Below are positions 1 through 64,000 of a DNA stretch of 64,000 nt, piece after piece. The stretch covers positions 8,697-72,696 of the forward strand of contig CAYGYX010000002.1 of the NCBI GenBank assembly GCA_964354255.1, in the 5' to 3' direction. The translations under genes were made by a program, and so were the position numbers. How positions within the stretch are numbered: position 1 is the stretch's first letter; each line of letters starts with the position of its first letter. The DNA comes from an uncultured Acidimicrobiia bacterium (lineage in GTDB: Bacteria > Actinomycetota > Acidimicrobiia > Spongiisociales > UBA11373). The notes under the pieces are model-generated. The model saw only the letters and a list, made by a program, of their open reading frames with translations, ran no database searches and was not told where the DNA came from.

Positions 1-210
1 AAGCGGTCGGGGAGGACCCCGCCGACTGGGCCGAGGAGCAGCACGGGCAGGAACTGGAGGGCGAGCACTAGGCCGATGGCCGTCCCCGATCCGGTCAGCT
101 CGAGCACCAGCCAGCCCTGGGCAACGCTCTGCATCCAGGTGCCGGAGAGGGAGATGGCCTGCCCGGCGAGGTAGAGGCGGTAGTTGCGAACGCGCAGCGA
201 GGAGAACATC
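1..210 (-). CDS. MFS transporter, N-terminal fragment (gene runs off the window start; partial)
   Basis: Reverse complement of 1..210 reads [63 protein letters not shown].DR, a typical MFS TM1-TM2 N-terminus. The frame is open at the window edge, so it is absent from the ORF track. An alternative GTG start lies near 239. Confidence 0.5.
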
Positions 211-488
211 CGGCGGGCGGCGGCAGCGGTGGAGATCACGGTGACACCCTCGCTTCACGCGACGGAGCGCGGCGTTGCCGCCCGGGGAGCGCCACGGTGC
301 GGAGCCCGGCGGGAAGCTCGTGCAGGGCCTGACCTGTGGGGTGTGTCATTGCACCAGCGCGCCAACCAAGCACCCAGCCTACGAGGTTGCGCCGCGCCCC
401 CCGCCGCCGCGGCCATCGACTCGCCCCGCCGGAGGGGCAGGACGCGCCGGGGCCCGGCCGAAGGACCGGGCCCCGAGCATCGCGACGA

Positions 489-1097
489 TCAGCCCACGTA
501 GGGGATGGTCAGGAAGACGGCGCCGGTGCACACGGCCTGCTCGCCGGCATCGTATGCGTTGTTGTTGTTGGTGTCGCTCCAGCCCCCGGAGAACCCGACG
601 ATGCCCGCCTCCTCGCCGGCGCCGGTCCCGGCGGGGCGCTCGATCTTCACGGTGGCCCGCAGGGTCACCGCCATGTCGGCAACCGTCAGGCCGGTGGCGT
701 CGATGTTGGCCCGGGTGTGCCAGGCCTCCCAGGTGTCGAAGGCAGCCTCGACATCGGAGGCGTCGATCCCGTACGCCTGGCAGGCGCCCGGCTGCAGGAG
801 GGCGTTGGCGAGGCCGACGGTGTTCTTGCCCCGAAAAGGCCCGCCCCAGTTGCCCTGCGTGTCGAACAGCACGCTGGCCACTCGATCGGCGTTGGCCACT
901 CCGACCAGGATGAAGACCTTGTCGGACGTGGGTACGGTTATCGCGTAGGGCTTGAGGTCGAAACGGACCGCGGTGCGGTCGCCGGGGCCCAGCGAGTACT
1001 GCGTCATGCTGGTCCCGCGGAGCGCGAAGCAGGACGAGGCCAGCAGGGCGAAGACCGCCACCAGAACGGCGGCGAATCGGAAGGTGGACCGACTCAT
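489..1097 (-). CDS. hypothetical secreted protein (signal peptide, Arg-poor composition unlike the surrounding spurious ORFs)
   Basis: ORF 489..1109(-). A likely start is MSRSTFRFAAVLVAVFALLASSCFALRG (residue 5 of the track ORF), followed by a non-repetitive sequence rich in Asp/Thr/Asn. I do not recognise a family. Confidence 0.45.
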   Translation of the reverse strand: MSRSTFRFAAVLVAVFALLASSCFALRGTSMTQYSLGPGDRTAVRFDLKPYAITVPTSDKVFILVGVANADRVASVLFDTQGNWGGPFRGKNTVGLANALLQPGACQAYGIDASDVEAAFDTWEAWHTRANIDATGLTVADMAVTLRATVKIERPAGTGAGEEAGIVGFSGGWSDTNNNNAYDAGEQAVCTGAVFLTIPYVG

Positions 1098-1253
1098 GAA
1101 CCCCTCCAAGGTTGACTGGACTCACCCTACTCCTGAGGGCGTCGGGGTGCAGGACGGGGCGGGCCGAACTGCCAAGCGGTTCGGTCGGAGAGAGGGACCT
1201 CCCCAGAGTCGGATGCGTGCCTCGCCGCACTCCCGGTACCCTGCTCGCGGAGC

Positions 1254-2192
1254 GTGACCGCGAAGGGCAGGATGCAGCCGCGACAACGCCGGCGAGGCCC
1301 ACTGGCTGTTTGGCTGGCTTGTGGGCTGGTGGCAGGTGCCTGTTCGGGCGGTGCCGAGGCTCCTCAGGCGAATGGGCCGACGACGACGGCCACCGCCACC
1401 CCGACGACCGTGACCAGCACCACGGCAGCCGCCACCACCACGGAAACGCCGCCCACCACGCCGCCGGCCACCGCCACTACCGGCACCGTCGCTGCCACGA
1501 CGACGAGCACTACCCGGCCGGGGTGGTGGCGCGCCGTCAGCCCGTCCGATCCCTTGCGGGTCTGGGTCATCGGCGATTCGCTGGCGGGGCCAGTGGGGAA
1601 TGCTCTCGCCGGACGGGGGGCCACGACCGGGCCGATGGTGGTCACGGTCGATCACGAGAAGGGCACCGGCCTGGTGCGAGACGACGTCTTCGACTGGCCC
1701 GAGTACATGCGCCAGCGCCTGGGCGAGGTGAGCCCGGACGTCGTGGTGACGCTCATCGGGGCCAACGACGGGCAAGCCCTCCGGCTGCCCGGCGGCTGGC
1801 TCCAGTTTGGAACCCCCGAGTGGGACCGCGAGTACGCCGCCCGCGTCGGAGCCTGCATGGATCTACTGGTCGGCGGGTCCCCCCGGGTCTACTGGGTGGG
1901 CGTGCCGATCATGGCCGACCCTGCCTACGACGGGCGGGTGCAGCACATCAACGCCCTTGATCACGAGCAGGCGGGTGCCCGTGGCCAGTTGGTCTATGTG
2001 GATGCCTATTCCCTCTTCCAGGACGAGGCCGAGGACTTCGCCACGGAACTGGTCGACGAGCACGGCGACCTGGTGGCGATGCGCCTCCCCGACGGGATCC
2101 ATCTGACCGCGGCCGGAGCCGATCGGCTCGCCCAGGCCGTGCTATCCCAGATAGCGGGCGATTGGGGTTTCGAAGCCCCGCTGGGCAGCTGA
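1254..2192 (+). CDS. SGNH/GDSL-family hydrolase lipoprotein with a Thr/Ala/Pro-rich linker
   Basis: Lipobox LVAGAC after a basic N-terminus (alternative start at 1272). A Thr-rich low-complexity linker follows. SGNH blocks are present: VWVIGDSLAG (block I), LIGANDG (block III) and DGIHLT (block V, DxxH). Confidence 0.7.
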   Translation: MTAKGRMQPRQRRRGPLAVWLACGLVAGACSGGAEAPQANGPTTTATATPTTVTSTTAAATTTETPPTTPPATATTGTVAATTTSTTRPGWWRAVSPSDPLRVWVIGDSLAGPVGNALAGRGATTGPMVVTVDHEKGTGLVRDDVFDWPEYMRQRLGEVSPDVVVTLIGANDGQALRLPGGWLQFGTPEWDREYAARVGACMDLLVGGSPRVYWVGVPIMADPAYDGRVQHINALDHEQAGARGQLVYVDAYSLFQDEAEDFATELVDEHGDLVAMRLPDGIHLTAAGADRLAQAVLSQIAGDWGFEAPLGS

Positions 2193-2238
2193 GCGGGAGG
2201 CCAAAGATGGGCCAACCGGCCGTCACCGGGCCCAGGAG

Positions 2239-2934
2239 CTAGGCGTCGGTCCTGGCGGTGGCGGCCGCCTTGCGGCGCCGACGGATGAGCTCGGCCACTG
2301 TCGGTATCACCGAGACGAGCACGATCCCGAGGATGACCAGCGGGAAGTGGTTCTTGACGAAGGGGATGTTGGCGAAGAAGTACCCGGCGAAGGTGAAGAG
2401 GCCGACCCAGCCGATTCCCCCGATCACGTTGTAGGTGAAGAAGCGCGGGTACCCCATGCGCCCCATCCCGGCCACGAACGGAGCGAAGGTGCGCACGATG
2501 GGCAGGAAGCGGGCGACGATGATGGTGGCCGGCCCGTACCTCTCGAAGAAGGTATGGGTGCGCTCGAGGTTCTCCTTCTTGAAGAAGCGGGTCTGCTCCT
2601 CCCTGCGAAACAGCTTCGGGCCCAGGTAGCGCCCGATCGTGTAGTTGAGGGCGTCGCCGAGCACGGCCGCGACGCTGAGACTGATGAAGAGAACCCAGAC
2701 GTCGAGGTCGCCGCGAGCGGCGAAGGTCCCCGCCGCGAAGAGCAGGGAGTCCCCGGGGAGGAGGGGGGCGATGACCAAGCCGGTTTCCCCGGTGATCACC
2801 AGGAAGATGATCACGTAGGTCCACAGGCCGAAGTCCTGGATCAGTTGGCTGAGGTGGACATCGATGTGGAGGATGAAGTCCACGATGTTCGCCAGGAACC
2901 CCATGCTTACCCCGATGGTGTGACGACAGCCCAA
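2239..2934 (-). CDS. DedA-family (SNARE-associated) inner-membrane protein
   Basis: Carries the DedA signature region VIIFLVITGETGLVIAPLLPGDSLLFAAGTFAA and several TM segments, in about 230 aa. Confidence 0.75.
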   Translation of the reverse strand: MGCRHTIGVSMGFLANIVDFILHIDVHLSQLIQDFGLWTYVIIFLVITGETGLVIAPLLPGDSLLFAAGTFAARGDLDVWVLFISLSVAAVLGDALNYTIGRYLGPKLFRREEQTRFFKKENLERTHTFFERYGPATIIVARFLPIVRTFAPFVAGMGRMGYPRFFTYNVIGGIGWVGLFTFAGYFFANIPFVKNHFPLVILGIVLVSVIPTVAELIRRRRKAAATARTDA

Positions 2935-3055
2935 ACCCCGGCCCGACCCATCATGTTAAGGGCCGCGCCCAGCAACCTCGGGATGCACGGTGCGCGGGCC
3001 TTCGACCCGGGCCGGCCCTCGTCTCCGCAGTAGCGGTGGCGCCCCGACCTCAGGG

Positions 3056-4576
3056 TCAGGGCGCAGGCGGGCTCGACGGGGCGGCAGCCTCACGGCGCCG
3101 TAGCAGCAGGGCGACCCCGAGCGCCCCGGCCAGGAGCAGCGCCGAGAACAGGAAGGTCTCCCCGAGGGCCGAGGAGGTTATCTGCCCCTGGGCCCGGCGC
3201 AGGGCCTCCTCGTAGCCGGGATCGGCCATGGGCGGCAGGTCCAGGCTGCGGCGGGCGGCGTCGAAGCGGAAGATCGCCCAGGAGGTCAGGCCGGAGAGGC
3301 CCACCGCGAGCCCCATGAGGCGGGACAGGATCACGAGCCCCCCCGCCACGCCGCGCCGGTCGGCGGGCACGGCATCGACCGCGGCGGCATTGGCCGGGGC
3401 GGTTACCAGGCCGAAGCCGGCCCCGAGCAACGCCAGGCAAGCGACCATGAGCCCCAGAGTGACCTCCGGGCCCCAGGTGGCTCCCATGAGCAGGAAGGCC
3501 GCGGCGGCGGTGGCGAGCCCCGCCAGGGCCGGGGGGCGGTACCAGCTGCGCTCGGTCAGACGTCCGCCCGCCCAAGAGGCGAGCGCCATGGAGGCGGTCA
3601 GGCCGCTGAGAACCCAGCCGCTGAGGACGGCGGCGCGCTTCAGACCGGTCTCCACCACCAGGTTCACGAAGAGGGGGACGTCCACCATGGCGATGATCAG
3701 CGCCGCTCCCACCAGGAAGTTGATGGCCATGGCCGGGGCGAAGTTGGGCCGCCGGAACAGGCTCAGGTCGATCAGCGGGTCATCGCTGCGCCGCTCTAAC
3801 CAGACGAAGGCACCCACCGCGATCAGGGCAACCAGCAAGAACGGCAGGGTGGGCAGCGAGCGGCGCCCGGTCAACTCCTCCAGACCGCCCACGCCGGAGA
3901 TCTCGCTGGTGTTGACCAGGGCCACGTTCAGGCAGACGAGGGCGGTCGAGAGCCCCAGGGCGGCCGCCCAATCGATGCGCCGGCGCTCCGCCGGCCGATC
4001 GAGGTCGGCCAGCGCCCACCAGGCGGCGACGAGGGCGATCACCGCCAGGGGGATGTTAAGGAAGAACTGCCAGCGCCAGTCGAGGAAGCGCACAAGCAGC
4101 GCGCCGAAGAGCGGCCCCCACACCCAGCCGATGGTGTCCACCGCCCCCAGCACGCCGAGAGCGCCGGGTCGGCGGCGCTCCTCGAAGACGTCTCCCACCA
4201 CGGCCAGAGCGACCGGGACCATGGCCCCGCCGCCCAGGGCGCTGAGTATGCGGGCCACCATGAAGGGCCCGAGAGTCGTGGTGAAGGGGATCCAGGCCGA
4301 CCCTGCCAAGAAGAGGGCCAGGGCGCCCACGAAGACCCGACGCCGGCCGAGGACGTCGCTCAGGCGGCCCATGAAGGGCATCACCGCCACATACGCGACC
4401 AGATAGGAGTTGACGATCCAGGCGGCCCGGTCCCAGCCGTCGGGCAGCGGGATGCCCAGGTGGCCGATGATCTGGCGGAGCATGGTGGACACGACGGTGA
4501 GGTCGTCGGCCGCGATGAAGACACCGAAGCAGACGACGGCCAATACCGTCCCCGGCGAGGGGCGACGGCGGGTCAT
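3056..4576 (-). CDS. MFS drug-efflux transporter (14-TM DHA2/EmrB-like; P55/Rv1410c-like by context)
   Basis: 506 aa and highly hydrophobic, with MFS motifs (MPFMGRLSDVLGRRRV). Its start overlaps the stop of the upstream lipoprotein gene by 4 nt (ATGA), as in the lprG-p55 operon. Confidence 0.8.
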   Translation of the reverse strand: MTRRRPSPGTVLAVVCFGVFIAADDLTVVSTMLRQIIGHLGIPLPDGWDRAAWIVNSYLVAYVAVMPFMGRLSDVLGRRRVFVGALALFLAGSAWIPFTTTLGPFMVARILSALGGGAMVPVALAVVGDVFEERRRPGALGVLGAVDTIGWVWGPLFGALLVRFLDWRWQFFLNIPLAVIALVAAWWALADLDRPAERRRIDWAAALGLSTALVCLNVALVNTSEISGVGGLEELTGRRSLPTLPFLLVALIAVGAFVWLERRSDDPLIDLSLFRRPNFAPAMAINFLVGAALIIAMVDVPLFVNLVVETGLKRAAVLSGWVLSGLTASMALASWAGGRLTERSWYRPPALAGLATAAAAFLLMGATWGPEVTLGLMVACLALLGAGFGLVTAPANAAAVDAVPADRRGVAGGLVILSRLMGLAVGLSGLTSWAIFRFDAARRSLDLPPMADPGYEEALRRAQGQITSSALGETFLFSALLLAGALGVALLLRRREAAAPSSPPAP

Positions 4577-5250
4577 TCCACCGCCGGTGGCTGGATCTCC
4601 ACCGGTTCGTCGTAGCCCGACAGGGTGATGCTCCAGTCGCTCACCCCCGCGTCTCCGGTGGTGGAAAGCTCGAGGCGCCGAATGCGGCCGGAGGACTCAT
4701 CCAGCCAGAGGTCGATCGGGACCGACTGGGCGGCGGCGAACCCGGCGGTGAGCACCTCCACCCGGGCGGGGGGGACGGTGGCGGTCAGGTGATGGCCGTC
4801 CTCCTCGGCAGCCACAAAGGACACATCGGTGAGGTCGGCAAGGAGGGCCACCCAACCCGCATCCGGGTCGAAGAGCACCGCCGGGTTGAAGCCGGTTCCG
4901 GGGGTCAGCTCCTCCCACCGCCCGGTGAGGGGGTTGGTGAGCCAGGTACGCGAGGCCACGGAGATGGTTCCCAGCTGCACGGTGATGTCGCCGGCCCGGA
5001 CCTGCAGCACGGCCTCGGCCGAGGCGGGCGCCGAATACCGGCCCATGGCCGAAGTGAACTCGAAACCCTCGATGGTGACCGGGGCGCCGGCGCGGGACAT
5101 CTCGAAGGAGGCGGTCTCGACCACCGCCATGGCCGACCTCGCTTGGTCGAGCAGGGCGGTGGCATCGGGCGGGGGGGACCCGGGCTCCCCGGAGCAGGCG
5201 GCGAGCAACAGGCCCACAGAGAGCAGCAACTGGCGTCTCATGCTGGGCAA
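4573..5250 (-). CDS. lprG: LppX/LprG (LprAFG) family lipoprotein
   Basis: Signal peptide plus lipobox LLAAC and about 225 aa in total. It is co-oriented with, and 4-nt overlapped by, the downstream MFS gene, which is the classic mycobacterial lprG-Rv1410c arrangement. Confidence 0.7.
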   Translation of the reverse strand: MPSMRRQLLLSVGLLLAACSGEPGSPPPDATALLDQARSAMAVVETASFEMSRAGAPVTIEGFEFTSAMGRYSAPASAEAVLQVRAGDITVQLGTISVASRTWLTNPLTGRWEELTPGTGFNPAVLFDPDAGWVALLADLTDVSFVAAEEDGHHLTATVPPARVEVLTAGFAAAQSVPIDLWLDESSGRIRRLELSTTGDAGVSDWSITLSGYDEPVEIQPPAVE

Positions 5251-5354
5251 GGCTAATGATCCCGAAGCCCCGAAGGTGCCCGCCCCGGACCGGTGCCACG
5301 AAGCGACGGTATACCATCGTGCCGGTCCCGCCGCCGGCGGGGGCGGACGAGGTC

Positions 5355-7172
5355 ATGACCACACCGGAACCGATCAAGGCAGTGCTGCGCGACGGCTTCG
5401 CCCTGGTGGGCCGCTTCGTCGCGGCGCGCCCGGGGGCCTTCGCCCTCGCCGTGGCCGGGGCCATGGTGTACGCCTCGGCCATCGTGGCCTCGGCCCTGGT
5501 GGTGGGCCGGGTCACCGACGATCTCATCATCCCCGTGCTGGGCGGGGGCGAGCCCCTGGGCAACCGCTGGCTGGGCGGCGTGCTGGTCATCGCCGGCGTC
5601 GCCGCCTACAAGGCAGCGGGGATCACCCTGCGCCGGACCTTCGCCGGATGGCTCCAGGGGCGCACCCAGGCCGACCTGCGCTACCGCCTCATCGACCACC
5701 AGATGCGGCTCCGGCTCTCGTGGTTCAGCCGCCAGTCGACCGGGGACCTGATGGCGGTGAGCGAGACCGACGGCCGCCAAGCCACCTACATCCTCGCCCC
5801 GCTGCCCTACGGCACGGGGTCGGCGCTGCTGCTCCTGGGGAGCATCGCCATCATCACCTGGCTCGACCCACTGCTGGGCCTCATCACCCTGGCGGGCCTG
5901 GCCGGGATCATCGGCATCGACCTGCGGGGCTCCTGGCGGACCTTCGCGGCTTTCGAGCAGGTGCAGCGGAGTCGGGGGGCGGTGAGCGGGATCGCCCACG
6001 AGAGCTTCGACGGCGCCCTCACCGTGAAGGCCCTGGGTCGCGAGGAGTATGAGGTCGAGCGCATGCAGCGGGCGTCGGAGGGACTCCGCGACGACATCGT
6101 AGAGGTCAACCGCCTCTGGGCGTTCTTCGGGGCCTTCATCGAGTCCTTCCCCGCGTTCTGGACCGTGCTCCTGCTCGTGGTGGGGGCAGTGCGGCTCGAA
6201 GCGGGGGCGATCACCCCCGGCGACCTGATCACCATCACCTACCTGCTCTCGCTGCTCGCGGTGCCCATGCGCCTCTTCGGCTGGGTGTTCTGGGATCTGG
6301 CGCACAGCCTGGCCGGATGGCGCCGGGTGGAGGCAGTGCTCGGGGTGGAGGAGTTCGTGGTGCACGGGGACCTGTCGGCCGACCCGAGCCCCACTGGAGC
6401 TGCGGTCACCGGAGAGACGGTGGGTTTCACCTACACCGGGAACGAGGTAGTGCTTGCGGGGCTGGAACTGGACATCCCCCCGGGCCGGACCGTCGCGGTG
6501 GTCGGGCCCACCGGCTCGGGGAAGTCCACCCTGGCGATGCTCCTCGTCCGACTCTGGGACCCCTCCACGGGGGTCATCTCCCTGGACGGGCGCGACCTGC
6601 GCCGCTTCGCCCGGGCCGAGCTGCCCCAGGAGGTGGCCTTCGTCCCCCAGGAGGCGTTCCTGTTCAACGACGACGTGCGGGGCAACATCACCCTGGGGAT
6701 GCCCTTCAGCGATGAGGAAGTCACCGCCGCCGCCCGCCTCGCCGGCGCGGACGGGTTCGTGCGGGAACTCCCTCAGGGCTACGGGACGCGCCTTGGGGAG
6801 CGGGGCACGACGCTGTCGGGCGGGCAGCGGCAGCGGGTGGCCCTGGCCCGGGCCTTGGCCCGCCGCCCTCGCCTGCTGGTCCTCGATGACGCCACCTCGG
6901 CGGTGGACCCCTCGGTCGAGGCCGAGATCCTGCGTGGGCTGAGGGAGGCCGACCTTCCCTCCACGGTCGTGGTGGTCGCCTACCGACCCTCGAGCATCGC
7001 CCTGGCCGACTCGGTCGTCTTCGTCGACGAGGGCCGGGTGATGGCCCACGGGCGCCATCAGGACCTGCTGGCTATCCAGCCGGGTTACGCCCGGCTGCTC
7101 CAGGCCTACGAGGAGGATGCCGCCGCCCGGCGCGCCGAGCGGGAGAACGAAGCAGAGGAGGCGGCGCGATGA
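5355..7172 (+). CDS. ABC exporter, fused permease/ATP-binding subunit (heterodimer partner 1)
   Basis: Six-TM N-terminal domain plus Walker A GPTGSGKST, the signature LSGGQRQRVALARAL and Walker B LLVLDDATSAVD. The start was set at MTTPEPIKAV (residue 34 of track ORF 5256..7172). Confidence 0.8.
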   Translation: MTTPEPIKAVLRDGFALVGRFVAARPGAFALAVAGAMVYASAIVASALVVGRVTDDLIIPVLGGGEPLGNRWLGGVLVIAGVAAYKAAGITLRRTFAGWLQGRTQADLRYRLIDHQMRLRLSWFSRQSTGDLMAVSETDGRQATYILAPLPYGTGSALLLLGSIAIITWLDPLLGLITLAGLAGIIGIDLRGSWRTFAAFEQVQRSRGAVSGIAHESFDGALTVKALGREEYEVERMQRASEGLRDDIVEVNRLWAFFGAFIESFPAFWTVLLLVVGAVRLEAGAITPGDLITITYLLSLLAVPMRLFGWVFWDLAHSLAGWRRVEAVLGVEEFVVHGDLSADPSPTGAAVTGETVGFTYTGNEVVLAGLELDIPPGRTVAVVGPTGSGKSTLAMLLVRLWDPSTGVISLDGRDLRRFARAELPQEVAFVPQEAFLFNDDVRGNITLGMPFSDEEVTAAARLAGADGFVRELPQGYGTRLGERGTTLSGGQRQRVALARALARRPRLLVLDDATSAVDPSVEAEILRGLREADLPSTVVVVAYRPSSIALADSVVFVDEGRVMAHGRHQDLLAIQPGYARLLQAYEEDAAARRAERENEAEEAAR

Positions 7173-8950
7173 CCGCCGCGGACCCCGAGACCCCTCCGAT
7201 CCCGGCCCGGGTCGCCCTGCGCCGCTCCGTCAGGGAGGCCCCCGCCCTGTTGCGCGGGCTGTGGCTGACCCTGCTCCTGATGACGGCCGGCACCGCCATG
7301 CAGATCGTGGTACCCGTCGTCATCCAGCAGATCGTGGACGGGGAGATCCTGGCCCCCGGAGGCGTCGACGTGGGCGGCGTGCTGCTCCGGGGCCTGGCGG
7401 CTCTGGCCGCCATCGTGGCGGCGGCTGCCGCCCGGCGCCTTGGCCTGGTCAGGCTGCTGACCGCCTCGGCGACGGGCCTCTCCGACCTGCGCGTCGTGAC
7501 CTTCCGCCACATGCACCGCCTCTCGATCCTCCACGTGGAGGGGGAGCGGCGCGGCGCCCTGGTGTCGCGGGTGACCTCGGACATCGCCACCATCCAGGAC
7601 TTCATGGACTTCGGAGGGGTGGCGATGGTCATCGGCTCCCTCCAGGTGGTCCTGGCGGTCGTGGTGATGACCGTGTACCGCTGGCAGCTGTCGCTGCTGG
7701 TGGTCCTCGGCGTGGTGGCTTACGCGGTGATGCTCTCCTGGTTCCAGTCGATCCTGGCCCGGGCCCACGATCGGGTCCGGGTCCGTGTGGCCGACAGCCT
7801 GGCCGCCGTGGGCGAGGCCATTTCCGGGCTGCCGGTGGTGCGGGCCTTCGGCGCCGAGGACGTGACCCTGGCCCGGGTGCGCCGGGCCCTCGACGCCCAG
7901 TTCCTGGCCGAGTTCCGGGCCAACCGCCTGGGGGCCTTCCTGTTCTCCTCGGCCGAGCTGTTCGCCGGGCTCATCACCGCCGCCGTCATCGGCGTCGGGG
8001 TATGGCTGGGGGCGGCACGGGGGGTCTCGGCCGGCGGCCTGCTCGCCTTCCTCTTCCTGGTGAACTTGCTGGTCGAGCCGGTGCAGATGCTGGTGGAGAC
8101 CCTGGACCTGGTGCAGAGCGCCGGCGCCGGGGTGCGGCGCATCCTCGGGGTGCTCGACACCCCCATCGACGTCCCCGACCCGGTGGATGGGGTCGACCTG
8201 CCGGCCGGGAGCCTCGACGTGGACTTCGAGGGGGTGCGCTTCCGCTACCCGACCGGGCCCGACGTGATCAGCGACCTCAACGTGCGCATCCCCAACGGCA
8301 CCCGGGTGGCGGTGGTGGGGGAGACCGGTTCGGGCAAGACGACCTTCGCCAAACTGGTGACCCGCCTCCTCGACCCCACCGCAGGCTGGGTGATCATCGG
8401 CGGGGTGCCCCTCAACCGGATCCGCTTCGCCTCCTTGCGGCGGCGGGTGGCCTTCGTTCCCCAGGAGGGCTTCCTCTTCGACACCACCGTGGGTGGCAAC
8501 GTGCGCTACGGCAGGCCGGAAGCAACCGACGCCGAACTGCACGCGGCCTTCGAGGAACTCGGGCTGGCCGACTGGCTGGAGCAGCTGCCGGCGGGCCTGG
8601 ACACGCCGGTGGGGGAGCGGGGCGGGCAGCTGTCGGTGGGCGAGCGGCAGCTGGTGGCCCTGGTGCGGGCCTGGATCGCCGACCCCGACTTGCTGGTCCT
8701 CGACGAGGCCACCTCGGCGGTGGACCCGGCCCTGGAGGTGCGCCTGCGCCGGGCCATCGAGCGCCTCACGGCAGGCCGGACCAGCATCACCGTGGCCCAC
8801 CGCCTCTCCACGGCCGAGGCTGCGGACGAGGTCCTGGTCTTCGACCAGGGCAGCCTGGTGGAGCGAGGCCCGCACGACGAGCTGCTGGCCGCGGGCGGGG
8901 TCTACGCCGCCCTGCATGCCGATTGGGCAGTAGGCACCGCCAACCCCTGA
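7169..8950 (+). CDS. ABC exporter, fused permease/ATP-binding subunit (heterodimer partner 2)
   Basis: TM domain plus Walker A GETGSGKTT, the signature LSVGERQLVALVRAW and Walker B LLVLDEATSAVD. There is a 4-nt ATGA overlap with the upstream partner gene. Confidence 0.8.
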   Translation: MTAADPETPPIPARVALRRSVREAPALLRGLWLTLLLMTAGTAMQIVVPVVIQQIVDGEILAPGGVDVGGVLLRGLAALAAIVAAAAARRLGLVRLLTASATGLSDLRVVTFRHMHRLSILHVEGERRGALVSRVTSDIATIQDFMDFGGVAMVIGSLQVVLAVVVMTVYRWQLSLLVVLGVVAYAVMLSWFQSILARAHDRVRVRVADSLAAVGEAISGLPVVRAFGAEDVTLARVRRALDAQFLAEFRANRLGAFLFSSAELFAGLITAAVIGVGVWLGAARGVSAGGLLAFLFLVNLLVEPVQMLVETLDLVQSAGAGVRRILGVLDTPIDVPDPVDGVDLPAGSLDVDFEGVRFRYPTGPDVISDLNVRIPNGTRVAVVGETGSGKTTFAKLVTRLLDPTAGWVIIGGVPLNRIRFASLRRRVAFVPQEGFLFDTTVGGNVRYGRPEATDAELHAAFEELGLADWLEQLPAGLDTPVGERGGQLSVGERQLVALVRAWIADPDLLVLDEATSAVDPALEVRLRRAIERLTAGRTSITVAHRLSTAEAADEVLVFDQGSLVERGPHDELLAAGGVYAALHADWAVGTANP

Positions 8951-8959
8951 CCGCGGTAG

Positions 8960-10291
8960 TCAGCGGGTCGCCGCCCCCATCGCCAGCCCGGCGGCCACCA
9001 CCTTCCCCAGTTCCTCGGCGTGCCTACCCGCCGCGGCGGCCGTTTCGACCAGGGCGGCGGTGGGGAACAGGCCGAGCACCTCGATAGCGGCGGCGCAGGC
9101 GGCTAGGCCCTGGTCGGCCTTGGCCAGCCGCGTGCCGGCCGAGGCGGGATCGAGCACCACCACCCGGGCGGGGGTCTCCAGGTCGGCCACCTCCGGCAAG
9201 GCAAGCACGGTGGACTGGGCAGCCAGGCGGGGCAGGTAAGGGCGGGCCTTGGCGAGGCCGTCGTTGCTGAGGACGACCAGCGAGTGGGGCACATCCATGC
9301 CGGCGAAGTCGAGCGGCTCGGGGGAGAGGATGAGCGTGGAGACGCTGTGCCCGGTGCGGACGGTGATCGGGTAGTCGTCAGCCTGGGCGGCGTAGAGGCC
9401 CGAGCGGATGGCGGCCTGGGCGGCCAGCCGCACCCCGGAGCGCACCCGGCCGCCGGCCGAGCCGGCCACCAGCAGCGCGAAGCGCCGGTCCAGCGCGGTG
9501 GCCTGTGTCACCGGGATGGGAAAAGGCCCTAGCGAGGGGCGCCCGGGACGGGCGGCGGCCCGGTAGGCGGCGGCGTACTCGGGCAGCTCGGGGCGCCGCT
9601 GGATGATCCCGGCGGCCATGCCGAGGTCGTCGAGGGTGGTCTGGATGGCCCGCCGGGTGAACTTGTTGGAGCGGACGAAGTAGGCCGTGCACAGCTCCCA
9701 GATGTCCAGCAGGGCGAACCCCCGGGCGTCCATGGCCTCGGCGATCCGCTCGGGCAAGTCCTCATCGAACGATGTGCCTCGCCAGACGTAACCGGCGCCG
9801 TTGACTGCCACGGTGGCGCAGATGTCCAGCGGACGCTCGAGATTGCCGGTGGGGGTGGTCGAGGTGAGCGCCCCGGCCGGGGTGGTGGTGGAGTGCTGGC
9901 CGCCGGTCATGCCGAAGTTGAAGTTGTTGAAGACCAGCACGGTGATCCCGATGTTGCGCCGCGCGGCGTTGAGCAGGTGGGCCCCGCCGATGCCGGTCCC
10001 GCCGTCGCCCATGACCACGACCACGTCCAGGTCGGGCCGGGCCAGCTTGATGCCGGTGGCGTAGGTGATGCTCCGCCCGTGCAGGCCGTGGAACGCGCTG
10101 GTGACGAAGTACTGGTCGCTGAGGCCGCTGCAGCCGATGTCGCTGACGATCACCACCTTGGTCGGGTCCGCCCCCCGGCGCACGAGGGCGGCGTTGAGGG
10201 CGTCGAGGATGGGGGAGTGGCCGCAGCCCGGGCAGAAGGGGTAGGGCAGGTCGTTGCGGTAGGTGGCGAGGGGGGTGATGGTGGTGGTCAT
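8960..10291 (-). CDS. korB: 2-oxoacid:ferredoxin oxidoreductase beta subunit (TPP-binding) fused to a C-terminal gamma-like domain
   Basis: TPP-binding region FCPGCGH..DIGCSGL..GDGGTGIGGAHLLNAARRNIGITVLVFNN, then a C-terminal POR gamma-type domain (ALLVAGSAGGRVRSGVRLAAQAAIRSGLYA..). The start was refined to MTTTITPL (ATG at 10291), which overlaps the korA stop by 4 nt. Confidence 0.75.
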   Translation of the reverse strand: MTTTITPLATYRNDLPYPFCPGCGHSPILDALNAALVRRGADPTKVVIVSDIGCSGLSDQYFVTSAFHGLHGRSITYATGIKLARPDLDVVVVMGDGGTGIGGAHLLNAARRNIGITVLVFNNFNFGMTGGQHSTTTPAGALTSTTPTGNLERPLDICATVAVNGAGYVWRGTSFDEDLPERIAEAMDARGFALLDIWELCTAYFVRSNKFTRRAIQTTLDDLGMAAGIIQRRPELPEYAAAYRAAARPGRPSLGPFPIPVTQATALDRRFALLVAGSAGGRVRSGVRLAAQAAIRSGLYAAQADDYPITVRTGHSVSTLILSPEPLDFAGMDVPHSLVVLSNDGLAKARPYLPRLAAQSTVLALPEVADLETPARVVVLDPASAGTRLAKADQGLAACAAAIEVLGLFPTAALVETAAAAGRHAEELGKVVAAGLAMGAATR

Positions 10292-11418
10292 CCCGCCGCC
10301 TCCAGCACCTGCTCGGGGGTGATCATCTCCCCGTCGACCCGATTCAGGCCCACGACGTGCGCAGCGGGCAGAAGGCGCTCCACCTCCAAGCGATACTGGC
10401 CCAGGTTCAGTTCGGGGACGAGCACGCGCCCCACGCCGGCCGCGGCAGCCCGCAGCGCGTCCTCGGGTACCGGCCACAGGCTCTTGACCACCAACGAGGA
10501 GAGGTGGCGGCCTTCCTGGCGGGCGCGGCGGATGGCCTCTCGGACGGCCCCGGCGGTGACCCCGTAGGAGACCACCAGGGTGTCGGCCCCGGGCTGGAGA
10601 TCGGCCTCTACCAGGTCGATCTCGTCGCGGTGCTCCTCGATCTTGGCGGCCAGATGGCGGTTGAGGGCGTCCACGGTGGCCGGGTCCTTGGTGATGAAGG
10701 CACGCTCGTCGTGGCTGGAGCCGGTGAAGCGGACGGTCTCCTCGCCGCCGTAGTGGCGCAGCGGCGGTACCTGGCCGGCGGGCAAGTAGCGGTAGGGCAT
10801 GCCGGGGGCATCGGGAAGGGGACGCGGGCGGACCTCAGCAGGGGCGTAGTCGTCGAGCGCCACGGTGTTCATCGTCATGTTCAGCTCTTTGTCGGTGAGC
10901 AGGAACACCGGGCAGCGGAAACGCTCGGCCAAATCGAAAGCCTTCATCGTCAGGCGGTAGCAGTCGGGGATCGAGGAGGGGGCCAGGGCGATGATCGGGT
11001 AGCCGCCGGAGGTGCCCCAGCGCACGAACTGGACGTCGCCCTGGCCGACGGTGGTGGCCCCCCCGGTGGCCGGGCCGAGGCGCTGGACGTCCACCACCAC
11101 CAGCGGCACCTCGCCCATGACGCCCAGGCCCAGGTTCTCGCTGTACAGGCTCAGCCCGGGGCCGCTGGTGGCGGTGAGGGCCCGGGCCCCGGCCATCACC
11201 GCCCCGATGCACATGCCGATGGAGGCGATCTCATCTTCGCCCTGCACGGCCACCCCGCCCACCTTGGGGAGCTCGCGCATCATCATCATGAGGATCGGCG
11301 AAGCCGGAGTTATGGGGTAGCCGGCGAAGAAGGTGCAGCCTGCGTCGAGAGCGCCGCGCACGATGGCGGTGGAGCCGTCGGTGTACTCGCGCAGCGGCGG
11401 GCTGGGGTCAAGGGCCAT
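10288..11418 (-). CDS. korA: 2-oxoacid:ferredoxin oxidoreductase alpha subunit
   Basis: TFFAGYPITPASPILM..VAVQGEDEIASIGMCIGAVMAGARALTATSGPGLSL, the pyruvate/2-oxoglutarate:Fd oxidoreductase alpha signature. The start was refined to MALDPSPP (residue 96 of the track ORF), giving 376 aa. Confidence 0.75.
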   Translation of the reverse strand: MALDPSPPLREYTDGSTAIVRGALDAGCTFFAGYPITPASPILMMMMRELPKVGGVAVQGEDEIASIGMCIGAVMAGARALTATSGPGLSLYSENLGLGVMGEVPLVVVDVQRLGPATGGATTVGQGDVQFVRWGTSGGYPIIALAPSSIPDCYRLTMKAFDLAERFRCPVFLLTDKELNMTMNTVALDDYAPAEVRPRPLPDAPGMPYRYLPAGQVPPLRHYGGEETVRFTGSSHDERAFITKDPATVDALNRHLAAKIEEHRDEIDLVEADLQPGADTLVVSYGVTAGAVREAIRRARQEGRHLSSLVVKSLWPVPEDALRAAAAGVGRVLVPELNLGQYRLEVERLLPAAHVVGLNRVDGEMITPEQVLEAAG

Positions 11419-11486
11419 GGATGGCCAATGGTATCGCCGGGGCCGACGCAAGCGGCCGATGGGCGGTGGGCGGATTCCCGGAGCCG

Positions 11487-11987
11487 CTACTCGCCGGTGG
11501 CGCCGTCGGCCGCTTCGCGCAGGAGATCGGCGTGGCCGGCGTGCCGGGCGGTCTCCTCTATCATGTGCAGCAGGATCCAGCGCAGGGTCACCGGATCCCC
11601 ACGGGTCGCGAGCGCGTCCAGCCCGGGGGCCGCCGCCACCACCTGCCGACTCTGCTCGGCCTCGCTGTGATAGAAGCCGGCCACGCCCTCCGGGCTCTCC
11701 CATTCCTCCGCACGCCAGTCGGCATCGGGATCCTCGTCCGACCAGGGGAAGGCGACGTCCCGCCCGGCGAATCTGGCCTGGAACCAGTAGCGCTCGACGA
11801 AGGCGAGGTGCTTGGCGACGCCGAGGAGGCTCATGCCCGAGGGCAGCAGGCTGGCGCGGCCCTGTTCAGGAGTGACGCCGTCGAGCTTCCAGAGAATGGT
11901 CTCGCGCAGGTCGTCCAGGAAGCCGGTCAGGAGGGCGAGTTCGTCGATGCTGGTTCTCGCGGCGTGTCGGCGGCCTCGGTACTGCAT
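11487..11987 (-). CDS. DinB/DUF664 (DinB_2, mycothiol-dependent maleylpyruvate isomerase N-terminal-like) family protein
   Basis: About 166 aa with a C-terminal His-rich metal-binding motif HMIEETARHAGHADLL, typical of DinB_2. Confidence 0.5.
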   Translation of the reverse strand: MQYRGRRHAARTSIDELALLTGFLDDLRETILWKLDGVTPEQGRASLLPSGMSLLGVAKHLAFVERYWFQARFAGRDVAFPWSDEDPDADWRAEEWESPEGVAGFYHSEAEQSRQVVAAAPGLDALATRGDPVTLRWILLHMIEETARHAGHADLLREAADGATGE

Positions 11988-12102
11988 GCAGGCACTCTAG
12001 GTCCGACCGGGCCGCCGGCCGGGCTGCCAGCCGCGGCCAAGCGGGAGCCTTGTTGGGATGAGAGGTTCGCCCCGGGCGTTCGTTGTTTGGTTTGTCTCTT
12101 GT

Positions 12103-12131
12103 AATATCGGGATATTCAGAGTATCCTGAAT
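12103..12131. promoter_or_regulatory. AT-rich overlapping inverted repeats immediately upstream of the regulator start codon (candidate operator)
   Basis: AATATC-GG-GATATT (12103..12116) overlaps ATTCAG-agtatc-CTGAAT (12114..12131). It sits in the only strongly AT-rich stretch (12090..12135) of this roughly 70% GC window, 3 nt upstream of the ATG at 12134 and inside the divergent intergenic region with the DinB-like gene. Confidence 0.4.
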
Positions 12132-12133
12132 CT

Positions 12134-12649
12134 ATGATGAGTACATACAGCGAGCATCAGCATCGCCTGGTTCGGGAGCTTCATTTCGCCGAGGACTGGG
12201 GCATGGTCTTCGAACTCCTGGCCATGCCCCGGATGGCCGGACGGGTCTGGGCGGTGATGGCGATGGCCGATGAGCCGTACTTGTCGGCCGACGACCTGGA
12301 GAACAGGTTGGAGGCGAGTTCGGGGGCCGTCAACGGGGCGCTGCAGTACCTGACCCGCCAGGGCGTGCTGGAGAGGGTGCGGGTGCCCGGCCAGCGCCGT
12401 TACTACTTCGGGCTGCGCCCCGGGACGATGGAGGTCCTGGTGGCGCGGCGGCTGGCGGTGATGGGTGAGATCCGGGACCTGGCCGCCCGCGGGATCCGGG
12501 AGTTCGCCGATCGCCCGGCAGCGCGCGCCCGCTTTGAGGAGGTTCACGAGTTCTACGAGTGGGTGGACGCGGAGATGGCCGCCCTCGTGGACCGGTTCCG
12601 GGAGTCGCGGCCCGCGAAGAAGCCGGCGAAGAAGGGGGCCCGGGCGTGA
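12134..12649 (+). CDS. winged-helix transcriptional regulator, GbsR/MarR-like
   Basis: The core RMAGRVWAVMAMADEPYLSADDLENRLEASSGAVNGALQYLTRQGVLERVRVPGQRRYYF resembles the GbsR/MarR wHTH. The track ORF starts at TTG 12083, but the ATG-ATG at 12134 follows the palindromes and is the preferred start. Confidence 0.5.
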   Translation: MMSTYSEHQHRLVRELHFAEDWGMVFELLAMPRMAGRVWAVMAMADEPYLSADDLENRLEASSGAVNGALQYLTRQGVLERVRVPGQRRYYFGLRPGTMEVLVARRLAVMGEIRDLAARGIREFADRPAARARFEEVHEFYEWVDAEMAALVDRFRESRPAKKPAKKGARA

Positions 12650-13344
12650 TCGAGCTGGCTGGGGTCGGGAAGACCTTCGGCGAGGGGGCGGGCAGGGTGG
12701 TGGCCCTGCAAGGTGTGGACCTGAGAGTCGAGGCGGGGGAGTTCGTGGTGGTGCTCGGGCCATCGGGGAGCGGGAAGACCACCCTCCTCAACCTCATCGG
12801 GGCACTGGACACCGCCACCGAGGGGACAGTCAGGGTGGGAGGAGTTGACATCTCCCGCGCCGCACGGCGCGAGCTGTTCGAGTTTCGCCGGCGAACCGTG
12901 TCGTTCGTGTTCCAGAGCTTCAACATCTTCCCCGGCCTGACCGCAGCCGAGAACGTTCAGTTCGGCATCGATGTCGCCGGACGGGCCGGGACCACCGCAG
13001 CCGAGATCCTGGCGAGCGTCGGCCTGGAGGGGCGGGAGGACAGCTTCCCGCATCAGCTGTCGGGAGGGGAGCAGCAGCGGGTGGCGATTGCCCGCGCCCT
13101 GGCCACCGGGAACCCGGTGCTCCTCGCCGATGAGCCCACGGGTGAGCTGGACTTCCGTACCGGGGTGCAGATCCTGGGCCTGCTCGAGGCGCGCGCCGCC
13201 GAAGGCCGCGCGGTGCTGGTGGTAACCCACAACCGGGAGATCTCCCGCGCCGCGGACCGCGTAGTGGAGCTCAGCGGCGGTCGCATCGTGTCGGATGGCC
13301 CGCCGGCAGGCGGGCGGGCCAGGACCGCGGACCTGCACTGGTGA
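12646..13344 (+). CDS. ABC transporter ATP-binding protein (MacB/LolD-type)
   Basis: Walker A GPSGSGKTT, the signature LSGGEQQRVAIARAL and Walker B LLADEPTGELD. A GTG start at 12646 overlaps the regulator's TGA stop (GTGA). Confidence 0.8.
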   Translation: MIELAGVGKTFGEGAGRVVALQGVDLRVEAGEFVVVLGPSGSGKTTLLNLIGALDTATEGTVRVGGVDISRAARRELFEFRRRTVSFVFQSFNIFPGLTAAENVQFGIDVAGRAGTTAAEILASVGLEGREDSFPHQLSGGEQQRVAIARALATGNPVLLADEPTGELDFRTGVQILGLLEARAAEGRAVLVVTHNREISRAADRVVELSGGRIVSDGPPAGGRARTADLHW

Positions 13345-15776
13345 GCGGCATGAGGCTCTCGCTGCGCTGGTCGTGGCGCGACATGCGGGCCCACTGGGTC
13401 CAGGTGGCCGCCATCGCCCTTGTCGTTGCGCTGGGGACCGGGACCTACGCCGGCCTGGGGAGCACCGGCCAATGGCGGCGCACCTCCGCCGACGCCTCCT
13501 ACGCGCTCCTCGGCTTCCGGGACCTGGAGGTGGAGCTCTCCGAGGGCTCGCTCGTGGAGCAGGGGAGCCTCTTGGCGGCCCTCGAGAGCGTGGAGCCGGG
13601 GCTCATCGCCGCGGCCGAGGAGCGATTGGAGCTCCCCACCCAGGTTGACGCCAGCCTCCCCGGCCGGACGATCCTGGTCCCGGGCCGGGTCATCGGGGTG
13701 CCGCTGGGCGACGGCGGCCCCACGATCGACCGCCTGGAGACGGTGGCAGGACGGGCCCTTGGATCGGAGGACTCCGGGGCAGCGGTGGTGCTGCTCGAGC
13801 GCAACTTCGCCGAGTACTACGACCTCCCAGCCGAGGGCTCCCTGTCCATCGCAGGAGGGCGGCCGCTGACCTACGTGGGCTGGGCCGGTTCGCCGGAGTA
13901 CTTCATCGTCATCCCTGAGGACGGCTCGGGGTTCTTCATGCAGGCGAACTACGCCGTCGTGTTCACCTCGCTGGAGACGGCGCAGGATCTGGCCGGCGCA
14001 CCCGGCCAGGTGAACCGCGTGTTCATCCGCTTCGCGCAAGGCGCCGACCTGGGCCAGACCGAAGGGGCGGTGACGACCGCCCTGGAAGAGAAGTTCCTCG
14101 AGTTCGGCATCACGGTGGTGCCCCGCGACGAGGAGCCCGCCTACTCGATGATGTACGACGACATCGAAAACGACCAGCGGACCTACAACATCTTCGCCGG
14201 CCTCATCTTCGTGGGGGCGGTCGCCGCCGCTTTCAACCTCACCACCCGCTTGGTGGAGGCTCAGCGCCGGGAGATCGGGATCGCCATGGCGCTGGGCGTG
14301 CCCCGGTCCCGCATAGCGCTGCGGCCCCTACTGGTCGGAGCCCAGATCGCTCTGTTGGGCGTGGTCTTCGGGCTCGGGGTCGGCTGGGCGGTCGGCTTGG
14401 CGATGCGCCAGGTCGTCCAGGGCTTCTTCCCCCTGCCGGCCTGGACCACGTCGTTTGTCGGTGGGCCCTTCGCCCGCGCCGCGGTGGCCGGCTTCGTGGC
14501 ACCCTTCCTCGCGGTGGTCTACCCCGTCTGGCGAGCGGTTCGGGTCCGCCCGATCGAGGCCATTCGGCCGGCTCACCTGGCACGCAGGGCCAGGGTCCAC
14601 TGGGCCCGCCCGGGGCGCGGGCCCGGGCACACCCTCCGCCGGCTGCCGTTGCGCAACCTGGCACGGGCACCGCGCCGCACCACCCTCACCGCGCTGGGCA
14701 TCGGTGCAGCGATCGCCGTCCTCACCGCACTGTTGGCAATGGTCGACTCGTTCACCCGCACCGTTGACGTCGGCGAGCAGCAGATCCTGGTGGGCAAGGC
14801 CGACCGGATCATGGTGGACTTCGACCGGGTGTACGCCGCCGACGCCCCCGAGGTGGCCGCCGTCCTGGGTTCAGCCACCGTGACACAAGCCGAGGCTTCG
14901 CTCGCGTTGCCGGGGCGCCTGCAGACCGCCGGGTCGGGTTTCGACGTGGTGATCGGCCTGGTCGATCTGGAAGCGTCGGTGTGGATCCCGGATCTCTCCG
15001 CCGGGCGCCTGGACCCCGGCGGGGTGGTGATAGCCCGCAAGGCGGCGGAGGACCTGGGGGTGGGTGTGGGCGACCAGATCGTCCTGATCCATCCCCGTCG
15101 GACGGGGGAGGCTTCGTACGGGTTTGCCGCCACGTCGGTGGAGGTCGTGGGAATCCACGAGACGCCCTACCGGTTCCTGGCCTACCTGGACGTGTCCCAG
15201 GCCGAGGCCCTGGGCCTGGGAGGCCTGGTGAACCAGGTGAACGCCACTCCGGCGCCCGGCAACAGCCTCGACGATGTCAAGCGAAGCCTCTTCGAGGTGG
15301 AGGCAGTGGCTTCGGTGCAGCCGGCGACGGTGGTGGCCGACACCTTCCGCGACTTCCTGGAGCGCTTCATCGGAGTGCTGCAGGTGGTCCAGGGCGCGGT
15401 GTTCCTCCTCGCGCTGGCCATCGCGTTCAACTCGGCGAGCCTCAACCTCGACGAGCGGGCGCGCGACTACGCCACCATGTTCGCCTTCGGCGTGTCACGG
15501 GGCCGAGCCCTGGCCCTGGCCATGGTGGAAGGGGCGATGCTGGGCCTGCTCGCCACCGGGCTGGGGATGGCGGCCGGCTACGGGCTCACGCGATGGATGG
15601 TGGGCAGCTTGTTCGCCGAAACCGCACCCGATATCGGTGTGCTCCTGTGGATCACCCCGAAGACGTTCGGCGTGGTGGTGGCCATGGGGGTGGCGGCGGT
15701 GGCCCTGGCCCCCCTGCTGACGATCAGGAAGATGGGCCGCATGGACCTGCCCGCCACCCTGCGGGTGATGGAGTAG
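13341..15776 (+). CDS. ABC transporter permease, FtsX/MacB-type with duplicated FtsX domains (811 aa)
   Basis: Two 4-TM FtsX-like modules, each preceded by a large extracytoplasmic domain. There is an ATGA overlap with the ATPase gene. Confidence 0.7.
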   Translation: MSGMRLSLRWSWRDMRAHWVQVAAIALVVALGTGTYAGLGSTGQWRRTSADASYALLGFRDLEVELSEGSLVEQGSLLAALESVEPGLIAAAEERLELPTQVDASLPGRTILVPGRVIGVPLGDGGPTIDRLETVAGRALGSEDSGAAVVLLERNFAEYYDLPAEGSLSIAGGRPLTYVGWAGSPEYFIVIPEDGSGFFMQANYAVVFTSLETAQDLAGAPGQVNRVFIRFAQGADLGQTEGAVTTALEEKFLEFGITVVPRDEEPAYSMMYDDIENDQRTYNIFAGLIFVGAVAAAFNLTTRLVEAQRREIGIAMALGVPRSRIALRPLLVGAQIALLGVVFGLGVGWAVGLAMRQVVQGFFPLPAWTTSFVGGPFARAAVAGFVAPFLAVVYPVWRAVRVRPIEAIRPAHLARRARVHWARPGRGPGHTLRRLPLRNLARAPRRTTLTALGIGAAIAVLTALLAMVDSFTRTVDVGEQQILVGKADRIMVDFDRVYAADAPEVAAVLGSATVTQAEASLALPGRLQTAGSGFDVVIGLVDLEASVWIPDLSAGRLDPGGVVIARKAAEDLGVGVGDQIVLIHPRRTGEASYGFAATSVEVVGIHETPYRFLAYLDVSQAEALGLGGLVNQVNATPAPGNSLDDVKRSLFEVEAVASVQPATVVADTFRDFLERFIGVLQVVQGAVFLLALAIAFNSASLNLDERARDYATMFAFGVSRGRALALAMVEGAMLGLLATGLGMAAGYGLTRWMVGSLFAETAPDIGVLLWITPKTFGVVVAMGVAAVALAPLLTIRKMGRMDLPATLRVME

Positions 15777-15790
15777 CGCCCGCCGCCCGG

Positions 15791-16987
15791 CTAGGGCACC
15801 ACGCCCAGGGCCCGCCCGACTCGCGTGAAGGCCTCGGCTCCCTTGCCCAGGTCGTCGTCGCTGTGAGCGGCGGACACCATCACCCGGATGCGGGCCTTGC
15901 CGCGCGGGACGGTGGGAAAGCCGATGGCCTGGGCGAACACGCCGTGCTCCTCGAACAGGCGTCGCGATACCTCCTGGGCCAGGGAAGCCTCCCCGAGCAT
16001 CACCGGGGTGATGGGGGTGGCACTGATGCCGATGTCGAACCCGGCCCCCGACATCATCTCCTTGAAACGGCGGGCGTTGGCCCACAGGCGCTCCACCAGC
16101 TCGGTGGAGGACTCGAGCAGGTCGACCGCGGCCAGGCAGGCGGCCACGTCGGCCGGGGTGGCCGCCGAGGAGAACAGGAAGGGGCGGGCCCGCTGGTGGA
16201 GCCACTCGACCAGGGCCGACGACCCGGCCACGTAGCCGCCCATGACCCCGAAGGCCTTCGACATAGTCCCCACCTCGACGTCCACCCGGCCGTGGACGCC
16301 GAAATGGTCGACGATGCCGCGCCCACCTCGGCCCAGCACCCCCTCGCCGTGGGCGTCGTCCACCATAAGCATCGCCTCGTGGCCCTCGGCCACCGGAACA
16401 AGGGCGTCGAGCGGGGCCAGGTCGCCGTCCATAGAGAACACACCGTCGGTGATCACCAGCACCCGGTGGGCCCCGGCAGCCCGAGCTTCGCGGAGGGCCC
16501 GGTCGAGGTCGCCCGGGTCGGCGTGGTGATAGATGGACCGGGCGGCCCGGGTCAGGCGCACCCCGTCGACGATGGAGGCGTGGTTCAGCTCGTCCGAGAC
16601 GACCGCGTCGCCCTCGCCGACCAGGGCGGCGATGGTCCCCAGGTTGGCGGCGAAGCCGGACTGCAGGGAGATGGTGGCGGGCACTCCCTTGAAGCGGGCC
16701 AGCCGCTGCTCGAGCTCCTCGTGGATGGCCATCGTGCCGGCGATGGTGCGCACCGCCCCCGGCCCTACTCCGTAGCGCTGCAGCGCCTCGGCGGCCGCCG
16801 CCACCAGCCGGGGATGGTCGGCGAGCCCGAGGTAGTTGTTGGAACAGAAGTTGAGCACCTGCCGGCCGTCGATGGTCAGCCAGGGGCCCTGCGGCCCGTC
16901 GATGCGCCGGATGGTGGTGTAGAGGCCCTGGCGGCGCAGGGTATCCAGCTCGTCTTGCAGGAAAGCGGTCCGGTCTGCCATGTTCAC
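15791..16987 (-). CDS. kbl: glycine C-acetyltransferase (2-amino-3-ketobutyrate CoA ligase)
   Basis: PLP-dependent class-II aminotransferase fold with the lysine motif GTMSKAFG and strong similarity across the protein to the Kbl/BioF family. It lies immediately downstream of tdh. Confidence 0.8.
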
Positions 16988-16988
16988 C

Positions 16989-18062
16989 TCACGCAGTGGT
17001 CAGCGGCCCGTCGGCGTCGGCGGGGTCCGGGAACATCACCACCTTCCCGCACTGGCCCGAGGCCATCAGGGCGAAGGCGGCCTCGAAATCGGCGAGGGCG
17101 AAGCGGTGAGTCACCATCGGCGCGAGATCCACCGCCCCGCTGCGCAGCATCGCACGCATCTGGTACCAGGTGGCCCACAGGCGCCGGCCGGCGATGCCGT
17201 GCACCGTGGCCCCCTTGAAGACGATGCGGTTGTCGAAGTCGAAATCGATCGTCCGGGAGAACAGGCCGAGCAGCGCGGCCTCACCTCCGGGGCGAAGCAG
17301 GCGGAAGCCCTGGTCGATGGCGGAGGCCACTCCCGACATCTCCAGCAGCACGTCTACGCCGTCCCCGTCGGTGGCCGACATGACGGCCTCGTACAGGTCG
17401 ACCAGGGAGGGGTTGAAGGTGGCCTCGGCCCCCATGGCCCGGGCCAGGGCAAGCCGGTACTCGCTGATGTCGCTGGCCAGCACAGTGCGGGCGCCGAGGG
17501 CTCGGGCGGCGGCGATGGACATCACGCCCACCGGGCCGCAGCCGGTCACCAGCACCTTGCGTCCGGCCACGGCCGGCGTGGAGGCGGTGTGGACCGCGTT
17601 GCCGAAGTTCTCTTGGAGAGAAGCGATCGAGTAGGACATGCCGGGCGGGTCGGGCCAGCAGTTGACCGCCGGGGCGGCCACGAACTCGGCAAAGACCCCA
17701 TCGCGATGCACCCCGAAGATGCTGGTCTGGGGGCACAGGTGCCCCTTGCCGGTGCGGCAGAGCACGCAGACCCCGCACACCACATGCGACTCGACCGATA
17801 CCAGCGAGCCCAGGGGCGGGTCGGAGACACCCTCCCCGTGGGCAACGACGAGGCCACAGGTCTCGTGGCCGATGACGCGCGGCGGGACGACGCGGTCGAC
17901 GGCCCAGGGGTCCCAGTTGCGGATGTGCAGGTCGGTGCCACAGATCGACGCTGCCTTGACCTTGAGGAGCACCTCACCTCGCCCCGGCCGAGGCGTGGGC
18001 ACGTCCACCATGGCAAGGCCGGGGCCGGGGCCCGGCTTCACTACCGCGTGCATCACTCCCAC
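16989..18062 (-). CDS. tdh: L-threonine 3-dehydrogenase (Zn-dependent MDR family)
   Basis: Catalytic Zn site CGTDLH..GHE and structural Zn site CGVCVLC, with the Rossmann motif VTGCGPVG. It is 1 nt upstream of kbl (tdh-kbl operon). Confidence 0.8.
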
Positions 18063-18149
18063 CCTACCGGGCCGGCGCCGCCCGGGGGGCCGGGCGAGGG
18101 ATTTGGGCAGTTCTCGAGGGATTCAACCGGGCGGGCCATACTGTGGCCC

Positions 18150-19793
18150 ATGCGCGCCCGCCTCGCCCTCTCGGCACTGGTCCTCGGGGCCGGCTGGCTG
18201 CCCGCCTCGCCGGCTGCAGCCGGGGGCGAGACCCTGGTGTCGGTGGTTCCGGCGGTGCAGCCGACCTTCCGGGCGACTATGCCGGAACGCTTCGGCGGCG
18301 ACGAGGACGGGGACGGTCTGATCGACCTACCCAACACGGTCGAGTACGTGCAGAGCTGCCCGGGCGCCTGCGACGGCCCCGTGCGCTTCACCCTGCGGCT
18401 GGACGCCTCCGCCAGCCGGGCCACCCTGGCCGGGGCACCGCTGGCGATCATCGGCTATCGATGGCGCATCACCAGCCCGAATGGCCTGTTGCTGGCCCGC
18501 TCGACGTCGCTGCCCGCGGTGGAGGTGCAGTTGCCCGAGGGGACCTACCGGGTGGCGCTCGACGTTCAGGCAGCTCTCGGCTGGGGCACGGCAACCGCGC
18601 GAGTGGAGCGGGAGGTGGTGGTCGAGGACCTGCTCATCGTGGCCGTGGGCGACTCGTATGCCTCCGGGGACGGCAATCCGGAGCGTTCCCGCCCGCCGGG
18701 AGCGGACGAGGCGGTGTGGGCCGATTCACCGGGCGACCCGGCAGCAGAGGCTGCCCACACGACGGCCCATCGCTCCACGGTCGCCTGGCCCGGCCTCGCC
18801 GCCCTGGCGCTGGAGCGGGACGACCCGGCCACTTCGGTGACCTTCGTCTCGCTGGCCGCCACCGGCGCGCGGGTGGGCCGGGGCCTACTGGAGGCGCAGT
18901 CGGGCGACGGCGGGCCGGGACAGCTGGACAAGGTGGCCGCCCTGGTGGGAGGGCGGCGCATCGATGCCCTCCTCGTCTCGATCGGAGGCAACGACATCGG
19001 CTTCGCCCGCATCGTGCGCGGCCTGGTCGACGCCGACCCGCAGGGCGACCCGGTCTGCTACCGGGTCGACGTGGAGAACGTGTGGCGGTCGACGGCCGAC
19101 GGCGACTGGAACCGGGGATCGGGCCTGCGCTTCGCCCTGCCCTGGGGCGTCGCATGCCGCGAGAGGCAAGAGACCGGACGGCCCGTGCTCCCCGGCCTGC
19201 AGGGCCTGCCCGCCGAGCTGGACGCCCTCGCGGCGGGCATCGAGGGGGGCCTCCAGGTGGAGAGGGTCTACCTGATGGAGTACCCGGACCCCACCGGCGC
19301 GGGCGACGGTGTCGAGAGGTGCGCCGAGATCGCCGGAGATCTGACGCCCCCGTTCGGCTTCCATGAGATCGACACCGCCGAGCAGGCCGCCGCCCAGACC
19401 CGGGTGCTGGGCCCGCTCAACCAGGCCCTGGCCGAGGCGGCCCGGCGCCACGGCTGGGTGCTCGTCGATGAGATCGCCAGCGCCTTCGCGGCCGGGCACG
19501 GGTACTGCGCCGAGCGGCCCGACTACGGCGCACCCCCGAACGACCGGGTCGAGACGGCGGCCCCCTTCCCGCGGCTCTCCCCCGAGGGGTGGTACCGCCA
19601 CCCGCTACAGGAGGATCTGAGCGACCTCCTGGCCGAGCCCGGTCTGTCCTGGTACCGGACGGCTTCCCAGTCGGTGGTACTGCAGGGGCCCGGGGCCCGA
19701 TGGGACACGACCGGGACGTTGCACCCCAACGAGCTGGGCCACCTGGCCATGGCGAGGGCCCTCCTGGAGGCCATGCGCCCGGCGGGGGGCTAG
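18150..19793 (+). CDS. secreted SGNH/GDSL-family hydrolase
   Basis: The real start is MRARLALSALVLGAGWLPASPAAAGG (signal peptide), in frame within track ORF 16980..19793. SGNH blocks are present: IVAVGDSYASGDGNP, LVSIGGNDIGF and HPNELGH. The upstream 1.17 kb of the 937-aa track ORF is antisense to tdh and was rejected. Confidence 0.6.
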   Translation: MRARLALSALVLGAGWLPASPAAAGGETLVSVVPAVQPTFRATMPERFGGDEDGDGLIDLPNTVEYVQSCPGACDGPVRFTLRLDASASRATLAGAPLAIIGYRWRITSPNGLLLARSTSLPAVEVQLPEGTYRVALDVQAALGWGTATARVEREVVVEDLLIVAVGDSYASGDGNPERSRPPGADEAVWADSPGDPAAEAAHTTAHRSTVAWPGLAALALERDDPATSVTFVSLAATGARVGRGLLEAQSGDGGPGQLDKVAALVGGRRIDALLVSIGGNDIGFARIVRGLVDADPQGDPVCYRVDVENVWRSTADGDWNRGSGLRFALPWGVACRERQETGRPVLPGLQGLPAELDALAAGIEGGLQVERVYLMEYPDPTGAGDGVERCAEIAGDLTPPFGFHEIDTAEQAAAQTRVLGPLNQALAEAARRHGWVLVDEIASAFAAGHGYCAERPDYGAPPNDRVETAAPFPRLSPEGWYRHPLQEDLSDLLAEPGLSWYRTASQSVVLQGPGARWDTTGTLHPNELGHLAMARALLEAMRPAGG

Positions 19794-19836
19794 CCGGGCT
19801 ACCGGCCCGGCGTTCGAGGAGCCCCCGCGGCCGGGC

Positions 19837-21117
19837 TCAGGCTGCCGGGCCGGCAGCGCGCAAGCGGATGCGCCAGAGGCTGGTGCCGGTGAGGAAGAGG
19901 GCCATGGCCACGATCGTGGCCGAGGCCCCGGTGTATACCGCAGGCAGCCCGAAGGCCTGGCCGGCGGCTCCGCCGAGCACCGCTCCGAGGGGCAGGCCGG
20001 CCCAGGAGAGGGTGCGCGAAGCGGCGATGACCCGGCCCCGGAGCCCCGGCGGGGGCAGCTGCTGGCGCATGGTCGTGAAGGCGACGTTGAGGAACGAGAC
20101 GCCGGTGACCGCCACCCCGGCAGGCAGGATGGCGAACAGAGTGGTGAGGGGCGGTGACAGCTCGGCGAGCGCCGGAGCGGCGAGGGCGAGAGCCAGGAAC
20201 CCTGCCCCCATGGCCCCCAGCCCGCAGACGAAGGTGCGACCCAGCCCGAGGCGCCGGGCCAGGGTGGGGGCGGCCACCACTCCCAGCGCCCCCAGCAGCG
20301 AGTGGCCCCCGAAGAACCAGCCGATGAGCGCGCTCTCCGTCAGCCCCAGCTGCTCTTGGCAGAACAGGACCAGCAGCGCCTCCATGGGGACGAAGACCAG
20401 GTTGGCGGCCGTCCCCGCCAGGGTGGTCACCCGCAGCGCCGGCAGCCGCCAGAGGCAGGACATGCCCTGGCGGAAGGAGCTCAGCCAGGGATCCCGGGCC
20501 GGGGCGGGGCGAGGACGGATCTCCATGAGGACCAGCAGCGTGGCGGCGGAGACCACGAAGGTCGCCGCGTCGAGGCCGAACGCCAGGCGAAAGCCGCCGG
20601 CGGTCCCCGCCAGAAAGCCCGCCAGAGGGGGGCCGAGTGTCCAGGCCAGGCTGCGCACGAACTGGAGGCGGCTGTTGACCACTACCAGGGCGTCATCCCC
20701 GGCGAGGGTGGGGAGCCAGGCCTGGAAGCCGGAGTCGAAGGTGACGGTGAGGCTCCCCACCACGAAGGCGGCCACAAAGACCATCCACACCTCGGCCACC
20801 CCGGCTGCTGCCGCCAGCCCGAGCGCGAGGAACGCCCAGGCCCGGGCCAGGTCGGCAATGATCAGGGTCCGGCGCAGAGGGGCCCGGTCGAGCAACACCC
20901 CCACCGCGAACCCGAAGAGCAGGGTGGGGATCGTCTCCAGAGCGGTGGTGAGTCCCAGGTCGAGAGCCGACCCGGTCAGGTGCACGACGAACAGGGGGAG
21001 AGCCAGCAGGGCGACGTAGTCCCCGAACAGGGAGGCCGACTGGCCGGCCAGGACCCACCGTACGTTGCGGCGGGCCGCGGCCGCATCGGCAGGGCGCAAC
21101 CGGCCGGTGCCGCTCAT
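19837..21117 (-). CDS. MFS transporter (12 TM)
   Basis: 426 aa and hydrophobic, with the MFS motif GVLLDRAPLRRTL after TM2. Confidence 0.75.
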   Translation of the reverse strand: MSGTGRLRPADAAAARRNVRWVLAGQSASLFGDYVALLALPLFVVHLTGSALDLGLTTALETIPTLLFGFAVGVLLDRAPLRRTLIIADLARAWAFLALGLAAAAGVAEVWMVFVAAFVVGSLTVTFDSGFQAWLPTLAGDDALVVVNSRLQFVRSLAWTLGPPLAGFLAGTAGGFRLAFGLDAATFVVSAATLLVLMEIRPRPAPARDPWLSSFRQGMSCLWRLPALRVTTLAGTAANLVFVPMEALLVLFCQEQLGLTESALIGWFFGGHSLLGALGVVAAPTLARRLGLGRTFVCGLGAMGAGFLALALAAPALAELSPPLTTLFAILPAGVAVTGVSFLNVAFTTMRQQLPPPGLRGRVIAASRTLSWAGLPLGAVLGGAAGQAFGLPAVYTGASATIVAMALFLTGTSLWRIRLRAAGPAA

Positions 21118-21179
21118 CGGCGGCGAGCCTAACCGCCGGCAGCCCGGCTTCCGGGGACCGGGCGGCGTACGATCTGCCG

Positions 21180-21767
21180 GTGAGCCCGGCCTACCTGCCT
21201 CTGCTGTCCATCCGCCGGGTGCTGGTGCCCGGAACGAGGGCGGCGTTGCCTTCCGCCCGTACGGACCTGCGGGCAGGGGAGCACGTGGTGACTGCTCTCG
21301 AGCCGGATGGAGACGAGCGGGCGGTAACCCGCTCGGTAGGCACCCTGGCTCACCTCGAGGAGGTGCGGCCCCTAGGGCCCGAGGCCGTCCTGTTGCGGCT
21401 CAGCGGCCGGCGGCTGGTCCGGCTCACGGAAGCGGAGCAGCGGGAAGGCCGGTGGTGGGCGAAGGTAGCCGAGATCGCCGAACCGAATCGGGAGGCGAGC
21501 CCTTTGATCGAAGAGGCCGAGAGGGCGGTGCGCCGGTACCTGGCCCTGCGGAGCGAGGCCGGAGAGGGCGGCGGGCCGATCGTCGAACTCAGCCGGGACC
21601 CGGTGGCCGCCTCACATGAGGTAGCCTCCAACCTGCACATCAGCTGGCCGGAAGTGCAGGACATCCTCGAGGCCGGCAGTGCCGCCGACCGGCTGCGCCG
21701 GGCGGGGGCCGTGCTCGACAGGGAAACGGAGCTGCTGCGGCGGCTCCTCGGCCGGGAAGGTACCTAG
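21180..21767 (+). CDS. LON N-terminal (substrate-binding, PUA-like) domain protein
   Basis: LPLLSIRRVLVPGTRAALP..EHVVTALEP..LAHLEEVRPLGPEAVLLRLSGRRLVRL matches the Lon N-domain pattern, with no AAA or protease domain. Confidence 0.55.
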   Translation: MSPAYLPLLSIRRVLVPGTRAALPSARTDLRAGEHVVTALEPDGDERAVTRSVGTLAHLEEVRPLGPEAVLLRLSGRRLVRLTEAEQREGRWWAKVAEIAEPNREASPLIEEAERAVRRYLALRSEAGEGGGPIVELSRDPVAASHEVASNLHISWPEVQDILEAGSAADRLRRAGAVLDRETELLRRLLGREGT

Positions 21768-22060
21768 TGGCGAAGGCGAGAGAGCTCCCCCAGCAGGTCG
21801 GCGAGTTCGTGGCGCTGGCCAAGGAATACACCAAACAGCGAACCCTGGAGCCCGCCAAGGCCCTCGGGAGGGCAGCCGGGCTTGGCTTCGCCGCCGCCCT
21901 CCTGCTCTCCCTGGCCGCCCTCTTCGGGGCGGTGGCAGGGATGCGGCTCATCGTCGACGCGCTTCCCGATGGCCGCATCTGGGGAGGCTTCGGCTACATC
22001 CTGGCCGCCTTCGGCTTGTTCGGCGTGGCCGGGATCATCGCATGGAGGGCCGCCAAGTGA
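21767..22060 (+). CDS. small two-TM membrane protein, actinobacterial Holin-X (holin superfamily III)-like
   Basis: 97 aa: an amphipathic N-terminus and then two Gly/Ala-rich TM helices (LGFAAALLLSLAALFGAVAGM and WGGFGYILAAFGLFGVAGIIAW). The GTG start overlaps the upstream TAG by 1 nt. Confidence 0.45.
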   Translation: MAKARELPQQVGEFVALAKEYTKQRTLEPAKALGRAAGLGFAAALLLSLAALFGAVAGMRLIVDALPDGRIWGGFGYILAAFGLFGVAGIIAWRAAK

Positions 22061-22251
22061 GAGTGGAGAAGGCCGATCTCGAGGCCAAGCTGCAGGAGAT
22101 CCAGGGAATTGTCGACGAGACCACCCAGTCGGCGCGGGGGGCCGTCGTGGTGACGGTGGCGGTGGTCGTGCTGATTGCCCTGTTCTTCCTGCTGGGCAAG
22201 CGCCGGGGCAAGAAGGGCAGCGCCCGGGTCGAGGTGTACCGCCTCGGCTGA
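22057..22251 (+). CDS. small coiled-coil protein with a C-terminal TM helix and basic tail (DUF3618-like)
   Basis: VRVEKADLEAKLQEIQGIVDETTQSARGAVVVTVAVVVLIALFFLLGKRRGKK. The GTG start overlaps the upstream TGA (GTGA). An alternative ATG lies at 22042. Confidence 0.35.
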   Translation: MRVEKADLEAKLQEIQGIVDETTQSARGAVVVTVAVVVLIALFFLLGKRRGKKGSARVEVYRLG

Positions 22252-22282
22252 CGGCAGGGTCGCAAGCGTGCGCCCTCCAGCT

Positions 22283-22501
22283 TCAGCCCTCGACTTCGAG
22301 CTCCTCGTCGCTGCCTGCCAGCCGTATGCGCAGTGACTCTCCGCTGCGCAAAGTGCGCGCGTAGAGCAGGCGCTTGCGCGGGCCGGCGAACCGGCGGAAC
22401 ACCCCGACCACGGCCACAGCCGTCCCCAGGCCGGCCAGCAAGGCGTTGCCCCGCCGGGCCCCGCCGGCGAGCGCCCGGATACCGGTTCGGATGAAGTCCA
22501 C
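22283..22501 (-). CDS. hypothetical small protein (72 aa)
   Basis: It is the only ORF in the 330-bp gap between the triad and trmI. It has one hydrophobic stretch. The overlapping plus-strand ORF 21882..22364 looks spurious. Confidence 0.25.
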   Translation of the reverse strand: MDFIRTGIRALAGGARRGNALLAGLGTAVAVVGVFRRFAGPRKRLLYARTLRSGESLRIRLAGSDEELEVEG

Positions 22502-22650
22502 CGGCGGATCTTAGGGGTTCGGGGAAGGTCGGCATGGCCCTAGAGTGACACCGTGTTCCGGCACCGCACCCGCCTGGTGAAGTGGCTGGGCGTCATCCTG
22601 GCGGTGATGCTGCTGCTCTCCTTCACCCTTCCCCTGCTCCTCTCCGGACG

Positions 22651-23460
22651 GTGAGCGAGGTCTTCCGCCCCGGTGAGCCGTGCCTGCTCGTGGACGGGCG
22701 GGGCCGGCACTACCTGGTCGACCTCGACCCGGATGGTGTCTTCCAGTACCACGTGGGAGCCCTGCCGCTCGGCCGGGTGATCGGGCAGCCGGAGGGGGCG
22801 GTGCTTCGCTCGTCGGGGGAAGGGCGGCTGGTGGCATTGCGCCCCCGCCTGGCCGACTACATCCTCCGGATGCGCCGGGGAGCGCAGGTGGTCTACCCGA
22901 AGGACATCGGGCCCATCCTGCACTGGGGGGACATAGGCCCCGGGATGAGGGTCCTCGAGGCCGGCACCGGGTCCGGGGCGCTCACCATGGCTCTGGTACA
23001 AGCAGTAGGGCCCACCGGGAACGTGGTCAGTGTCGAGGAGCGGCCCGACCACGCGGCCGGGGCCCGCGCTGCCATCCTGCGCTTCTTCGGAGAGCTGCCG
23101 CCCAACCTATCGCTGCGCCTCGGAAGGGTGGAGGACGTGGTGGAAGAGGTGGCCCCCCATCGGCTGGTCCTCGACCTGCCCGAGCCGTGGCTGGTGGTAG
23201 GCCCGGCCGCCGCCGGGCTGGCCGAGGGTGGGGTGCTCACCACCTACCTGCCGACCGTTCCGCAGGTGCAGCACCTCCACGATGAGCTTCGACGCTCCCG
23301 CCGGTTCCTCGACGTCTTCACCTTTGAGATCCTGCTTCGCGAGTGGGTGGCGGAAGGCCGCTCGGTGCGGCCGGCGAGCCAGATGGTGGGTCACACCGGG
23401 TTCATCACCACCGCCCGCAGGGTGGCGCCGCTGGGAGGCGACGAAGAAGACCGGGAATAG
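22651..23460 (+). CDS. trmI: tRNA (adenine58-N1)-methyltransferase TrmI (GCD14 family)
   Basis: Carries the SAM-binding motif VLEAGTGSGALT and TrmI-like N- and C-terminal regions. The start was set at GTG 22651 (VSEVFRPGEP). The track ORF begins at 22582 with a non-conserved extension. Confidence 0.75.
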   Translation: MSEVFRPGEPCLLVDGRGRHYLVDLDPDGVFQYHVGALPLGRVIGQPEGAVLRSSGEGRLVALRPRLADYILRMRRGAQVVYPKDIGPILHWGDIGPGMRVLEAGTGSGALTMALVQAVGPTGNVVSVEERPDHAAGARAAILRFFGELPPNLSLRLGRVEDVVEEVAPHRLVLDLPEPWLVVGPAAAGLAEGGVLTTYLPTVPQVQHLHDELRRSRRFLDVFTFEILLREWVAEGRSVRPASQMVGHTGFITTARRVAPLGGDEEDRE

Positions 23461-23462
23461 GC

Positions 23463-23489
23463 GGGGCCCCGCCGGGAAGGCGGGGCCCC
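23463..23489. terminator. GC-rich perfect hairpin between the convergent trmI and ferredoxin genes (terminator-like, no U-tract)
   Basis: GGGGCCCCGCC-gggaa-GGCGGGGCCCC, an 11-bp perfect stem that starts 3 nt after the trmI stop. Confidence 0.35.
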
Positions 23490-23513
23490 GTGCCGGAGAG
23501 GCGGCGGGGCCGG

Positions 23514-23762
23514 CTACTCCTCGATGATGAAAATGCACTCGCCGGGGCACTCCTCGGCCGACTCGCGGGTGGCGTCCTCCAGGCCCGCCGGGACCTGAGC
23601 AATACCTTCGGCACCCTGCGGGCTGCCCTTGGCGGCGGCGTAGATCTTGTCGCCCTCCCGTACATAGGCCAGCCCGTCGTCCAGTAGGACGAAGACATCC
23701 GGGGCGATCTCCTCGCAGAGCCCGTCGCCGGTGCACAGGTCCTGGTCGATCCAAACCTTCAT
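23514..23762 (-). CDS. ferredoxin (single-cluster, FdxA-like)
   Basis: MKVWIDQDLCTGDGLCEEIAPDVF...CPGECI cysteine pattern. The start was refined to MKVW (residue 12 of the track ORF). Confidence 0.65.
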   Translation of the reverse strand: MKVWIDQDLCTGDGLCEEIAPDVFVLLDDGLAYVREGDKIYAAAKGSPQGAEGIAQVPAGLEDATRESAEECPGECIFIIEE

Positions 23763-23885
23763 TGTTCCCCTCTGTAGTCGGGATTCGGCAAGCATTGTAT
23801 CGGCCGTGCTCGACCTCCCGGTCCACTCCCGAGACAGTAGGGTGCCGGCCGTATACTGACCGGCGGCCTACCCGGGAGGGCCCCC

Positions 23886-25607
23886 GTGCCCGAGGGCGAG
23901 AGCTCTGCCGAAGAGTCCGCTCAGACCATCAGGATGCTGGAAGAGGAGATCGCCATCCTCCGGCGGCGGCTGCAGGATGCCCCCCGCCGGGTGCGAGTCC
24001 TGGAGGAGCGCCTGCTCGAGGCGAAGGGCCGGCTCTCGCAGGCGACGTCCCAGAACGAACGCCTCTCGGCGGCTTTGCAGGAAACCCGCGAGCAGCTGAC
24101 GCTGCTGCGGCGCGAAGTGGAGAAGCTGACCGCCCCACCCAACCCCTTCGCCGTGATCGAGCGGGTCAACCCCGACGGCACGCTCGACGTGTTGACGGGA
24201 GGCCGCAAGCTGCGGGTGGGGGTCCAGCCCTCCATCGAGGTCAAAGAGCTGGACCGCGGCCAGGAGGTACTGCTCAACGAGGCCATGAGCGTGATCGACG
24301 TGGGCACATTCGACGCGGGGGGCGAGGTGACCACGGTCAAGGAGGTCCTGGGGGACGGCCGGGTCATCGTCGTCGGGCCGGCCGACGACGAACGGGTCGT
24401 GGGCCTGGCCGGGCCCATGGAGCCGGTTCCCCTGCGGGTAGGGGACGCGGTTCGCCTGGATGCTCGTACCGGGCTGATCCAGGAGCGCCTGGTGCGCCCG
24501 GAGGTCGAAGAGCTGGTGCTGGAGGAGATACCCGACATCACCTACGAGCAGATCGGCGGCCTGACGGCTCAGATCGAGACAATCCGCGACGCCGTCGAAC
24601 TGCCCTACCTCTACAAGCACCTCTTCGAGGACTACGAGCTCAGCGCCCCCAAGGGGGTGCTCCTCTACGGGCCCCCCGGCTGCGGGAAGACCCTCATCGC
24701 CAAGGCGGTGGCCAACAGCCTGGCCGGGGCGGTGGCGGCCAAGACCGGGTCGGTCGACGCCCGCTCCTACTTCCTCAACATCAAGGGCCCCGAGCTCCTG
24801 AACAAGTACGTCGGCGAGACCGAGCGCCAGATCCGCCTCATCTTCGCCCGGGCGAAGGAGAAGTCCGACGAGGGGGTCCCGGTCATCGTGTTCTTCGACG
24901 AGATGGATTCCCTCTTCCGCACCCGGGGGAGCGGCGTCTCGTCGGACGTTGAATCCACCGTGGTACCGCAGCTGCTGTCCGAGCTGGACGGGGTGGAGGG
25001 CCTCAAGAACGTGATCGTGATCGGGGCCTCCAACCGCGAGGACCTCATCGACCCGGCCATCCTGCGCCCCGGCCGACTCGATGTGAAGATCAAGGTGGAA
25101 CGCCCGGACGTGGCGGCCGCCCGGGAGATATTCGGGATCTACCTGCGGCGCAGCCTCCCCTTCGCCGATGACGAGCTGGGGGCTGCCGGGGGCGACCTCT
25201 CCGCTCTGATCGCCTCCCTGATCGACCGGGTGGTGGAGGCCATGTTCGCCACCGTCCACGAGAACCGCTTCCTCGAGGTGACCTATGCCAATGGGGACAA
25301 GGAGACCCTCTACTTCCGCGACTTCGCCTCCGGGGCGATGATCGAGAACGTGGTGCGCCGGGCGAAGAAGGCGGCAATCAAGCGGGAGATCGCCGGCGGG
25401 GCCAGGGGAGTGGGAGTCGGCGACCTGCTGGGGGCGGTGCGCCAGGAGTACCGCGAGCACGAGGACCTCCCCAACACCACCAACCCCGACGACTGGGCCC
25501 GCATCTCCGGCAAGAAGGGCGAGCGCATCGTCTACGTGCGCACCCTGGTGGAGGGAGACACCCCCCACCGCGCCATCGAGGCGATCAGCACGGGCCAGTA
25601 CCTGTGA
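23886..25607 (+). CDS. mpa: proteasome-associated AAA ATPase Mpa/ARC
   Basis: N-terminal coiled coil, Walker A GPPGCGKT, Walker [10 protein letters not shown] and a C-terminal GQYL proteasome-docking motif. It starts at a GTG. Confidence 0.9.
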
Positions 25608-27103
25608 GCCGGTCGGTCCGCAAGATCCTCGGGACCGAGACCGAGTTCGGCATCGCGGTGAGGGGACGGCCGGGCTACGACCCGGTCATGGCCAGCAGCC
25701 TGGCGGTGGCCGCCTACACCGGGCCTTCCCGCACCAACTGGTCCTCCGAGGAGGAGACGCCGGGGCGCGACGCCCGCGGGTTCGCCCGGATTGCCGGCGA
25801 GCCGGACACCGGCATGCTCAACGCGGCGCTGAGCAACGGCGCCCGCCTCTACGTCGACCATGCCCACCCCGAGTACTCGACCCCCGAGTGCTTCGACCCT
25901 CTCGAGGGAGCCCTCTACGACAAGGCGGGCGAGCTGATCATGGCTCAGGCGGCGGCTGCCGTCGAACTCCCTCCGGGCGAGCGGCTGCTGATCTACAAGA
26001 ACAACAGTGACGGGAAGGGCAACTCGTACGGGGCGCACGAAAACTACTTGATGGCCCGGTCGGTGCCCTTCGAGGAGATCGCACGCCACCTCACCGCCTT
26101 CCTGGTCACCCGACAGGTGCTCACCGGGGCGGGGAAGGTGGGGAGCGAGAACGGCCGCCCCCGGGTTTCCTACCAGATCAGCCAGCGGGCCGACTTCTTC
26201 GAGGAGGAGGTCGGGCTGGAGACCACGGTCCGGCGCCCCATCAACAACACGCGGGACGAGCCCCACGCCGATCCTGCCACCTACCGGCGCCTGCACGTGA
26301 TCGTCGGCGACGCGAACCTCTCCGAGCAGCAGATCTTCCTCAAGCTGGGCGCCACCGCCTTGGTGCTGGCCGCCCTCGAGATGGGGACGCTGGGCAAGCC
26401 GGTGGCGCTCGAGAGCCCGGTCGAGTCCCTCTGGCGAATCAGCCACGACCCCACCTTGCGCCGGACCGTCCGCCTGGCCGGCGGGCGCAGCGCGACGGCA
26501 CTCGATCTGCAGCACGAATACCTGAGCAGGGCGGCGGCCGGTGCCGGCGGGGAAGTCGGGGACCCAGTGTCCGGCCGGGTGCTGGCCCTTTGGGAGGAGG
26601 CGCTGGCGGATCTCGAGCGCGATCCGCTCTCCACCTCCGGCTACCTGGATTGGACGGCCAAGCTCGCCTTGCTCGAGGGGTATCGGGAGCGCGATCGCCT
26701 TGCCTGGGATCACCCCAAGCTGCGGCTGCTCGACCTCCAGTACCACGACGTCGACCCGCAGCGCAGCCTGTACGGGCGGCTGGTAGCGGCCGGGCGAATG
26801 AAGCGGCTCTTCAGTGACGAGGAGATCGAACGGGCCACCGTGGCCCCACCGGGGGGGACGCGCGCCTACTTCCGCGGGCGGTGCGTCGCCAAGTACGGTG
26901 AGGCCGTGGTGTCGGCCAACTGGGACTCGCTGGTGCTGGACACGGGCCGGGCTGCTCTCCAACGGGTGCCTATGATGGACCCGCTGCGCGGGGGCCGGGA
27001 GAGCGTGGCCGACCTCATAGATCGGTGCGCCTCGGCCGCCGACCTCGTCCGTGCCCTCGGAGGAAACAATGGCCGAACAGGAACGCAAACACCCCCGTCG
27101 TAG
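25604..27103 (+). CDS. dop: Pup deamidase/depupylase Dop
   Basis: PafA/Dop carboxylate-amine ligase fold ([23 protein letters not shown]). At 499 aa it carries the Dop-specific insertion, and it is positioned immediately upstream of pup. Confidence 0.85.
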
Positions 27104-27263
27104 CGAGGCTCGCCGGGAGGCTGCGGCCGAGCTCGTGACCCCACGGGACGTCGGGGGCGAGCTGACCGAGAAGATCGACGGCCTGCTCGAAGAGATCGAC
27201 AGCGTTCTCGAGGAGAATGCCGAGGAGTTCGTCAGGGACTACGTGCAGAAGGGGGGCCAGTGA
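27069..27263 (+). CDS. pup: prokaryotic ubiquitin-like protein Pup
   Basis: 64 aa, [43 protein letters not shown], with the C-terminal GGQ. The start lies 35 nt inside the dop 3' end. Confidence 0.85.
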   Translation: MAEQERKHPRRSEARREAAAELVTPRDVGGELTEKIDGLLEEIDSVLEENAEEFVRDYVQKGGQ

Positions 27264-28048
27264 TCACCGATCCCCCGGGAGCCCCCGGGTCCCCCGTGCC
27301 GGGCGAGAGCTTCACCGCGCTCTTGCGGGCCCAGGGGATGGAGCCCCGCTGGACCCTCCCCTCCGACGCGTCTCTCCTCGACGCCCCGGAAGGCACCACG
27401 GTGCTGGCCTTCCGCTACGTCGACGGGGTGATCATGGCCGGCGACCGGCGGGCCACGGCCGGCAACGTCATTGCCTATCGCACCATGCAGAAAGTATTCC
27501 CGGCCGATGCATACTCGGCAGTAGGCGTTTCCGGGACGGCCGGGGTGGGGGTCGAGCTGATACGCCTCTTCCAGACCGAACTGGAGCACTACGAGAAGCT
27601 CGAAGGAAGTCGCCTCAGCCTGGAGGGCAAGGCCAACCACCTGGCCGCCATGGTACGGGCCCACCTCCCTATGGCCTTCCAGGGCCTGGTGGTCGTACCC
27701 CTGTTCTGCGGGTTCGATGAGGACGGCGGGCAGGGGCGGCTCTACAGCTTCGACGTGGTCGGGGGGCGCTACGAAGAGACCGACTACGCCGCCACCGGCT
27801 CGGGAGGCCGCGATGCCAAGGCCTACCTCCGCACCGCTTTCCGGGAGTCCTTGAGCGAAGAGGAAGCGCTGCGGCTGGCCATCGAGTCCCTGGTCGCCGC
27901 CGCCGAGGAAGACACCGCGACCGGAGGACCGGACCTGCAGCGCGGGATCTACCCCAATGTGGCAGTCGTGTCGGCAGAGGGATACCGCGAGATCGATGAG
28001 GAGCGGGTGGCGGCCGTGTCTCGCGAGGTGATGGGAGCCGCGCGATGA
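27260..28048 (+). CDS. prcB: 20S proteasome beta subunit (with propeptide)
   Basis: Propeptide then G/TTVLAFRY (Thr1 nucleophile), with the Ntn-hydrolase fold. GTGA overlap with pup. Confidence 0.9.
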   Translation: MITDPPGAPGSPVPGESFTALLRAQGMEPRWTLPSDASLLDAPEGTTVLAFRYVDGVIMAGDRRATAGNVIAYRTMQKVFPADAYSAVGVSGTAGVGVELIRLFQTELEHYEKLEGSRLSLEGKANHLAAMVRAHLPMAFQGLVVVPLFCGFDEDGGQGRLYSFDVVGGRYEETDYAATGSGGRDAKAYLRTAFRESLSEEEALRLAIESLVAAAEEDTATGGPDLQRGIYPNVAVVSAEGYREIDEERVAAVSREVMGAAR

Positions 28049-28719
28049 ACCTCCCCTTCTACGTTCCCCCCGAACAGCTGATGAAGGACCGGGCGGAATA
28101 CGCCCGCAAGGGAATCGCCCGGGGCAAATCGATAGCGGCCGTGGCCTACGCCGACGGCATCCTGCTACTCGCCGAGAACCCGAGCGGCACGCTCCACAAG
28201 ATCGGGGAGATCTACGACCGCATCGCCTTCGCCGGGGTAGGGAAGTACACCGAGTTCGAGGCGCTGCGCGTGGCCGGCATCCGCCATGCGGACCTCAAGG
28301 GGTACGCCTATGCCCGCCGCGACGTGACGGCCAAGGGACTGGCCAACGCCTACGCACAGGTGCTCGGCCAGATCTTCACCCAGGAGATCAAGCCGTACGA
28401 GGTGGAGATCATGGTGGCCGAGGTCGGGAAGGACAGCGGAGCAGATCTCCTGTTCAAGGTCACCTACGACGGCACCCTCTTCGCCGAGGAGCACTACTCG
28501 GCCATCGGCGGCCAGGAGGAACGGCTGACGGCCTTCCTGCAGGAGCACTTCCGTGCTGGAGCCTCCCTACCCGAGGCGCTGGGCTGGGCAGTGGGCGCCT
28601 TCGAGGCGGCCAGCTCGCAGAGGTTCGAGCCCCAGGAGTGGGAAGCCGCGGTTGTCGACCGCACCCTGGGACGGCGCACCTTCCGGCGTCTCCGGGGCGA
28701 GGAGATGACGCCGGCCTAG
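28045..28719 (+). CDS. prcA: 20S proteasome alpha subunit
   Basis: [29 protein letters not shown], the alpha-subunit N-terminus. ATGA overlap with prcB. Confidence 0.9.
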   Translation: [224 protein letters not shown]

Positions 28720-29081
28720 AGCAGCCGGGCCACCACGAGCCAGAGGGTCAGGACCAGGAGCAGCGCCCCCAGGGCCACCGTCAGCGGGCTCCAGCCGGCC
28801 TTCGGCGGGACCGGGGCCCGTTCCGGCTCGCCGTCCGCCAACTCGAGGTGGCTGATGTCCCCCTCGGCCACGAGGCTGCGAGCATCGTCGAGGCGGCTGA
28901 GGGGCACCCAGACCTGGGTGGCGGCCATCTCCCCGATGGTGAGCCGATAGGGCCCAAGAGACTCGCCCCGCAGGCGCGACTCGATACCCTCGGAGCGCAG
29001 GAGAGCGGCACACAGGTCGGCGGCGGCCGGATCGCTCACCGTGGCCAGCAGGAGGAAGGGCTCGGGGTCGGTCGAGGGCAC
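28716..29081 (-). CDS. DUF2007-like (putative signal-transducing) small membrane protein, antisense within the PPS locus
   Basis: This is the C-terminal 121 aa of antisense track ORF 28716..31091. VPSTDPEPFLLLATVSDPAAADLCAALLRSEGIESRLRGESLGPYRL... ends with a TM helix (WSPLTVALGALLLVLTLWLVVARLL). It has a GTG start at 29081. It fills the otherwise empty 428-bp prcA-pafA gap. The remainder of the 791-aa ORF is antisense to pafA and was rejected. Confidence 0.4.
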   Translation of the reverse strand: MPSTDPEPFLLLATVSDPAAADLCAALLRSEGIESRLRGESLGPYRLTIGEMAATQVWVPLSRLDDARSLVAEGDISHLELADGEPERAPVPPKAGWSPLTVALGALLLVLTLWLVVARLL

Positions 29082-29147
29082 CTCCGGATCGTATCGGCCT
29101 CTGCCTCCTAACCGGCCAACGGCCGAGGCCGGGGTACCCTGCCCGGC

Positions 29148-30503
29148 GTGGAACGGCGCATCGTCGGAATGGAGAACGAGTACGGGGTGACCTGCACCCT
29201 GCGGGGGCAGCGGCGCCTGTCCGCCGATGAGGTGGCCCGCTACCTCTTCCGGCGGGTGGTCTCCTGGGGCCGGTCCTCGAACGTCTTCCTCGAGAACGGG
29301 GCCCGCCTGTACCTGGATGTGGGCAGCCATCCGGAGTACGCCACCCCGGAGTGCGACAGCCTCTACGAGTTGGTGGCCCACGACAAAGCGGGGGAGCGGG
29401 TGCTGGAGGGCCTGTTGCACTCCGCCGAGCGCCGGCTGGAGGAGGAGGGCATCAGGGGCCAGGTGTACCTCTTCAAGAACAACACCGACTCGGCCGGGAA
29501 CTCGTATGGCTGCCACGAGAACTACCTGGTGGCCCGGCAGGGGGACTTCCAGCACATCCTGGACACCCTCATCCCATTCCTGGTCAGCCGGCAGGTGTTC
29601 TGCGGCGCGGGCAAGGTGCTCCAGACCACGCGCGGGCCGGTGTACTGCCTGGCGCAGCGCGCCGAGCACATCTGGGAGGGCGTCTCTTCGGCCACTACCC
29701 GCAGCCGTCCGATCATCAACACCCGCGACGAGCCTCATGCCGATGCCGAGCGCTACCGGCGGCTGCACGTCATCGCCGGCGATTCCAACATGAGCGAGTA
29801 CGCCACCTACGCCAAGGTGGGGAGCACCCTGGCCCTGCTGCAGATGCTGGAGGAGGGGGTGGTGTTCCGCGACCTCGGCTTGGAGAACCCGATCCGGGCG
29901 CTGCGCGAGATCAGCCGCGACGTCACCTGCCGGCGCAGGGTGCGGCTGGCGAACGGCCGGGAGCTCTCCGCCCTGGACATCCAATGGGAGTACCTGGAGC
30001 GGGTGCTCCGCTACTCGCGGGCGCATTCCTTCCCGGCGCAGGTCGAGGCCGCGGTCGCGATGTGGGAGCACTTGCTCACCGGCCTGGAGAAGGACCCGCT
30101 CTCTCTGCGGCGCGAGTGCGACTGGGTCGCCAAGTACCACCTCGTGGAAGACTACCGAGCGCATCGCGACCTCGACCTGGGGGACCCGCGGGTCTCCTTG
30201 CTCGATCTCACCTACCACGACGTCAGCCGGGAGCGCGGCCTCTACTACATCCTGCAACGGCGCGGAATGGTGGACCGGGTGGTCACCGACGAAGACGTGG
30301 CGCGGGCCCTGCTCGACCCGCCCCAGACGACCCGCGCCCGCCTGCGTGGAGAGTTCATCAAGGCGGCCAAGGCGCGCCAGCGTGATATCACCGTCGACTG
30401 GGTGCACCTGAAGGTGAACGACCAGGCACAGCGCACGGTGCTGCTCAAGGATCCCTTTCGCGCCTTCGACGACCGCGTCGACCGTCTCATCGCCGGGCTC
30501 TGA
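29148..30503 (+). CDS. pafA: Pup-protein ligase PafA
   Basis: [31 protein letters not shown]. At 451 aa it has no Dop loop, and it sits downstream of prcA. Confidence 0.9.
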
Positions 30504-30563
30504 GGGCACCCTGTCCGCCCGACGGCTTCCACCCACGCCCGGGTCCGGATACAGTCGGCGGCG

Positions 30564-31487
30564 ATGCAGCGAGTGATCGAACGGATCCTGAACCTGCTCG
30601 CCTTCCTGCTCACCGTCGGCCGGCCGGTGACCGCCGAGGAGATCCGGCACACCGTGGCCGGCTACGGACAGGAGGGAGACGAGGCCTTCCGGCGCACCTT
30701 CGAACGCGACAAGGACCTGCTGCGCAGCCTGGGCATCCCGCTGCGGCTGGTCTTCACCGACCGCTGGGAGGTGGAACAGGGCTACCTGGTACCCAAGGAT
30801 GAGTATGCCCTGGCGGACCCCGGCCTCACCGACGAGGAACGAGCGGCGCTGGGGCTGGCCGCCCAGGTAGTGCGCATCGGGGGCCTGGCCTCCGAGCCGG
30901 CGGCTCTCTTCAAGCTGGGGGGGGCTCCCCCGGCAGGCTCGGGAGAGCCCGTGGGCGCCGACCTGGGCGCGGCCTCGGCCGACCTGCCGCTGCTCTTCGC
31001 GGCGGCGGCCGAGGCCCGGGAGGTGGCTTTCACCTACCTCGGCAAGGCTCGCCGAGTCCGACCCTACGGCCTGGTCCACCGGCGGGGCCACTGGTACCTG
31101 GTGGGCCCCCCGGCGGGGGAGACGGCGGTGCGAACTTTTCGCGTCGACCGGCTGGAAGCGCTCCGACTCGGCAATCGGCCCCAGGCCTTCTCCCGTCCCG
31201 CCGGTTTCCGAGCGGCGGACGCCATCCCCGAGGCTCCCTGGGAAGGCGGCGAGGAGGAGGTGGAGGTGACGGTCCGCTTCGATCGCGAGGTGGCCTGGTG
31301 GGCGCGGCGGCAGCTGACCGCCGCCGCCGCAGTCGTCGAGGAGCCCGGCGGTTCCCTGGTGGCCCGCCTGCCGGTGCGAGCCGTTGGTGCCTTCATCGGA
31401 TGGATGGTCGGGTTCGAGGATGCCGCCGAGGTGTTGGAGCCGACGGAAGTACGACAGCGCCTGCTAGCCCATGTGGAGGGCCCGTGA
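30564..31487 (+). CDS. pafB: proteasome accessory factor PafB (HTH + WYL domain regulator)
   Basis: N-terminal wHTH (RILNLLAFLLTVGRPVTAEEI) plus a WYL domain (HWYLVGP). Confidence 0.8.
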   Translation: MQRVIERILNLLAFLLTVGRPVTAEEIRHTVAGYGQEGDEAFRRTFERDKDLLRSLGIPLRLVFTDRWEVEQGYLVPKDEYALADPGLTDEERAALGLAAQVVRIGGLASEPAALFKLGGAPPAGSGEPVGADLGAASADLPLLFAAAAEAREVAFTYLGKARRVRPYGLVHRRGHWYLVGPPAGETAVRTFRVDRLEALRLGNRPQAFSRPAGFRAADAIPEAPWEGGEEEVEVTVRFDREVAWWARRQLTAAAAVVEEPGGSLVARLPVRAVGAFIGWMVGFEDAAEVLEPTEVRQRLLAHVEGP

Positions 31488-32416
31488 GCAGCAGCCGGAC
31501 CGCCGATCGTCTCTCCCGCATCCTGGGCATGCTTCCCTGGGTCATCGCCCACCCGGGCGCCCGGGTAGCCGAGGTGTGCGAGCGGTTCGGCTACACGAGG
31601 GCGGAGCTGGCCCGCGACCTCAACCTGGTCTTCGTGTGCGGACTGCCCGGCTACGGCCCCGGGGATCTCATGGTCGCCTACATCGACGGAGATGAGGTAG
31701 TGGTGGACCTGGCCGACTACTTCGCCCGACCGGTGCGACTCGCTCCTGCCGAAGCCCTGCTGTTGCTTGCCGCCGGGATGGCCATGATCTCGACGGGGGA
31801 GGCCCCGGACGCGCTGGTATCGGGTGTCGCCAAGCTGCAGGCAGCCCTCCTGCCCGATGGGCAGCCTCTGGCGGTCGACCTCCCCGCGCCGCCACCGCTG
31901 CTGCGTATGCTCGGAGAGGCCGCGGCCGGGGGCCGGGTGGTCCAGATCACCTACACCTCGCTGGCCACCGGCGAGACCACCCGGCGGGAGGTGGAGCCGT
32001 GGCGGGTGTTCTCGGCGCTCGGCAACTGGTATCTGACCGGGTGGTGCCGCCTGGCCGGGGATGAGCGCCTGTTCCGGGTCGATCGCATCCGAGAAGCGGC
32101 TCTTACCGGCGGGGATTTCGCGCCACCCGCCACACTCCCCCCGGCCGAGGTGCGCTTCGTGCCTCGGGCGGAGGACGTACAGGCTTTGATACGCCTGGGG
32201 GCCGCAGCCGGGTGGGTGGCCGAGTACTACCCGGTGGAAGTCGTGTCGCAGGACGACGCGGGCACCGTGGTCAGGTTCACCGCCTCGGACCCGTCCGTCG
32301 GCGCCCGTCTGCTGGTGCGTTTGGGCGGCGATGCCGAGTTGCTGGAGGGCGAACAGGTGGCGGCGGCCGCCGCCGACCTGCGGGCCCGGATCAGGCGCCG
32401 CTACGAGGCGACGTAG
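31484..32416 (+). CDS. pafC: proteasome accessory factor PafC (HTH + WYL)
   Basis: The GTG start at 31484 overlaps the pafB TGA. Carries wHTH (DRLSRILGMLPWVIAHPG) and WYL (NWYLTGWC). The track ORF start at 31298 was rejected. Confidence 0.8.
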   Translation: MSSSRTADRLSRILGMLPWVIAHPGARVAEVCERFGYTRAELARDLNLVFVCGLPGYGPGDLMVAYIDGDEVVVDLADYFARPVRLAPAEALLLLAAGMAMISTGEAPDALVSGVAKLQAALLPDGQPLAVDLPAPPPLLRMLGEAAAGGRVVQITYTSLATGETTRREVEPWRVFSALGNWYLTGWCRLAGDERLFRVDRIREAALTGGDFAPPATLPPAEVRFVPRAEDVQALIRLGAAAGWVAEYYPVEVVSQDDAGTVVRFTASDPSVGARLLVRLGGDAELLEGEQVAAAAADLRARIRRRYEAT

Positions 32417-32515
32417 CCCCCGGTGACTATAAGGGCAATGGTCATTCAGTACCCGTGCAAGCGCTCCGATAAGCCGGTCAGAACCGGTAGCCGCCCGCTC
32501 TGGAGAAGCGCCTCG

Positions 32516-32806
32516 ATGACCACCATCCGCACCTCATGCCCGCTCTGCGGCGACGTGGAACTGGCCCCGGCCGACCTCTCGTTGCGACTGGCCCCCTGCC
32601 GGGGGACTGGCACCTATCACTTCCGGTGCCCTCATTGCGAAGAGGTGCGGCAGCGCCCCGCCGGTCACCGCGTCGTCAGCATCTTGCTGGCCACCGGCGT
32701 GATGTACGAGGTGGTCGACGAGGAGACCCCGATCACCGAAGGGGAGATTCGGCACTTCGTGGACGGGCTGGCCCGGGACACCTGGCAGGAGCACCTCATC
32801 TCCTGA
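32516..32806 (+). CDS. hypothetical zinc-ribbon protein (CxxC..CxxC)
   Basis: MTTIRTSCPLCGDVE...HFRCPHCEE. It occupies the position held by tatA/tatC in the M. tuberculosis pafC-helY interval. Confidence 0.4.
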   Translation: MTTIRTSCPLCGDVELAPADLSLRLAPCRGTGTYHFRCPHCEEVRQRPAGHRVVSILLATGVMYEVVDEETPITEGEIRHFVDGLARDTWQEHLIS

Positions 32807-32955
32807 GCCCTGCCATCAGACCGAGCGTGAAGAGGGCGGCCCGCGGGCCGCTCTCGGCATGCCGGGCCGGGCGGCAACCCTTCCTACCATGGTCGAGTGC
32901 CTCCACACCGTCTGCGCTCGATCAACCCGCCGCGCACCGCTGAGCAGGCCCGGCC

Positions 32956-35493
32956 ATGAGCGCCGTTGGGTACCTGCAGGGGCTTCCCTTTCGCGCCGAT
33001 CGCTTCCAGGTAGACGCGGCCGAGGCCATCGATCGCGGCGAGACCGTGGTGGTTTCGGCGCCCACCGGGTCGGGCAAGACGGTGGTGGCTGAGGCGGCCA
33101 TCGCCCTGGCCCGGCGGCGCGGGGAGCGAGTGCTCTACACCACCCCCCTCAAGGCGCTGTCGAACCAGAAGTACGCCGATCTGCGCGCCCAGCATGGGCC
33201 GGCCGCCGTCGGTCTCCTCACCGGCGACAACTCCATCAACGGTCGGGCTCCCGTCGTCGTGATGACCACCGAGGTGCTCCGCAACATGATGTACGCCGCC
33301 AGCCCCGACCTGGCCGATGTGGGGATCGTCGTCCTCGACGAGGTCCACTATCTCCAGGACCGGGCGCGCGGGCCGGTTTGGGAGGAGATCATCATCCACC
33401 TTGATCGGGCGATTCGCCTGGTCTGTCTCTCCGCCACGGTGGCCAACGCCGCCGAGTTCGCCGGCTGGGTGGAGGCCCGCCGGGGGCCAACCGCCCTGGT
33501 CGTCGAGGGGGAGCGCCCCATCCCCCTGTCGTCGGAGTACCTGCTGCGCGACCGCTGGGAGGGCGGCCGCCTGCGTCTCCTGCCGGTCTTCGGGGAGGGC
33601 GAGGGGCGCCGGTCCAACCCACGGCTCGTCGCCATGCTGCGCCGGACGGGCGAACTGGAGCATCGCTACGCCGCGCCGCGTCGCACCGAGACCTGCGAGT
33701 TCCTGCATCGGGAGGGGCTGCTCCCTGCGATCTACTTCATCTTCTCCCGGGCGGGTTGCGCCGCGGCCTCCGCCCAGGTAGTCGAGCGCGGCCTTCGGCT
33801 CACCACCCGGGAGGAGGCCGCCGAGATCCGGCGCGCCGCCGCCGAGCGCACCGCCCACCTCTCGCCCGGCGATCTCAAAGTGCTCGGCTACGGCCGCTGG
33901 CTGGCCGGCCTGGAGGCCGGCGTGGCGCCCCACCACGCCGGGCTGGTCCCCGCCTTCAAGGAGACCGTGGAATACCTATTCGCCGCCTGCCTGGTGCGCC
34001 TGGTTTTCGCCACCGAGACCCTGTCGCTCGGCATCAACATGCCCGCCCGCTCCGTGGTCCTCGAGAGCCTGTACAAGTTCAGCGGCGAGCAGCACGAGCT
34101 CCTCCAGCCCGGGGACTACACACAACTGACCGGGCGCGCCGGTCGGCGGGGCATCGACCGGCTGGGCACGGCCATCGTCCTGCACTCGCCCTACCTGCCC
34201 TTCGAGCGCGTCGCCGCCATCGCCGCGGCTGGGGCCCATCCCATGCGCTCCAGCTTCCGGCCCACCTACAACATGGCGGCCAATCTGATGGCCGGCTACC
34301 CGCAGGACCAGGCAGAGCGGCTCCTGAACGCCTCCTTTGCCCAGTTCCACGAGGACCGGCTGGCCGGCGACCTGGTCGCGATGATCGAGGACGAGGAGGC
34401 ACGGCTGGCCGCCGACCGTCAAGCCGCGCACTGCGAGTTGGGAGACACCTGGGACCCCAGTGAGCAGGCCCCTTCCGGGCACGACCAGATAATGAGCGCC
34501 TTCGTCTCCTCAACGGCGGCGGGCGATGTGCTCGCCTGGCCGCTGGAGGGCGGACGCGAGATGCGCCAGGTCGTGGTGGCCCGTGGGCATGGGAAGCGCC
34601 CGCGCCTCCTGACGATCGCCGACGACGGGAGCCTGCATCGGCTGCCTCCCGACAAAGTGCCGGCCGCCGCCGCCGTGGCCGGCAGGCTCGATCTGCCCGA
34701 GCCCTATCGGCCCCGCGAGCCCGACTACCGCCGCGAGGTGGCGGCCCTGCTCCGCCGCTGGCAGGCGGGAGGGACGATCCTTCGGCCGGCCTACGCGTCC
34801 GGGGCGTCCGTCCCCGGCGGCGCGGCCGCCTGCCCCGACCTGGCGGCTCACCTGAGGGCGGTTCGCTCGGCCCATCGGCGGGAAACGCGCCTAGAAGCCC
34901 TCCGCCGACGCCAGCGGGTGAGCGGAGCCGGCATGGTTCCCCGGCTCCGGGCCATAGTGGCGCTACTGCAGGACTGGGGCTACGCCGACGACTGGCGCCT
35001 CACTCCCGGTGGCAGGCGCCTCCGCTTCATCTACAACGAGCTCGACCTGCTCCTGGCCGAGTCGCTGGAGCGGGGGTGCTTCGATGGTCTCGATGGCCCC
35101 GAGACCGCCGCCCTGGCCTCGCTCTTCACCTTCGAGCCGCGAGCCGAGGCAGCCCGGTCCGTCTGGCCCACCCCGCGCTTGCAGGAGCGGGCGGAACGTG
35201 TCGCCGAGCTCGCGACCCGACTCGCCTCCGCCGAGGAGGCCGCCGGGTTGTCCCCGACCCGGGCTCCCGAGGCAGGCTTCGCCACGATCGCCTACCGTTG
35301 GGGTAGCGGCGCCGGGCTGGAGGACCTCTTCGGGGAGGAGGGAGTCGGGGTGGGAGACTTCGTGCGCAACTGCCGGCAGCTGATCGACCTTCTTCGCCAG
35401 CTCAGCGACGCGGCCCCGCGGCTCGCGCCCGTCCTCTCACAGGCCCTCGCCGCCGTGGACCGGGGAGTGGTGGCAGCCTCGGGAGCAGTATGA
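32956..35493 (+). CDS. helY: Ski2-like DExH-box RNA helicase HelY
   Basis: Motif I APTGSGKT, motif II DEVH and SAT (LSATVAN), in 845 aa with a C-terminal DSHCT-like region. Confidence 0.85.
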   Translation: MSAVGYLQGLPFRADRFQVDAAEAIDRGETVVVSAPTGSGKTVVAEAAIALARRRGERVLYTTPLKALSNQKYADLRAQHGPAAVGLLTGDNSINGRAPVVVMTTEVLRNMMYAASPDLADVGIVVLDEVHYLQDRARGPVWEEIIIHLDRAIRLVCLSATVANAAEFAGWVEARRGPTALVVEGERPIPLSSEYLLRDRWEGGRLRLLPVFGEGEGRRSNPRLVAMLRRTGELEHRYAAPRRTETCEFLHREGLLPAIYFIFSRAGCAAASAQVVERGLRLTTREEAAEIRRAAAERTAHLSPGDLKVLGYGRWLAGLEAGVAPHHAGLVPAFKETVEYLFAACLVRLVFATETLSLGINMPARSVVLESLYKFSGEQHELLQPGDYTQLTGRAGRRGIDRLGTAIVLHSPYLPFERVAAIAAAGAHPMRSSFRPTYNMAANLMAGYPQDQAERLLNASFAQFHEDRLAGDLVAMIEDEEARLAADRQAAHCELGDTWDPSEQAPSGHDQIMSAFVSSTAAGDVLAWPLEGGREMRQVVVARGHGKRPRLLTIADDGSLHRLPPDKVPAAAAVAGRLDLPEPYRPREPDYRREVAALLRRWQAGGTILRPAYASGASVPGGAAACPDLAAHLRAVRSAHRRETRLEALRRRQRVSGAGMVPRLRAIVALLQDWGYADDWRLTPGGRRLRFIYNELDLLLAESLERGCFDGLDGPETAALASLFTFEPRAEAARSVWPTPRLQERAERVAELATRLASAEEAAGLSPTRAPEAGFATIAYRWGSGAGLEDLFGEEGVGVGDFVRNCRQLIDLLRQLSDAAPRLAPVLSQALAAVDRGVVAASGAV

Positions 35494-36371
35494 CCTGGTG
35501 GGTGGTGGTCAACCCGGCGGCGGGGACGCACCAGCAGTGGGAGCCGCGGGTGCGCGGCGCGCTTGCGAGCCGCGCGCTGGAAGGGGTGGTCAACGTCTCG
35601 GAGTCGGCCGAGCACCTCCGGGAGCTGGTGGCGGCCGGCGTCGCGGCCGGGGCGACCCGCTTCGTCGCGGCCGGGGGAGACGGGACCATCAGCCTGCTGG
35701 CCGATGCCCTGCTCTCCCATCCTTGGGCGGCGCCGCCGACCCTCGGCATCCTCCCGGCCGGATCGGGGTGCGATTTCATCCGCACCTTCCGCTTCTCCCA
35801 GGTCCTCGAGGAGGCGGCCGACCACCTGGTGGGGGAGCAGACCGTGCCAGTCGACGTCGGAGTGGCCGAGGGCGCCTGGGGCGTCCGCCGCTTCCTGAAC
35901 GTCCTCGACATCGGGGTGATCGCCGCCACGGTGCGCACCGCCGAGGGACCCACCCGACACCTGGGGCGCTTTCGCTACAAGGCGGCTTTCTGGGTCACCC
36001 TGCCGCTGTTCCGCACCACCCGGCTCACCGTGGAGATGGAACGCCGCACCTTCGCGGGCAGGGCCAACACGGTCGTCTTCGCCAACGGGCAGTACTTCGG
36101 CTTCAACATGAATGTGGCTCCCCGGGCCTCTCCGAGTGACGGCCTGCTGGACGTCCAGGTCTTCACCGGGCCCAAGACGAGTGCGCTCTCGCTGCTGCCC
36201 AAGGTGAGCCGCGGCCGCCACCTGGCTCACCCTCTGGTCCACCGGTTCCGTGCGGCCGCGGCGACCGTGGTCACCGAGCGGCCCTGGCCCATCGAGGTGG
36301 ACGGTGACTACCTGGGGGAAACCCCCGTCACGGTGCGGATCGAGCCGCGTGCGCTGCTCCTCAAGGTCTGA
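35490..36371 (+). CDS. diacylglycerol-kinase-family lipid kinase (DAGK_cat, YegS-like)
   Basis: Carries the DAGK_cat GGDGT motif (AAGGDGTISLLADAL). ATGA overlap with helY. Confidence 0.75.
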   Translation: MTWWVVVNPAAGTHQQWEPRVRGALASRALEGVVNVSESAEHLRELVAAGVAAGATRFVAAGGDGTISLLADALLSHPWAAPPTLGILPAGSGCDFIRTFRFSQVLEEAADHLVGEQTVPVDVGVAEGAWGVRRFLNVLDIGVIAATVRTAEGPTRHLGRFRYKAAFWVTLPLFRTTRLTVEMERRTFAGRANTVVFANGQYFGFNMNVAPRASPSDGLLDVQVFTGPKTSALSLLPKVSRGRHLAHPLVHRFRAAAATVVTERPWPIEVDGDYLGETPVTVRIEPRALLLKV

Positions 36372-36427
36372 GCACCCAGGCCCGCCACCCCGACCTATAC
36401 TCCCCGCCGCCCTGGTAGAGGAGCCGC

Positions 36428-36871
36428 ATGGTGCCCCCCCGTACCCCCCCGCCCGAGGACGATCTCGAGGAAGAAGAGCCGGAGGCTGAGGGCTGGCTCG
36501 ACGAGGAAGTCGAGGAACTCGACGAGGAGCCCGAACCCGATTTCGCCGCCGTGGTGGAGGTGGAAGAGGAAGAGGAAGAGGAAGAGGCGTACGAGGAGGG
36601 GGAGGCCGAGGAGGCCGAGGAGGCCGAGGAGGAGGCCCTCGACGAGCTCGAAGCCGAAGAGCTCGACATGCTCACCGAAGACGAGGCAGCGGAGTCGCTG
36701 CCGGTCGATGAGGTAGAGGAGCTGCGTCAGCTGCGCCGGGAGGCGATCGAGCTCGAGTTGGGAGCCGACGGGGCGGGGGAGGGTGAGTTCGTCTGCAGCG
36801 GCTGCTTCCTGGTCAAGCGCATCACTCAGCTCGCCGACAAGCGGAAGAGGCTCTGCCGGGACTGCGTGTGA
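36428..36871 (+). CDS. DUF4193 acidic protein with a C-terminal Cys4 motif
   Basis: Asp/Glu-rich N-terminal 100 aa and then EFVCSGCFLVKRITQLADKRKRLCRDCV. Confidence 0.6.
   Translation: MVPPRTPPPEDDLEEEEPEAEGWLDEEVEELDEEPEPDFAAVVEVEEEEEEEEAYEEGEAEEAEEAEEEALDELEAEELDMLTEDEAAESLPVDEVEELRQLRREAIELELGADGAGEGEFVCSGCFLVKRITQLADKRKRLCRDCV
36563..36637 (+). repeat. in-frame tandem codon repeats (GAAGAG)x4 and (GAGGCCGAG)x3 that encode poly-Glu / Glu-Ala
   Basis: Read directly from the sequence, inside the DUF4193 gene. Confidence 0.6.
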
Positions 36872-36905
36872 GGGTCCTCGGCTCCGCCGCGGCGCAGCCG
36901 CAGAG

Positions 36906-37724
36906 GTGCACCAGTTGAGGGGAGACACGGCCAAGAGCGCGCCGCCTCTGCGAGTCGCGCGCGGGAACGTCGTCTGCGACCTCGATGGGGTGGTCTACCT
37001 GTCCGATACCGCGGTGCCCGGCGCCGGTGCCGCACTATCGGAAATCGACCGCCGCGGGTACCGCCTGCTGTTCGCCACCAACGCCCCCATCCGCACACCG
37101 GAGGCAGTGGCCCTCCACATCACCTCGGTAAGTGGCTACCCCGCCGCCCCGGACCAGGTGGTCACCTCGGCGATGGCCGCCGCGGAAGTGCTCTCCCCTG
37201 CAGACGCACCGGTCCTGGTGGTGGGGGAGGCAGGGCTGGGCGTCACGCTGCAGCGGTCCGGGTTCTCGCTGACGGAGGATCCGCGGGAGGCTCGGGCCGT
37301 GGTGGTCGGCCTCGACCGCCGCCTGACGTACGACCATCTCCGCATCGCCGCTCAGGCCCTGCTGGGAGGTGCCCGGTTCATCGCCAGCAACCGGGATCCC
37401 ACCTACCCGACCGAGTTCGGGCCCTGGCCGGGGGGTGGGGCCATCGTGGCCGCCCTGGAGGCGGCCACGGGACGGACGGCCGAGGTGGTCGGCAAGCCCC
37501 ACCCACCGATGCGCGACGCCATCCGTCGGCGCCTGGGCTCCGGGCCCACCTGGGTGGTGGGTGACCGCCCGGAGACCGATCTGGCCCTGGGACGCGCAGA
37601 GGGGTGGACCACGGTGCTGGTCCTCACAGGCGTCGTCGAGGACCCCGCGCAGGTCCCCGAGGCCCTCCGTCCCGATCTGGTCCTGGCGACGATCGCCGAG
37701 CTGCCGGCTCACCTCCCAGGCTGA
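36906..37724 (+). CDS. HAD-superfamily hydrolase, subfamily IIA (NagD-like phosphatase)
   Basis: Motif I VVCDLDGVVY, motif II FATN and motif IV GDRPETDL. The GTG start at 36906 was chosen. The track ORF start at 36783 overlaps the upstream gene. Confidence 0.7.
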   Translation: MHQLRGDTAKSAPPLRVARGNVVCDLDGVVYLSDTAVPGAGAALSEIDRRGYRLLFATNAPIRTPEAVALHITSVSGYPAAPDQVVTSAMAAAEVLSPADAPVLVVGEAGLGVTLQRSGFSLTEDPREARAVVVGLDRRLTYDHLRIAAQALLGGARFIASNRDPTYPTEFGPWPGGGAIVAALEAATGRTAEVVGKPHPPMRDAIRRRLGSGPTWVVGDRPETDLALGRAEGWTTVLVLTGVVEDPAQVPEALRPDLVLATIAELPAHLPG

Positions 37725-37740
37725 AGCCGCTGCCTGCCGC

Positions 37741-38490
37741 CTACCAAGTGCCGGCCGCGACCGAGCGGGGAAGGGGCTGCGGGTTGAGGGTGTTGGCCAG
37801 CAGGCGCCGGCGCAGCGGCAGAGCGATCAGCACCCCGAAAAGGAACCCAGCGACGTGCGCTTCCCAGGCGATCCCGGAGGCCGCGTCGACGAGCAGGAAC
37901 TGGCTGACGATCCAGATCCCCAGGAAGGCGACGGCGGGAATGGCCACGATGCGGAACAGCACCAGAGTCAGCACCAGGTGGCGCGGGAAGAGGACCAGGT
38001 AGGCGCCCATCACCCCGGCGATCGCCCCGCTCGCTCCGACCAGAGGGATCGTGGTGTCCGGGTTGGCCCAAACGAACCCCGCCGTGGCAGCTATCCCCGA
38101 AGCGAGGTAGAACAGCAGGTAGGCGAAGGGCCCAAACGCCTCCTCGACGTTGTTGCCGAAGATCCACAGGCTCCACATGTTGAACAGCAGGTGGGCAGCG
38201 CCCCCGTGCAGGAACATGGAGACCCCGGCCGCCAGCCACACGTTCTTGCCGCCGAAATAGGGGGTGGAGGGCTCTTCGCGGCAGACCCCCCCGTTGATCT
38301 CGGCCAGATCGAGCGCGTCGCCGGTGGTCAGCTCGCAGGCGATGGCGGCCCGCTCGTACAGGAACTCGGCTTCCTCCTGGGTCCCGCTCGCCGGCTGCAG
38401 CGCGAAGAACACGATCGCGCAGCCGGCGATGATGGCCCAGCTGATGAGGGGGCGGGCCCGGGTGGGGTTGACATCGCGAATCGGCAGCAA
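37741..38490 (-). CDS. rhomboid-family intramembrane serine protease
   Basis: Carries the GxSG motif (GASGAIAGVMGAYL) and a downstream His in TM6 (HVAGFLFG), across 6 TM segments. Confidence 0.8.
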   Translation of the reverse strand: MLPIRDVNPTRARPLISWAIIAGCAIVFFALQPASGTQEEAEFLYERAAIACELTTGDALDLAEINGGVCREEPSTPYFGGKNVWLAAGVSMFLHGGAAHLLFNMWSLWIFGNNVEEAFGPFAYLLFYLASGIAATAGFVWANPDTTIPLVGASGAIAGVMGAYLVLFPRHLVLTLVLFRIVAIPAVAFLGIWIVSQFLLVDAASGIAWEAHVAGFLFGVLIALPLRRRLLANTLNPQPLPRSVAAGTW

Positions 38491-38528
38491 ATCCGCTTCC
38501 TGTCCCCGCGGGGAGGGATAATAGCTGT

Positions 38529-38657
38529 ATGGATTCTACGCGGATCGACTCCCTGCTCCACGATCTGGAGGATGCCGACCCCGCCGACGCTCCCGACCTC
38601 GCCGAGGCTGTGGCCCGGGCGCTGTCCAGCGGGCTCGATACCGGGGCGGTCCGCTGA
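38529..38657 (+). CDS. small acidic upstream ORF (42 aa) whose stop overlaps the probable tlyA start
   Basis: MDSTRIDSLLHDLEDADPADAPDLAEAVARALSSGLDTGAVR. It has a strong SD (GGGAGGG) 9 nt upstream of the ATG. Its TGA at 38655..38657 overlaps CTG 38654. It is too short for the ORF track. Confidence 0.35.
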   Translation: MDSTRIDSLLHDLEDADPADAPDLAEAVARALSSGLDTGAVR

Positions 38658-39436
38658 CCCGCCGTCGACTCGACCTGGAGTTGGTGCGGCGCGGACTGCT
38701 CACTACCCGCTCCGCGGCACAGCGGGCAATCGCCGAAGGGCGGGTCCTGGTCGGCGGCATGCCTGCCACCCGGTCGGCAACGCTGGTGGATGAGCAAGTG
38801 GCCCTGTCGCTCGTCCGGGAAGGCCCGCAGTGGGCGAGTCGCGGCGGCGTCAAGCTGGCCGCCGCCCTGGAGGCGTTCGCCGTGGACCCCTCCGGCCGGC
38901 GGTGCCTCGACGTGGGCGCCTCCACCGGCGGCTTCACCGACGTGCTCGTGGCCCGGGGGGCGGCCAGCGTGGCTGCGGTCGACGTCGGTTACGGCCAACT
39001 CGACTGGCGGCTGCGCTCCGACCCCCGGGTGAGGGTCTTCGACCGCACCAACTTCCGTACGGCCGACCCGGGGGCACTGGGAGCTCCCTTCGACATGGCC
39101 ACCATGGACGTCTCTTTCATCTCGATCCGCCTGCTGGCCGCCAATCTGGCGGCTTGCGGCCGGCCCGGCACCGACTACGTTGTCCTCGTGAAGCCCCAGT
39201 TCGAGGTTGGGCGAGAGCACGTTGGTCGCGGCGGCCTGGTCACCGACCCTCTCCGGCAGGCGTCCGCGATCGACGGCGCGGCCCGGGCGCTGGCCGCGGT
39301 GGGCATAGGCCCCATCGGGGTCTGCGCCTCACCGATCGCCGGCACTACGGGCAATCGCGAGTTCTTCCTGCACGGCCGACACGGTGCCGGTCCGGCCGTC
39401 GACCGAGCGTCGGTCGAGGCAATGGTGACCCGATGA
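38654..39436 (+). CDS. tlyA: 16S/23S rRNA (cytidine-2'-O)-methyltransferase TlyA (S4 + FtsJ-like)
   Basis: S4 domain (T)RRRLDLELVRRGLLTTRSAAQRAIAEGRVLVGGMP plus the MTase motif LDVGASTGGFTDVL. The conserved N-terminus begins 9 codons upstream of the first canonical start (TTG 38681). The proposed start is CTG 38654. A conservative alternative is 38681..39436. Confidence 0.75.
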   Translation: MTRRRLDLELVRRGLLTTRSAAQRAIAEGRVLVGGMPATRSATLVDEQVALSLVREGPQWASRGGVKLAAALEAFAVDPSGRRCLDVGASTGGFTDVLVARGAASVAAVDVGYGQLDWRLRSDPRVRVFDRTNFRTADPGALGAPFDMATMDVSFISIRLLAANLAACGRPGTDYVVLVKPQFEVGREHVGRGGLVTDPLRQASAIDGAARALAAVGIGPIGVCASPIAGTTGNREFFLHGRHGAGPAVDRASVEAMVTR

Positions 39437-40258
39437 GGCTGGCACTGATCATCCACCCCGAGCGCGACAGCGCCGCCGCCCTGGCCGCCGACCTCGTCGC
39501 CCGGGCGGCGAGCCGGGGCATCGAGGTCTCCGCCGAGCCGGCCGACGCAGCCCGCGTGCCCGGCACCTCGGTTCGTACCCCCGGCCGGCCTCTCCAGGCC
39601 GATGTGGTCGTCGCGGTCGGCGGTGACGGCACGGTGCTCGAGGCGGTGCGAGTGGGCCTGGCGGCCGACCTGCCGGTGCTGGGCGTCAACGCGGGGCACC
39701 TGGGCTTCCTCACCCGTGTCGAGCCCGAGCGCCTCGACGAGGCGCTCGACGCCCTGGCGGCGGGGGGCTGGGCCGAGTCGCCGAGAATGACCCTGACCGC
39801 TCGCGTGGCCGGGAAGCCGGCGGCCGTTGGGATCAACGACGTAGTGGTCGAGAAGGCGGTCAGCCAGCACGTCGTCAAGATCTCGGTGACGGTAGGGGCC
39901 GAGCACCTGGTCTCCTATCGCGCCGATGGGGTGGTGGTCGCCACGCCCACGGGCTCCACCGCCTACACGTTCTCTGCGGGCGGGCCGCTGGTCGACCCCG
40001 AACTCGAAGCCCTCGTGATCACCGCGGTCGCCCCCCACAACCTCTTTGGGCGCCCCATCGTCCTGCGACCCGATCAGCACCTGCGGCTGACGGTGGACGA
40101 CGATCGCCCGGCTCGGGTCAACGTCGACGGCCGGACCCTGACCCTGCTCACCCCGGGAGAGCATGTCGAGGTAGCCCGGGGCGATCGGTCGGCTCGCTTC
40201 ATCGAGCTGTGGCCGCGCAACTTCGCGGTCTCGGTGCGCGAGAAGTTCCACCTGCACG

Positions 40259-40266
<8 letters not shown>
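39433..40266 (+). CDS. nadK: NAD kinase
   Basis: Carries GGDGT (VVAVGGDGTVLEA) and NGHLGFLT motifs. The start was refined to MRLALIIHPE (ATGA overlap with tlyA). The track ORF start at 38830 was rejected. Confidence 0.85.
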
Positions 40267-43592
<3,326 letters not shown>

Positions 43593-43598
43593 GGCACG

Positions 43599-44144
43599 GT
43601 GCGCCGGCCAGCCTTGACCCTCCTCGGCAAGCGCTTCGTGGCTCGGGGGCAGTTCATCGCCCTGGAACGGGCCTACTACCTGGCCGACGGCGGGAGATGG
43701 GTGGCACGCGAGGTCATTCGCCACCCGGGATCGGCTGCGGTCGTCCTATGGGACGGCCGGCGCGTCCATCTGGTGCGGCAGCATCGCGCCGCAGTGGGCG
43801 GAAGCCTCCTCGAACTCCCCGCCGGGAAACTGGACGTCGCCGGGGAGCCGCCCCACCTGGCCGCCCGGCGTGAGTGCGTGGAGGAGCTGGGCCTGCAGCC
43901 GGGCCGCCTCACCCTTCTCCACATCGGCTACACCTCGCCCGGTTTCACCGACGAGCTGACCTGGATCTACCTCGGCGAGGACCTGACTGCGACGTCCGCC
44001 GCGCCGCAGGGGCCAGAAGAGGCGGCGGCCGAGGTGGTGAGCTTGTCGTTGGACGAGGTCGTCTCCGCGCTGGAAGATGGGGACGTGCGCGACGCCAAGA
44101 CCATCCTCGGACTGTGCAGCCTCCTCCGCCGCCTGGGCCGATGA
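43599..44144 (+). CDS. NUDIX hydrolase (ADP-ribose pyrophosphatase-like)
   Basis: Nudix box GKLDVAGEPPHLAARRECVEELG. Confidence 0.7.
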   Translation: MRRPALTLLGKRFVARGQFIALERAYYLADGGRWVAREVIRHPGSAAVVLWDGRRVHLVRQHRAAVGGSLLELPAGKLDVAGEPPHLAARRECVEELGLQPGRLTLLHIGYTSPGFTDELTWIYLGEDLTATSAAPQGPEEAAAEVVSLSLDEVVSALEDGDVRDAKTILGLCSLLRRLGR

Positions 44145-45091
44145 CCCTCGAAGAGCGCATCGCCGAGTACCTGGCTGCTCTCCGAGCGGAGCGGGGGCTG
44201 GCCGACGCCACCATTGCTGCCTACCGACGGGACCTGCGCCAGTACGCCGCGGCGTTGGGCGGGGCCTGGCCGGGGGCAGCGGCCGTTTCCGCGTTCGTTC
44301 GCGGCCTTCACGAGCGGGGCCTCGCCCCCGCCTCGGTGGCCCGCAAGGTCGCCGCCATCCGCGGATTCCATCGGTTCCTGGTGGCAGAGGGGCTCTGCCA
44401 GGAGGACCCGACCGTGCTGATCGATGCCCCGCGCCGGCCGGCTGCCCTGCCGAAAGCGCTCACGGTCGAGGAGGTCGTGCGGCTTCTCGAGGCTCCCGAC
44501 CCGGCTGCCCGCGGGGGGCGCCGTGACCGGGCCTTGCTGGAGTTCATGTACGCCACCGGGGCCCGGGTAGCGGAAGTGGTGGGTCTCCAGCAAATGGATC
44601 TCGATCTACCGGAGGAGGGGGAGAACGATAAGAAGAGGAGGGACCGACAGGGCCAGGAGCGTGAGGAGGAGCAGGAAAGGGCCGCCACTGCCCGGCTGAT
44701 GGGAAAGGGCCGCCGTGAGCGAGTGGTCCCGGTGGGGAAGCCGGCGTGCGAGGCGATCAGGGCCTACCTGCCCGACCGCCTCGCCATGCGCCAACCCGGG
44801 CGAGACCCAGGGGTGCTGTTCCTCAACAACCGGGGGCGGAGGCTCACGCGGCAGGGGGTATGGACGATCGTGCGCCGCCACGCACTGCGGGCCGGGCTCG
44901 ACCCAGAGAAGGTGTCGCCGCACGTGCTGCGACACTCGGCGGCGACCCACATGGTGGAGAGGGGAGCCGACCTGAGAGTCGTACAGGAACTCCTCGGGCA
45001 CGCTAGCATTGGGACCACACAGGTCTACACCCGAGTGTCCCCGCCGCACCTGCTCGAGGTGTATGCCACTTCCCACCCCCGCAGCACCTGA
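44141..45091 (+). CDS. xerD: site-specific tyrosine recombinase XerD
   Basis: Start refined to MTLEERIAEYLAAL (ATGA overlap with the nudix gene). Catalytic residues are in the R..HxxR..Y context (HVLRHSAATHM..GHASIGTTQVYT). An insert rich in Lys, Arg and Glu sits between the core-binding and catalytic domains. Confidence 0.8.
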   Translation: MTLEERIAEYLAALRAERGLADATIAAYRRDLRQYAAALGGAWPGAAAVSAFVRGLHERGLAPASVARKVAAIRGFHRFLVAEGLCQEDPTVLIDAPRRPAALPKALTVEEVVRLLEAPDPAARGGRRDRALLEFMYATGARVAEVVGLQQMDLDLPEEGENDKKRRDRQGQEREEEQERAATARLMGKGRRERVVPVGKPACEAIRAYLPDRLAMRQPGRDPGVLFLNNRGRRLTRQGVWTIVRRHALRAGLDPEKVSPHVLRHSAATHMVERGADLRVVQELLGHASIGTTQVYTRVSPPHLLEVYATSHPRST

Positions 45092-45098
45092 GGCCCTG

Positions 45099-45452
45099 AT
45101 GAGCACAGCTACCTTCCCCGACGCCGAGCAGCGCCTACGCCAGGAGCGCAGCAAGCTGGTGCACCAGCTCGCGGAGCTCGGCGCCGACGAGACCGGAGAG
45201 CTCCGGGCCGACGTGGAGTTCGGCGACGGCTTTGCCGACGCCGCCGCCGCCACGGCCGAGCGAACCGAGGTGCTGGGGCTGGTGGACTCCCTCAAGAAGA
45301 ACCTCGACGACGTCCACCTTGCTCTGGGCCGGATCCAGGAGGGCCTGTACGGCGTCTGCATCGGGTGCGGCCGCGACATCGGTACCGACCGGCTGGCCTT
45401 CCGGCCGGAGTCGGTGTACTGCGTCGAGTGCAAGGCCAGGGCCGGGTCCTGA
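45099..45452 (+). CDS. DksA/TraR-family C4-type zinc-finger protein
   Basis: Coiled-coil N-terminus plus CIGCGRDIG...CVEC. The start was refined to MSTATFPD. Confidence 0.6.
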   Translation: MSTATFPDAEQRLRQERSKLVHQLAELGADETGELRADVEFGDGFADAAAATAERTEVLGLVDSLKKNLDDVHLALGRIQEGLYGVCIGCGRDIGTDRLAFRPESVYCVECKARAGS

Positions 45453-45486
45453 ACAACAGGGCGGCCTCTTCGGCAGGGGCGGCCGG

Positions 45487-46176
45487 ATGATCGACGACAA
45501 CCGGGTGCTTGACGTCGTCCTCTTCCTGGCCGTGCTCCTCCCCAGCGTGATCTTCCACGAGGTGGCCCACGGGTGGGTAGCGGAGCGGTTGGGCGACCCG
45601 ACCCCCCGCCGGGCGGGCCGCATCACCCTCAACCCGATTCGGCACATCGACCCGGTCGGCTCCTTGCTGTTCCCGGCCCTCCTCGCCGCGGCCGGCCAGA
45701 GCGTCTGGGGATGGGCTCGCCCGGTCCCGGTCGAGCCCCGCCACTTCCGGCATCCCACCCGGGGCATGGCCTGGGTGGCCCTGGCCGGCCCGGCCAGCAA
45801 CCTGGCGCTGGGCGCGGTGGTAGCCCGGTTCGGACCGTTCATTGACCTGCGTGGTGCCGCCGACTCGGCGGCACCACCGGCCGCGGTGTACTGGCCCAGG
45901 CTGGAGGTCGGGGCCACCAGCGGGGCGCTCTGGGCCCGGGTGCTCTTCGCCTTCGTGCTGGTCAACTGCGCCCTGGCGGTGTTCAACATGCTCCCTATCC
46001 CGCCGCTCGACGGCAGCCGGCTCGTCCCCCTCGCTCTTCCCCCCGGGGGGCGGGAGGCCTTCAACCGCCTGGCCCCCTATGGCTTCTTGATCATCTTCCT
46101 CCTCGTCGTCGTGTTCCCCGGCGCGCTCGCCTTCGTGGGCGACGCGGTCGGCTGGCTGCTCCGAGTCCTGGTGTGA
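45487..46176 (+). CDS. site-2 protease family (M50) membrane metalloprotease
   Basis: HExxH in a TM helix (IFHEVAHG) and LPIPPLDG motif. The start was refined to MIDDNRV. Confidence 0.7.
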   Translation: MIDDNRVLDVVLFLAVLLPSVIFHEVAHGWVAERLGDPTPRRAGRITLNPIRHIDPVGSLLFPALLAAAGQSVWGWARPVPVEPRHFRHPTRGMAWVALAGPASNLALGAVVARFGPFIDLRGAADSAAPPAAVYWPRLEVGATSGALWARVLFAFVLVNCALAVFNMLPIPPLDGSRLVPLALPPGGREAFNRLAPYGFLIIFLLVVVFPGALAFVGDAVGWLLRVLV

Positions 46177-46652
46177 TGCGCCATCTCTCGCACCTGGCGC
46201 GACGGGCCTTGGGGGCCCTGTGCCTTCGCCCGCTCCAGCCCGCCGAGCAGGCGGAGGCAGCCCGGCTCCTGCGCCCGGAAGAGAGAAGGCTGTTCTGGGG
46301 ACAGGCCGCCGCCGACCAGCGGCACGCCCTGGGGTGCGCCCGGGTGGTGCTCGAGCGTGCCCCCGGCCGGCCCGACCTGGCACGGGCCGCCCTCTTGCAC
46401 GACGTGGGCAAGGGCACGGTTCGCCTCGGGGTCGGCGGCCGGGTGCTGGCCACCGGCCTTTCTCTCCTCCATCTCCCCACCCCCGGACGCCTTGGTGCCT
46501 ACCTGGCCCACGGGTGCCGCGGGGCCCACGAACTGGCAAGGGCACGAGCGGAGCCGCTGGTGGTGGCCTACGCCCGCCACCACCACGCCGCCCGCCCGCC
46601 CGCGGTCTCCGCGGAGGACTGGGACCTGCTGGAGGCCGCCGACCGGGCCTGA
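46173..46652 (+). CDS. HD-domain-like phosphohydrolase (weak)
   Basis: AALLHDVGK motif plus upstream and downstream His residues. Otherwise it is a low-complexity Ala/Arg-rich sequence. Confidence 0.35.
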   Translation: MMRHLSHLARRALGALCLRPLQPAEQAEAARLLRPEERRLFWGQAAADQRHALGCARVVLERAPGRPDLARAALLHDVGKGTVRLGVGGRVLATGLSLLHLPTPGRLGAYLAHGCRGAHELARARAEPLVVAYARHHHAARPPAVSAEDWDLLEAADRA

Positions 46653-46696
46653 AAGCCGGGGCCGGCGCGCCCCGTGGCAATACCATGGGGTGTCGC

Positions 46697-47455
46697 ATGA
46701 GCTACCAGGTCAGGACGCCGGTCTTCGAGGGCCCCCTCGACTTGCTGCTGCGCCTGATCACGGAGCGGCAGGTCGAGATCACCGAGGTAAGCCTCCTCGA
46801 CCTGGTCGATGAGTACCTGGCTCATCTCGCCCTGTTGCCGGATCTCGACATCGATTCCGCCAGCGAGTTCCTGGTCATCGCCGCCACCCTGATCCAGTTG
46901 AAGGCGCGTCGGCTGCTGCCCGGCTCGGCGGGGGTCGACCTCGATGAGGAACTGGCCCTGGCCGAGGAGCGCGACCGCCTGCTGAGCCGGCTCCTGGCCT
47001 GCCTCACCTTCAAGGATGTGGCGGCGGTCTTCGCCCACCGCCTCGAGGCCACGGCCCGCTTGGTGGGGCGGTACGCCGGACTCGACCCCGGTCTCGTCCC
47101 GCCGCCCCCTCTCGTCAACCTGCCGGTGACCGCCGCCGACCTGGCCGGCCTGGCGACTCGCCTGCTCTCGAGGCGCCGCGAGCTCGAGCTTGATCACCTG
47201 GACCTCGACCTGCCTTCCGTGGCCGCCGCCATCGAGGAAGTGCGGCGGCGGGTAGCAGCGGAGGTGCAAACCGACTTCGAGAGGCTCACCGCCCACCTGG
47301 GCAGGCCGCTCGAGGTGGTGGCGTACTTCCTGGCCGTGCTCGAGCTGGCCCGCTGGGGGCTCGTGCAAGCGGCCCAGGAGCACCCGGGAGCCCCGATCGT
47401 CCTCCACCACCGCACCAATCCCGACCGGGAGCTTGTGAGCGAATGGCCGAGCTGA
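46697..47455 (+). CDS. scpA: segregation and condensation protein A
   Basis: MSYQVRTPVFEGPLDLLLRLITERQVEITEVSLLDLVDEYL. The start was refined (alternative ATG at 46685). The track ORF start at 46220 was rejected. Confidence 0.8.
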   Translation: MSYQVRTPVFEGPLDLLLRLITERQVEITEVSLLDLVDEYLAHLALLPDLDIDSASEFLVIAATLIQLKARRLLPGSAGVDLDEELALAEERDRLLSRLLACLTFKDVAAVFAHRLEATARLVGRYAGLDPGLVPPPPLVNLPVTAADLAGLATRLLSRRRELELDHLDLDLPSVAAAIEEVRRRVAAEVQTDFERLTAHLGRPLEVVAYFLAVLELARWGLVQAAQEHPGAPIVLHHRTNPDRELVSEWPS

Positions 47456-48033
47456 ACGACCTCGTGGCAACCTTGGAAGCCATCCTGTTCGTGGCCGAGG
47501 ACCCGGTGCCCGTACGGGAGATTGCCGAGGTGTTGGAGGTGCCGCTCGCGTCCGTGGAGGAGGGTCTGGCCGCCCTCCAGGCTCGGCTCGAGGCAACCGG
47601 GGCCGGGCTGGTGGTGCGGCCGGCAGCGGCGGGCTGGCGCCTTTACACCCGACCCGACCTCCACCCCTACCTCGAGCGCTTCGCCGCGGGCGCCACCGCC
47701 GCCCGCCTCAGCCGCGCCGCGTTGGAGACACTGGCGGTCGTGGCCTACCGCCAGCCGGTGTCGCGAGCCCAGATCGGGGAGATCCGCGGGGTCGACTCCG
47801 ACCACGCCCTCCGTACCCTGGAACGACGGGGCCTCGTGGACGTGGTAGGGCGGGCCGGAGGGCCGGGACAGGCCGCCCTCTACGGCACCACCGACCTCTT
47901 CTTGGAGAAGCTGGGTATGCGGTCGCGCGCTGAGCTGCCGCCCCTGGCCGACCACGTGCCCCCGGCCGGAATCGTCGATCGGCTCGAGGAGCCTTTCCGC
48001 CCGGAGGAACCATCGAGCGACTCCAGCGCCTGA
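47443..48033 (+). CDS. scpB: segregation and condensation protein B
   Basis: LEAILFVAEDPVPVREIAEVL..GAGLVVRPAAAGWRLYTRPD..TLAVVAYRQPVSRAQIGEIRGV, i.e. the tandem wHTH of ScpB. Confidence 0.8.
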   Translation: MAELNDLVATLEAILFVAEDPVPVREIAEVLEVPLASVEEGLAALQARLEATGAGLVVRPAAAGWRLYTRPDLHPYLERFAAGATAARLSRAALETLAVVAYRQPVSRAQIGEIRGVDSDHALRTLERRGLVDVVGRAGGPGQAALYGTTDLFLEKLGMRSRAELPPLADHVPPAGIVDRLEEPFRPEEPSSDSSA

Positions 48034-48716
48034 TCGCCCACGCCGGGCTGGCTTCCCGGCGCGCCGCCGAGGACATGGTCCGGGCCGGCCGGGTCACCGT
48101 GGATGGGCGGGCCGCCCACCTCGGACAGAAGGTCGATCCCGCCACCGCCCGGGTAGAGGTCGACGGCATCCCACTCCCCATTCGTCCCGACCTGGTCTAC
48201 TACCTGCTGTTCAAGCCGGCCGGGGTGGTAAGCACCGCCTCCGACCCGCAAGGGCGGCCCACGGTGGTGGACCTGGTGCCCAAGGGCACCCGCGTCTACC
48301 CGGTCGGGCGCCTCGACGCCGACACCGAGGGGTTGGTCATCCTCACCAACGACGGGGACCTGGCGGCGCGGGTGACCCATCCCCGCCACGGCGTCGGCAA
48401 GACCTACCTGGCCCGGGTCACCGGCAACCCGGGGAGGGCGGCCCTGCGGGCGCTCATCGCCGGGGTGGAGTTGGAGGACGGCCCCGCCCGCGCTCGGGAG
48501 GCCCGGCTGGTGAGTCAACAGCGGGGCGAGGCACTGGTCCAGTTGGTCATGGGAGAGGGCCGCAAGCGAGAGGTGCGTCGCCTGCTGGCGGCAGTGGGCC
48601 ACCCGGTGCTGGCCCTGGTCCGCACAGCCATCGGCCCCGTTACCGACCGCGGCCTCAAGCCCGGAGCCTGGCGCGAACTCACTCTCGACGAGATCCGCTC
48701 CCTCTACATGGGATGA
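48012..48716 (+). CDS. rluB: 23S rRNA pseudouridine synthase RluB (S4 + RsuA-family catalytic domain); start codon uncertain
   Basis: S4 domain (I)ERLQRLIAHAGLASRRAAEDMVRAGRVTVDG plus catalytic GRLDADTEGLVILTNDG. The conserved S4 N-terminus lies upstream of the first canonical start (ATG 48075). There is no ATG/GTG/TTG in frame between the stop at 47931 and 48075. An ATC at 48012 is the proposed near-cognate start. The conservative CDS is 48075..48716. Confidence 0.7.
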   Translation: MERLQRLIAHAGLASRRAAEDMVRAGRVTVDGRAAHLGQKVDPATARVEVDGIPLPIRPDLVYYLLFKPAGVVSTASDPQGRPTVVDLVPKGTRVYPVGRLDADTEGLVILTNDGDLAARVTHPRHGVGKTYLARVTGNPGRAALRALIAGVELEDGPARAREARLVSQQRGEALVQLVMGEGRKREVRRLLAAVGHPVLALVRTAIGPVTDRGLKPGAWRELTLDEIRSLYMG

Positions 48717-48723
48717 TGACCGG

Positions 48724-49989
48724 GTGGTGACGTTCCGCGTTCCCCCGGGCCTGTTCCGCGCCGACACCAGAGTGCCCGGGGACAAGTCACTCTCGCACCG
48801 TGCTCTGATCCTGGCGGCCCTGGCGAAAGGGGTCAGCTACGTGCTGGGTGCGGGCCCCGGGGAGGATGTCGCCGCCACCCGCCGGGCGGTGGAGGGGCTG
48901 GGGATCGCCTTCGACGGGGACTTGGTCCGATCACCCGGGGCAGGCGCCTGGACGGAACCGGCTGGCCCCATCGATGCCGGCAACTCGGCGACCACGTTGC
49001 GCCTGCTCGCCGGTGCCCTGGCCGCTCAGCCGTTCCGTACCACCTTGGTGGGAGATGCCTCGCTGATGCGCCGCCCCATGAGCCGGCTGGTTGCTCCCCT
49101 CGCCGCCCTGGGGGCCTCAGTCGAGGTCGGCCCCGAGGGCCTCCCCCCGGTGACTGTCGGGGGAGCGGCCCTGCACGGCGCCGACATCCAGGTCCCGGTG
49201 GCTTCGGGCCAGGTGCGCAGCGCGGTCGCCCTGGCCGCGCTGCAGGCGGATTGCCCTACCACGATCACCTCCCCCCCCGGCTTTCGCGACCATACGGAAC
49301 GCTGGTTGGAGGCCAGGGGCCTCGGGCGTCGCCTCTCGGAGGTGGACTTCCTGGTCCTTCCCGGGCCTGTGCCGCCCGGCGTCTACGCGATACCCGGCGA
49401 CCTCTCCTCGGCCGCCCTCCTCCTGGCGGCCGCTGCCCTCCGGCCGGGGTCCGAGGTGACCGTGCGCAATGTCACCCTCAACCCGGGCCGCACCGGCTTC
49501 CTGGATCTCCTTGAGGCGATGGGCGCCCGGGTCTTGCGTCGCGCCACCGGCCTGGTGTACGGCGATCCGATCGGCGACATCACCGTGTTCGGAGAGGAGC
49601 TACGACCGGTCCACGTGAGCGGCACCCTGGCGGTCAGGGCGCTGGACGAACTGCCCCTGGTCGCGGTCCTCGGGGCGGCGGCGACCGGGGAGACGGTGGT
49701 GTCGGGGGCCGCCGAACTCCGTGTCAAGGAGAGCGATCGGGCCGCGGCCGCCGTTCGCCTGGTCCGGGGCCTGGGGGGGCAAGCCACCGAGCTCCCCGAC
49801 GGGTTCATCGTCACCGGGCGAGGCGGCCTGGCGGGGGGCGAGGTCGATGCCGCCGGCGACCACCGAGTGGCCATGGCTGCCGCGGTCGCCGGGGTGATCT
49901 CGCCCGGGGGAGTCACGGTACGAGGCTTCGAGGCCGCGGCCGTATCCTGGCCCGGCTTCGCCGACGCTCTGGAGGCGCTGTGGTCGTGA
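48724..49989 (+). CDS. aroA: 3-phosphoshikimate 1-carboxyvinyltransferase (EPSP synthase)
   Basis: LPGDKSLSHRALILAALA N-terminal signature and the RPMSRLVAPL motif, in 421 aa. Confidence 0.85.
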   Translation: MVTFRVPPGLFRADTRVPGDKSLSHRALILAALAKGVSYVLGAGPGEDVAATRRAVEGLGIAFDGDLVRSPGAGAWTEPAGPIDAGNSATTLRLLAGALAAQPFRTTLVGDASLMRRPMSRLVAPLAALGASVEVGPEGLPPVTVGGAALHGADIQVPVASGQVRSAVALAALQADCPTTITSPPGFRDHTERWLEARGLGRRLSEVDFLVLPGPVPPGVYAIPGDLSSAALLLAAAALRPGSEVTVRNVTLNPGRTGFLDLLEAMGARVLRRATGLVYGDPIGDITVFGEELRPVHVSGTLAVRALDELPLVAVLGAAATGETVVSGAAELRVKESDRAAAAVRLVRGLGGQATELPDGFIVTGRGGLAGGEVDAAGDHRVAMAAAVAGVISPGGVTVRGFEAAAVSWPGFADALEALWS

Positions 49990-50630
49990 CGGTGGATGGG
50001 CCCGCCGGCGTGGGCAAGAGCACTGTCGCCCGGGCGGTGGCGGCCGCGCTGGGTCTCCCCTACCTGGACACCGGCGCTTTCTACCGGGCGGCCACCCTGG
50101 CGGTGATCCGAGCTGGGGGCGAGGACGCCGATCCCGCCGCCGTGCTCGCCGTGGTGGAAGCCGCCGAGCTGGACTTCCGCGACGGGGAGATGCTGCTCGG
50201 CGGCGAAGTGGTCACCGACGCCATCCGGGCCCCGGCGGTGGCGGCGCTGGCCAGCGCCGTGTCCACCCTGCCCGCAGTCCGTCGCGTGGTGGTGGCCAGG
50301 CAACGCGCCTGGGTCGCCCGGCGGGGGGGACGGGCAGTCGTGGAAGGGCGGGACATCGGCACCGTGGTCTTCCCCGAGGCGGCCGTCAAGGTCTACCTGA
50401 CGGCCGACCTCGCCGAGCGAGCCGCCCGTCGGGCGCGGGACGCGGAGGCCGCCGGCCTGGCCCTGGAGGACATCGAGCGCCAACTGCGGGCACGCGACCA
50501 CACCGACTCGACCCGGGCGGCGTCTCCGCTGCACCCGGCCGAGGATGCGGTGATCATCGACACGACCGTGCTGTCGGTGGGCGAAGTCGTGGCCATCGTC
50601 CTGGGCCTGGTGGCCGAGGCGCGGGAGTAG
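49980..50630 (+). CDS. cmk: cytidylate kinase
   Basis: P-loop VDGPAGVGKST. The GTG start overlaps the aroA 3' end. Confidence 0.85.
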   Translation: MVVTVDGPAGVGKSTVARAVAAALGLPYLDTGAFYRAATLAVIRAGGEDADPAAVLAVVEAAELDFRDGEMLLGGEVVTDAIRAPAVAALASAVSTLPAVRRVVVARQRAWVARRGGRAVVEGRDIGTVVFPEAAVKVYLTADLAERAARRARDAEAAGLALEDIERQLRARDHTDSTRAASPLHPAEDAVIIDTTVLSVGEVVAIVLGLVAEARE

Positions 50631-50713
50631 GGGCGGCCGGCCACCTGCAGGCCCCTAGCACCGGTGCCCACCGGGATCACGGGCGGGCCCGGCCGTCCGG
50701 CTCTCGACGAGCG

Positions 50714-51772
50714 TCACCCCCCGCTCAGCAGGTCGAGGGCTTCCCCAGCGCCCCAGCACCGGTCGTCGTCGAGGGGCCCGGGCCTGCCCGGGCGGCAGGC
50801 ACCGTACCCTCCCTCCACTGCGGCCTGGAGAGCGAGCAGCATGGCCCGCAGCTGGGGTGGGGGAGGGAAGTACTCGTCCTCGGCGCCGACCGCCACGATC
50901 TCTACCCCGTCGCGAGGCGCCAGCTTCCGGATGACCTCCTGGACCGACCTGTCCGGCGCCGAGGCCCCGGCCGTCACGCCCACCAGCGCTGCTTCGCCGA
51001 TCCAGGCCGGGTCGATGGACTCCGGCCCGTCGATGCGATGCGCCCTGGCCCCGGAGGCGCGGGCCACCCGCACCAGCGCCCGGGTGTTCGAGGAATTGGC
51101 GCTGCCCACCACCAGGACCAGGTCGCCCCGGGCGGCCAGGACCTCCACCGCCGCCTGGCGATTGGTGGTGGCGTAGCAGAGGTCGCTCTTGCGGGCGGTC
51201 CACAAGCTGGCGAACCTACCCGACGCCTCGTCGAGCACATCCTCCCACTCGTGATGCCCCAGCGTCGTCTGGGCCACCAGCGCCACCCGGCTCGGATCGG
51301 CCGGGGTGAAGCCGCCCAGGCCGCCCTGCGGATCGACCAGGGTCACGGCCTCCGGCGCCTCCGCGATGGTGCCGACTGCCTCGTCGTGGCCTTCGTGCCC
51401 CACATAGAGGACCTGGTACCCCTCCGCGGCCATCCGCCGGACCTCATGGTGGACCTTGGTGACCAGAGGGCAGATTGCATCCACCACTACCGCGGTGCGC
51501 TCCCGAACGGCCGCGCCCACCGCCGGCGCAGATCCATGCGCCGAGAGCATGACCGGGCCACCGGCCGGCACCGCCCCGATGTCGTCCACGAAGACCACCC
51601 CGGCTGCCTCAAAGGCGGCGACCACCGGGGCGTTGTGCACGATCTGGTGGTAGCAGTAGACAGGGGGGCGGAACACCCGGGTCATCCAGGTGAGAGCCTT
51701 GATGGCCATCTCCACTCCGGCACAGAATCCGCGCGGCTCGGCCAGGAGCACCCGTTCCACCATGCCGGCCAT
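50714..51772 (-). CDS. ispH: 4-hydroxy-3-methylbut-2-enyl diphosphate reductase IspH/LytB
   Basis: PRGFCAGVEMA (Cys1), VVDAICPLVTKVH (Cys2) and the later SANSSNT motif, followed by a C-terminal extension. Confidence 0.85.
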   Translation of the reverse strand: MAGMVERVLLAEPRGFCAGVEMAIKALTWMTRVFRPPVYCYHQIVHNAPVVAAFEAAGVVFVDDIGAVPAGGPVMLSAHGSAPAVGAAVRERTAVVVDAICPLVTKVHHEVRRMAAEGYQVLYVGHEGHDEAVGTIAEAPEAVTLVDPQGGLGGFTPADPSRVALVAQTTLGHHEWEDVLDEASGRFASLWTARKSDLCYATTNRQAAVEVLAARGDLVLVVGSANSSNTRALVRVARASGARAHRIDGPESIDPAWIGEAALVGVTAGASAPDRSVQEVIRKLAPRDGVEIVAVGAEDEYFPPPPQLRAMLLALQAAVEGGYGACRPGRPGPLDDDRCWGAGEALDLLSGG

Positions 51773-51859
51773 GGTAGGGAGGGCCGCACGGGAAACACGC
51801 CCCTATCCTGGCCCCGTGCCTGTTTTCGCCTTTCGGCGCGCTGCTGCGGGGAGCCTGCC

Positions 51860-53185
51860 GTGACCCGGCTCCCGGTCGTGGCTGTGGTCGGCCGGCCCAA
51901 CGTGGGCAAGTCCACCCTGGTCAACCGGATCCTGGGGCGTCGCGCCGCCGTGGTCGAGGAGAAGCCGGGGGTGACCCGCGATCGCAAGGAGTTCGCCGCG
52001 GACTGGGCCGGCCGTCACTTCCTGCTGGTGGACACCGGCGGCTGGGTCGTCAAGGGCGACGACCTCGTCGCCGCGATCCGCCATCAGGCCGAAGCGGCCG
52101 TGAGCGGCGCCGACGTGGTCGTGTTCGTGGCCGACGCCACCACCCCGCACACCGAAGACGACCTGGCCGTGGCCCGCCTCGTCCAGGCCTCCCGGCTGCC
52201 GGTCGTCCTGGCGGCCAACAAGGCCGACGGCCCCGGCGTCGATCTCGAGGTCGGCCACCTGTGGGCCCTGGGCTTGGGGGAGCCGCGACCGATCAGCGCG
52301 CTGCACGGGCGGGGCACGGGCGACCTCCTGGATGAGATCGTGGCTCTCCTCCCCCCCGGTGACGAGCGGCCTGCCCGGGACCGCGTGCCCACACTGGCGA
52401 TACTCGGACGCCCCAATGTGGGCAAATCCACCCTCCTCAACCGACTGCTCGGGGGGGAGCGCGTCCTGGTGTCCCCCCAGCCCGGGACGACTCGCGATGC
52501 CATAGACGTGGTGGTCGACCTCGGGGGAGAAGCCTTCCGGGTCTGGGACACGGCCGGGATCCGCCGGGCTTCCCGGGTGGGGGAAGCCACCGAGTACTTC
52601 TCGGTCCTGCGGGCCCGGGAAGCCCTTGCCCAGGCCGATGTGGCCCTGCTGGTGACCGACGCCACCGCCGGCATCACCCACCAGGATCAGCGCCTTGCCG
52701 AGGAGATCGAAGAAGCGGGAGTGGGTCTCATCGTGCTCCTCAACAAGTGGGATGCCGCCGACCCGGAGGCCAAGGAGGTGGCCGAAGACGGAGCCGACGA
52801 CCGGCTCGGCTTTGTCGACTGGGCCCCGGTCCTGCGCATCTCGGCCCTGCGCGGGGCCCGGCTCCACCGGCTGCCCGGCACGGTCCGCTCCGTGCTCGCG
52901 GCCCGGCGCAAGCGCCTGCCGACACCCGAACTGAACCGGCGCCTGCGCTCCTGGCAGGAGGCACACCCCGCCCCGGCCCGCCGCGGCCGGCGGGCCCGCA
53001 TCATGTACGCGGTGCAGGCCGGGATAGAGCCGCCCACCTTCGTCCTCTTCGGGCGCGGCGAGCTCGGTCCCGATTACCTGCGCTTCCTCGAGCACCGCCT
53101 GCGCGCCGAATACGAGTTCACCGGCACCCCGCTGCGGCTCGTCGCCCGTCCCGGTCGAAGAGGGGAGGAGGAAGGGAACCGCTGA
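51860..53185 (+). CDS. der: ribosome-biogenesis GTPase Der (EngA), tandem G domains + KH-like domain
   Basis: G1 boxes GRPNVGKSTLVNR and GRPNVGKSTLLNR, with DTGG/DTAG and NKAD/NKWD motifs. The GTG start at 51860 (VTRLPVVAVVG) was chosen. The track ORF start at 51038 is antisense to ispH and was rejected. Confidence 0.85.
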   Translation: MTRLPVVAVVGRPNVGKSTLVNRILGRRAAVVEEKPGVTRDRKEFAADWAGRHFLLVDTGGWVVKGDDLVAAIRHQAEAAVSGADVVVFVADATTPHTEDDLAVARLVQASRLPVVLAANKADGPGVDLEVGHLWALGLGEPRPISALHGRGTGDLLDEIVALLPPGDERPARDRVPTLAILGRPNVGKSTLLNRLLGGERVLVSPQPGTTRDAIDVVVDLGGEAFRVWDTAGIRRASRVGEATEYFSVLRAREALAQADVALLVTDATAGITHQDQRLAEEIEEAGVGLIVLLNKWDAADPEAKEVAEDGADDRLGFVDWAPVLRISALRGARLHRLPGTVRSVLAARRKRLPTPELNRRLRSWQEAHPAPARRGRRARIMYAVQAGIEPPTFVLFGRGELGPDYLRFLEHRLRAEYEFTGTPLRLVARPGRRGEEEGNR

Positions 53186-53223
53186 GCCGGTCGGCGCCAC
53201 CGGGGGGTACACTGCGGCGGTCC

Positions 53224-53298
53224 CGGGCTGTGGCGCAGCTTGGTTAGCGCGCTTGACTGGGGGTCAAGAGGTCGCCGGTTCGAATCCGGCCAGCCCGA
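53224..53298 (+). tRNA. tRNA-Pro (anticodon GGG)
   Basis: Manual cloverleaf: acceptor CGGGCUG/CAGCCCG, D-stem GCGC/GCGC, anticodon stem CUUGA/UCAAG, loop CUGGGGG (U33, G34-G36 = GGG, G37), T-arm GCCGG-UUCGAAU-CCGGC and discriminator A. 75 nt with no encoded CCA. Confidence 0.8.
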
Positions 53299-53353
53299 CG
53301 GAGCTCCGCCTCCTGCCGGGCTTCGTCGGCGTTCCGGCGAGGAAGGTTGAGGA

Positions 53354-54004
53354 ATGAGCGAGCAGAAGATCGAGTTCACCCGCAACTACCACGACCAGAG
53401 CACCAACGAGGGATTCCAGTTCGAGTTCGTGTGCGACCGCTGCGGGACCGGCTTCCGCACTCCCTTCGACGACTTCGTGGTGGCCCGCGTCACGGGCGGC
53501 TTGCAGACCGCCTCGCACATGCTCGGCGGGCTGCTCGGGCGGGCCGCCCAGGTGGGAGAGCACGTCCGCTCCGCCGCTTGGGAGAAGGCGCACGACAAAG
53601 CCTTCCGCGAGGCCGCCGAGAAGCTGAAGCCCGACTTCCGGCAATGCCCGCGTTGCTCGAGGTGGGTGTGCCGCCGCCAGTGCTGGAACGACGGGAAGGG
53701 CCTGTGCAAGAACTGCGCGCCGGACCTGGGCGTGGAGATGGCCGCCGCTCAATCCTCCCGGACCGTGGAAGAGATCTGGGCGCACTCGAAGATGGCCGAG
53801 GAGGACAGGGAGATGCTGAAGGAGGAATCCTGGCGCGAGGGTGCCACCGCCTCCTGTCCCGGGTGCGAAGCCCCCTTGCCCGCCAAGACCAAGTTCTGCC
53901 CGGAGTGCGGTACCGCCATCGGCCGGGCGGCCAACTGCGCCAAGTGCGGCGCCAAGCTCGAAGCCGGGGCCAAGTTCTGCGGCGAGTGCGGGGCGAAGGC
54001 CTAG
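53354..54004 (+). CDS. hypothetical multi-zinc-ribbon protein (four or five CxxC pairs)
   Basis: CDRCGTG, CPRCSRWVCRRQCWNDGKGLCKNC, CPGCEAPLPAKTKFCPECG and CAKCGAKLEAGAKFCGECG. It sits 56 nt downstream of the tRNA-Pro. The overlapping frame of track ORF 53347..55707 was rejected for this segment. Confidence 0.55.
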   Translation: MSEQKIEFTRNYHDQSTNEGFQFEFVCDRCGTGFRTPFDDFVVARVTGGLQTASHMLGGLLGRAAQVGEHVRSAAWEKAHDKAFREAAEKLKPDFRQCPRCSRWVCRRQCWNDGKGLCKNCAPDLGVEMAAAQSSRTVEEIWAHSKMAEEDREMLKEESWREGATASCPGCEAPLPAKTKFCPECGTAIGRAANCAKCGAKLEAGAKFCGECGAKA

Positions 54005-54042
54005 GGGGCCACCTGCTCCGCCTCCCTCATGCCAACCTGGTC

Positions 54043-55707
54043 GTGGTCGCCGGGCCGCGGCTGGAGCCCGGGTGGCCGGCCCTGGTGGGGAAGGGCCGGC
54101 GGGGGACCGCCCGCCTCTTCACCAATTGCCACGCCCCGGCGGTCGAGCCTGCCGCCGCGGTCGGCATGCTGCTGGCGGGCGACCTCCCGTCGCCCGCCGA
54201 GCCGGTCGAGGAGCTGTGGCGGTTCGCCCCCCCGCACCTGGGCCACTTCCTGGCCGGATCCCACTACCGCCTGGCTCTGCTGCTGGCGGCCCCCGCGATC
54301 GCCCAGGAGGTCAGGAGCAGCACCTTCGCCACCGGTTTTGACGACGTGCGGCTGGTGGAGCCGGGCGGTCACGGCGGTGCTGCCCTCGGGGCCGCGGCCG
54401 CTCATCTGGCCGAGTGCGCGAGGCAGGCCGACCGTCCCTGGTACCTGTTCGCTTACCTCCCGGGGGAGGATGGCCTCTTGGAGGCCATCGCCGCCCTGAT
54501 GGCCACAACCTCGTTCCGCAACACCATGCTCGTGGTGTACGACACCGGCCTGGGCGGCACCGGCCCCACGCGCCGCACCCCGCTGTGGCTGGAGCGCCCC
54601 GGCCGGCCCGGACCCATCAACCCGGGGTCGGTGGTGTACCCCCACCTGGTCTCTCCGGTTGACCTGCCGCTCACCCTGCTAGGGGAGACAACCCCCGCCT
54701 CGCCGATCGCCCGCGATCTGTGGACCCGCGCCGGCGGCCTCCGGGGCGACCTCCTCGCCGCCACACTCGGGGTCGGCGGGCAGGTGGACGACGAGGTCGC
54801 GGCAGCCTGCCTGCTGCGCCTAGCCGCCACGCGGGGGGCCCCCGCCCCGGGCCGGTTCGAGCCGGTCTCCTTCGTGGTCGCGGTGGACGACCCGGCCGAG
54901 CTGCACAACAACCTGCTGCGGTGCCCTCTCGCCCGGCACAGCGAGCATCAGTGGCTGTTGATCGACAACACCCAAGCGGCGTACCCGAGCATCTCCCGCC
55001 TCTACGACGACGCCTACGGGCGCGCCGTCAACGACCTCGTGCTCTTCTGTCACCAGGACCTCCTACTTCCCGAGGGCTGGGAAGCTCTCTTCTTCTCCGC
55101 CCTGGCCGACCTGGAACGGGCCGACCCGGCCTGGGGGGTCATCGGTTCAGTGGGGGTGGTGCCCCACCCGCCCACAGCCAGTCAGGAGCCCCTGCGCCGG
55201 GCGTCCCGGTTGCGCGGGCACTGGGCAGACCCGAGAGGCCATCACTACGCGGGGCCCCTGCCCCACGCCGTGGACTGCCTGGATGAGATGTGGCTCGGCC
55301 TGCGCAAGAGGAGCGGGGTTCGCTTCGATCGGGACCTGCCCGGCTTCCACTGCTATGGCATCGACCTCTCGCTGACGGCCCGTCGCACAGGGCGCCGGTC
55401 CTATGCGCTCGACTCCTTCGTCTGGCATAAGCATCGCGACGCGCAAGGCCGAGTGATCACCCGGCCCCAGGAGTCAACCCGCATCCGCCAGCGCTCCGGC
55501 GAGCAGTTCCGCCAGCGCTATGCCCAGTCATATGATTACGTCGCCGGCAAGTGGGGACAGATGCGGCCCTTCGCCTCGACCTCGGCGGATTGGCCCGCCT
55601 GCCCTCCTGGGCCGGGCCTCCCGGCCCCAGACGGGCCGCGGAAGGCAAGAGGGTCAGCAGCGGAGGGGTCGGCTCATCCGACGCCGCCGCCGGGCAGAAT
55701 GCGCTAA
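54043..55707 (+). CDS. hypothetical 554-aa protein with a C-terminal glycosyltransferase family 2-like (GT-A fold) region, possibly two degenerate GT-A halves
   Basis: This is the second part of track ORF 53347..55707, beginning after the Zn-ribbon gene stop. GTG 54043 (VVAGPRLEPG) was chosen as the start. The C-terminal SFVVAVDDPAELHNNLLRCP..WLLIDNTQ..LVLFCHQDLLLPEGW..FHCYGIDLS resembles GT2 motif order, with DxD replaced by HQD. There is no signal peptide or TM segment. Confidence 0.4.
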   Translation: MVAGPRLEPGWPALVGKGRRGTARLFTNCHAPAVEPAAAVGMLLAGDLPSPAEPVEELWRFAPPHLGHFLAGSHYRLALLLAAPAIAQEVRSSTFATGFDDVRLVEPGGHGGAALGAAAAHLAECARQADRPWYLFAYLPGEDGLLEAIAALMATTSFRNTMLVVYDTGLGGTGPTRRTPLWLERPGRPGPINPGSVVYPHLVSPVDLPLTLLGETTPASPIARDLWTRAGGLRGDLLAATLGVGGQVDDEVAAACLLRLAATRGAPAPGRFEPVSFVVAVDDPAELHNNLLRCPLARHSEHQWLLIDNTQAAYPSISRLYDDAYGRAVNDLVLFCHQDLLLPEGWEALFFSALADLERADPAWGVIGSVGVVPHPPTASQEPLRRASRLRGHWADPRGHHYAGPLPHAVDCLDEMWLGLRKRSGVRFDRDLPGFHCYGIDLSLTARRTGRRSYALDSFVWHKHRDAQGRVITRPQESTRIRQRSGEQFRQRYAQSYDYVAGKWGQMRPFASTSADWPACPPGPGLPAPDGPRKARGSAAEGSAHPTPPPGRMR

Positions 55708-55726
55708 GCACAACGGAAGGAAGTCA

Positions 55727-56896
55727 ATGACGGCCTATGGAGTGGTGGGAGCCGGACGCCAGGGCACCGCGGCGGCGTACGACCTGGCCCGGCACGGCGG
55801 CGCTACCCGCCTCGTGGTGGCCGATCAGGATGGGGCGGTGGCCCGGCGGGCCGCCGACCGCGTGAACCGCCTCCTCGGCGCGGAAGTGACCGAGGCCGCC
55901 GAGTTCGACGTGGCCGACCGCCGCGCCCTGGCCAAGTTCCTCTCGCCGCTGGACGTCTACATCTGCGCCGTGCCGTATGCCTTCTTGCTGCCCTGCACCC
56001 GGGCGGCCATCGCCTCCGGTACCGGCATGGTCGACTTGGGAGGGCACACGGACACCGTCGTGGCACAACTGGCGTTGCACCCCGAGGCCCGCCAGGCGGG
56101 CGTGGCCATCGTGCCCGACTGCGGCATGGGACCGGGCATGAACAACACCCTCGGGCTCTACGCCATGGAGCTCATGCAAGCCCGGGGTGCCACCCCCCGC
56201 CACATCCGCTTGTGGGACGGGGGCCTGCCCCAGGATCGCTCCCAGCCCTGGGGCTACCGCCTCTGCTTCAACCTCGAGGGCCTCACCAACGAGTACGACG
56301 GCGAGGCGGTGATGCTGCGGGAAGGGCGCATAGTCCACGTCGAGACGCTGAGCGAGTTGGAGCCCGTCGACTTCGACGAGTTGGGCACTCTCGAGGCCTT
56401 CGTGACCTCCGGCGGGACCTCCACCGTCCCCTTCGCCTTCCAGGGAGTCCTGGAGACCTACGACAACAAGACGGTCCGCTACCCGGGCCACCTGGAGGCT
56501 TTCAAGGCCTTCAAGGACCTGGGTCTCTTCGGGCGGGACCCGGTGCGGGTGGGCAAAGCCGAGGTCCGCCCGCGGGACTTCTACCACGCCCTCCTAGGCC
56601 CCATCATCGAGTCGGAAGGCCTGGTGGACGTGTGCGTGCTCCGGGCCCAGGCCGAGGGCGAGATGAACGGGGAGCGCGCCACAGTCACCGTCGACATGGT
56701 CGACCGGCACGACCCGGCCACCGGGTTCGCCGCCATGGAGCGCCTGACCGGATGGCACGCCTCGATCATGGCCGCCCTCATCGCCGCCGGCGAAGTGCCC
56801 GCCGGGGTGCATTCGCTGGAGAAGGCCGTGCCGGCAACCCGGTTCATGCAGGAGGTCCGCCGGCGCGGGCTTTCGTTCAGCGAGCGCTGGGGTTAG
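55727..56896 (+). CDS. saccharopine-dehydrogenase-family NAD(P)-dependent oxidoreductase
   Basis: Rossmann motif VVGAGRQGTAAAYDLA and Sacchrp_dh N- and C-domain architecture. An RBS (GGAAGG) precedes the ATG at 55727. The track ORF start at 55520 was rejected. Confidence 0.65.
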   Translation: MTAYGVVGAGRQGTAAAYDLARHGGATRLVVADQDGAVARRAADRVNRLLGAEVTEAAEFDVADRRALAKFLSPLDVYICAVPYAFLLPCTRAAIASGTGMVDLGGHTDTVVAQLALHPEARQAGVAIVPDCGMGPGMNNTLGLYAMELMQARGATPRHIRLWDGGLPQDRSQPWGYRLCFNLEGLTNEYDGEAVMLREGRIVHVETLSELEPVDFDELGTLEAFVTSGGTSTVPFAFQGVLETYDNKTVRYPGHLEAFKAFKDLGLFGRDPVRVGKAEVRPRDFYHALLGPIIESEGLVDVCVLRAQAEGEMNGERATVTVDMVDRHDPATGFAAMERLTGWHASIMAALIAAGEVPAGVHSLEKAVPATRFMQEVRRRGLSFSERWG

Positions 56897-57565
56897 CGCA
56901 CCGGCGTCGGAACGGGTCGTGCCCGTTCCCGACCGCCTGCCGTCAGCGGGACGACCGGGCGGCCGCCGGCATGCCCGGGCCGAGAGGAGCCGGATACGAT
57001 CCGGCCGAGCTTCCCGGGAAGGCCCTCCGGCTCCGCCAGCAGAGGCCCGCTCAGCCCGTGTTCCCACGCTCCCCAACCCAGCCCCCGTCCGCCCTCCTCA
57101 TCCCCTGGCAACCCGAGCAGGTTGGGAACGTCCTCCGCGCTCCCGGCGACGGAGGCCATGACCCGCAGTCTGAAGGCCACCCCGAAGCCGAGGCCGTCCC
57201 CGTGGAGCCCGAGAACCTCCAACGTGTCCGGCCCCCCCGAATGCAGCCTCCAGCCAGAACGCGATGTTGGTGGTCCCGGGCGGGTCGAAACCGGCGGTCT
57301 CCTCGTCTTGGTCGGCGCCAGCCGGAGGGGCCCAAGTCGCCAACCCGGCTACCACCATCGCCGCCAACGCGCCGCGGCGCTGCTCTGGTGTCGTCGCCGA
57401 CCTACTGCTGCGACCCATCATGCGAGTCACCGGCCCGAAGGGCCCCCGGAACTCGAAACCCCCTCCGGCGGCGGAGGAGCCCGGCCCGCCTCCCGGCCCC
57501 GGCGGCAACCGCCCGACTACCCTCCACCCGGTGCCGGTGCCCGCCGGGCAAGAGGAGGCCCGCCC

Positions 57566-57973
57566 ATGCGCCTGACGGTAGCCATGCTCGCCGACTCCGC
57601 CCAGGTGGCCGGTGGGAAGCTGTACGTGCTCGGAGGTGCCTTCGACACGATCAACGCCCGAGCCTTCCCTGCGCTGGTGCGCGGCCTCTCGGTAGTCCTG
57701 GTGGCCGAGGTCGAGCCCGCCGACCGCAATCGCGACCTGCCCATCGCCATCCGCCTCCTCGATGAGGACGGCGCGGCAGTTGGGGTGGAGTCGAAGGGCA
57801 TGATGCGGGTGGGGTCACCGTCCTCGCTCCCGGCCGGAGCCTCGAGCCTGGTCCCGCTCGTCGGTTCCTTCCTCGGGGTCCGCTTCCCCAAGGCGGGCGG
57901 CTACCTCTTCGTCATCGAGCACGAAGGCAAGGAACTGGGCCGCATCTCCTTCCGGGTGCGGGAGGCCAGGTGA
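57566..57973 (+). CDS. hypothetical 135-aa protein, translationally coupled to pgsA
   Basis: MRLTVAMLADSAQVAGGKLYVLGG.., preceded by a strong SD (AGAGGAGG). Its stop overlaps the pgsA GTG (GTGA). The upstream in-frame portion of track ORF 57122..57973 is junk-like and was rejected. Confidence 0.5.
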   Translation: MRLTVAMLADSAQVAGGKLYVLGGAFDTINARAFPALVRGLSVVLVAEVEPADRNRDLPIAIRLLDEDGAAVGVESKGMMRVGSPSSLPAGASSLVPLVGSFLGVRFPKAGGYLFVIEHEGKELGRISFRVREAR

Positions 57974-58539
57974 GCGGCCGCATCCTCACCATCCCCAACG
58001 TGATCTCGCTCGTGCGGGTGGCCCTGGTGCCGCTGTTCCTCTGGCTCCTCTTCGGAGCCGATGCTCCTATGCCCGCCGGGATCCTTCTCGGGGTGATCGG
58101 CGGCACGGACTGGATCGACGGCTTCCTGGCCCGCCGCCTCGGCCAGGTGTCCGAGCTAGGGAAGCTGCTCGATCCCGTCGCCGATCGGCTGGCCATCACC
58201 GCGGCGGTGATCGGCGGGTGGATAGCCGGAGTGCTGCCCTGGCCGGTGGCCCTGGCACTCGTGGTCAGGGAGACCGTCCTTGCCGTCGGAGCACTGCTCG
58301 CCGCCTGGCGCTGGGGAGTGCGGGTCGAGGTGCGCTTCCTGGGCAAGGTGGCCACCTTCGGGCTCTACTCGGCCATCGGGTCCTTCTACGTGTACGCCGG
58401 CTTCCACCATCCCTTCTTCATCTGGTGGGCCTGGGCGGTGGTGGTGCCCGGCCTCATCCTGTACTACCTGGTCGGTGCCCAGTACTTCCTCGACATCCTG
58501 AAGAGGCGACGGCAGGCCGCCCCGGTATCCTCCGGCTGA
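57970..58539 (+). CDS. pgsA: CDP-alcohol phosphatidyltransferase (phosphatidylglycerophosphate synthase-like)
   Basis: Carries the D-x2-DG-x2-AR-x8-G-x3-D-x3-D motif (DWIDGFLARRLGQVSELGKLLDPVADR). Confidence 0.8.
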   Translation: MSGRILTIPNVISLVRVALVPLFLWLLFGADAPMPAGILLGVIGGTDWIDGFLARRLGQVSELGKLLDPVADRLAITAAVIGGWIAGVLPWPVALALVVRETVLAVGALLAAWRWGVRVEVRFLGKVATFGLYSAIGSFYVYAGFHHPFFIWWAWAVVVPGLILYYLVGAQYFLDILKRRRQAAPVSSG

Positions 58540-58555
58540 CAGCGATCAGGAGGAG

Positions 58556-58936
58556 TTGGTGAACGTCCCCGAGGACCGCCGCTACACCGAGGAGCACGAG
58601 TGGGCGCTGGCCGAGGACGGCAGGGTCCGTATCGGGATCACCGACTACGCCCAGGAGGCCCTGGGCGACGTCGTGTACGTCGATTTGCCCAAGGTGGGCC
58701 GGCGGGTGCAAGCGGGAGAGACGGTGGCCGAAGTCGAGTCGACCAAGTCGGTGGCCGAGGTCTACGCGCCCCTCAACGGGGCGGTCGTGGCCGTCAACGG
58801 CTCACTCGCCGAGACCCCAGAGCTGATCAACCGCGATCCCTATGGGGAGGGCTGGTTCGTCGTCATCGAGGCGGACGACCCTCTGGTGCTCGACGGCCTC
58901 CTCGACGCGGCTGCCTACCGCGCCCTGCTCGGCTAG
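58556..58936 (+). CDS. gcvH: glycine cleavage system H protein
   Basis: Lipoyl-lysine motif AEVESTKSVAEVYAPLNG, in 126 aa. Confidence 0.9.
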   Translation: MVNVPEDRRYTEEHEWALAEDGRVRIGITDYAQEALGDVVYVDLPKVGRRVQAGETVAEVESTKSVAEVYAPLNGAVVAVNGSLAETPELINRDPYGEGWFVVIEADDPLVLDGLLDAAAYRALLG

Positions 58937-58985
58937 CTCCCTCCGCTCCAGTCCGGGTTTCGGCGGCAGCACTACCATTCCTGGG

Positions 58986-59420
58986 ATGGAGCCACGCGAC
59001 GAGACTCCCCAGGAGGCGGCCGGAGGTGCGCTGGAGCAGCAGGCCGACGCGACCCTCACCTACGACCCGGTGGACGAGGCCCGCCACTTGCGAGCGCGCG
59101 AGGCCGCCGCCGGCATCCCCGGGCTGGGGGGTTTCGGGCTCGTAGTGACCGACGGGCCGCACGAGGGCACCCACTGGACGCTCTCCGACGGCCGCAACGA
59201 GGCCGGGCGTAACGTCGAAGCCATGCTCTTCCTCGACGACATCACGGTCTCCCGGCACCACGCTGCCTTCCTGTCCGAGGGCGGCCGACTCTGGCTGGAG
59301 GACCTCGGCTCTACCAACGGGACCTACGTCAACGGCAAGCGGGCCGAGCGGGCGGAGCTGTTTCCCGGCGACGAGGTGATCATCGGGCGCTTCCACCTGG
59401 TCGTGGCGCGTGGGGCATGA
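58986..59420 (+). CDS. garA: FHA-domain protein GarA/OdhI-like
   Basis: C-terminal FHA domain (FLDDITVSRHHAAFLSEGGRLWLEDLGSTNGTYVNG). The start was refined to MEPRDET. The track ORF start at 58842 was rejected. Confidence 0.8.
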   Translation: MEPRDETPQEAAGGALEQQADATLTYDPVDEARHLRAREAAAGIPGLGGFGLVVTDGPHEGTHWTLSDGRNEAGRNVEAMLFLDDITVSRHHAAFLSEGGRLWLEDLGSTNGTYVNGKRAERAELFPGDEVIIGRFHLVVARGA

Positions 59421-60112
59421 GCGACGGCCGGGCGCTGGCCATCGGGGAAGTGATCGCGCTCCTCAACGAGGAGTTCCCCGACGTCAGTATCTCCAAACTC
59501 CGCTTCCTGGAAAGCCAGGGATTGCTCCGCCCGAGCCGTAGCCCCTCCGGCTACCGCCAGTTCCGCGCGGCAGACGTCGAGCGGGCCCGTTACGTGCTGA
59601 GACAGCAGCGGGACCACTTCCTGCCGCTCAAGGTCATCAAGGCCAAGCTCAGCGCCTGGGAGCACGGTGAGGAGCCGACCGTCGCCCCGGCCGCCGGCCC
59701 CCCGCCCGACGCCTACTTCGCCGGCGGGAGGGTCCGCATGTCCACAGAGGAGCTCGCCCGCACCACCGGGGTGACGGTGGACTTCGTCCACCGCCTCGTC
59801 CAGGACGGGGTGCTCGACTCGCGGCGGGATGCCCAGGGCGAGCTCCAATTCACCGAGGACGACGCGGCGGTGACCCGCGCCGCTAATCGCCTCGTGGCGC
59901 GCGGCCTGGAGCCCCGGCATGTGAAATCCCTGCGGCTGGCCTTCAATCGGGAGACGGACTTGCTCGCCCAGCTGGCGGGCCCCTTGCTCCGCCACCGTAC
60001 CCCCGCCAGCCGCCGACAGGCTGCCGAGATCCTGGCCGACTGCGCCCAGGCGGCACGCGACCTCCAGGATGCGGCCGTGCGCTCCCAGCTGCGGGAACTG
60101 CTCGAGGGCTGA
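59417..60112 (+). CDS. MerR-family transcriptional regulator (Rv1828-like)
   Basis: N-terminal MerR HTH (IGEVIALLNEEFPDVSISKLRFLESQGLLRPSRSPSGYRQF) plus a C-terminal effector domain. Confidence 0.75.
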   Translation: MSDGRALAIGEVIALLNEEFPDVSISKLRFLESQGLLRPSRSPSGYRQFRAADVERARYVLRQQRDHFLPLKVIKAKLSAWEHGEEPTVAPAAGPPPDAYFAGGRVRMSTEELARTTGVTVDFVHRLVQDGVLDSRRDAQGELQFTEDDAAVTRAANRLVARGLEPRHVKSLRLAFNRETDLLAQLAGPLLRHRTPASRRQAAEILADCAQAARDLQDAAVRSQLRELLEG

Positions 60113-60114
60113 GG

Positions 60115-61173
60115 ATGACCGCCCTTGCCGCCCTGACACTCGCGTTGGCGCTGATGCCCCAGGCCTCATTGACACCGCTGACCACCCCTCTCCCTCCGCT
60201 GCCCATCGCCGTCTTCCCAGACCACGAGCCGCCCCGGCTTACCGCCGGCGCCTGGGCGCTCTACTCGGTGGACGAAGGGGCCATGATCTGGGCAAGCGCC
60301 GCCGATCAGGTGCGCCCTCCGGCCTCGGTGACCAAGCTGATGACCGCCCTGCTCGTCGTGGAGGCCGGGATCGACCCGGCCGAGGAGGTGACCATCAGCG
60401 CGGCCGCCGCGGCCGAGCCCATCGGGTACGTGGGCCAGCAGAAGATCTACGAGGGCGAAGTGTGGACGGTGGAGGCCCTGCTCACCGACCTGCTCATCTA
60501 CTCGGACAACGGGGCGGCGATCGCCTTAGCGGAGCGCGTGGCCGGCTCGGTGGCAGCCTTCGTGGAACTGATGAACGAGCGAGCAGCTGAGCTGGGAATG
60601 ACCAGCACCAACTTCGAGAACCCCAACGGGCTGGACAAGGCCGGCCACGTCTCCTCCGCCCGGGACCTGATCCGCCTCGGGGCGGCAGTCATCGGCCAGC
60701 CCCGCATCGCCATGATCACCCGGGTCAAGTACATCACCTTCACCCCGGGCGGACGGGTCATGGAAGTCAAGAACACCAACCGCCTGCTCGGCACGTTCCC
60801 CGGGGTGTTCGGGCTGAAGACGGGGGACACACTGACTGCCCGGCAGGTACTGCTCTCCTACGCTGCCCTTCCTCATGAGGATTTCCTGGGCGTGGTCATG
60901 GGCACCGACGGCCACATGAGGGACACCAGGGCCCTCATCGCCTATGCGATGCGCACGCTCGGGCCCAAGGACTGCTTCTACTCCGTGGGGGCGGACCTCC
61001 CGGCCCTGGCCGAATGGCCAGAGTGGCTGCTCGCCCGCATCGACGCCGCTGGGACTCTGGACGACGGCCACCGCGCCGGCATCCCCACCCCGCTCAGCCC
61101 GGCCGAGCGTGAGCTCACCGCGGCCCTGCGCGACCTGCTCCCCAGGGTCCTCGGGGGAGGGGAGGGCTCGTGA
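60115..61173 (+). CDS. D-alanyl-D-alanine carboxypeptidase (S11 / PBP5-like serine peptidase)
   Basis: Signal peptide, then SVTK (SxxK), YSDN (SxN) and KTGDT (KTG) motifs. Confidence 0.8.
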   Translation: MTALAALTLALALMPQASLTPLTTPLPPLPIAVFPDHEPPRLTAGAWALYSVDEGAMIWASAADQVRPPASVTKLMTALLVVEAGIDPAEEVTISAAAAAEPIGYVGQQKIYEGEVWTVEALLTDLLIYSDNGAAIALAERVAGSVAAFVELMNERAAELGMTSTNFENPNGLDKAGHVSSARDLIRLGAAVIGQPRIAMITRVKYITFTPGGRVMEVKNTNRLLGTFPGVFGLKTGDTLTARQVLLSYAALPHEDFLGVVMGTDGHMRDTRALIAYAMRTLGPKDCFYSVGADLPALAEWPEWLLARIDAAGTLDDGHRAGIPTPLSPAERELTAALRDLLPRVLGGGEGS

Positions 61174-61751
61174 GCGTCATGGCCCTGGCGGTCTCCGCGG
61201 CCACCATCGCGGCCCGGGTTTCCGAAATGGCCGCCGCGATCCGCGCCGACTTCGAAGGCAAGGAGCCCGTCCTGCTCGGTGTACTGCAGGGCGCGGTCCC
61301 CTTCCTGGCCGACCTGAGCCGCCAGCTCTCCCCCCGGGTCGACGTCGACTTCCTGAGCCTCACTCGCTTCGGGTCGGAGGGGCGCGTCGCCATCTCCGTC
61401 GACAGCGCCACCCCCATCTCCGGGCGACACGTGCTCCTGGTGGAGGACATCGTGGACACCGGCCTCACCCTCGCTTACCTCCTGAGCTTGCTCGAGACAC
61501 GCCGGCCGGCCTCGCTGACCACCGTGACCCTCCTCGACAAGCGCAGCCGGCGCATCGTCGATGTGCCCCTCCGCTACCGTGGCTTCCAGGTGGGTGACGA
61601 GTTCCTGCTCGGCTACGGCCTCGACTGGGAGGGCCGGTACCGGAACCTGCCGGCGTTGTGGGCGGTGATCGACCTCGCCGATTTCCGGCGCCACCCCGAA
61701 GCAGCCACCCGGGGCGTCTTCGGCGGCGACGGTGATAAGGTGAGCGTATGA
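61170..61751 (+). CDS. hpt: hypoxanthine-guanine phosphoribosyltransferase
   Basis: PRPP-binding motif VLLVEDIVDTGLTL in a type-I PRTase fold, about 190 aa. Confidence 0.85.
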   Translation: MSVMALAVSAATIAARVSEMAAAIRADFEGKEPVLLGVLQGAVPFLADLSRQLSPRVDVDFLSLTRFGSEGRVAISVDSATPISGRHVLLVEDIVDTGLTLAYLLSLLETRRPASLTTVTLLDKRSRRIVDVPLRYRGFQVGDEFLLGYGLDWEGRYRNLPALWAVIDLADFRRHPEAATRGVFGGDGDKVSV

Positions 61752-62236
61752 CCGAGGGTGTGCCCGTCGAGCTGGTCGGGGTGCGGATCGAGCTCCCCAG
61801 CAACCAGCCGATCGTTCTCCTGAAGGAGGTCGACGGCACTCGTTACCTGCCCATCTGGATCGGGGCAGGTGAGGCAACCGCCATCGCCTTCGCCCTCGAG
61901 GGAGTGCAGTCGCAACGTCCCCTCACCCACGACCTCCTCAGGCTTTCAGTCGAGGCCCTCGACGCCCAGGTGCGCCGGGTGGTCGTCACCGAGATGCGCG
62001 ACGGCATCTACTACGCGGACCTGGTCTTCTCCCGCGATGGCAACGAGATCACCGTGTCCTCGCGGCCCTCCGACGCCATCGCCCTCGCCGCCCGCACCGG
62101 ATCGCCCATCTTCGTTTCCCCTCGCGTTCTCGAGGAGTCGGGCGTGGAGATCCGGGACGAGGATGAGGAGGACGAGGTCGCCCGCTTTCGCAGCTTCCTC
62201 GACTCGGTGACGCCGGAGGACTTCGACGCAAGCTGA
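61748..62236 (+). CDS. bifunctional nuclease family protein (DUF151, Rv1829-like)
   Basis: PIVLLKEVDGTRYLPIWIGAGEATAIAFALEGVQSQRPLTHDL..RDGIYYADLVF, the BFN-family pattern. Confidence 0.7.
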   Translation: MTEGVPVELVGVRIELPSNQPIVLLKEVDGTRYLPIWIGAGEATAIAFALEGVQSQRPLTHDLLRLSVEALDAQVRRVVVTEMRDGIYYADLVFSRDGNEITVSSRPSDAIALAARTGSPIFVSPRVLEESGVEIRDEDEEDEVARFRSFLDSVTPEDFDAS

Positions 62237-62344
62237 GAGGGCCCCTCGCAGCCGGGGGACCGATGGTCCTCATCCCCATCACCACCGGCCGACTGAGCCC
62301 CCCGTCCGCCGGTCGGCTGGGGCCCCAGCCGGCAGTTTTCCACA

Positions 62345-62381
62345 GGGGTTGTTGACAACCCCTGGTCGCGCCATCTAGTTT
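62345..62381 (+). promoter_or_regulatory. candidate MerR-type promoter/operator: 18-bp near-palindrome embedding TTGACA, 18-nt spacer, TAGTTT
   Basis: GGGGTTGTTGACAACCCC (62345..62362) then an 18-nt spacer then TAGTTT (62376..62381). It lies about 50 nt upstream of the MerR-like gene start (GTG 62434), in a region of locally reduced GC. Confidence 0.3.
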
Positions 62382-62433
62382 CACGGCAGTAGTTCCAGGT
62401 CCGGGAATTACCGTGGTGTAAGCTCTCGGGGAG

Positions 62434-62910
62434 GTGAGCCACGCCGTGAGTGAGGAACAGGGCTATCGGGCCCCGCAGGTCTGCAAGATTGTCGGCATCA
62501 CCTACCGGCAACTCGACTACTGGGCCCGTACCGCGTTGCTGGCCCCTTCCCTCCGCCAGGCGAGCGGCTCGGGATCGCACCGGCTCTACGCCTTCCAGGA
62601 CATCGTGCAGCTCCGGGTGGTCAAGCGGCTCCTCGATGCCGGCATGAGCCTGAAGCGCATCCGCCAGGCCGTAGGGATACTCCGTGATCAGCTGCACAGC
62701 GAGCGTCCCCTCACCGACGTCACTCTCCTCTCCGACGGTTCCACCATCTACGCCGCCCAGAGCGCCGACGAGGTCGTCGACGTCTTCCGGCGAGGCCAGG
62801 GGGTGTTCGGCATCGCGGTGGGCCCCGTCCAGGAAGAGCTCGAGGGGGAGCTGCACCGGCTCTTCCCCGACCTCCCGGCCATCGAGACCCACGTGCCCGT
62901 GGAAGCGTGA
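62434..62910 (+). CDS. MerR-family transcriptional regulator (Rv1830-like)
   Basis: HTH region YRAPQVCKIVGITYRQLDYWARTALLAPS..HRLYAFQDIVQLRVVKRLLDAGMSL. Confidence 0.7.
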   Translation: MSHAVSEEQGYRAPQVCKIVGITYRQLDYWARTALLAPSLRQASGSGSHRLYAFQDIVQLRVVKRLLDAGMSLKRIRQAVGILRDQLHSERPLTDVTLLSDGSTIYAAQSADEVVDVFRRGQGVFGIAVGPVQEELEGELHRLFPDLPAIETHVPVEA

Positions 62911-63353
62911 CCGGTCCCGCCGACACCGACGACTTTGCTTCCCCGGCGGACGCCGTCGATTTCGCTCACCACAGTGAGGAGCAGTTCGCCCGCTTGCTCG
63001 ACTTCTACGGGATCGACTGGGAGTACGAGCCCCGTTCCTTCCCCGTCGAGTTCGACGAGGCCGGCGCCCCCAGCGGCTACTTCACCCCGGACTTCTACCT
63101 GCCGGATGAGGACCTGTTCATCGAGATCACGACCATGAACCAGAAACTGGTGACCAAGAAGAACCGCAAGGTGCGCCGGCTGCGGTCCCTGTACCCGGAG
63201 GTCCGCTGCAAGATCTTCTACCAGCGTGACTATCTGCACCTGCTGGTCAAGTACGGCTTGGAGCCCGGGGAAGCCACCGGCGACCCGGTCCTGCCCACCC
63301 GCCTGCCCGGACCCCCCCAGGTCATCAGCCTCAGTGAGGCGGAGACCGGCTGA
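62907..63353 (+). CDS. hypothetical protein
   Basis: 148 aa with an acidic N-terminus. It is conserved in position between the MerR gene and gcvP (Rv1831 position). No family recognised. Confidence 0.45.
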   Translation: MTGPADTDDFASPADAVDFAHHSEEQFARLLDFYGIDWEYEPRSFPVEFDEAGAPSGYFTPDFYLPDEDLFIEITTMNQKLVTKKNRKVRRLRSLYPEVRCKIFYQRDYLHLLVKYGLEPGEATGDPVLPTRLPGPPQVISLSEAETG

Positions 63354-63489
63354 CCGCCACCGGGAGAGGGCGGCGCCTCCCACTAACCTGCGAGCCGTGA
63401 CCAGAACTTTGTTCGCCCTGCGCTTCTTGCCCCTCGAGGAGGCCGCCCGGGGGACACCCCGGAGCAGGCAAGGCGCTGGGGAACGCTGA

Positions 63490-64000
63490 GTGGACTTCAC
63501 CCCGCATACGCCCGCCGACATCGAGCGCATGCTCGGTGCCCTCGGCTTGGGCTCGTGCGAGGACCTGTTCTCCCATCTCCCGGCAGCGGTGAGGCTCACC
63601 CGGCCTCTCGATCTGCCCGGCCCCCTCGCGGAGGCGGAAGTGATGAAGCATCTCGAGGCTCTCGCCTCCCGCAACCGCCCGGACCTGGCCTGCTTCGCGG
63701 GAGGGGGCATCTACGACCACTATCTGCCCCCGGTGGTCCGGGCCCTCACCATGCGCCCCGAGTTCGTCACCTCCTACACGCCCTACCAGAGCGAGGTGTC
63801 CCAGGGCATGCTGCAGGCCCTATTCGAGTACCAGTCCATGGTGGCCGCCATCACCGGGCTGCCGGTAGCCAACGCCTCCCTCTACGACGGGGCCACGGCG
63901 GCCCTCGAGGCGGCCAACCTGGCGGTCGGGGCCACCGGGCGCCGCGGCCTGTGGGTCTCCCGCGGCCTCCCCCCGCAGACGCGCCGGGTGGTGGCCACCT
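63490..64000 (+). CDS. gcvP: glycine dehydrogenase (decarboxylating) GcvP, N-terminal part (runs off the window end; partial)
   Basis: A GTG at 63490 opens a frame that stays open to 64000: VDFTPHTPADIERMLGALGLGS..LPGPLAEAEVMKHLEALASRNRP..FAGGGIYDHYLPPVVRALTMRPEFVTSYTPYQSEVSQGMLQALFEYQSMVAAITGLPVANASLYDGATA. It is not in the ORF track because it is unterminated. Confidence 0.8.
   Translation, partial: MDFTPHTPADIERMLGALGLGSCEDLFSHLPAAVRLTRPLDLPGPLAEAEVMKHLEALASRNRPDLACFAGGGIYDHYLPPVVRALTMRPEFVTSYTPYQSEVSQGMLQALFEYQSMVAAITGLPVANASLYDGATAALEAANLAVGATGRRGLWVSRGLPPQTRRVVAT

Follow-up and report, generated by a model that had tools for sequence, protein, structure and literature searches.

Comparison with described Pup-proteasome loci

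In Mycobacterium tuberculosis, the Pup-proteasome system (PPS) is encoded by mpa (Rv2115c), dop-pup-prcB-prcA (Rv2112c–Rv2109c), and pafA-pafB-pafC (Rv2097c–Rv2095c) (PMC8223512). The same gene set in the same order, with helY downstream in both cases, is present in the 64-kb stretch of DNA analyzed here (hereafter, the window), and the two loci further share a Pup of 64 aa ending in GGQ, the GQYL terminus of Mpa, a PrcB propeptide followed by Thr1, and separate pafB and pafC genes beside pafA. However, the window locus is far more compact: dop begins within the last 4 nt of mpa, where M. tuberculosis presumably has two intervening genes, and the gap between prcA and pafA holds one small antisense gene instead of a PE/PPE- and IS-containing stretch. 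PrcA (224 aa) and the PrcB propeptide (45 aa) are shorter than in M. tuberculosis, where we take the lengths to be 248 aa and 57 aa, respectively. Furthermore, the window, which represents Acidimicrobiia rather than Actinomycetes, lacks tatA and tatC, which together with helY presumably follow pafC in the H37Rv genome, and contains a gene for a zinc-ribbon protein (ZnR). The preliminary description had listed the missing tatAC, the zinc-ribbon ORF, and the antisense gene as deviations from the M. tuberculosis layout, and each of them is factually present in the window.

All of the 80 best PafA loci belong to MAGs of Acidimicrobiia or of unclassified Actinomycetota, and the highest identity to the window PafA is 84%; by this comparison, the window host is an Acidimicrobiia bacterium. 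Because of this affiliation, M. tuberculosis is the wrong reference for the window; the proper comparison group is the class Acidimicrobiia, where the norm is a compact trmI-fdx-mpa-dop-pup-prcB-prcA-...-pafA-pafB-pafC-(ZnR)-tatA-tatC-helY arrangement. The locus of RBG_16_68_21 (L001, MELR01000013.1), with a PafA 84% identical to that of the window, shares with it the order trmI-fdx-mpa-dop-pup-prcB-prcA-DUF2007(antisense)-pafA-pafB-pafC-ZnR-...-helY-dagK, the GGQ end of Pup, and a 13-nt block upstream of ZnR. RBG_16_68_21 retains tatA (112 aa) and tatC (238 aa), located between ZnR and helY, whereas the window has a 149-nt spacer there that contains a short upstream ORF (uORF). The stop codon that overlaps the helY start is that of tatC in RBG_16_68_21 and that of the uORF in the window.

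Taken as one joint reading, it is highly probable that the region is a complete, canonical PPS of an Acidimicrobiia bacterium and that its local peculiarities are micro-evolutionary. The PPS is a well-known system, of which the window locus is a complete textbook example; its only oddities are the recent, clade-specific deletion of tatAC and the uncharacterized small zinc-binding gene that normally adjoins tatAC.

The Pup-proteasome genes

All six core PPS genes score above the NCBIfam equivalog cut-offs and the Pfam gathering thresholds. The first of them, mpa/arc (23886–25607, +), encodes a proteasomal AAA+ ATPase of 573 aa (TIGR03689, 745 bits, cut-off 505) with an N-terminal coiled coil, two OB domains, and an AAA module (Pfam AAA and Prot_ATP_ID_OB_N/C), in which the Walker A motif GPPGCGKT (residue 262), the pore loop KYVGE (307), and the Walker B motif DEMD (338) are readily located. 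The entire protein can be aligned with M. tuberculosis Mpa (7px9, residues 22–609; E = 2e-202), and it terminates in ...STGQYL. The dop gene (25604–27103, +), the start of which shares 4 nt with the mpa stop, encodes a Pup deamidase/depupylase of 499 aa (TIGR03688, 595 bits, cut-off 492) that matches the Acidothermus Dop structure 4b0r along its whole length (E = 7e-164). The end of dop overlaps the start of pup (27069–27263, +) by 35 nt; pup is preceded, 6 nt upstream of its start, by a GGAGG Shine-Dalgarno sequence, and encodes a 64 aa protein ending in ...YVQKGGQ (Pfam Pup, E = 3.5e-19, 69.9 bits, cut-off 27; TIGR03687, 65 bits, cut-off 41).

The 20S core is represented by prcB (27260–28048, +), coding for a beta subunit of 262 aa (TIGR03690, 307 bits, cut-off 192), and prcA (28045–28719, +), coding for an alpha subunit of 224 aa (TIGR03691, 301 bits, cut-off 139). 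In PrcB, the catalytic Thr1 is residue 46 (APEG/TTVLAF), from which the mature beta subunits of Rhodococcus and M. tuberculosis align in full, and the propeptide is therefore 45 aa long; Asp17 and Lys33 are present as well. The Pup ligase gene pafA (29148–30503, +; 451 aa; TIGR03686, 684 bits, cut-off 551) has no Shine-Dalgarno sequence, but TACCCT (29135–29140) lies 7 nt upstream of its GTG, and the start looks leaderless. PafA and Dop each pass their own model only, PafA reaching 405 bits on the Dop model (cut-off 492) and Dop 370 bits on the PafA model (cut-off 551).

Thus, the account of a complete PPS with PafBC and helY downstream, including the lengths of Pup, Dop, and PafA, the GQYL and GGQ termini, and the PrcB propeptide with Thr1, is borne out by equivalog-level NCBIfam matches, Pfam matches, and motifs in frame; the HMM searches proposed for pup, dop, and pafA place each translation above the cut-off of its own model, and the ORF coordinates and every other factual statement of the preliminary description proved correct. 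The third-codon-position GC content is 0.85–0.93 in all called genes (pup, missed by the gene caller, was not scored), so these coding frames are real and no frame artefacts; the GGQ and GQYL termini are in frame. The 4-nt overlaps that had been noticed are real and number five: GTGA at mpa/dop, pup/prcB, and pafB/pafC, and ATGA at prcB/prcA and helY/dagK. Upstream, and divergent from mpa, lies a gene for a small ferredoxin of 82 aa (fdx, 23514–23762, −; Pfam Fer4_15, E = 2e-17), which was detected in 46 of the 80 Acidimicrobiia loci, placed between trmI and mpa, and is a conserved neighbor outside the PPS.

We infer the mechanistic steps at this locus from homology, on the basis of family membership and conserved residues. 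Dop would deamidate the C-terminal Gln of Pup (GGQ) to Glu, and PafA would ligate Pup-Glu onto lysines of substrate proteins, a modification that Dop could also reverse. Pup is predicted to be captured by the N-terminal coiled coil of hexameric Mpa, whose AAA ring (Walker A/B, KYVGE pore loop), docked on the 20S core through the C-terminal GQYL, would thread the substrate into a PrcA7-PrcB7-PrcB7-PrcA7 core in which removal of the 45-residue propeptide is expected to expose Thr1 of PrcB. Pupylation, depupylation, and Pup-dependent degradation are thus putative activities of the locus.

Downstream of pafA, pafB (30564–31487, +; 307 aa; Pfam WYL and WCX), preceded 8 nt upstream of its ATG by TACAGT (30550–30555), and pafC (31484–32416, +; 310 aa; Pfam HTH_PafC, 96 bits, cut-off 32, plus WYL and WCX) encode two HTH-WYL-WCX regulator subunits. 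None of the NCBIfam models matched PafB or PafC. Over most of its length, PafB does match two mycobacterial chains annotated as "transcriptional regulator-like protein", 9fnd and 7p5x (E = 8e-29, aligned from residue 5), and Arthrobacter PafBC (6sj9, E = 1e-17), and since the structure alignments start at residue 5–6, the HTH region is covered. As two adjacent paralogues beside pafA, each with a winged HTH, a WYL, and a WCX domain, the two proteins correspond to a PafBC pair; their genes overlap by 4 nt. In mycobacteria, PafB and PafC form a WYL-domain transcription activator of the LexA-independent DNA-damage regulon, and the window proteins are predicted to form such an activator, too. The mycobacterial RecA-NDp motif, TGTCRGTG-N8-TANNNT as Gamulin in 2004 and Muller in 2018 reportedly gave it, has no match in the 64 kb, with 0.25 expected by chance; the PafBC regulon may lie outside the window, or Acidimicrobiia may use a different motif.

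Two small genes of the locus

The small antisense gene between prcA and pafA was confirmed at 28716–29081 (−). It encodes a protein of 121 aa in which a DUF2007 domain (PF09413; residues 12–73; 31.7 bits, above the gathering cut-off of 25.7) is followed by a single C-terminal hydrophobic, putatively transmembrane segment, and it is convergent with prcA, both stop codons lying within one CTAG tetranucleotide. All clade relatives in which the prcA-pafA interval is covered (L081, L082, L085–L087, and L089–L092) have the gene at this position, and it is found in 8 of 80 species-level Acidimicrobiia loci; the antisense gene product is thus a predicted membrane-anchored DUF2007 protein confined to close relatives.

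ZnR (32516–32806, +) encodes an uncharacterized zinc-ribbon protein of 96 aa with a CxxC...CxxC pattern; comparison with homologues places its true start at the ATG at 32516 rather than at the GTG of a 127-aa ORF. Among its 334 homologues, 30 alignment columns are invariant, including the four Cys, which support metal binding in general and not any named family: none of the Pfam zinc-ribbon families passed, the best being Zn_ribbon_FGT1_2 with 17.4 bits against a cut-off of 27. The structure model combines a beta-sheet with helices, and a fold search with it gave no informative match.

ZnR and/or the antisense ORF might be spurious open frames, since in DNA of 70% GC either strand often has long stretches free of stop codons, such as the antisense frame of 791 codons here. 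We regard this as very unlikely, given that ZnR combines a third-codon-position GC content of 0.87 with its 334 homologues, 1347 clusters in an exhaustive search, and a confident structure model, whereas the high value for the DUF2007 gene (0.92) is limited to the last 121 of the 791 codons, the domain scores above the Pfam cut-off, and independent pipelines called the gene in the clade relatives covering the interval.

A zinc-ribbon ORF between pafC and helY, as had been described, does exist, but the statement that it sits there instead of tatAC is misleading, as ZnR normally adjoins tatA on its upstream side. That ZnR functionally replaces tatAC, as its filling the interval occupied by tatA-tatC in M. 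tuberculosis might suggest, is highly improbable. ZnR and tatC coexist: tatC follows ZnR in 23 of the 24 species-level ZnR loci with enough downstream sequence, and tatA was also detected in most of them; the only other informative locus, L015, has lost tatAC and carries glycosyltransferase genes. Moreover, ZnR has no similarity to TatA or TatC and, with no hydrophobic segment flagged and its predicted beta-sheet and helices, is read as soluble.

Another possibility is that ZnR belongs to the paf operon as an accessory factor of PafBC and is not an independent gene linked to tatA and helY. ZnR follows pafC in the same orientation at a distance of 99 nt, and a hairpin is found only behind ZnR; both hold for the window and for its closest relatives. 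Furthermore, some gene callers merge pafC and ZnR into a single product (P0254, P0262). The linkers of these apparent fusions are, however, Arg/Pro-rich and out of frame, as is typical of miscalls. ZnR immediately precedes tatA in each of the 23 informative loci that keep tatC, even where pafC is 1.5–3 kb away; in L012, L021, L047, and L052, it is 1.5–3.4 kb from pafC and 40–300 nt from tatA, whereas L002, L003, L006, and L007 have pafBC without ZnR. With a conserved promoter-like element of its own in addition, operon membership of ZnR is unlikely, and we favor an independent small gene that would have its own promoter, with a hairpin behind. This predicted GC-rich hairpin with a 10-bp stem (32832–32855, +) has positional equivalents in L081, L089, L090, and L091, whose stems differ from it in sequence; a consensus terminator scan did not call it, and it is probably a terminator without a U-tract.

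Loss of tatAC and the junction with helY

The reported absence of tatA and tatC between pafC and helY was corroborated. Neither gene is found there or elsewhere in the 64-kb window: a regular expression for the TatA motif (FGPxxLP), run on all frames, had no match, and tblastn queries from Acidimicrobiia (two TatC, one TatA) yielded nothing better than E = 0.5, so that the PPS locus in the window is without Tat export genes. By contrast with the window, tatC lies directly upstream of helY (median distance 69 nt) in 54 of the 55 species-level Acidimicrobiia loci containing helY. The loss, for which the preliminary description had asked whether it is lineage-wide, is therefore not so; gene-order comparison limits it to the narrow clade of the window and to L015, one independent case with glycosyltransferase genes at the position.

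All 11 contigs with a ZnR at least 78% identical to that of the window run from ZnR to helY without tatAC (L092 ends before helY). They derive from ENA (L081–L084, from four samples, and L090), Logan (L085–L088, from four runs), JGI (L089), and NCBI (L091, GCA_040961635.1). Metagenome assemblies do include chimeras, and the exact PafA of the window is absent from the contig collection; nevertheless, it is extremely unlikely that the absence arose in assembly or binning, for instance through contig collapse or chimerism, because the tatAC-less junction recurs in assemblies from at least nine samples in four repositories, in L081–L091 with ZnR proteins that differ from that of the window by 8–22%, and because the junction is orderly and conserved, with hairpin, −10 element, uORF, and ATGA overlap. 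The apparent deletion of tatAC is recent and confined to a narrow clade: the ancestral order would be pafC-ZnR-tatA-tatC-helY, as in nearly all Acidimicrobiia, from which the tatA-tatC coding block would have been excised in the clade of the window and either moved elsewhere or lost.

The putative scar of this deletion (32885–32959, +) consists of a −10-like TACCAT (32885–32890), a 6-nt gap, and a GTG (32897) that opens a 20-codon uORF, the TGA of which overlaps the helY ATG (ATGA, 32956–32959). In the relatives that keep tatAC, tatA starts 6–8 nt after a TANNNT hexamer, without a Shine-Dalgarno sequence, in 19 of 22 loci; what appears to be the leaderless-type tatA promoter and start codon survives in the window and now feeds helY through the uORF. 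As the uORF from the old tatA start ends in the ATGA overlap, this old tatA signal probably still drives helY, with translation probably proceeding by termination-reinitiation after the uORF.

The layout of the scar is unchanged in L081–L084, L085/L088, L089, and L090, and in L091 the retained tatA start is in frame with helY (fused). Across the relatives, the uORF frame and the ATGA overlap are kept, with length differences in multiples of three, and the peptide is poorly conserved. This conservation of frame suggests the capture of the tatA signal by helY; it is suggestive and not proof because the sequences under comparison share a common origin. By itself, an open frame of 20 codons is unremarkable in DNA of 70% GC. 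The downstream helY gene (32956–35493, +) encodes a Ski2-like DEAD/DSHCT helicase of 845 aa (Pfam DEAD, Helicase_C, DSHCT) and shares 4 nt with a diacylglycerol-kinase-like gene, dagK (35490–36371, +; DAGK_cat and YegS_C).

A WhiG-type promoter candidate upstream of ZnR

The sole lead worth following at this locus is the candidate WhiG-type promoter of the zinc-ribbon gene. The published WhiG/FliA consensus combines a −35 element T(A/C)AA, N16, and a −10 element GCCGATAA, or a −35 element CTCA, N16–17, and a −10 element GCCGAACT (PMC12871210; PMC8325347). The published search criteria call for a −35 CTCA or T(A/C)AA, N16–17, and a −10 GCCGA, allow a single mismatch, and require a position no more than 200 nt from the start codon (PMC12871210). 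The sigma-28/WhiG-like candidate in the window, TTCA-N16-TCCGATAA (32445–32472, +), has one mismatch in each element and fails these criteria because of the two mismatches. It starts within the conserved 13-nt block AATGGTCATTCAG (32437–32449), which occurs once in the window and is exact in L001, L081–L089, L091, and L092, and differs at one base in L090.

In most relatives, ZnR carries a putative promoter of the WhiG type, which is degenerate in the window: the orthologous ZnR sites of 19 of 33 relatives strictly match the WhiG/FliA promoters of Actinomycetota, whereas the window site does so with mismatches. The strict consensus was matched in these 19 of 33 non-redundant ZnR upstream regions, compared with 0.8% of random windows, and the 19 Acidimicrobiia sites match it exactly through GCCGA, 35–90 nt from the first Cys codon.

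An ordinary, complete Pup-proteasome locus

We built the gene map from an ORF map and from genes called by their third-codon-position GC, and identified an ordinary, complete Pup-proteasome system (PPS), as the preliminary description had correctly read it. On the forward strand lie mpa (23886-25607), dop (25604-27103), pup (27069-27263), prcB (27260-28048), prcA (28045-28719), pafA (29148-30503), pafB (30564-31487) and pafC (31484-32416), followed by a small ORF encoding a zinc-ribbon protein (ZnR; 32516-32806), helY (32956-35493) and a DAG-kinase-like gene (35490-36371). Every PPS protein scored above the curated cut-off of its expected family in the Pfam HMM searches that had been proposed as a check and in NCBIfam searches, the NCBIfam equivalog models cleanly told Dop and PafA apart, and solved structures matched Mpa, Dop, PrcB and PafB/PafBC, with approximately full-length matches for Mpa and Dop. 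The termini and motifs quoted earlier are all present: Mpa ends in STGQYL and also contains KYVGE, the 64-aa Pup ends in QKGGQ, and Thr1 of PrcB is residue 46 (APEG/TTVLAF), with Asp17 and Lys33 in place. The QYL terminus occurs only in Mpa, and a second, Bpa-like GQYL protein was not found in the window. The reported 4-nt overlaps (GTGA or ATGA) are found at five junctions, and dop and pup overlap by 35 nt, a layout shared by relatives. The locus, its components and the GQYL motif agree with the description in a review (PMC8223512); the system is well described and already auto-annotated in public Acidimicrobiia genomes, and little is added here to what is known of it.

TANNNT hexamers are located 7-8 nt before the starts of pafA (TACCCT, 29135-29140) and pafB (TACAGT, 30550-30555), both without a Shine-Dalgarno sequence, which suggests that pafA and pafBC are leaderless transcripts with separate promoters. 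A sigma-70 and terminator scan of 23400-33100, which does not cover actinobacterial TANNNT/leaderless promoters or U-tract-less terminators, yielded no promoter and terminators not above chance. Even with one mismatch allowed, the window had no match to RecA-NDp, the mycobacterial PafBC motif, an uninformative negative.

A back-translated PafA scan, with one genome kept per species, yielded 80 loci, all from Acidimicrobiia or unclassified Actinomycetota MAGs (top identity 84%), onto which the window proteins were mapped by tblastn. The class-norm order is trmI, antisense ferredoxin, mpa, dop, pup, prcB, prcA, pafA, pafB, pafC and, further on, helY; the window has this layout, and only the prcA/pafA/pafBC spacing varies among loci. 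In two related MAGs, L004 (JBFKDW010000009.1) and L005 (JAOTYB010000030.1), pafA is inverted with respect to all other PPS genes. The Pup C-terminus is GGQ in 39 species-level Acidimicrobiia loci and GGE in 27, and even within the narrow tatAC-less clade to which the window belongs, GGQ (window, contigs L081 and L082) and GGE (contigs L085-L087) are both found. Thus, whether Pup must first be deamidated by Dop changes over short spans of evolution.

A probable excision of tatA and tatC in one clade

The reported absence of tatA and tatC between pafC and helY was borne out: neither a TatA motif search nor a similarity search with the TatA and TatC of relatives detected any similarity to these proteins in the 64-kb window. 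In the closest species-level relative, L001 (RBG_16_68_21, MELR01000013.1), the pafC-helY interval contains ZnR (95 aa), tatA (112 aa, ...LIVFGPKRLPE...) and tatC (238 aa), and the stop of tatC overlaps the start of helY. Using TatA and TatC of L001 as queries against the species-level loci and the window, we found tatC upstream of helY (median 69 nt) in 54 of the 55 loci, among the 80, in which helY was detected. Thus, the loss is not lineage-wide, a possibility that the preliminary description had raised. The lone exception, L015, in which an antisense GT2 glycosyltransferase gene and a gene for a 525-aa polytopic membrane protein fill positions 13467-15991 of that locus, is a second, independent case of tatAC missing between ZnR and helY.

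The pafC-helY distance is 539 nt in the window, less than half of the minimum of 1191 nt in the relatives. ZnR is directly followed by helY, with a spacer of 88-152 nt, in all metagenomic contigs with a ZnR that we looked up at 78-92% identity to that of the window. Their sources are ENA (four samples and a further one), Logan (four runs), JGI (one sample) and NCBI (GCA_040961635.1). Because the same junction recurs across these different sources, the absence of tatAC is not an artefact.

The ZnR-helY spacer is informative about how the junction arose. In 19 of the 22 relatives that keep tatAC, tatA lacks a Shine-Dalgarno sequence and its start codon lies 6-8 nt behind a TANNNT hexamer (for example, TACCAT, TAGACT or TAGCAT), a combination that is the signature of actinobacterial leaderless transcripts (background in PMC3898074). 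In the window, TACCAT (32885-32890) is followed after 6 nt by a GTG at 32897, which opens a 20-codon frame, VPPHRLRSINPPRTAEQARP, and the TGA of this uORF overlaps the helY ATG (ATGA, 32956-32959). The same arrangement is present in the clade contigs L081-L084, L085, L088, L089 and L090; in these, the uORFs span 17-20 codons and their peptides are poorly conserved, with length differences in multiples of three. In L091, the NCBI assembly, the ATG at the corresponding place shares the helY frame and extends the protein by 15 residues.

By this comparison, the uORF looks like a remnant of the leaderless tatA start that persisted after tatAC excision. The tatA-tatC coding block would have been excised, and we infer for helY expression that the former tatA promoter and start would now serve this gene. 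In this case of promoter capture, a leaderless-type promoter and start codon have been kept and now open a brief uORF that is probably coupled to helY. The deviations from the M. tuberculosis layout flagged in the preliminary description are real and mundanely explained, by clade-specific tatAC excision with promoter capture and by lineage-specific accessory genes.

In mycobacteria, tatA-tatC-helY adjoins the PPS. Since the same adjacency is almost universal in Acidimicrobiia, the linkage is ancient, and older than thought, and its break in one clade offers a natural test of the dependence of helY on the tat promoter. A simple twin-arginine regex on N-termini, a weak test, identified no Tat substrates in the window.

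A zinc-ribbon family linked to tatA-tatC-helY

The zinc-ribbon ORF is present where it had been reported, but it does not stand instead of tatAC. A family HMM detected ZnR in 26 of the 80 species-level loci and, wherever downstream sequence exists, ZnR is found just upstream of tatA, with the sole exception of L015. It stays by tatA even where pafC lies 1.5-3.4 kb away with other genes in between, and is absent from four close relatives (L002, L003, L006 and L007), in which tatA directly follows pafC. Thus, ZnR is an accessory gene that goes with the tatA-tatC-helY block and, judging from gene order, is neither a tatAC replacement nor an obligatory paf gene.

Homologues fix the ZnR start at the ATG at 32516, giving 96 aa. 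A word-indexed search found 334 relatives, among which there was no Pfam domain and no meaningful name, and a profile search run exhaustively recovered 1347 clusters at 50% identity, for which a look-up yielded no useful annotation. Across 56 aligned sequences, 30 columns are invariant, C8, C11, C38 and C41 among them. The confident AlphaFold2 model (pLDDT 89.8) consists of five strands and then three helices. A PDB profile search returned only spurious C2H2-spacing matches, that is, Cys-spacing noise. Apparent fusions of ZnR to TatA (P0193) and to WYL (P0254 and P0262) seem to be miscalls produced by read-through.

A 13-nt block, AATGGTCATTCAG (32437-32449), stands out in the pafC-ZnR spacer, the rest of which has diverged. 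The block occurs once in the window and is exact in L001 (13279-13291), L081-L089, L091 and L092, and one base off in L090. When 33 non-redundant regions upstream of ZnR were anchored on the CCGA(T/A) they share, a partner at fixed distance emerged (CTCAAG, TTAAA or TTCAG). This pattern agrees with the published WhiG/FliA consensus, which is a -35 CTCA, N16-17 and a -10 GCCGAACT or, alternatively, T(A/C)AA, N16 and GCCGATAA (PMC12871210, PMC8325347). The strict WhiG consensus is present in 19 of the 33 regions, compared with 0.8% of 185-nt windows drawn at random from these loci, and a relaxed pattern in 27 of the 33 against 0.32 expected in shuffles, with sites seen across L010-L074. In the window, the site is TTCA-N16-TCCGATAA (32445-32472), which has one mismatch per element and falls outside the published WhiG criterion; this degenerate site is conserved across the clade and overlaps the 13-nt block. 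A WhiG sigma factor is plausible in the class, given that its anti-sigma factor RsiG is reported in three of four Acidimicrobiales (PMC8325347). We regard the putative WhiG-type promoter of ZnR as a lead rather than a demonstration; the family is a candidate conserved sigma-28/WhiG target in a class where this regulon is unstudied, and this combination of uncharacterised family and promoter is the only finding that might merit closer study.

An imperfect inverted repeat (TGACTAT/ATGGTCA; GTGACTAT-N6-AATGGTCA) at 32423-32444, immediately 5' of the -35-like element and overlapping it, is kept in L081, L085 and L089-L092 and may be an operator. On the 3' side of ZnR, a hairpin with a 10-bp GC stem (32832-32855) has equivalents with different stem sequences in relatives, consistent with ZnR being its own transcription unit. 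Rfam had no match at E <= 1 in 32380-32980.

A fuller reading, which we consider possible but rather unlikely, is that ZnR represents an undescribed, widespread Acidimicrobiia family with a WhiG-type promoter (under c-di-GMP/RsiG control), locked to the head of tatA-tatC-helY and acting as an adaptor or regulator for Tat export or HelY. At 50% identity the family comprises at least 1,300 clusters, and it has no Pfam, NCBIfam or PDB relative. Between the two targets, HelY would be slightly favoured because ZnR is still beside helY after the tatAC deletion.

The antisense gene and the wider neighbourhood

The antisense small gene noted between prcA and pafA proved to be real: the product of this convergent reverse-strand gene (28716-29081) has a DUF2007 domain, scoring above the Pfam cut-off, and one C-terminal hydrophobic helix, and the third-codon-position GC of the gene is 0.92. 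A CTAG palindrome (28716-28719) forms overlapping stops, the TAG of prcA on the forward strand (28717-28719) and that of the DUF2007 gene on the reverse strand (28716-28718). Every clade relative whose sequence spans the prcA-pafA interval has the gene, as do 8 of the 80 species-level loci; it is tied to the PPS by position alone.

Nothing suggests a mobile element downstream of the PPS. This region encodes a DUF4193 protein (36428-36871), a rhomboid protease (37741-38490, reverse strand) and a conserved housekeeping backbone (38798-45452) comprising an FtsJ/TlyA-like methyltransferase, NAD kinase, RecN-like SMC ATPase, CTP synthase, NUDIX hydrolase, XerD-type recombinase and DksA/TraR zinc-finger protein. 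Across the whole window, tRNA-Pro(GGG) (53224-53299) alone reached the Rfam gathering score. A few genes upstream of mpa, a 195-aa protein with a LON substrate-binding (N-terminal) domain is encoded at 21180-21767 on the forward strand, and the position of this gene is kept in the closest relatives, L001 and L003-L005.

Follow-up and report, generated by a model that had tools for sequence, protein, structure and literature searches.

Knowledge of the Pup-proteasome system comes almost wholly from mycobacteria, Rhodococcus, and Streptomyces, and Cpa is among the known parts of the system. The other known parts are Mpa/ARC, Dop, Pup, PrcBA, PafA, PafBC, and PafE/Bpa (PMC13091356). No small PII-like or membrane-bound component appears in the list of known parts. 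PafA is a ligase of the glutamine synthetase fold, and Dop is a paralogue of PafA. The DUF2007 family (PF09413) is annotated as "putative prokaryotic signal transducing protein" and includes a solved example (PDB 2HFV). Literature searches returned no paper on the function of DUF2007, no characterized member of the family, and no paper on pupylation in Acidimicrobiia. To our knowledge, and as far as reviews of the system indicate (PMC3511204 and PMC13091356), a DUF2007 gene is absent from the model organisms of the field.

A DUF2007 gene encoding a protein of 121 amino acids (aa) was found in the Pup-proteasome locus of an uncultured Acidimicrobiia bacterium (CAYGYX010000002.1). The whole stretch of DNA analyzed, 64,000 nt in length, is referred to as the window, and coordinates throughout are window positions. 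Like pafB and pafC, the gene is encoded in the Pup-proteasome locus beside pafA and is conserved and nonuniversal; it differs from the genes for PafB/PafC, PafE/Bpa, and Mpa/ARC in lying on the opposite strand and in encoding a protein with no sequence or fold relation to theirs. A C-terminal GQYL proteasome-docking motif has been described for Mpa and PafE (PMC13091356), whereas the 121-aa protein contains no motif of the GQYL type and its C terminus is a predicted transmembrane helix ending in ARLL.

Coding evidence for the DUF2007 gene

The sequence at 28716..29081 on the minus strand is a genuine protein-coding gene of 121 aa, with a GTG start codon at 29079-29081 and a TAG stop codon at 28716-28718. 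It lies at the end of a minus-strand open reading frame (ORF) of 791 aa (28716..31091), of which only the last 121 codons, counted from this GTG, constitute the gene. The GTG matches the start position of homologues in alignments, gene callers at all related loci placed the start at the position aligned with 29081, and the called genes of one NCBI assembly already include an identical 121-aa protein starting with M. The initial annotation had described the product as DUF2007-like, and the Pfam comparison agreed, with a match to DUF2007 (E value of 1.7e-7; 31.7 bits versus a gathering cutoff of 25.7) spanning residues 12 to 73 and profile positions 4 to 64 of 66. Its description of an Arg-poor, protein-like composition also held. 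Arginine accounted for 6.6% of the 121 residues, and the GC contents at the first, second, and third codon positions (GC1/2/3) in the minus frame were 0.77/0.51/0.92, resembling those of prcA, pafA, and dop; no other frame at the gene showed coding-type GC by codon position. Third-position changes predominated in comparisons across loci, and dN/dS for the DUF2007 domain was 0.13 to 0.25 versus closer loci and as high as 0.58 versus the most distant.

The 5' portion of the 791-aa ORF (29082..31091, minus strand) spans the 66-bp intergenic region (29082-29147) and continues beyond it in antisense orientation to pafA and the beginning of pafB. With GC1/2/3 of 0.91/0.45/0.73 (over 29151-31091), it has a noncoding pattern, and this remainder, which had been described as junk-like, is a high-GC artifact antisense to pafA. 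Long spurious ORFs are frequent in the window, and the fact that the same frame runs on for 670 junk codons would suit a reading of the 121 codons, too, as a chance open frame of high-GC DNA. The probability of that reading is vanishingly small: it is refuted by the Pfam score above threshold, the alignment of homologues, the coding-type GC3 phase, and dN/dS values well under 1, and the homologues number in the hundreds, with a conserved promoter box. In high-GC genomes, the genuine part of an ORF of 791 codons may be no more than its final 121 codons.

Predicted architecture and fold

AlphaFold2 modeled the protein with a mean pLDDT of 79 and block means of 83 to 92 across residues 11 to 70. 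The DUF2007 domain (residues 9 to 73; 28863..29057, minus strand) was modeled with strand beta1 at residues 9 to 15, helix alpha1 at 18 to 30, beta2 at 36 to 39, a short helix at 46 to 52, beta3 at 55 to 60, and alpha2 at 61 to 73. It is predicted to form a small PII/CutA-like beta-alpha-beta-beta-alpha sandwich, and the predicted fold resembles that of the solved DUF2007 member, 2HFV. The segment most conserved in alignments, residues 36 to 50 (RLRGESLGPYRLTIG; 28932..28976, minus strand), corresponds to the beta2-beta3 connection in the model. In the alignment of the broad family, G39 and Y45 were invariant, and L37 and R38 were nearly so.

Likeness of the domain to PII and PII-like proteins (GlnB/GlnK, PstA, SbtB, and CutA1) was not seen at the level of sequence, as a Pfam scan with E values up to 10 returned only DUF2007 and no P-II match. 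Compared with these proteins, the domain has a single beta-alpha-beta-beta-alpha unit with the last strand absent, no T-loop or nucleotide-binding motifs were identified in it, and the protein is predicted to be membrane anchored. A structural likeness to the ring-building-motif domains of the type III secretion inner ring (PrgK, EscJ, and MxiJ) involves a very common fold, at an identity of only 15%; no secretion genes occur near the DUF2007 gene, and a cytoplasmic location is predicted for its domain, whereas theirs are periplasmic. The 121-aa protein had no family match in NCBIfam, and a sequence search of the PDB with the family profile returned no match.

The DUF2007 domain is followed by a variable acidic and proline-rich linker (residues 74 to 98; 28788..28862, minus strand) that is poorly conserved in alignments and, with its low pLDDT (<50 at residues 84 to 93), predicted to be disordered. 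The C-terminal transmembrane helix proposed in the initial annotation was recovered both by Kyte-Doolittle analysis (best 19-residue window, 2.63, starting at residue 100) and by AlphaFold2 (helix at residues 99 to 120 of 121). This putative tail anchor is encoded at 28722..28787 (minus strand), with one residue beyond it. The N terminus is polar (MPSTDPEP), and the C terminus (...LWLVVARLL) lies within or after the helix. The single C-terminal transmembrane helix and the lack of an N-terminal signal peptide are, by prediction, the features of a tail-anchored protein, and from the lack of a signal peptide we infer that the protein is tail anchored with its DUF2007 domain in the cytoplasm. A hydrophobic C-terminal segment was present in all 72 close and all 120 broader family members (90 to 200 aa). 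Some divergent members of the family lack the transmembrane tail or have an Arg-rich tail instead, which indicates that membrane tethering is nonessential to the role of the family.

Family membership and conserved position

The gene is a member of a discrete subfamily of DUF2007, which is set apart from DUF2007 at large by an invariant motif of its own, LRG-x3-GPY, and by a fixed position in the Pup-proteasome locus. Identical architecture was found in 69 close homologues, and a profile search recovered 1751 clusters at 90% identity (309 representatives at 50%). Divergent members of the subfamily scored 17.7 to 23 bits, under the Pfam threshold for DUF2007. Database labels of the relatives were "hypothetical" or "DUF2007 domain-containing," and all named sources were metagenome-assembled genomes of uncultured Acidimicrobiia or Actinomycetota, in line with the lineage specificity that had been suggested for the gene.

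Conservation of the antisense gene in homologous Pup-proteasome loci, which the initial annotation had left to be looked for, was evident across genomes. Every relative found by its own sequence occupied the corresponding slot, in convergent orientation to prcA and in divergent orientation to pafA. The gene lay between prcA and pafA at 11 of 11 real loci in a scan of species genomes, and look-ups of proteins with the GPY motif placed 8 of 8 in the prcA-pafA slot, down to 40% identity or a profile E value of 4e-6. One further hit of the genome scan (L016, Rubrobacteraceae) was rejected as a chance pattern match in a junk frame; neither PafA nor PrcA was nearby, and the sequence was not domain-like. 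Gene calls that portrayed another locus (L101) as lacking prcBA were misleading; tblastn revealed frameshifted prcA and prcB, so this locus is no exception to the synteny. An independent survey covered 80 PafA loci (72 usable), selected via PafA and not via DUF2007. Of the 72, 33 had, upstream of pafA, a DUF2007 gene on the strand opposite to it, and prcA was visible on the other side of this gene in 25 of these 33. The other 39 had no DUF2007 gene, and prcA directly adjoined pafA in 23 of them. DUF2007-positive loci were scattered over several branches of the PafA tree. The gene thus has a conserved position within dop-pup-prcBA-pafABC across genomes and is a component of that locus in the positional sense.

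Such a position could nevertheless be passive, since the inheritance of gene order at the Pup-proteasome locus is rigid (PMC3511204). The gene may encode a real DUF2007 membrane protein unrelated to pupylation or the proteasome, which entered a permissive prcA-pafA junction at an early stage of Acidimicrobiia evolution, was simply inherited from then on, and was lost in some lineages. The junction does admit other genes: ORFs of unrelated function sometimes lie between prcA and pafA (PMC3511204), and at the junctions of other lineages in the survey, ORF translations indicated clearly unrelated genes (secreted Cys-motif proteins, a likely LamB/YcsF type, and a possible cupin). The DUF2007 gene, however, was in the slot at every genome-scan locus and in every GPY-motif look-up, even at 40% identity, and it held the slot even where other genes had been inserted on either side. 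Its absence from 39 of 72 related loci and the occurrence of the DUF2007-plus-transmembrane architecture outside these loci (for example, P0290, beside an Rce1-like gene) fit a passive origin, whereas persistence across such divergence exceeds that of most passengers, and the compact back-to-back promoter layout with pafA has been retained. A passive origin is accordingly a substantial possibility, though on balance a doubtful one. The protein itself is an ordinary family member, and its association with the Pup-proteasome locus appears to be undescribed.

Organization and transcription of the prcA-pafA interval

The convergent neighbor of the gene is prcA (28045..28719, plus strand), encoding the proteasome alpha subunit and identified from its ORF, the Proteasome Pfam family in homologous loci, and tblastn synteny. 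The divergent neighbor is pafA (29148..30503, plus strand), encoding the Pup ligase and identified from its ORF, the Pup_ligase Pfam family in homologous loci, and a PafA alignment. The interval between them (28720-29147) measures 428 bp, as had been reported. It had also been reported to contain no plus-strand ORF, which needs correcting: a mechanical ORF of 157 aa (28638..29111) is present. This ORF has an out-of-frame start within prcA and a noncoding GC pattern, so the conclusion on the DUF2007 gene is unchanged.

The two start codons are separated by a divergent intergenic region of 66 bp (29082..29147); in close loci the corresponding length was 46 to 94 bp, mostly 58 to 74 bp. A -10-like hexamer, TACGAT (29088..29093, minus strand), lies 6 nt upstream of the GTG of the DUF2007 gene, which has no usable Shine-Dalgarno spacing, and a second, TACCCT (29135..29140, plus strand), precedes the GTG of pafA by 7 nt. 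These hexamers are the predicted leaderless promoters of the DUF2007 gene and of pafABC, respectively. Within 5 to 9 nt upstream of the start, the pattern TANNNT occurred at the DUF2007 gene in 12 of 16 close loci (at 6 to 8 nt; 13 if the gene of L013 begins at an in-frame GTG) and accompanied a leaderless-type start of the gene in 27 of 33 surveyed loci. Upstream of pafA it occurred in all 16 close loci and in 65 of 76 surveyed loci, with or without a DUF2007 gene. The background rate of TANNNT was 1.2%. A consensus scan of 28400-29500 for sigma-70-type promoters returned none, and the -10 boxes emerged only from the comparison of loci. Informal inspection of the intergenic sequence by eye revealed no PafBC-type (RecA-NDp-like) motif upstream of the boxes.

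With its TANNNT spacing and no working Shine-Dalgarno sequence, the DUF2007 gene is predicted to be leaderless in the actinobacterial manner, and the conserved TANNNT upstream of each of the two genes gives them the appearance of leaderless units arranged back to back. A distance of 41 bp separates the -10 boxes, which would make the two -35 regions coincide. The initial annotation had placed the gene inside an otherwise co-directional operon. The conserved -10 box of pafA instead puts it at the border of the dop-pup-prcBA and pafABC units, and the gene therefore would sit between two transcription units and not inside one operon. The pafABC unit is probably leaderless and transcribed on its own in most of these lineages.

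At its 3' end, the gene shares the palindrome CTAG (28716..28719) with prcA, as noted previously: the prcA TAG is at 28717-28719, the minus-strand TAG is the reverse complement of 28716-28718, and the convergent stops overlap by 4 nt. An insulator function had been proposed for the gene. Convergent transcription into prcA would block read-through from prcBA to pafA, or the overlapping 3' ends would regulate prcA, and the protein would be secondary. The stop overlap leaves no space for a terminator and recurs in at least five related loci (L001, L002, L007, L010, and L011, from coordinates), probably seven (with L006 and L008); at L003 (30 bp), L013, and L015, however, a gap takes its place. 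A terminator consensus scan of 28400-29500 found no site in or beside the DUF2007 gene and a single site inside pafA (29485-29497), so the two transcripts probably overlap at their 3' ends. RNA folding around the overlapping stops was no better than that of shuffled sequences on either strand (z = +0.92 and -0.48), and in an Rfam scan of the whole window, the sole match was a tRNA (53224-53298); the prcA-pafA gap had none. An insulator would be unnecessary where pafA has its own promoter, as is predicted even at loci without a DUF2007 gene. The strong purifying selection on the amino acid sequence, together with the invariant motif and conserved architecture, indicates that the protein itself matters. 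An insulator or antisense regulator is thus very improbable.

Possible role in the Pup-proteasome system

The best explanation of the whole, with fair but not high confidence, is that a genuine DUF2007 gene, predicted to encode a tail-anchored protein and to have its own leaderless promoter, may serve as a Pup-proteasome accessory. Because the gene keeps its position in many uncultured Acidimicrobiia, it may encode an accessory of the bacterial proteasome system that has gone unstudied. Taken by itself, the proposal of an optional role for the protein, as an accessory or a regulator in the Pup-proteasome system, for which the evidence is synteny, is finely balanced and falls slightly on the doubtful side.

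From the conserved sequence signals, the DUF2007 gene is predicted to be expressed from its own promoter as a leaderless mRNA (TACGAT, 6 nt from the GTG), and pafA likewise to have its own leaderless promoter. With starts 66 bp apart, taking start codons as transcription starts, and coinciding -35 regions, one regulator or competition between polymerases could couple expression of both units. Under the accessory proposal, the beta2-beta3 segment (R38, G39, and Y45) would bind a partner (PafA, Dop, or the proteasome) or a small ligand, and in most family members binding would occur at the inner face of the membrane. The many related loci without the gene suggest that the protein is dispensable for the core pathway. 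A more specific version, drawn by analogy with PII control of glutamine synthetase, would make the family small PII-like sensor or adaptor domains, usually membrane tethered, that bind PafA or Dop via the beta2-beta3 loop and tune pupylation to a metabolite or energy signal, with expression coupled to that of pafABC through the 66-bp divergent leaderless region. This version is speculative and, as a whole, unlikely.

If the gene is a passenger, it encodes an ordinary hypothetical protein. If the accessory role is true, the protein would be a candidate lineage-specific regulator or membrane tether of pupylation across a class of uncultured Actinomycetota, and the locus would provide the first functional context for the orphan family DUF2007.

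Pup-proteasome locus and the ORF between prcA and pafA

The plus strand of the window from 22.5 to 35.5 kb contained a canonical actinobacterial Pup-proteasome locus. Its genes were a trmI-like methyltransferase gene (22582-23460), arc/mpa (23886-25607), dop (25604-27103), pup (about 27051-27263; product C terminus GGQ), prcB (27260-28048), prcA (28045-28719), pafA (29148-30503), pafB (30564-31487), pafC (ending at 32416), and a helY-like helicase gene (32956-35493). The 3' end of dop overlapped the 5' end of pup, as in the related loci L002 and L003, and 4-nt overlaps were found at pup-prcB and prcB-prcA; this tight packing of dop-pup-prcB-prcA suggests translational coupling.

The prcA-pafA interval spanned 428 bp (28720-29147), as the initial annotation had reported. 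It had been read as free of plus-strand ORFs; a mechanical ORF of 157 aa (28638-29111) does cross it, with a noncoding GC pattern. The 791-aa minus-strand ORF was present as described (28716-31091), and its TAG and the prcA TAG overlapped in the palindrome CTAG (28716-28719). Only the last 121 codons had been judged protein-like, and this was borne out by coding-type GC content, a Pfam match, and selection on the domain. GC content by codon position was 0.77/0.51/0.92 (28716-29078, minus strand), the profile of dop, prcB, prcA, pafA, and pafB (GC3, 0.85 to 0.93; GC2, 0.43 to 0.51). The portion antisense to pafA, previously called junk, had values of 0.91/0.45/0.73, the signature of a real gene read backwards.

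The sole suitably placed start codon was GTG at 29079-29081, giving a 121-aa product (MPSTDPEPF...) whose start aligned with that of 26 homologues, mostly ATG. In an NCBI assembly, a gene already called on an 87-kb contig encodes an identical sequence starting with M. The translation matched Pfam DUF2007 (PF09413) over residues 12 to 73 (31.7 bits; cutoff, 25.7), with no match in NCBIfam. When codons were aligned with those of 14 related loci, changes in the domain fell mostly at third positions (for example, 7/2/21 and 7/7/28 at codon positions 1/2/3), and domain dN/dS was 0.13 to 0.25 in closer pairs and up to 0.58 in the most distant pair. The plus-strand frame sharing third codon positions with the DUF2007 gene was interrupted by a stop codon. 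These 121 codons constitute a real, conserved, and independently signaled gene for a DUF2007 protein with a predicted tail anchor.

Other features of the window were also recorded. An ORF of ~96 aa between pafC and the helicase gene (about 32519-32806, plus strand) resembled a zinc ribbon in its two CxxC pairs (CPLCG...CPHCE); its zinc-ribbon matches in Pfam were all subthreshold, and in loci L001 to L004 this slot was occupied by a 96-aa gene for which no Pfam hit is recorded. Two long ORFs lacking a Pfam match at an E value of ≤1e-5 (16980-19793, plus strand, 937 aa; 37709-39220, minus strand, 503 aa) may be spurious frames over real genes, the window being high in GC. Rfam matched a single tRNA gene (53224-53298, plus strand) and nothing else in the window. 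On a more distant branch, L101 and L102 carried a DUF3866 gene between pafA and pafB; L101 had a short-chain dehydrogenase gene inserted between pup and prcB and numerous frameshift-split genes, resembling an assembly artifact.

Predicted structure of the DUF2007 protein

An AlphaFold2 model from a 74-sequence alignment had a mean pLDDT of 79, with ten-residue block means of 83 to 92 across residues 11 to 70. Predicted elements were beta1 (residues 9 to 15), alpha1 (18 to 30), beta2 (36 to 39), a short helix (46 to 52), beta3 (55 to 60), alpha2 (61 to 73), a disordered linker (pLDDT of <50 at residues 84 to 93), and a C-terminal helix (99 to 120). The last of these agrees with the transmembrane helix proposed from the sequence, the best 19-residue Kyte-Doolittle window (2.63) starting at residue 100. 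Because there is no signal peptide and one residue lies beyond the helix, a cytoplasmic domain with a tail anchor would be the simplest topology. Conservation was strongest in the segment RLRGESLGPYRLTIG-MAAT-VWVP; G39 and Y45 were invariant in the broad family, and L37, R38, and W97 nearly so, W97 lying at the membrane edge. Resemblance to the PII family was solely at the level of the predicted fold. Unlike known proteasome activators, the protein lacks an exposed GQYL-type C terminus and therefore cannot be an activator of the known kind.

Conservation of the gene in the prcA-pafA slot

A single-sequence search returned 69 homologues of about 120 aa (48 to 97% identity). The encoding loci of seven homologues (P0009, P0039, P0060, P0079 [40% identity], P0078, P0096, and P0175) were checked, and all seven genes lay between a convergent proteasome alpha-subunit gene and a divergent Pup-ligase gene. 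Scanning 185,579 species genomes yielded 12 loci, one of which (L016) was a chance match and was discarded; the prcA-convergent, pafA-divergent arrangement was present in all 11 real loci. Homologous loci thus carried the conserved antisense gene that the initial annotation had proposed looking for. All record titles and protein names referred to uncultured Acidimicrobiia, Acidimicrobiales, or "Actinomycetota bacterium" metagenome-assembled genomes, the proteins being labeled "hypothetical protein" or "DUF2007 domain-containing protein."

The family comprised at least 1,751 clusters at 90% identity and 309 representatives at 50%. P0335, a weak representative (profile E value, 4e-6), also occupied the slot, and P0290, a generic DUF2007 protein with a transmembrane segment and no GPY motif (part of the subfamily signature LRG-x3-GPY), was encoded elsewhere; the locus-linked proteins therefore form a distinct DUF2007 branch. 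The repetitive 1,047-aa protein P0257 gave eight short profile matches (positions 32 to 55), probably a compositional or repeat artifact rather than a sign of kinship. The 4-nt stop overlap with prcA recurred in L001, L002, L007, L010, and L011, was deduced for L006 and L008, and gave way to a gap in L003, L013, and L015; RNA folding at the overlap was unremarkable.

A PafA alignment used to scan metagenomes recovered 80 loci (68 to 89% PafA identity), which were searched with an HMM derived from the broad alignment A3. An opposite-strand DUF2007 homologue lay upstream of pafA in 33 loci, with prcA visible beyond it in 25. The gene was absent from 23 loci with prcA and pafA <200 bp apart and from 8 with a larger gap; prcA was not seen in 8, and 8 were too short to judge. 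Divergent members kept the domain and the LRG...GPY signature (17.7 to 26.1 bits against Pfam DUF2007), some having no transmembrane tail or an Arg-rich end instead. In a PafA neighbor-joining tree, positive loci fell on several separate branches interleaved with negatives, the pattern expected if the gene was acquired long ago and then lost repeatedly; on that history, it would therefore be dispensable for the core pathway.

Judged from ORF translations, the junctions of other lineages held different genes, for secreted proteins with a Cys motif, a protein likely of the LamB/YcsF type, and a possible cupin, in agreement with the remark that unrelated ORFs can separate pafA from prcA (PMC3511204). 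The main rival to a role in the pathway is that the DUF2007 gene is a long-lived passenger in an insertion-tolerant prcA-pafA junction. This reading is possible but somewhat doubtful.

The junctions of several lineages (L041, 3329-3901; L049, 2453-3193; L062, 1813-2526; L069, 1139-2038), with or without the DUF2007 gene, held a recurring ORF of secreted or lipoprotein-like type in which the motif W-x-D/E-x-F-C was conserved. The junction ORFs of L067 and L089 had a LamB/YcsF-type appearance instead.

Transcription signals

A consensus scan of the prcA-pafA gap found no sigma-70 consensus promoter or terminator. Locus comparison revealed that two boxes were conserved, whereas the rest of the 46- to 94-bp intergenic region varied. 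A TAC[GC]AT-type box lay 6 to 8 nt upstream of the DUF2007 gene start (TACGAT, 29088-29093, minus strand) in 12 of 16 close loci (13 if the L013 start is the in-frame GTG) and, with a leaderless-type start, in 27 of 33 surveyed loci. A TAC[CG]CT-type box lay 6 to 8 nt upstream of the pafA start (TACCCT, 29135-29140, plus strand); counted as TANNNT at 5 to 9 nt, it was present in all 16 close loci and in 65 of 76 surveyed loci (L021 to L100), with or without the DUF2007 gene. The background frequency before start-like triplets in these loci was 1.2%. Because these loci share ancestry, binomial P values overstate their independence, although the sequence around the boxes was not conserved.

In actinobacterial promoters, a TANNNT -10 box precedes the transcription start by ~6 to 7 nt, and many actinobacterial mRNAs are leaderless. 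Since the conserved boxes match this spacing, the DUF2007 gene and pafA are both probably leaderless. With its own leaderless-type box, pafABC would form a separate transcription unit, and across the surveyed lineages it looks leaderless and independently transcribed. The initial annotation had placed the gene inside a codirectional operon; given the predicted pafA promoter, it sits instead between two units. The predicted promoters are back to back, with starts 66 bp apart and coinciding -35 regions, an arrangement that could permit coupled or competitive regulation. The proposal that the antisense gene serves as a transcriptional insulator is not needed, because pafA carries its own predicted promoter whether or not the gene is present, and it leaves the selection on the protein sequence unexplained.

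Implications for the Pup-proteasome system

Public assemblies already include the DUF2007 gene among their called genes, and its Pfam family is known and uncharacterized. Searches of open-access papers and preprints found nothing on DUF2007 function or on pupylation in Acidimicrobiia, and reviews of the Pup-proteasome system (PMC3511204, PMC13091356) do not mention such a component; the conserved locus association and the pairing of predicted leaderless promoters therefore seem not to have been described before. Across a large group of uncultured actinobacteria, the gene has a fixed place in the Pup-proteasome locus. Its product may, we tentatively suggest, be an optional accessory factor or regulator of the Pup-proteasome system, which would act through the conserved loop and, in most family members, at the membrane.

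Follow-up and report, generated by a model that had tools for sequence, protein, structure and literature searches.

A probable CUG start for tlyA, overlapping the stop codon of a small upstream ORF, in an uncultured Acidimicrobiia lineage

The tlyA gene described here was found in a 64,000-nucleotide stretch of contig CAYGYX010000002.1 from an uncultured Acidimicrobiia bacterium (GCA_964354255.1), the whole of which we term the window. The tlyA reading frame runs from 38525 to 39436, behind an in-frame stop codon (TAG 38522-38524). Its earliest ATG, GTG or TTG is TTG 38681, followed by GTG 38684, and the only near-cognate codons 5' of that TTG are CTG 38525 and CTG 38654. A sequence-only reading of this DNA had pointed out the lack of a canonical start between the stop at 38522 and TTG 38681, a small acidic ORF at 38529..38657 and the overlap of CTG 38654 with the TGA of that ORF. 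Inspection of the frame bears out all three: the small ORF has an ATG start and encodes 42 aa, and the CTG (38654-38656) shares two bases with the TGA (38655-38657). The features of the locus are as follows, in map order.

37741..38490, minus strand: divergent rhomboid protease gene (Pfam Rhomboid, E = 8e-33), in a conserved arrangement
38517..38522, plus strand: GATAAT, probable -10 hexamer, ending 6 nt before the small-ORF ATG
38529..38657, plus strand: small acidic ORF, 42 aa (MDSTRIDSLLHDLEDADPADAPDLAEAVARALSSGLDTGAVR), ATG start, with coding-type conservation
38643..38646, plus strand: GGGG, weak Shine-Dalgarno-like element at -11 to -8 from the CTG (GAGG in most relatives)
38654..38657, plus strand: CTGA junction, the proposed CUG start of tlyA (38654-38656) over the small-ORF UGA stop (38655-38657)
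38654..39436, plus strand: tlyA coding sequence as proposed, 260 aa plus stop, comprising S4 and FtsJ-type methyltransferase domains
38657..38680, plus strand: codons 2-9 of proposed tlyA (TRRRLDLE), 5' of every canonical start and encoding R3, R5 and D7
38684..38686, plus strand: GTG of the public annotation, start of a 250-aa product (P0001), most likely an internal Val codon
39433..40266, plus strand: NAD kinase gene (Pfam NAD_kinase and NAD_kinase_C), whose ATG overlaps the tlyA stop (ATGA)

The divergent rhomboid gene separates the small ORF from an upstream HAD phosphatase gene, so that the tlyA operon needs a promoter of its own in the 38-nt gap. Downstream, recN starts at 40259 and overlaps the NAD kinase gene by 8 nt. 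Gene order is the same in all relatives, and we take it to match that of Mycobacterium tuberculosis (HAD phosphatase, small ORF, tlyA, nadK, recN). The window as a whole holds many ATGA and GTGA junctions.

Read from CTG 38654, the protein scores 207.6 bits against TIGR00478 (cut-off 185.8), with profile positions 1-228 matching residues 5-236. The Pfam S4 domain covers residues 4-47 (E = 1.3e-8), with S4 profile position 1 at residue 4, and the FtsJ domain covers residues 60-241 (E = 1.4e-38). The score, the match from the first profile position and the order of S4 then FtsJ place the protein in the TlyA family of rRNA (cytidine-2'-O)-methyltransferases. It scores 152.2 bits against NF049952, the 23S rRNA TlyA equivalog (cut-off 250), and is thus assigned at the level of the TlyA family only; its substrate may be 23S only, or 16S and 23S. 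M. tuberculosis TlyA (Rv1694; PDB 7S0S, 5KYG) has the same S4 and FtsJ domains but a canonical start. The match to 7S0S (E = 1.7e-66) spans residues 3-254 and begins with query residue 3 at Arg4, so that N-terminal lengths agree within one residue; the sequence-only reading had likewise aligned the S4 N-terminus with mycobacterial TlyA. In this alignment R3, R5 and D7 correspond to M. tuberculosis Arg4, Arg6 and Asp8, and the triad Arg6/Asp8/Arg20 is present as R5, D7 and R19 (in T-T-R-S). In M. tuberculosis TlyA these three residues recognise the rRNA junction at the base of H69, replacing Arg6 by Ala (R6A) abolishes methylation of 50S, and conservation is almost universal for both Arg6 and Asp8 (PMC9168844). 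R5 and D7 are present in the window's product only if translation begins upstream of 38666.

Relatives of the locus were collected by TlyA searches, using the full-length protein against genome contigs and its N-terminal 74 aa against metagenome contigs. The close relatives L083 and L084 and the distant, CTG-bearing L002 were among the matches listed; the loci of other close relatives were retrieved individually. Across the 14 clade loci, which are related to each other and so are not fully independent observations, third positions of codons 2-9 vary in 8 of 8 cases, and first and second positions in 3 of 16 (one first, two second). Judging by this pattern, the codons that separate the CTG from the earliest canonical start (codons 2-9) are translated. 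No ATG, GTG or TTG precedes this demonstrably translated sequence in the 14 loci, save at a distance: from the in-frame stop to the RLD motif there is none in 10 of them, and in the other four such codons occur only far upstream, at 16 codons (TTG, TTG, ATG) or 157 codons.

These results weigh against a start at GTG 38684 or TTG 38681 with an S4 domain that functions without its first 9-10 residues, an option that the sequence-only reading had left standing. Every one of the 14 loci does offer a canonical codon at position 10 or 11 (ATG at codon 10 in L171, GTG at codon 11 elsewhere), a point against the CTG, and the gene callers chose such a start for this genome (P0001, 250 aa, 100% identical, N-terminus MRRGLL) and for many relatives. 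Yet the upstream codons 2-9 show a pure coding substitution pattern, and an internal start would leave out the counterparts of Arg6 and Asp8, residues that are either essential or conserved almost universally. TTG is present at codon 10 in only 2 of the 14 loci, and the GGAG before the GTG, at 3 nt, is too close for a normal Shine-Dalgarno element. Moreover, in 76 of the 120 nearest protein clusters the annotated start falls downstream of R5-D7, at 11 different positions, a scatter typical of spurious calls and not of one conserved start. With third-position variation in codons 2-9 and the loss of residues critical in M. tuberculosis TlyA both against it, we regard a truncated S4 domain as very unlikely and GTG 38684 as most likely an internal Val codon.

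Nor is the missing start a matter of chance, since of the ∼144 classifiable loci in a diverse TlyA set, 126 have a canonical start no more than 15 codons before the RLD motif, and those without one nearby belong almost entirely to the window's clade. The CTGA junction is kept in 14 of 14 clade loci, from independent assemblies with 58–83% pairwise TlyA identity. CTG occupies this position in L002 too, a relative with 55% identity, bringing the total to 15 of 15 loci, in each of which the protein read from the CTG is 258-260 aa long. Alignment of close relatives, the check that the sequence-only reading had proposed, found no ATG or GTG at the equivalent of 38654 within the clade, and GTG at that codon in outgroups (as GTGA in L094, L010 and L006, and as TAGTG in L001). 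The candidate start codon is thus conserved in relatives, with a canonical codon in the same place in outgroups. In one relative, GCA_016870535.1 (L170/P0042), the NCBI annotation itself starts tlyA at the CTG.

The invariance of the CTG codon was considered as a sign of selection and found not to be significant. Of 10 invariant-Leu columns, the start column alone uses the same codon throughout the 14 loci. However, the overlapping TGA dictates both T and G, and the sole alternative that it allows, TTG, makes up only ∼9.5% of Leu codons in these genes, so that invariance is uninformative by itself.

The same comparison disposes of a canonical start lost through a sequencing or assembly error, or through decay into a pseudogene. 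Single-base errors do occur in metagenome-assembled genomes, of which the source is one; but the DNA is identical in the independent Logan assembly of run ERR3804373, and the same CTGA appears in 13 further assemblies from other samples (JGI, ENA, NCBI). Sequencing error, raised earlier as an explanation, is thereby excluded, and the intact ORF, above the TIGR00478 cut-off, speaks against a pseudogene; we give this explanation practically no weight.

The small ORF encodes 10 acidic and 3 basic residues. Homologous ORFs of 42-46 aa occur at the equivalent site in 14 of 14 relatives, with column entropies of 0.44, 0.36 and 0.96 at the three codon positions (34 codons), a coding-type pattern. The product has no Pfam or NCBIfam match, and its homologues in the protein database form 10 clusters, all annotated 'hypothetical protein'. 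The tail carries C-terminal indels (42, 44 or 46 aa), yet the stop keeps its -4 overlap with the CTG. The exception is L002, where the small ORF is in another frame and ends ∼20 nt downstream of the CTG, and where the Shine-Dalgarno element is better (GGAAGGGGAG).

For this ORF a strong GGGAGGG Shine-Dalgarno element had been suggested. The sequence GGGGAGGG (38510-38517) does exist but lies 11-12 nt upstream of the ATG and is unconserved, and the suggestion finds no support. What is conserved is the hexamer, as G/A-ATAAT with invariant ATAAT, in 14 of 14 aligned loci and in L002, at a spacing of 6 nt from the ATG (7 nt in L172) with no Shine-Dalgarno element between in the 15 loci. Because GATAAT sits just upstream of the ATG in 15 of 15 loci, the mRNA of the small ORF is probably leaderless. 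A sigma-70 consensus scan, which requires a -35 box, absent here, found no promoter, so that the case for GATAAT as a -10 box consists of conservation and spacing only. The perfect TTGACA at 38468-38473 was rejected as its -35 box, being 43 nt away.

Ahead of the CTG, the Shine-Dalgarno-like columns read GAGG, GGAG or GGGG in 15 of 15 loci, followed by a 7-nt spacer, and this element may act as a Shine-Dalgarno sequence for the tlyA CTG. The bases of GGGG 38643..38646 double as Glu/Gly codons of the small ORF. An Rfam scan of 38300-38900 gave only a chance miRNA match (E = 0.4), and the consensus fold of the junction (13 loci) reached -5 kcal/mol, with no covariation and no sign of an RNA switch or coupling hairpin; this lack of a conserved RNA structure or Rfam family at the junction argues against an RNA-unfolding mechanism.

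With sequencing error excluded and a truncated S4 domain very unlikely, initiation at the CTG is the best-supported reading. We consider it probable, from comparative sequence evidence, that tlyA starts at CUG 38654 and is coupled by termination-reinitiation to the small ORF, itself probably leaderless. Of the options that the sequence-only reading had listed, non-canonical CTG initiation or reinitiation is thus the one that gained support, from a clade without ATG or GTG at this codon and outgroups with GTG or GTGA. The small ORF would be translated from the 5' end of a leaderless mRNA, with GATAAT 6 nt before its ATG; ribosomes ending at the UGA would step one base back and reinitiate on the CUG, rather than 30S subunits being brought there by a Shine-Dalgarno element, although the weak GAGG/GGGG element 7 nt upstream may assist. 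Initiator fMet-tRNA would decode the CUG, yielding the full-length 260-aa enzyme with its S4 N-terminus intact. Tight coupling would run on into nadK (ATGA) and recN (8-nt overlap). The weak start codon would hold TlyA at a low level and link its synthesis to translation of the small ORF.

Among prokaryotic coupling motifs NTGA is the most common (PMC12548453), and the junction has its form: two ORFs in the same orientation whose stop and start overlap by four bases, kept in 14 of 14 loci. Against the CUG stands experience with mycobacteria. In Mycobacterium smegmatis, the only actinobacterial system so tested, it is a very poor initiator, making up 0.03% of the selected leadered start codons and being inactive at the leaderless position (PMC4633059), and it serves as a 'non-start' control in work on M. 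tuberculosis (PMC11260477).

This poor showing of CUG as an initiator in mycobacteria (PMC4633059) favours another reading, in which the small ORF and TlyA form one fusion protein, through a -1 shift (or stop suppression with frameshift) at the UGA, and the CUG is read as Leu. The small ORF lies in frame +1 relative to tlyA, which is compatible with a -1 shift, and the AUGA of uPPE2-PPE2 in M. tuberculosis, mostly a site of termination-reinitiation, also gives a frameshifted uORF-PPE2 product (PMC11260477). The loci themselves do not fit well. A programmed -1 frameshift was rejected, as they share no slippery heptamer (X XXY YYZ; the junctions include GTC CGC TGA, ACC CAC TGA, GCA AAC TGA and CAG GCC TGA); the last sense codon differs among them (CGC, CAC, AAC, GCC), the codons preceding it differ as well, and neither the length nor the sequence of the small ORF's tail is constant. 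L002 keeps the CTG although its small ORF uses the other frame and runs ∼20 nt past it, and in the outgroups, where the start is GTG, two separate proteins are clearly made. A fusion would furthermore put an acidic stretch of 42-46 aa on the rRNA-contacting N-terminal Arg residues (PMC9168844). We therefore hold a fusion to be unlikely.

CTG starts have been verified by mutagenesis for hda and yfjD of Escherichia coli (PMC3531124). Like tlyA, these are chromosomal housekeeping genes with a conserved N-terminus 5' of any ATG, GTG or TTG, and their annotated TTG/GTG starts were wrong (PMC3531124). The tlyA CTG differs in being kept across a clade diverged to ∼58% identity, in its overlap with a small-ORF stop, and in an actinobacterial host, a setting where CUG was essentially inactive in tests (PMC4633059); the tlyA start, moreover, is a predicted one. 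The uPPE2-PPE2 pair and other ATGA/GTGA pairs share with tlyA the four-base overlap, the short upstream ORF and a downstream Shine-Dalgarno element that is weak at best, and the neighbouring genes of the tlyA operon are coupled too; but the described NTGA cases are ATGA, GTGA or TTGA, whereas here N is C and the start non-canonical. The small ORF resembles the leaderless small ORFs of mycobacteria (Shell et al. 2015, PMC4633059) in its AT-rich -10 hexamer abutting the ATG, with no room for a Shine-Dalgarno element, and in encoding a small, conserved, unannotated protein; it differs in belonging to an uncultured lineage near Acidimicrobiia, not to a mycobacterium, and in having a predicted transcription start.

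A second S4-domain gene in the same 64 kb shows a comparable arrangement. An RluB/RsuA-type pseudouridine synthase gene has a conserved N-terminus (ERLQRLIAHAGL...) 5' of any ATG, GTG or TTG. Its candidate starts are ATC 48012, behind GGAGGA, or a second CTGA, at 48030, overlapping the stop of scpB. Of its 120 nearest database clusters, 100 are annotated as truncated. Stop-to-stop Pfam scans of 20 other window genes pointed to no other clear example of a domain that begins 5' of the earliest canonical start; the LON-substrate-binding ORF at 20952..21767 was ambiguous. We raise only tentatively the idea that non-canonical initiation is a habit of the lineage rather than an oddity of one gene. 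Given the rluB-like case in addition to tlyA, the clade may have relaxed start-codon discrimination, for example through a change in IF3 or in the initiator tRNA; or else weak starts combined with coupling may be its systematic means of restraining rRNA-modification enzymes.

Since tlyA most likely starts at the CTG, most database TlyA entries of this group are cut at the N-terminus: the public 250-aa protein of this genome and the truncated 76 of the 120 nearest clusters are without the Arg6 and Asp8 equivalents. Modelling or expressing such entries, for example the 250-aa form, would give an enzyme predicted to be inactive on 50S, and start prediction limited to ATG, GTG and TTG fails systematically in this clade. 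The tlyA case adds to two known phenomena, non-canonical starts and NTGA coupling. A CUG start kept across a deep bacterial clade is rare, and CUGA behind a probable leaderless ORF would provide a natural test of whether termination-reinitiation can bypass discrimination against CUG.

The start-related features of the tlyA frame in the window are as follows.

38522-38524, plus strand: TAG stop at which the tlyA frame opens
38525, plus strand: first CTG of the frame
38529-38657, plus strand: ATG-initiated small ORF of 42 codons, ending in TGA 38655-38657
38654-38656, plus strand: second CTG of the frame, sharing two bases with that TGA
38681, plus strand: TTG, the earliest ATG, GTG or TTG in the frame
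38684, plus strand: GTG, the next canonical codon
39434-39436, plus strand: TGA stop closing the tlyA frame

The two CTGs are the only near-cognate codons ahead of TTG 38681. The sequence-only reading was thus right that no ATG, GTG or TTG lies between the stop at 38522 and 38681, that CTG 38654 overlaps the small-ORF stop, and that the small ORF is acidic (10 acidic versus 3 basic residues). The genes around tlyA run HAD phosphatase, rhomboid protease (opposite strand), small ORF, tlyA, NAD kinase (nadK) and recN, with an ATGA junction between tlyA and nadK and an 8-nt overlap between nadK and recN.

Read from CTG 38654, TlyA has 260 aa, matches the TlyA family model TIGR00478 with 207.6 bits (cut-off 185.8; profile position 1 at residue 5), and carries Pfam S4 (residues 4-47) and FtsJ (residues 60-241) domains. 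Its likeness to the mycobacterial N-terminus, pointed out from the sequence, holds: the alignment to M. tuberculosis TlyA (PDB 7S0S, E = 1.7e-66) starts at residue 3 and pairs R3, R5 and D7 with Arg4, Arg6 and Asp8, the two N-termini being one residue apart in length. The public protein of the window genome (P0001, 250 aa) starts instead at GTG 38684.

For comparison we brought together the window and the DNA of 13 relatives from JGI, ENA, NCBI and Logan assemblies (14 loci; TlyA pairwise identity 58%-83%, median 68%). In all 14 the codon equivalent to 38654 is CTG, not the ATG or GTG that an alignment of close relatives might have revealed, and each CTG lies within a CTGA closing a homologous small ORF. 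The CTGA is kept despite a small-ORF C-terminal tail that varies in sequence and in length (42, 44 or 46 aa), and also in locus L172, which has an additional Arg codon downstream; the CTG-read TlyA is 258-260 aa in every locus. From the in-frame stop to the RLD motif, 10 of the 14 lack any canonical start; three have an unconserved canonical codon 16 codons upstream, within the small ORF (TTG, TTG and ATG), and one has canonical starts upstream only at great distance. A sequencing error, one of the options first raised, or a pseudogene is excluded by independent assemblies with the same junction: the Logan assembly of run ERR3804373 is identical to the window there, and 13 further relatives have the CTGA.

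Beyond this clade, a more distant Acidimicrobiia MAG (L002, 55% identity) reads CTG ACC CGC at the same position, preceded by GGAAGGGGAG; its homologous small ORF is in the other frame and ends ~20 nt past the CTG. Outgroups carry GTG at this codon (GTG ACG in L094, GTGA in L010 and Actinomadura L006, TAGTG in L001), likewise overlapping the stop of an upstream ORF. Among ~144 classifiable diverse TlyA loci, a canonical start lies no more than 15 codons from the RLD motif in 126; those without a nearby one are the CTG clade and three scattered loci. Loci L044 and L098 lack one, as does the unrelated L064 (2940-3030, Vicinamibacterales chromosome OY760734.1), which reads ATC CTG ACG CCG where its relatives L079 and L035 read CTG ATG CCG (ATG to ACG); L064 may independently initiate at a non-canonical codon (ATC, CTG or ACG), or its assembly may be in error here.

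Codons 2-9 (TRRRLDLE, 38657-38680) vary across the 14 loci at all eight third positions, with swaps such as CGC/CGT/CGG/CGA, CTC/CTG, GAC/GAT and GAG/GAA, and at only one first and two second positions. This is the pattern of selection on protein sequence, and no other frame explains it because the small ORF has already terminated there; substitution patterns thus indicate that codons upstream of the first canonical tlyA start are translated. The 30 nt 5′ of the CTG have no coding-type pattern in the tlyA frame, so the start falls on the CTG or at most one codon away. Work on the M. tuberculosis enzyme shows that TlyA recognises the rRNA junction below H69 through Arg6 and Arg20, that 50S methylation is abolished by R6A, that Arg4 has a part, above all on the 30S subunit, and that Arg6 and Asp8 are conserved almost universally (PMC9168844). 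A start at 38681 or 38684 would leave the protein without equivalents of Arg4, Arg6 and Asp8, so that by analogy their known function points the same way. The option of a truncated S4 domain, with GTG 38684 as the true start, can appeal to the canonical codon that every locus has at position 10 or 11; it leaves both the coding-type conservation of codons 2-9 and the function of their residues unexplained, and we consider it very unlikely.

What counts against a CUG start is the very poor initiation from this codon in actinobacterial tests: among the leadered starts selected in M. smegmatis its share is 0.03%, at a leaderless position it is inactive (PMC4633059), and work in M. tuberculosis uses it as a non-start control (PMC11260477). 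Nor is the invariance of the CTG significant by itself. The start column is the one invariant-Leu column of ten that uses a single codon in all 14 loci, but the overlapping TGA fixes the T and G, so that TTG, ~9.5% of Leu codons, is the sole alternative. The small ORF and TlyA could also be fused by frameshifting, with CUG read as Leu, as is seen in part for uPPE2-PPE2. We hold such a fusion to be improbable: the junction has no slippery site, the last sense codon of the small ORF varies, L002 has the two frames in another relation, and in outgroups two separate proteins are made. In a fusion, the N-terminus with which TlyA binds rRNA would also carry an acidic extension. The start finding itself we regard as real, and initiation or reinitiation at CTG 38654, coupled to the small ORF and preferred in the sequence-only reading, is supported by the conserved CTGA and the coding-type codons 2-9.

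The small ORF is itself of coding type (column entropy by codon position 0.44/0.36/0.96 over 34 codons; consensus MD-T-LDS-L--LE-ADPADAP-LA-AV). It matched no Pfam or NCBIfam family, and the ten clusters found in the protein database are all 'hypothetical protein'. The strong GGGAGGG Shine-Dalgarno credited to it did not hold up, sitting 11-12 nt 5′ of the ATG and being replaced in relatives by GCGAGCG, GGCGAGTA or GCCGGGTG. GATAAT, in contrast, is invariant in 15/15 loci (the 14 and L002) and ends 6 nt 5′ of the ATG (7 nt in L172), the placement of a -10 hexamer for a transcript whose first base is the A of that ATG. A divergent rhomboid gene separates the HAD phosphatase from the small ORF in 14/14 clade loci. 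In the window it leaves 38 nt of intergenic DNA, partly its own Shine-Dalgarno, so the operon promoter must be in that gap. From this gap and the conserved GATAAT position we infer that the small ORF is leaderless, as small ORFs commonly are in mycobacteria (PMC4633059). A consensus promoter scan, which requires a -35 box, found none here; a perfect TTGACA (38468-38473, plus strand, within the 5′ end of the oppositely oriented rhomboid gene) is 43 nt upstream of GATAAT, too far to be its -35. TTG 38490 (minus strand) is the conserved start of the rhomboid gene, and its AGGAAG Shine-Dalgarno (plus-strand GCTTCCTGTC; 38491-38510, minus strand; alignment columns 37-56) is conserved too, so that two sets of start signals are packed into the gap. 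Before the CTG, GAGG, GGAG or GGGG occupies -11 to -8 in all loci with a 7-nt spacer, possibly a weak Shine-Dalgarno-like element, its bases doubling as Glu/Gly codons of the small ORF. The CTGA junction matched no Rfam family and showed no conserved RNA structure.

In the mechanism that we propose, a leaderless mRNA would begin at ATG 38529, and ribosomes that have translated the 42-aa ORF would terminate at UGA 38655-38657, step one base back and reinitiate on CUG 38654 to make full-length TlyA, the coupled series going on through nadK (ATGA) and recN (8-nt overlap). Among coupling geometries in prokaryotes NTGA is the most frequent (PMC12548453), and ATGA and GTGA junctions are numerous within the window. 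The M. tuberculosis pair uPPE2-PPE2, which overlaps by AUGA, works mainly by termination-reinitiation (PMC11260477). The junction likely descends from an ancestral GTGA by a G-to-C change that never reverted. One may speculate that the weak start holds down the level of a low-abundance enzyme of rRNA modification and makes it depend strictly on the small ORF.

In public annotation, 76 of the nearest 120 TlyA clusters start downstream of R5-D7, the late starts falling at 11 positions (residues 8, 10, 11, 15, 16, 31-33, 36, 38 and 45); such scatter is expected of gene callers limited to ATG/GTG/TTG picking any internal codon. Truncated calls cluster with CTG loci in a neighbour-joining tree that has no support values and is indicative only. 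The NCBI pipeline chose an unconserved upstream TTG in one relative (P0019) and in another put the start on the CTG (P0042, 260 aa, MTRRRLD..., gene start at L170 position 1501). The CTG start is thus already in one database record, not previously examined or generalised.

From 36400 to 48800 the genes are DUF4193, HAD phosphatase, small ORF, tlyA, nadK, recN, pyrG, NUDIX, several more, scpA, scpB and an rluB-like gene, an order that looks collinear with region Rv1692-Rv1711 of M. tuberculosis. The window has a single tRNA gene, tRNA-Pro(GGG) (53224-53299, plus strand). A check of other CTGA junctions in the window brought up the rluB-like gene as a second case.

47934-48716, plus strand: frame of an RluB/RsuA-type pseudouridine synthase (S4 + PseudoU_synth_2), downstream of scpB
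48012, plus strand: ATC, candidate start 1, three nt after GGAGGA (48003-48008)
48030, plus strand: CTG, candidate start 2, forming CTGA with the scpB stop (48031-48033)

The frame has no ATG, GTG or TTG before ATG 48075, yet Pfam S4 position 1 aligns to Glu 48015, and the in-frame sequence upstream of that ATG, ERLQRLIAHAGLASRR, matches N-termini of more distant homologues (MERLQKLIAHSG...). A start at CTG 48030 would remove the conserved Arg, and the annotated N-terminus is truncated in 100 of the nearest 120 synthase clusters. For 20 other window genes, translations from stop to stop were scanned with Pfam and gave no further clear upstream-start case. In a LON substrate-binding ORF (20952-21767, plus strand) the alignment begins with profile position 63 at residue 127, an ambiguous projection of the domain start ~12 residues ahead of the earliest canonical codon (21180); a start further upstream would run into the divergent MFS transporter gene.

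In the tlyA case, phenomena that are each already known would come together: initiation at a non-canonical codon, coupling by termination-reinitiation at an NTGA overlap, and a small ORF on a leaderless mRNA. What is unusual is the retention of a probable CUG start across a deep actinobacterial clade. Two of roughly 60 window genes have putative non-canonical starts, both encoding S4-domain rRNA-modifying enzymes, and the lineage may tolerate or exploit such starts more widely. The immediate consequence is a systematic N-terminal mis-annotation of TlyA in the clade, and probably of the RluB-like synthase as well.

Follow-up and report, generated by a model that had tools for sequence, protein, structure and literature searches.

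Few conserved bacterial start codons other than ATG, GTG and TTG have been confirmed: those of infC and pcnB, and a small number added in recent work. The infC gene begins with AUU in E. coli and with AUA in S. aureus, and pcnB begins with AUU; in both, orthologues keep an AUH codon, near-cognate through its third position, as the start of a gene that is otherwise ordinary, and initiation is weak and sensitive to IF3. Conserved AUU or AUA starts with strong Shine-Dalgarno (SD) motifs have been documented for infC, ccpN and cvfC1 (10.1101/2025.06.19.660503). In the same study of S. aureus and B. subtilis, ribosome profiling and reporters served to map the starts of ccpN (AUA), cvfC1 (AUU) and citZ (AUA), and the non-canonical codon reduced expression to ~10% of that from AUG. 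In E. coli, the four most effective non-canonical start codons are AUA, AUC, AUU and CUG, at 1-2% of AUG, and a protein initiated at AUC carries an N-terminal Met (10.1101/063800). In M. smegmatis, ATC combined with an SD motif gives initiation that is low yet above background (PMC4633059). A second related class is formed by translationally coupled gene pairs of the ATGA or TGATG type, which overlap co-directionally so that the downstream start lies within the upstream gene (PMC6728339, PMC12548453).

The window analysed here, a stretch of 64,000 nucleotides from an uncultured Acidimicrobiia bacterium, contains the gene order scpA-scpB-rluB-cmk. Its rluB is very probably a complete and functional gene for a predicted S4-domain 23S rRNA pseudouridine synthase, with the near-cognate ATC at 48012 as the initiation codon (Table 1). 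As in infC and pcnB, orthologues of an otherwise unremarkable gene would share a third-position AUH codon at their start, and weak, IF3-sensitive initiation would likewise be expected. Unlike infC, rluB encodes an rRNA pseudouridine synthase and not an initiation factor, so that an autoregulatory logic is not evident; it also differs from infC and pcnB in that AUC is the least documented of the three AUH codons, in its occurrence in one Acidimicrobiia clade only, and in the location of the start inside the upstream gene. With ccpN, cvfC1 and citZ it shares a conserved non-canonical start and a strong, well-spaced SD motif, but those are other genes in other phyla, mapped experimentally, whereas rluB is known solely by comparison. 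Near-cognate initiation at AUC or other AUH codons is thus already known in kind, and rluB would be an added member; in the literature searched, neither an rluB that starts at ATC nor any pseudouridine synthase with a non-canonical start is described.

Table 1. Positions in the window of the features at the rluB and tlyA loci.
Feature	Coordinates	Strand	Remarks
tlyA as proposed, start CTG 38654-38656	38654..39436	+	CTG conservation, S4 alignment
Conserved 42-aa upstream ORF, TGA 38655-38657	38529..38657	+	gene of 42-46 aa in the calls for relatives
scpB, 196 aa	47443..48033	+	Pfam SMC_ScpB and TIGR00281 matches
TGA closing the rluB frame on the upstream side	47931..47933	+	in-frame
Shine-Dalgarno-like GGAGGA	48003..48008	+	within scpB codons Pro-Glu-Glu
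rluB full-length CDS as proposed	48012..48716	+	234 aa plus stop
ATC, proposed rluB initiation codon	48012..48014	+	clade conservation, aligned ATG in other lineages
S4 RNA-binding domain, residues 2-43	48015..48140	+	PF01479 profile 1-44
ATG (Met22), first canonical start of the rluB frame	48075..48077	+	gene-caller choice; not a conserved start
Pseudouridine synthase catalytic domain PseudoU_synth_2, residues 63-194	48198..48593	+	PF00849

Reading frame and domain organization of RluB

The positions that the original prediction assigned to the upstream TGA, the ATC and the first canonical ATG are all borne out by the sequence. Between the TGA and the ATC, the 26 in-frame codons of 47934-48011 include no ATG, GTG or TTG and no other codon one mismatch away from a start; the codons directly after the ATC read ERLQRLIAHAGLASRRAAEDMVRAG. 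Translation from ATG 48075 gives a product of 213 aa, which is the version in the open reading frame list and in gene calls on three other assemblies. The upstream gene, in which SMC_ScpB spans residues 10-168, stops with TGA at 48031-48033, and its 3′ end overlaps rluB by 22 nt in the +1 frame. At 71% GC, a stretch of 47 codons free of canonical starts has a chance of roughly 10%, a figure estimated by us rather than computed, and is thus not improbable; the significance of the locus rests on homology and comparative data.

When RluB is read from the ATC, the S4 profile PF01479 matches with 36.8 bits (E 3.2e-9; cut-off 22.8), and the match disappears when the protein begins at ATG 48075, in agreement with the earlier claim that the S4 domain extends upstream of the sole canonical start. 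PF00849 matches with 71 bits (E 1.7e-19) over a domain that includes the motif GRLDADTEG, and TIGR00093 reaches 162.9 bits (cut-off 109.3). The protein accordingly has both domains that define the RsuA/RluB type, the N-terminal S4 domain and PseudoU_synth_2, the latter containing the GRLD motif of the catalytic Asp. It aligns with E. coli RluB (PDB 4lab, 4lgt, 9cl9) from residue 2 to residue 228 (E ~1e-45), with the S4 and catalytic domains and the GRLD motif in common (VGRLDADTEGL pairs with VGRLDVNTCGL), whereas the long basic C-terminal tail of the E. coli enzyme is absent. In the structure alignments (4lab, 9cl9), residue 2 of the window protein pairs with native residue 3, and the alignment to the NCBIfam RluB model begins at profile position 3 with the same Glu. 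The RluB equivalog NF007976 (23S Psi2605 synthase) is the top-scoring named family with 166.2 bits, above RsuA (126.9) and RluF (121.9), but its cut-off of 290 is not reached; the name rluB therefore rests on best match and synteny and not on the equivalog score.

Conservation of the proposed initiation codon

Forty-one related loci yielded 35 distinct junction sequences, including 13 species-representative MAGs and more than 20 metagenome contigs of unrelated projects. All are uncultivated MAGs or metagenome contigs, with RluB identities to the window protein of 55-92%. They form a single clade in a neighbor-joining tree, and since they are phylogenetically related, the counts below do not represent independent events. 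Codon 1 is ATC in 34 of the 35 and ATA in the remaining one; two additional loci carry ATC (L172) and ATA (L173). From codon -12 to codon +5, ATG, GTG and TTG are absent from every one of the 35 sequences, and at codon 1 alone is a near-cognate codon found in 35/35, the runner-up position having one in 8/35. Basal members of the clade carry ATC-ATC, that is, two adjacent candidate codons. The preference for ATC over ATT and ATA is itself uninformative, because Ile is nearly always encoded by ATC in these GC-rich genomes; codon 8 likewise shows a ratio of 34:1 for ATC.

In lineages with a canonical start, the residue at codon 1 is highly variable. Two loci nested as revertants (L009 and L011) have regained an upstream ATG and lost the Ile, with GCA or GTA at codon 1. 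To judge from these sequences, Ile at codon 1 is tied to the absence of a canonical start. Three loci (L014, L104 and L105) have ATG at the position equivalent to ATC 48012, and five (L026, L035, L027, L037 and L121) have ATG one codon upstream of it. The original prediction had taken a canonical codon at this position in relatives as a sign of a sequencing error in the window; such relatives do exist, but they sit on other branches of the tree and provide no evidence of error here, and that expectation was too loose. They represent a different state, which is possibly the ancestral one. Several loci flagged as having no nearby canonical start (L030, L032, L078, L143 and others) have N-terminal extensions with ATG or GTG 14-30 codons upstream and are not further cases. 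One further flagged locus, L041, may differ from its sister L025 by an indel.

Switch of coding constraint and the Shine-Dalgarno motif

The constrained reading frame changes from scpB to rluB exactly at the ATC codon. In the rluB frame, pN/pS over the clade is 2.0 upstream of the ATC and then falls to 0.41 (codons 2-7), 0.32 (codons 8-21) and 0.40 (codons 22-40), whereas in the scpB frame it is 0.40 upstream of the ATC and 2.7 beyond it. Column entropies follow the same course: the sums for rluB-frame positions 1/2/3 are 24.1/11.3/8.6 over codons -20 to -1, which is the wobble pattern of scpB, and 6.0/4.7/17.6 over codons 8-21. Comparison of the junction sequences in this way shows the position at which translation must begin, as it does the conservation of the codon and of the SD motif.

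The GGAGG core of the SD-like motif ends 4 nt before the ATC in the window, and the same motif with the same spacing to codon 1 is found in 29/35 clade sequences; five have a 4-mer only and one has none. The scpB wobble bases within the motif have entropies of 0.19 and 0.00, compared with 1.1-1.9 at adjacent wobble sites, and a sister clade with ATG at codon -1 keeps GGAGG in only 3/6. In the window, cmk, pgsA/cls and hpt likewise have GGAGG and 4 nt ahead of their canonical starts. On this comparison the SD motif is under selection, with part of its conservation coding-driven, because it overlaps the conserved Pro-Glu-Glu at the C-terminus of ScpB. The near-cognate start at ATC 48012 that had originally been proposed is thus supported by a clade-invariant AT[C/A], by the onset of constraint at this codon and by the SD motif upstream.

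Model of initiation and alternative explanations

In the proposed model, GGAGG, 4 nt upstream of the AUC and inside the end of scpB, would position the ribosome, and the initiator tRNA would pair with the AUC with a mismatch at the third position; the N-terminus of RluB would consequently be Met-Glu-Arg-Leu-Gln. Translational coupling probably assists initiation, since scpB ends only 19 nt downstream of the ATC. Initiation at the AUC is expected to be inefficient and IF3-sensitive, so that RluB would stay low and its synthesis would be tied to the translation of scpB. A point against an AUC start is that AUC is very weak wherever it has been tested, in E. coli and in M. smegmatis (10.1101/063800, PMC4633059).

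It could be supposed that RluB simply begins at ATG 48075, as gene callers choose and as a weak GAGG 2 nt upstream of that codon in the window would allow, and that the upstream similarity is the decaying remnant of the first half of an S4 domain. Codons 2-21, however, experience purifying selection no weaker than the codons after them (pN/pS 0.32-0.41 versus 0.40), the S4 match is lost in the shortened protein, and Met22 is not conserved: the residue is Met in 15 of the 35 sequences and Leu (19) or Trp (1) in the other 20, while the first downstream canonical codon falls at differing positions within codons 7-30, if one is present at all. Purifying selection on codons 2-21 and the unconserved Met22 speak so strongly against a shortened RluB that it was rejected as highly improbable. 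The change of an ATG to ATC by sequencing or assembly error, or by a strain-specific mutation that would make rluB a fresh pseudogene, is suggested by the single base between the two codons and by the ATG at this codon in the distant relatives L014, L104 and L105. Nevertheless, three assemblies made independently from near-identical strains all have this ATC, and one of them has two nearby SNPs; the codon is kept in the 35 distinct clade sequences, which come from a variety of projects and assemblers and span 55-92% protein identity, and rluB is still under purifying selection. This origin is virtually inconceivable, and the three assemblies, together with the 13 species-level MAGs and the metagenome contigs (over 20), refute the systematic G-to-C base-calling problem that had been offered as an alternative. 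A ScpB-RluB fusion made by programmed -1 frameshifting in the last scpB codons would agree with the -1 position of the rluB frame relative to scpB and with the conserved SD-like motif just upstream, which could act as a stimulator; internal motifs of this kind stimulate frameshifting in dnaX and prfB. Because the rluB frame is closed in some clade members by stops at codon -9 (others lie at -12 and -21), the shift would need to fall within 9 codons, and these contain no X XXY YYZ slippery heptamer; no re-pairing site is conserved from codon -8 to +1, and the -1 codon for Pro-CCG varies among members (CCC, GCC, TCC or ACC). The fold of 47975-48095 gives z = -0.02 against shuffled sequences, that is, no stable or unusual RNA structure, and natural in-frame scpB-rluB fusions occur in 0/152 loci. 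Lacking slippery site, structure and natural fusions, frameshifting was discarded as extremely improbable.

A variant of the preferred reading, initiation at the AUC, differs from it only in the recruitment step: ribosomes would terminate on scpB at 48031-48033, back up 19 nt and restart mainly by reinitiation, and a near-cognate start would be tolerated because ribosome delivery, and not codon strength, is limiting. The scpB stop lies exactly 19 nt past the A of the ATC in 34/35 sequences (an overlap of 22 nt), and coupling has been reported over negative spacings down to -38/-50 nt (PMC12548453). In the ATA variants, the stop and start overlap by 4 nt as ATAG, and the junction at tlyA is a 4-nt CTGA; both are direct analogues of coupled ATGA pairs (PMC6728339, PMC12548453), from which rluB of the window differs by its overlap of 22 nt instead of 4 or 1 and by its non-canonical restart codon. 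The fixed distance of 19 nt, however, is an automatic result of the conservation of CTG ATC, which encodes Leu-Ile in rluB; coupling works best with spacings of -4/-1 (PMC12548453), and the selected SD motif points to at least some contribution of SD pairing. Reinitiation as the main route is therefore possible but doubtful.

A putative second near-cognate start in tlyA

The original prediction named tlyA as a second S4-domain gene of the window with the same problem, which holds true, with CTG and not ATC as the proposed codon. The TlyA family model aligns with its position 1 at 38666, whereas the first canonical starts, TTG 38681 and GTG 38684, lie 5-6 residues inside the model; the S4 profile 1-44 corresponds to residues 4-47 of the CTG-started protein. 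The CTG is kept in six distinct relatives with 65-79% identity, and one NCBI record (L171) begins tlyA at this codon. The CTGA junction, in which the stop of a small upstream ORF lies over the CTG, is conserved in relatives; the 42-aa ORF itself matches no Pfam family.

To survey the window, NCBIfam models were compared with stop-to-stop translations of 40 coding stretches, ~27 of which have an informative family N-terminus, a design blind to near-cognate starts in genes that have a canonical codon in frame further upstream or whose N-terminus varies. The model begins upstream of the first canonical start only in rluB and tlyA, and the ~25 others look normal, which counters an explanation by odd start codons throughout the genome or by systematic error. 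Over the window, Rfam detects tRNA-Pro only, and ARAGORN finds no initiator tRNA.

Implications for annotation and regulation

Because rluB of this clade lacks a canonical start, gene callers routinely clip half of the S4 domain. Most gene calls for the family are shortened, and dozens of public rluB entries are 213 aa long or otherwise clipped at the N-terminus; such entries, having no S4 Pfam match, could spread to other databases. NCBI annotation is itself inconsistent: the orthologue begins at ATC in GCA_036396055.1 and at ATA in GCA_036478235.1, both MAGs, and the shortened product is given for the genome of the window.

It is conceivable, though unlikely, that RluB (AUC) and TlyA (CUG), both rRNA-modifying enzymes with an S4 domain, are deliberately placed under near-cognate starts in this lineage of Acidimicrobiia, with their synthesis responding to initiation fidelity through the IF3 level or the state of 30S assembly. 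Defects in 30S assembly are described as relaxing the scrutiny of start codons by IF3 (PMC6868393). If true, rRNA modification would be linked to ribosome quality by a feedback comparable to the autoregulation of infC. Kept as AUC throughout a clade in which protein identity has fallen to ~55%, the start codon would offer a clear case from nature of conserved non-canonical initiation, strengthened by the selected SD motif and by the second, CUG-started gene in the same genomes, and it could serve for studying the means by which weak start codons persist and the regulation they exert.

Reading Frame and N-Terminus of rluB

The rluB frame lies one base behind that of scpB and, in the window sequence, contains no ATG, GTG or TTG among the 26 codons between an in-frame TGA at 47931 and ATC 48012. 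The ATC (codon 1) is followed by GAG CGA CTC CAG..., translating as ERLQRLIAHAGLASRRAAEDMVRAG, and the earliest canonical start is ATG 48075 (Met22), so that the layout given in the original prediction matches the sequence. Residues 2–43 of the ATC-started protein match positions 1–44 of the Pfam S4 profile (36.8 bits), and this match is gone if translation starts at 48075 instead. Residue 2 is aligned with residue 3 of the solved E. coli RluB, where that alignment begins, and the alignment to the NCBIfam RluB model begins on the same Glu, at model position 3. By these alignments, the ATC occupies the position at which RluB proteins usually carry the initiator Met or its neighboring residue. 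The gene is a typical member of the RsuA/RluB-type pseudouridine synthases, and RluB is its best-matching NCBIfam family, yet the score is below the equivalog cut-off.

Features of the window discussed in the text
Feature	Coordinates	Strand	Remarks
Pup-proteasome cluster	23886–30503	+	complete: mpa, dop, gap, prcB, prcA, pafA; gap of ~150 nt at the expected pup site, between dop and prcB
Unassigned gap	28719–29148		430 nt, between prcA and pafA
Conserved 42-aa ORF	38529–38657	+	MDSTRIDSLLHDLEDADPADAPDLAEAVARALSSGLDTGAVR; between a rhomboid-family gene and tlyA
scpB	47443–48033
tRNA-Pro (GGG)	53224–53299	+	overlaps the start of the following stretch
Open stretch	53257–55704	+	816 codons; GC3 coding-like; no NCBIfam match
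Adjoining stretch	55457–56893		no NCBIfam match

Distribution of the Proposed ATC Start among Relatives

Of the 120 top-ranking homologues, those sharing more than ~76% identity are mostly annotated with 213 aa, and other calls begin at varied sites within the S4 domain (LIAHAG, MAHSG, LASRR, MIRAG); the N-terminus of more distant homologues is MERLQK. In the DNA of loci from species-representative genomes and metagenomes, the codon matching the ATC served as anchor. Forty-one loci, from MAGs labelled Acidimicrobiia, Actinomycetota or Actinomycetes or from environmental contigs, gave 35 distinct junction sequences with AT[C/A] at codon 1 (RluB protein identity to the window, 55–92%). This comparison of orthologous scpB-rluB junctions, which the original prediction had proposed, found ATC kept in 34 sequences and ATA in one, and in all 35 the stretch of codons −12 to +5 is free of canonical starts.

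In a neighbor-joining tree of RluB proteins, the AT[C/A] sequences form one clade. In its sister group an ATG stands at the preceding codon (GGAGGG ATG ACC...), and other branches have ATG, GTG or TTG at most three codons away. The Ile is lost (GCA, GTA) in just two loci nested in the ATC clade, L009 and L011 from genome contigs, and precisely these have reacquired an ATG, located two codons 5′ of codon 1. The codon-1 residue is highly variable where lineages have canonical starts. A further locus, L041, has no canonical rluB start from an in-frame TGA 16 codons upstream to codon 47, and in the closely related L025 this region, ~60 nt upstream of rluB, contains GTG starts; the difference looks like a 1-nt indel and is possibly an assembly error.

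Coding Constraint and Alternative Explanations

Variation over the 35 clade sequences falls, 5′ of the ATC, at the scpB wobble base (position 1 in the rluB frame) and from codon 2 onward on rluB position 3. In some clade members the rluB frame is interrupted by stops at codons −9, −12 and −21. By this frame switch and the upstream stops, the rluB frame is translated as protein from codon 1 on, and not upstream of it.

Variation at the junction in 35 clade sequences
Stretch	Frame	Column entropy, codon positions 1/2/3	pN/pS
Codons −20 to −1	rluB	24.1/11.3/8.6	2.0
Codons −20 to −1	scpB		0.40
Codons 2–7	rluB	2.1/1.0/5.4	0.41
Codons 8–21	rluB	6.0/4.7/17.6	0.32
Codons 22–40	rluB		0.40
Six codons past ATC	scpB		2.7

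A truncated RluB made from a later start, such as the 213-aa product, fails on the selection at codons 2–21, on the loss of the S4 match, and on Met22 itself, which is Met in only 15 of the 35 sequences. The first downstream canonical codon shifts over codons 7–30 or is absent, and no position other than codon 1 has a near-cognate codon in all 35 sequences. A base-calling error at the ATC, the other option in the original prediction, fails as well, since the same ATC occurs in three other assemblies from separate sequencing runs (ERR3804374, ERR3804373 and SRR27069944) and AT[C/A] throughout the clade. These assemblies encode the exact 213-aa and ScpB products with the same junction at the ATC, and the third is a different strain because it differs by two SNPs nearby. 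A ScpB-RluB frameshift fusion also fails: the junction lacks a slippery site, its RNA structure is not unusual (z = −0.02), and no natural fusion was found in 152 loci.

Ribosome-Binding Context and Initiation

In 29 of the 35 sequences, GGAGG lies 4 nt 5′ of the ATC; five have just a 4-mer and one lacks the motif. The motif is embedded in scpB codons Pro-Glu-Glu, and the two scpB wobble positions within it are near-invariant (entropy 0.19 and 0.00, vs. 1.1–1.9 at neighboring scpB wobble positions), a pattern showing that selection acts on the motif nucleotides themselves. Within the window, cmk, pgsA/cls and hpt have the same motif and spacing ahead of their canonical starts; in the sister clade, where ATG is at −1, only 3/6 sequences keep GGAGG. 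The scpB stop is 19 nt downstream of the A of the ATC in 34/35 sequences. In the ATA variants (L007 and L173:401–404), the A generates TAG, the scpB stop and rluB start overlap as ATAG, and ScpB is six residues shorter, consistent with the lack of constraint on the ScpB tail past the rluB start.

In the best-supported mechanism, the initiator tRNA would start rluB at AUC with the assistance of the SD sequence, and coupling to scpB translation would probably help, the shares of the two being presumptive. The outcome would be a low level of full-length RluB, presumably beginning with Met. The four non-canonical codons that initiate best in E. coli, at 1–2% of AUG, are AUA, AUC, AUU and CUG, and protein initiated there from AUC has Met at its N-terminus (10.1101/063800). 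ATC with an SD gives low, above-background activity in M. smegmatis (PMC4633059), conserved AUU/AUA starts accompanied by strong SDs cut expression ~ten-fold in S. aureus and B. subtilis (10.1101/2025.06.19.660503), and translational coupling over negative spacings is on record (PMC12548453).

The tlyA Parallel

The predicted parallel in tlyA, in the region 38529–38700, holds: the TlyA family model begins at 38666, ahead of TTG 38681 and GTG 38684, the earliest canonical codons, and the S4 domain scores 34.9 bits with a CTG 38654 start vs. 25.3 bits with GTG 38684. The CTG overlaps the TGA of the conserved 42-aa ORF as CTGA, and six distinct relatives (65–79% identity) keep this junction and residues L-T/S-R-R-R-L-D, with changes that are synonymous. 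The ORF, called as a 42–46 aa gene in relatives and without a Pfam family, may mainly deliver ribosomes to the CTG. In an NCBIfam survey of 40 coding stretches translated from stop to stop, ~27 gave an informative family N-terminus, and of these rluB and tlyA were the only ones flagged; the survey is blind to weak starts where N-termini are variable. A missing canonical start is therefore not a genome-wide anomaly.

Annotation and Significance

NCBI annotation is inconsistent, in that MAG records accept rluB starts at ATC in L172 (GCA_036396055.1) and ATA in L173 (GCA_036478235.1), and the tlyA CTG in one, L171 (GCA_016870535.1); the record of the window's genome gives truncated products for both genes, as do most calls from JGI, ENA and Logan, and recorded RluB is truncated in most relatives too. 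A literature search found no published description of the ATC-started rluB case. The arrangement belongs with infC, pcnB, ccpN and cvfC1, a small known class with conserved near-cognate starts, and differs from them in the gene, the AUC codon, the start within an upstream gene and the restriction to one clade. Its chief immediate value is that it corrects a systematic mis-annotation, and it is a natural system in which to study weak start codons.
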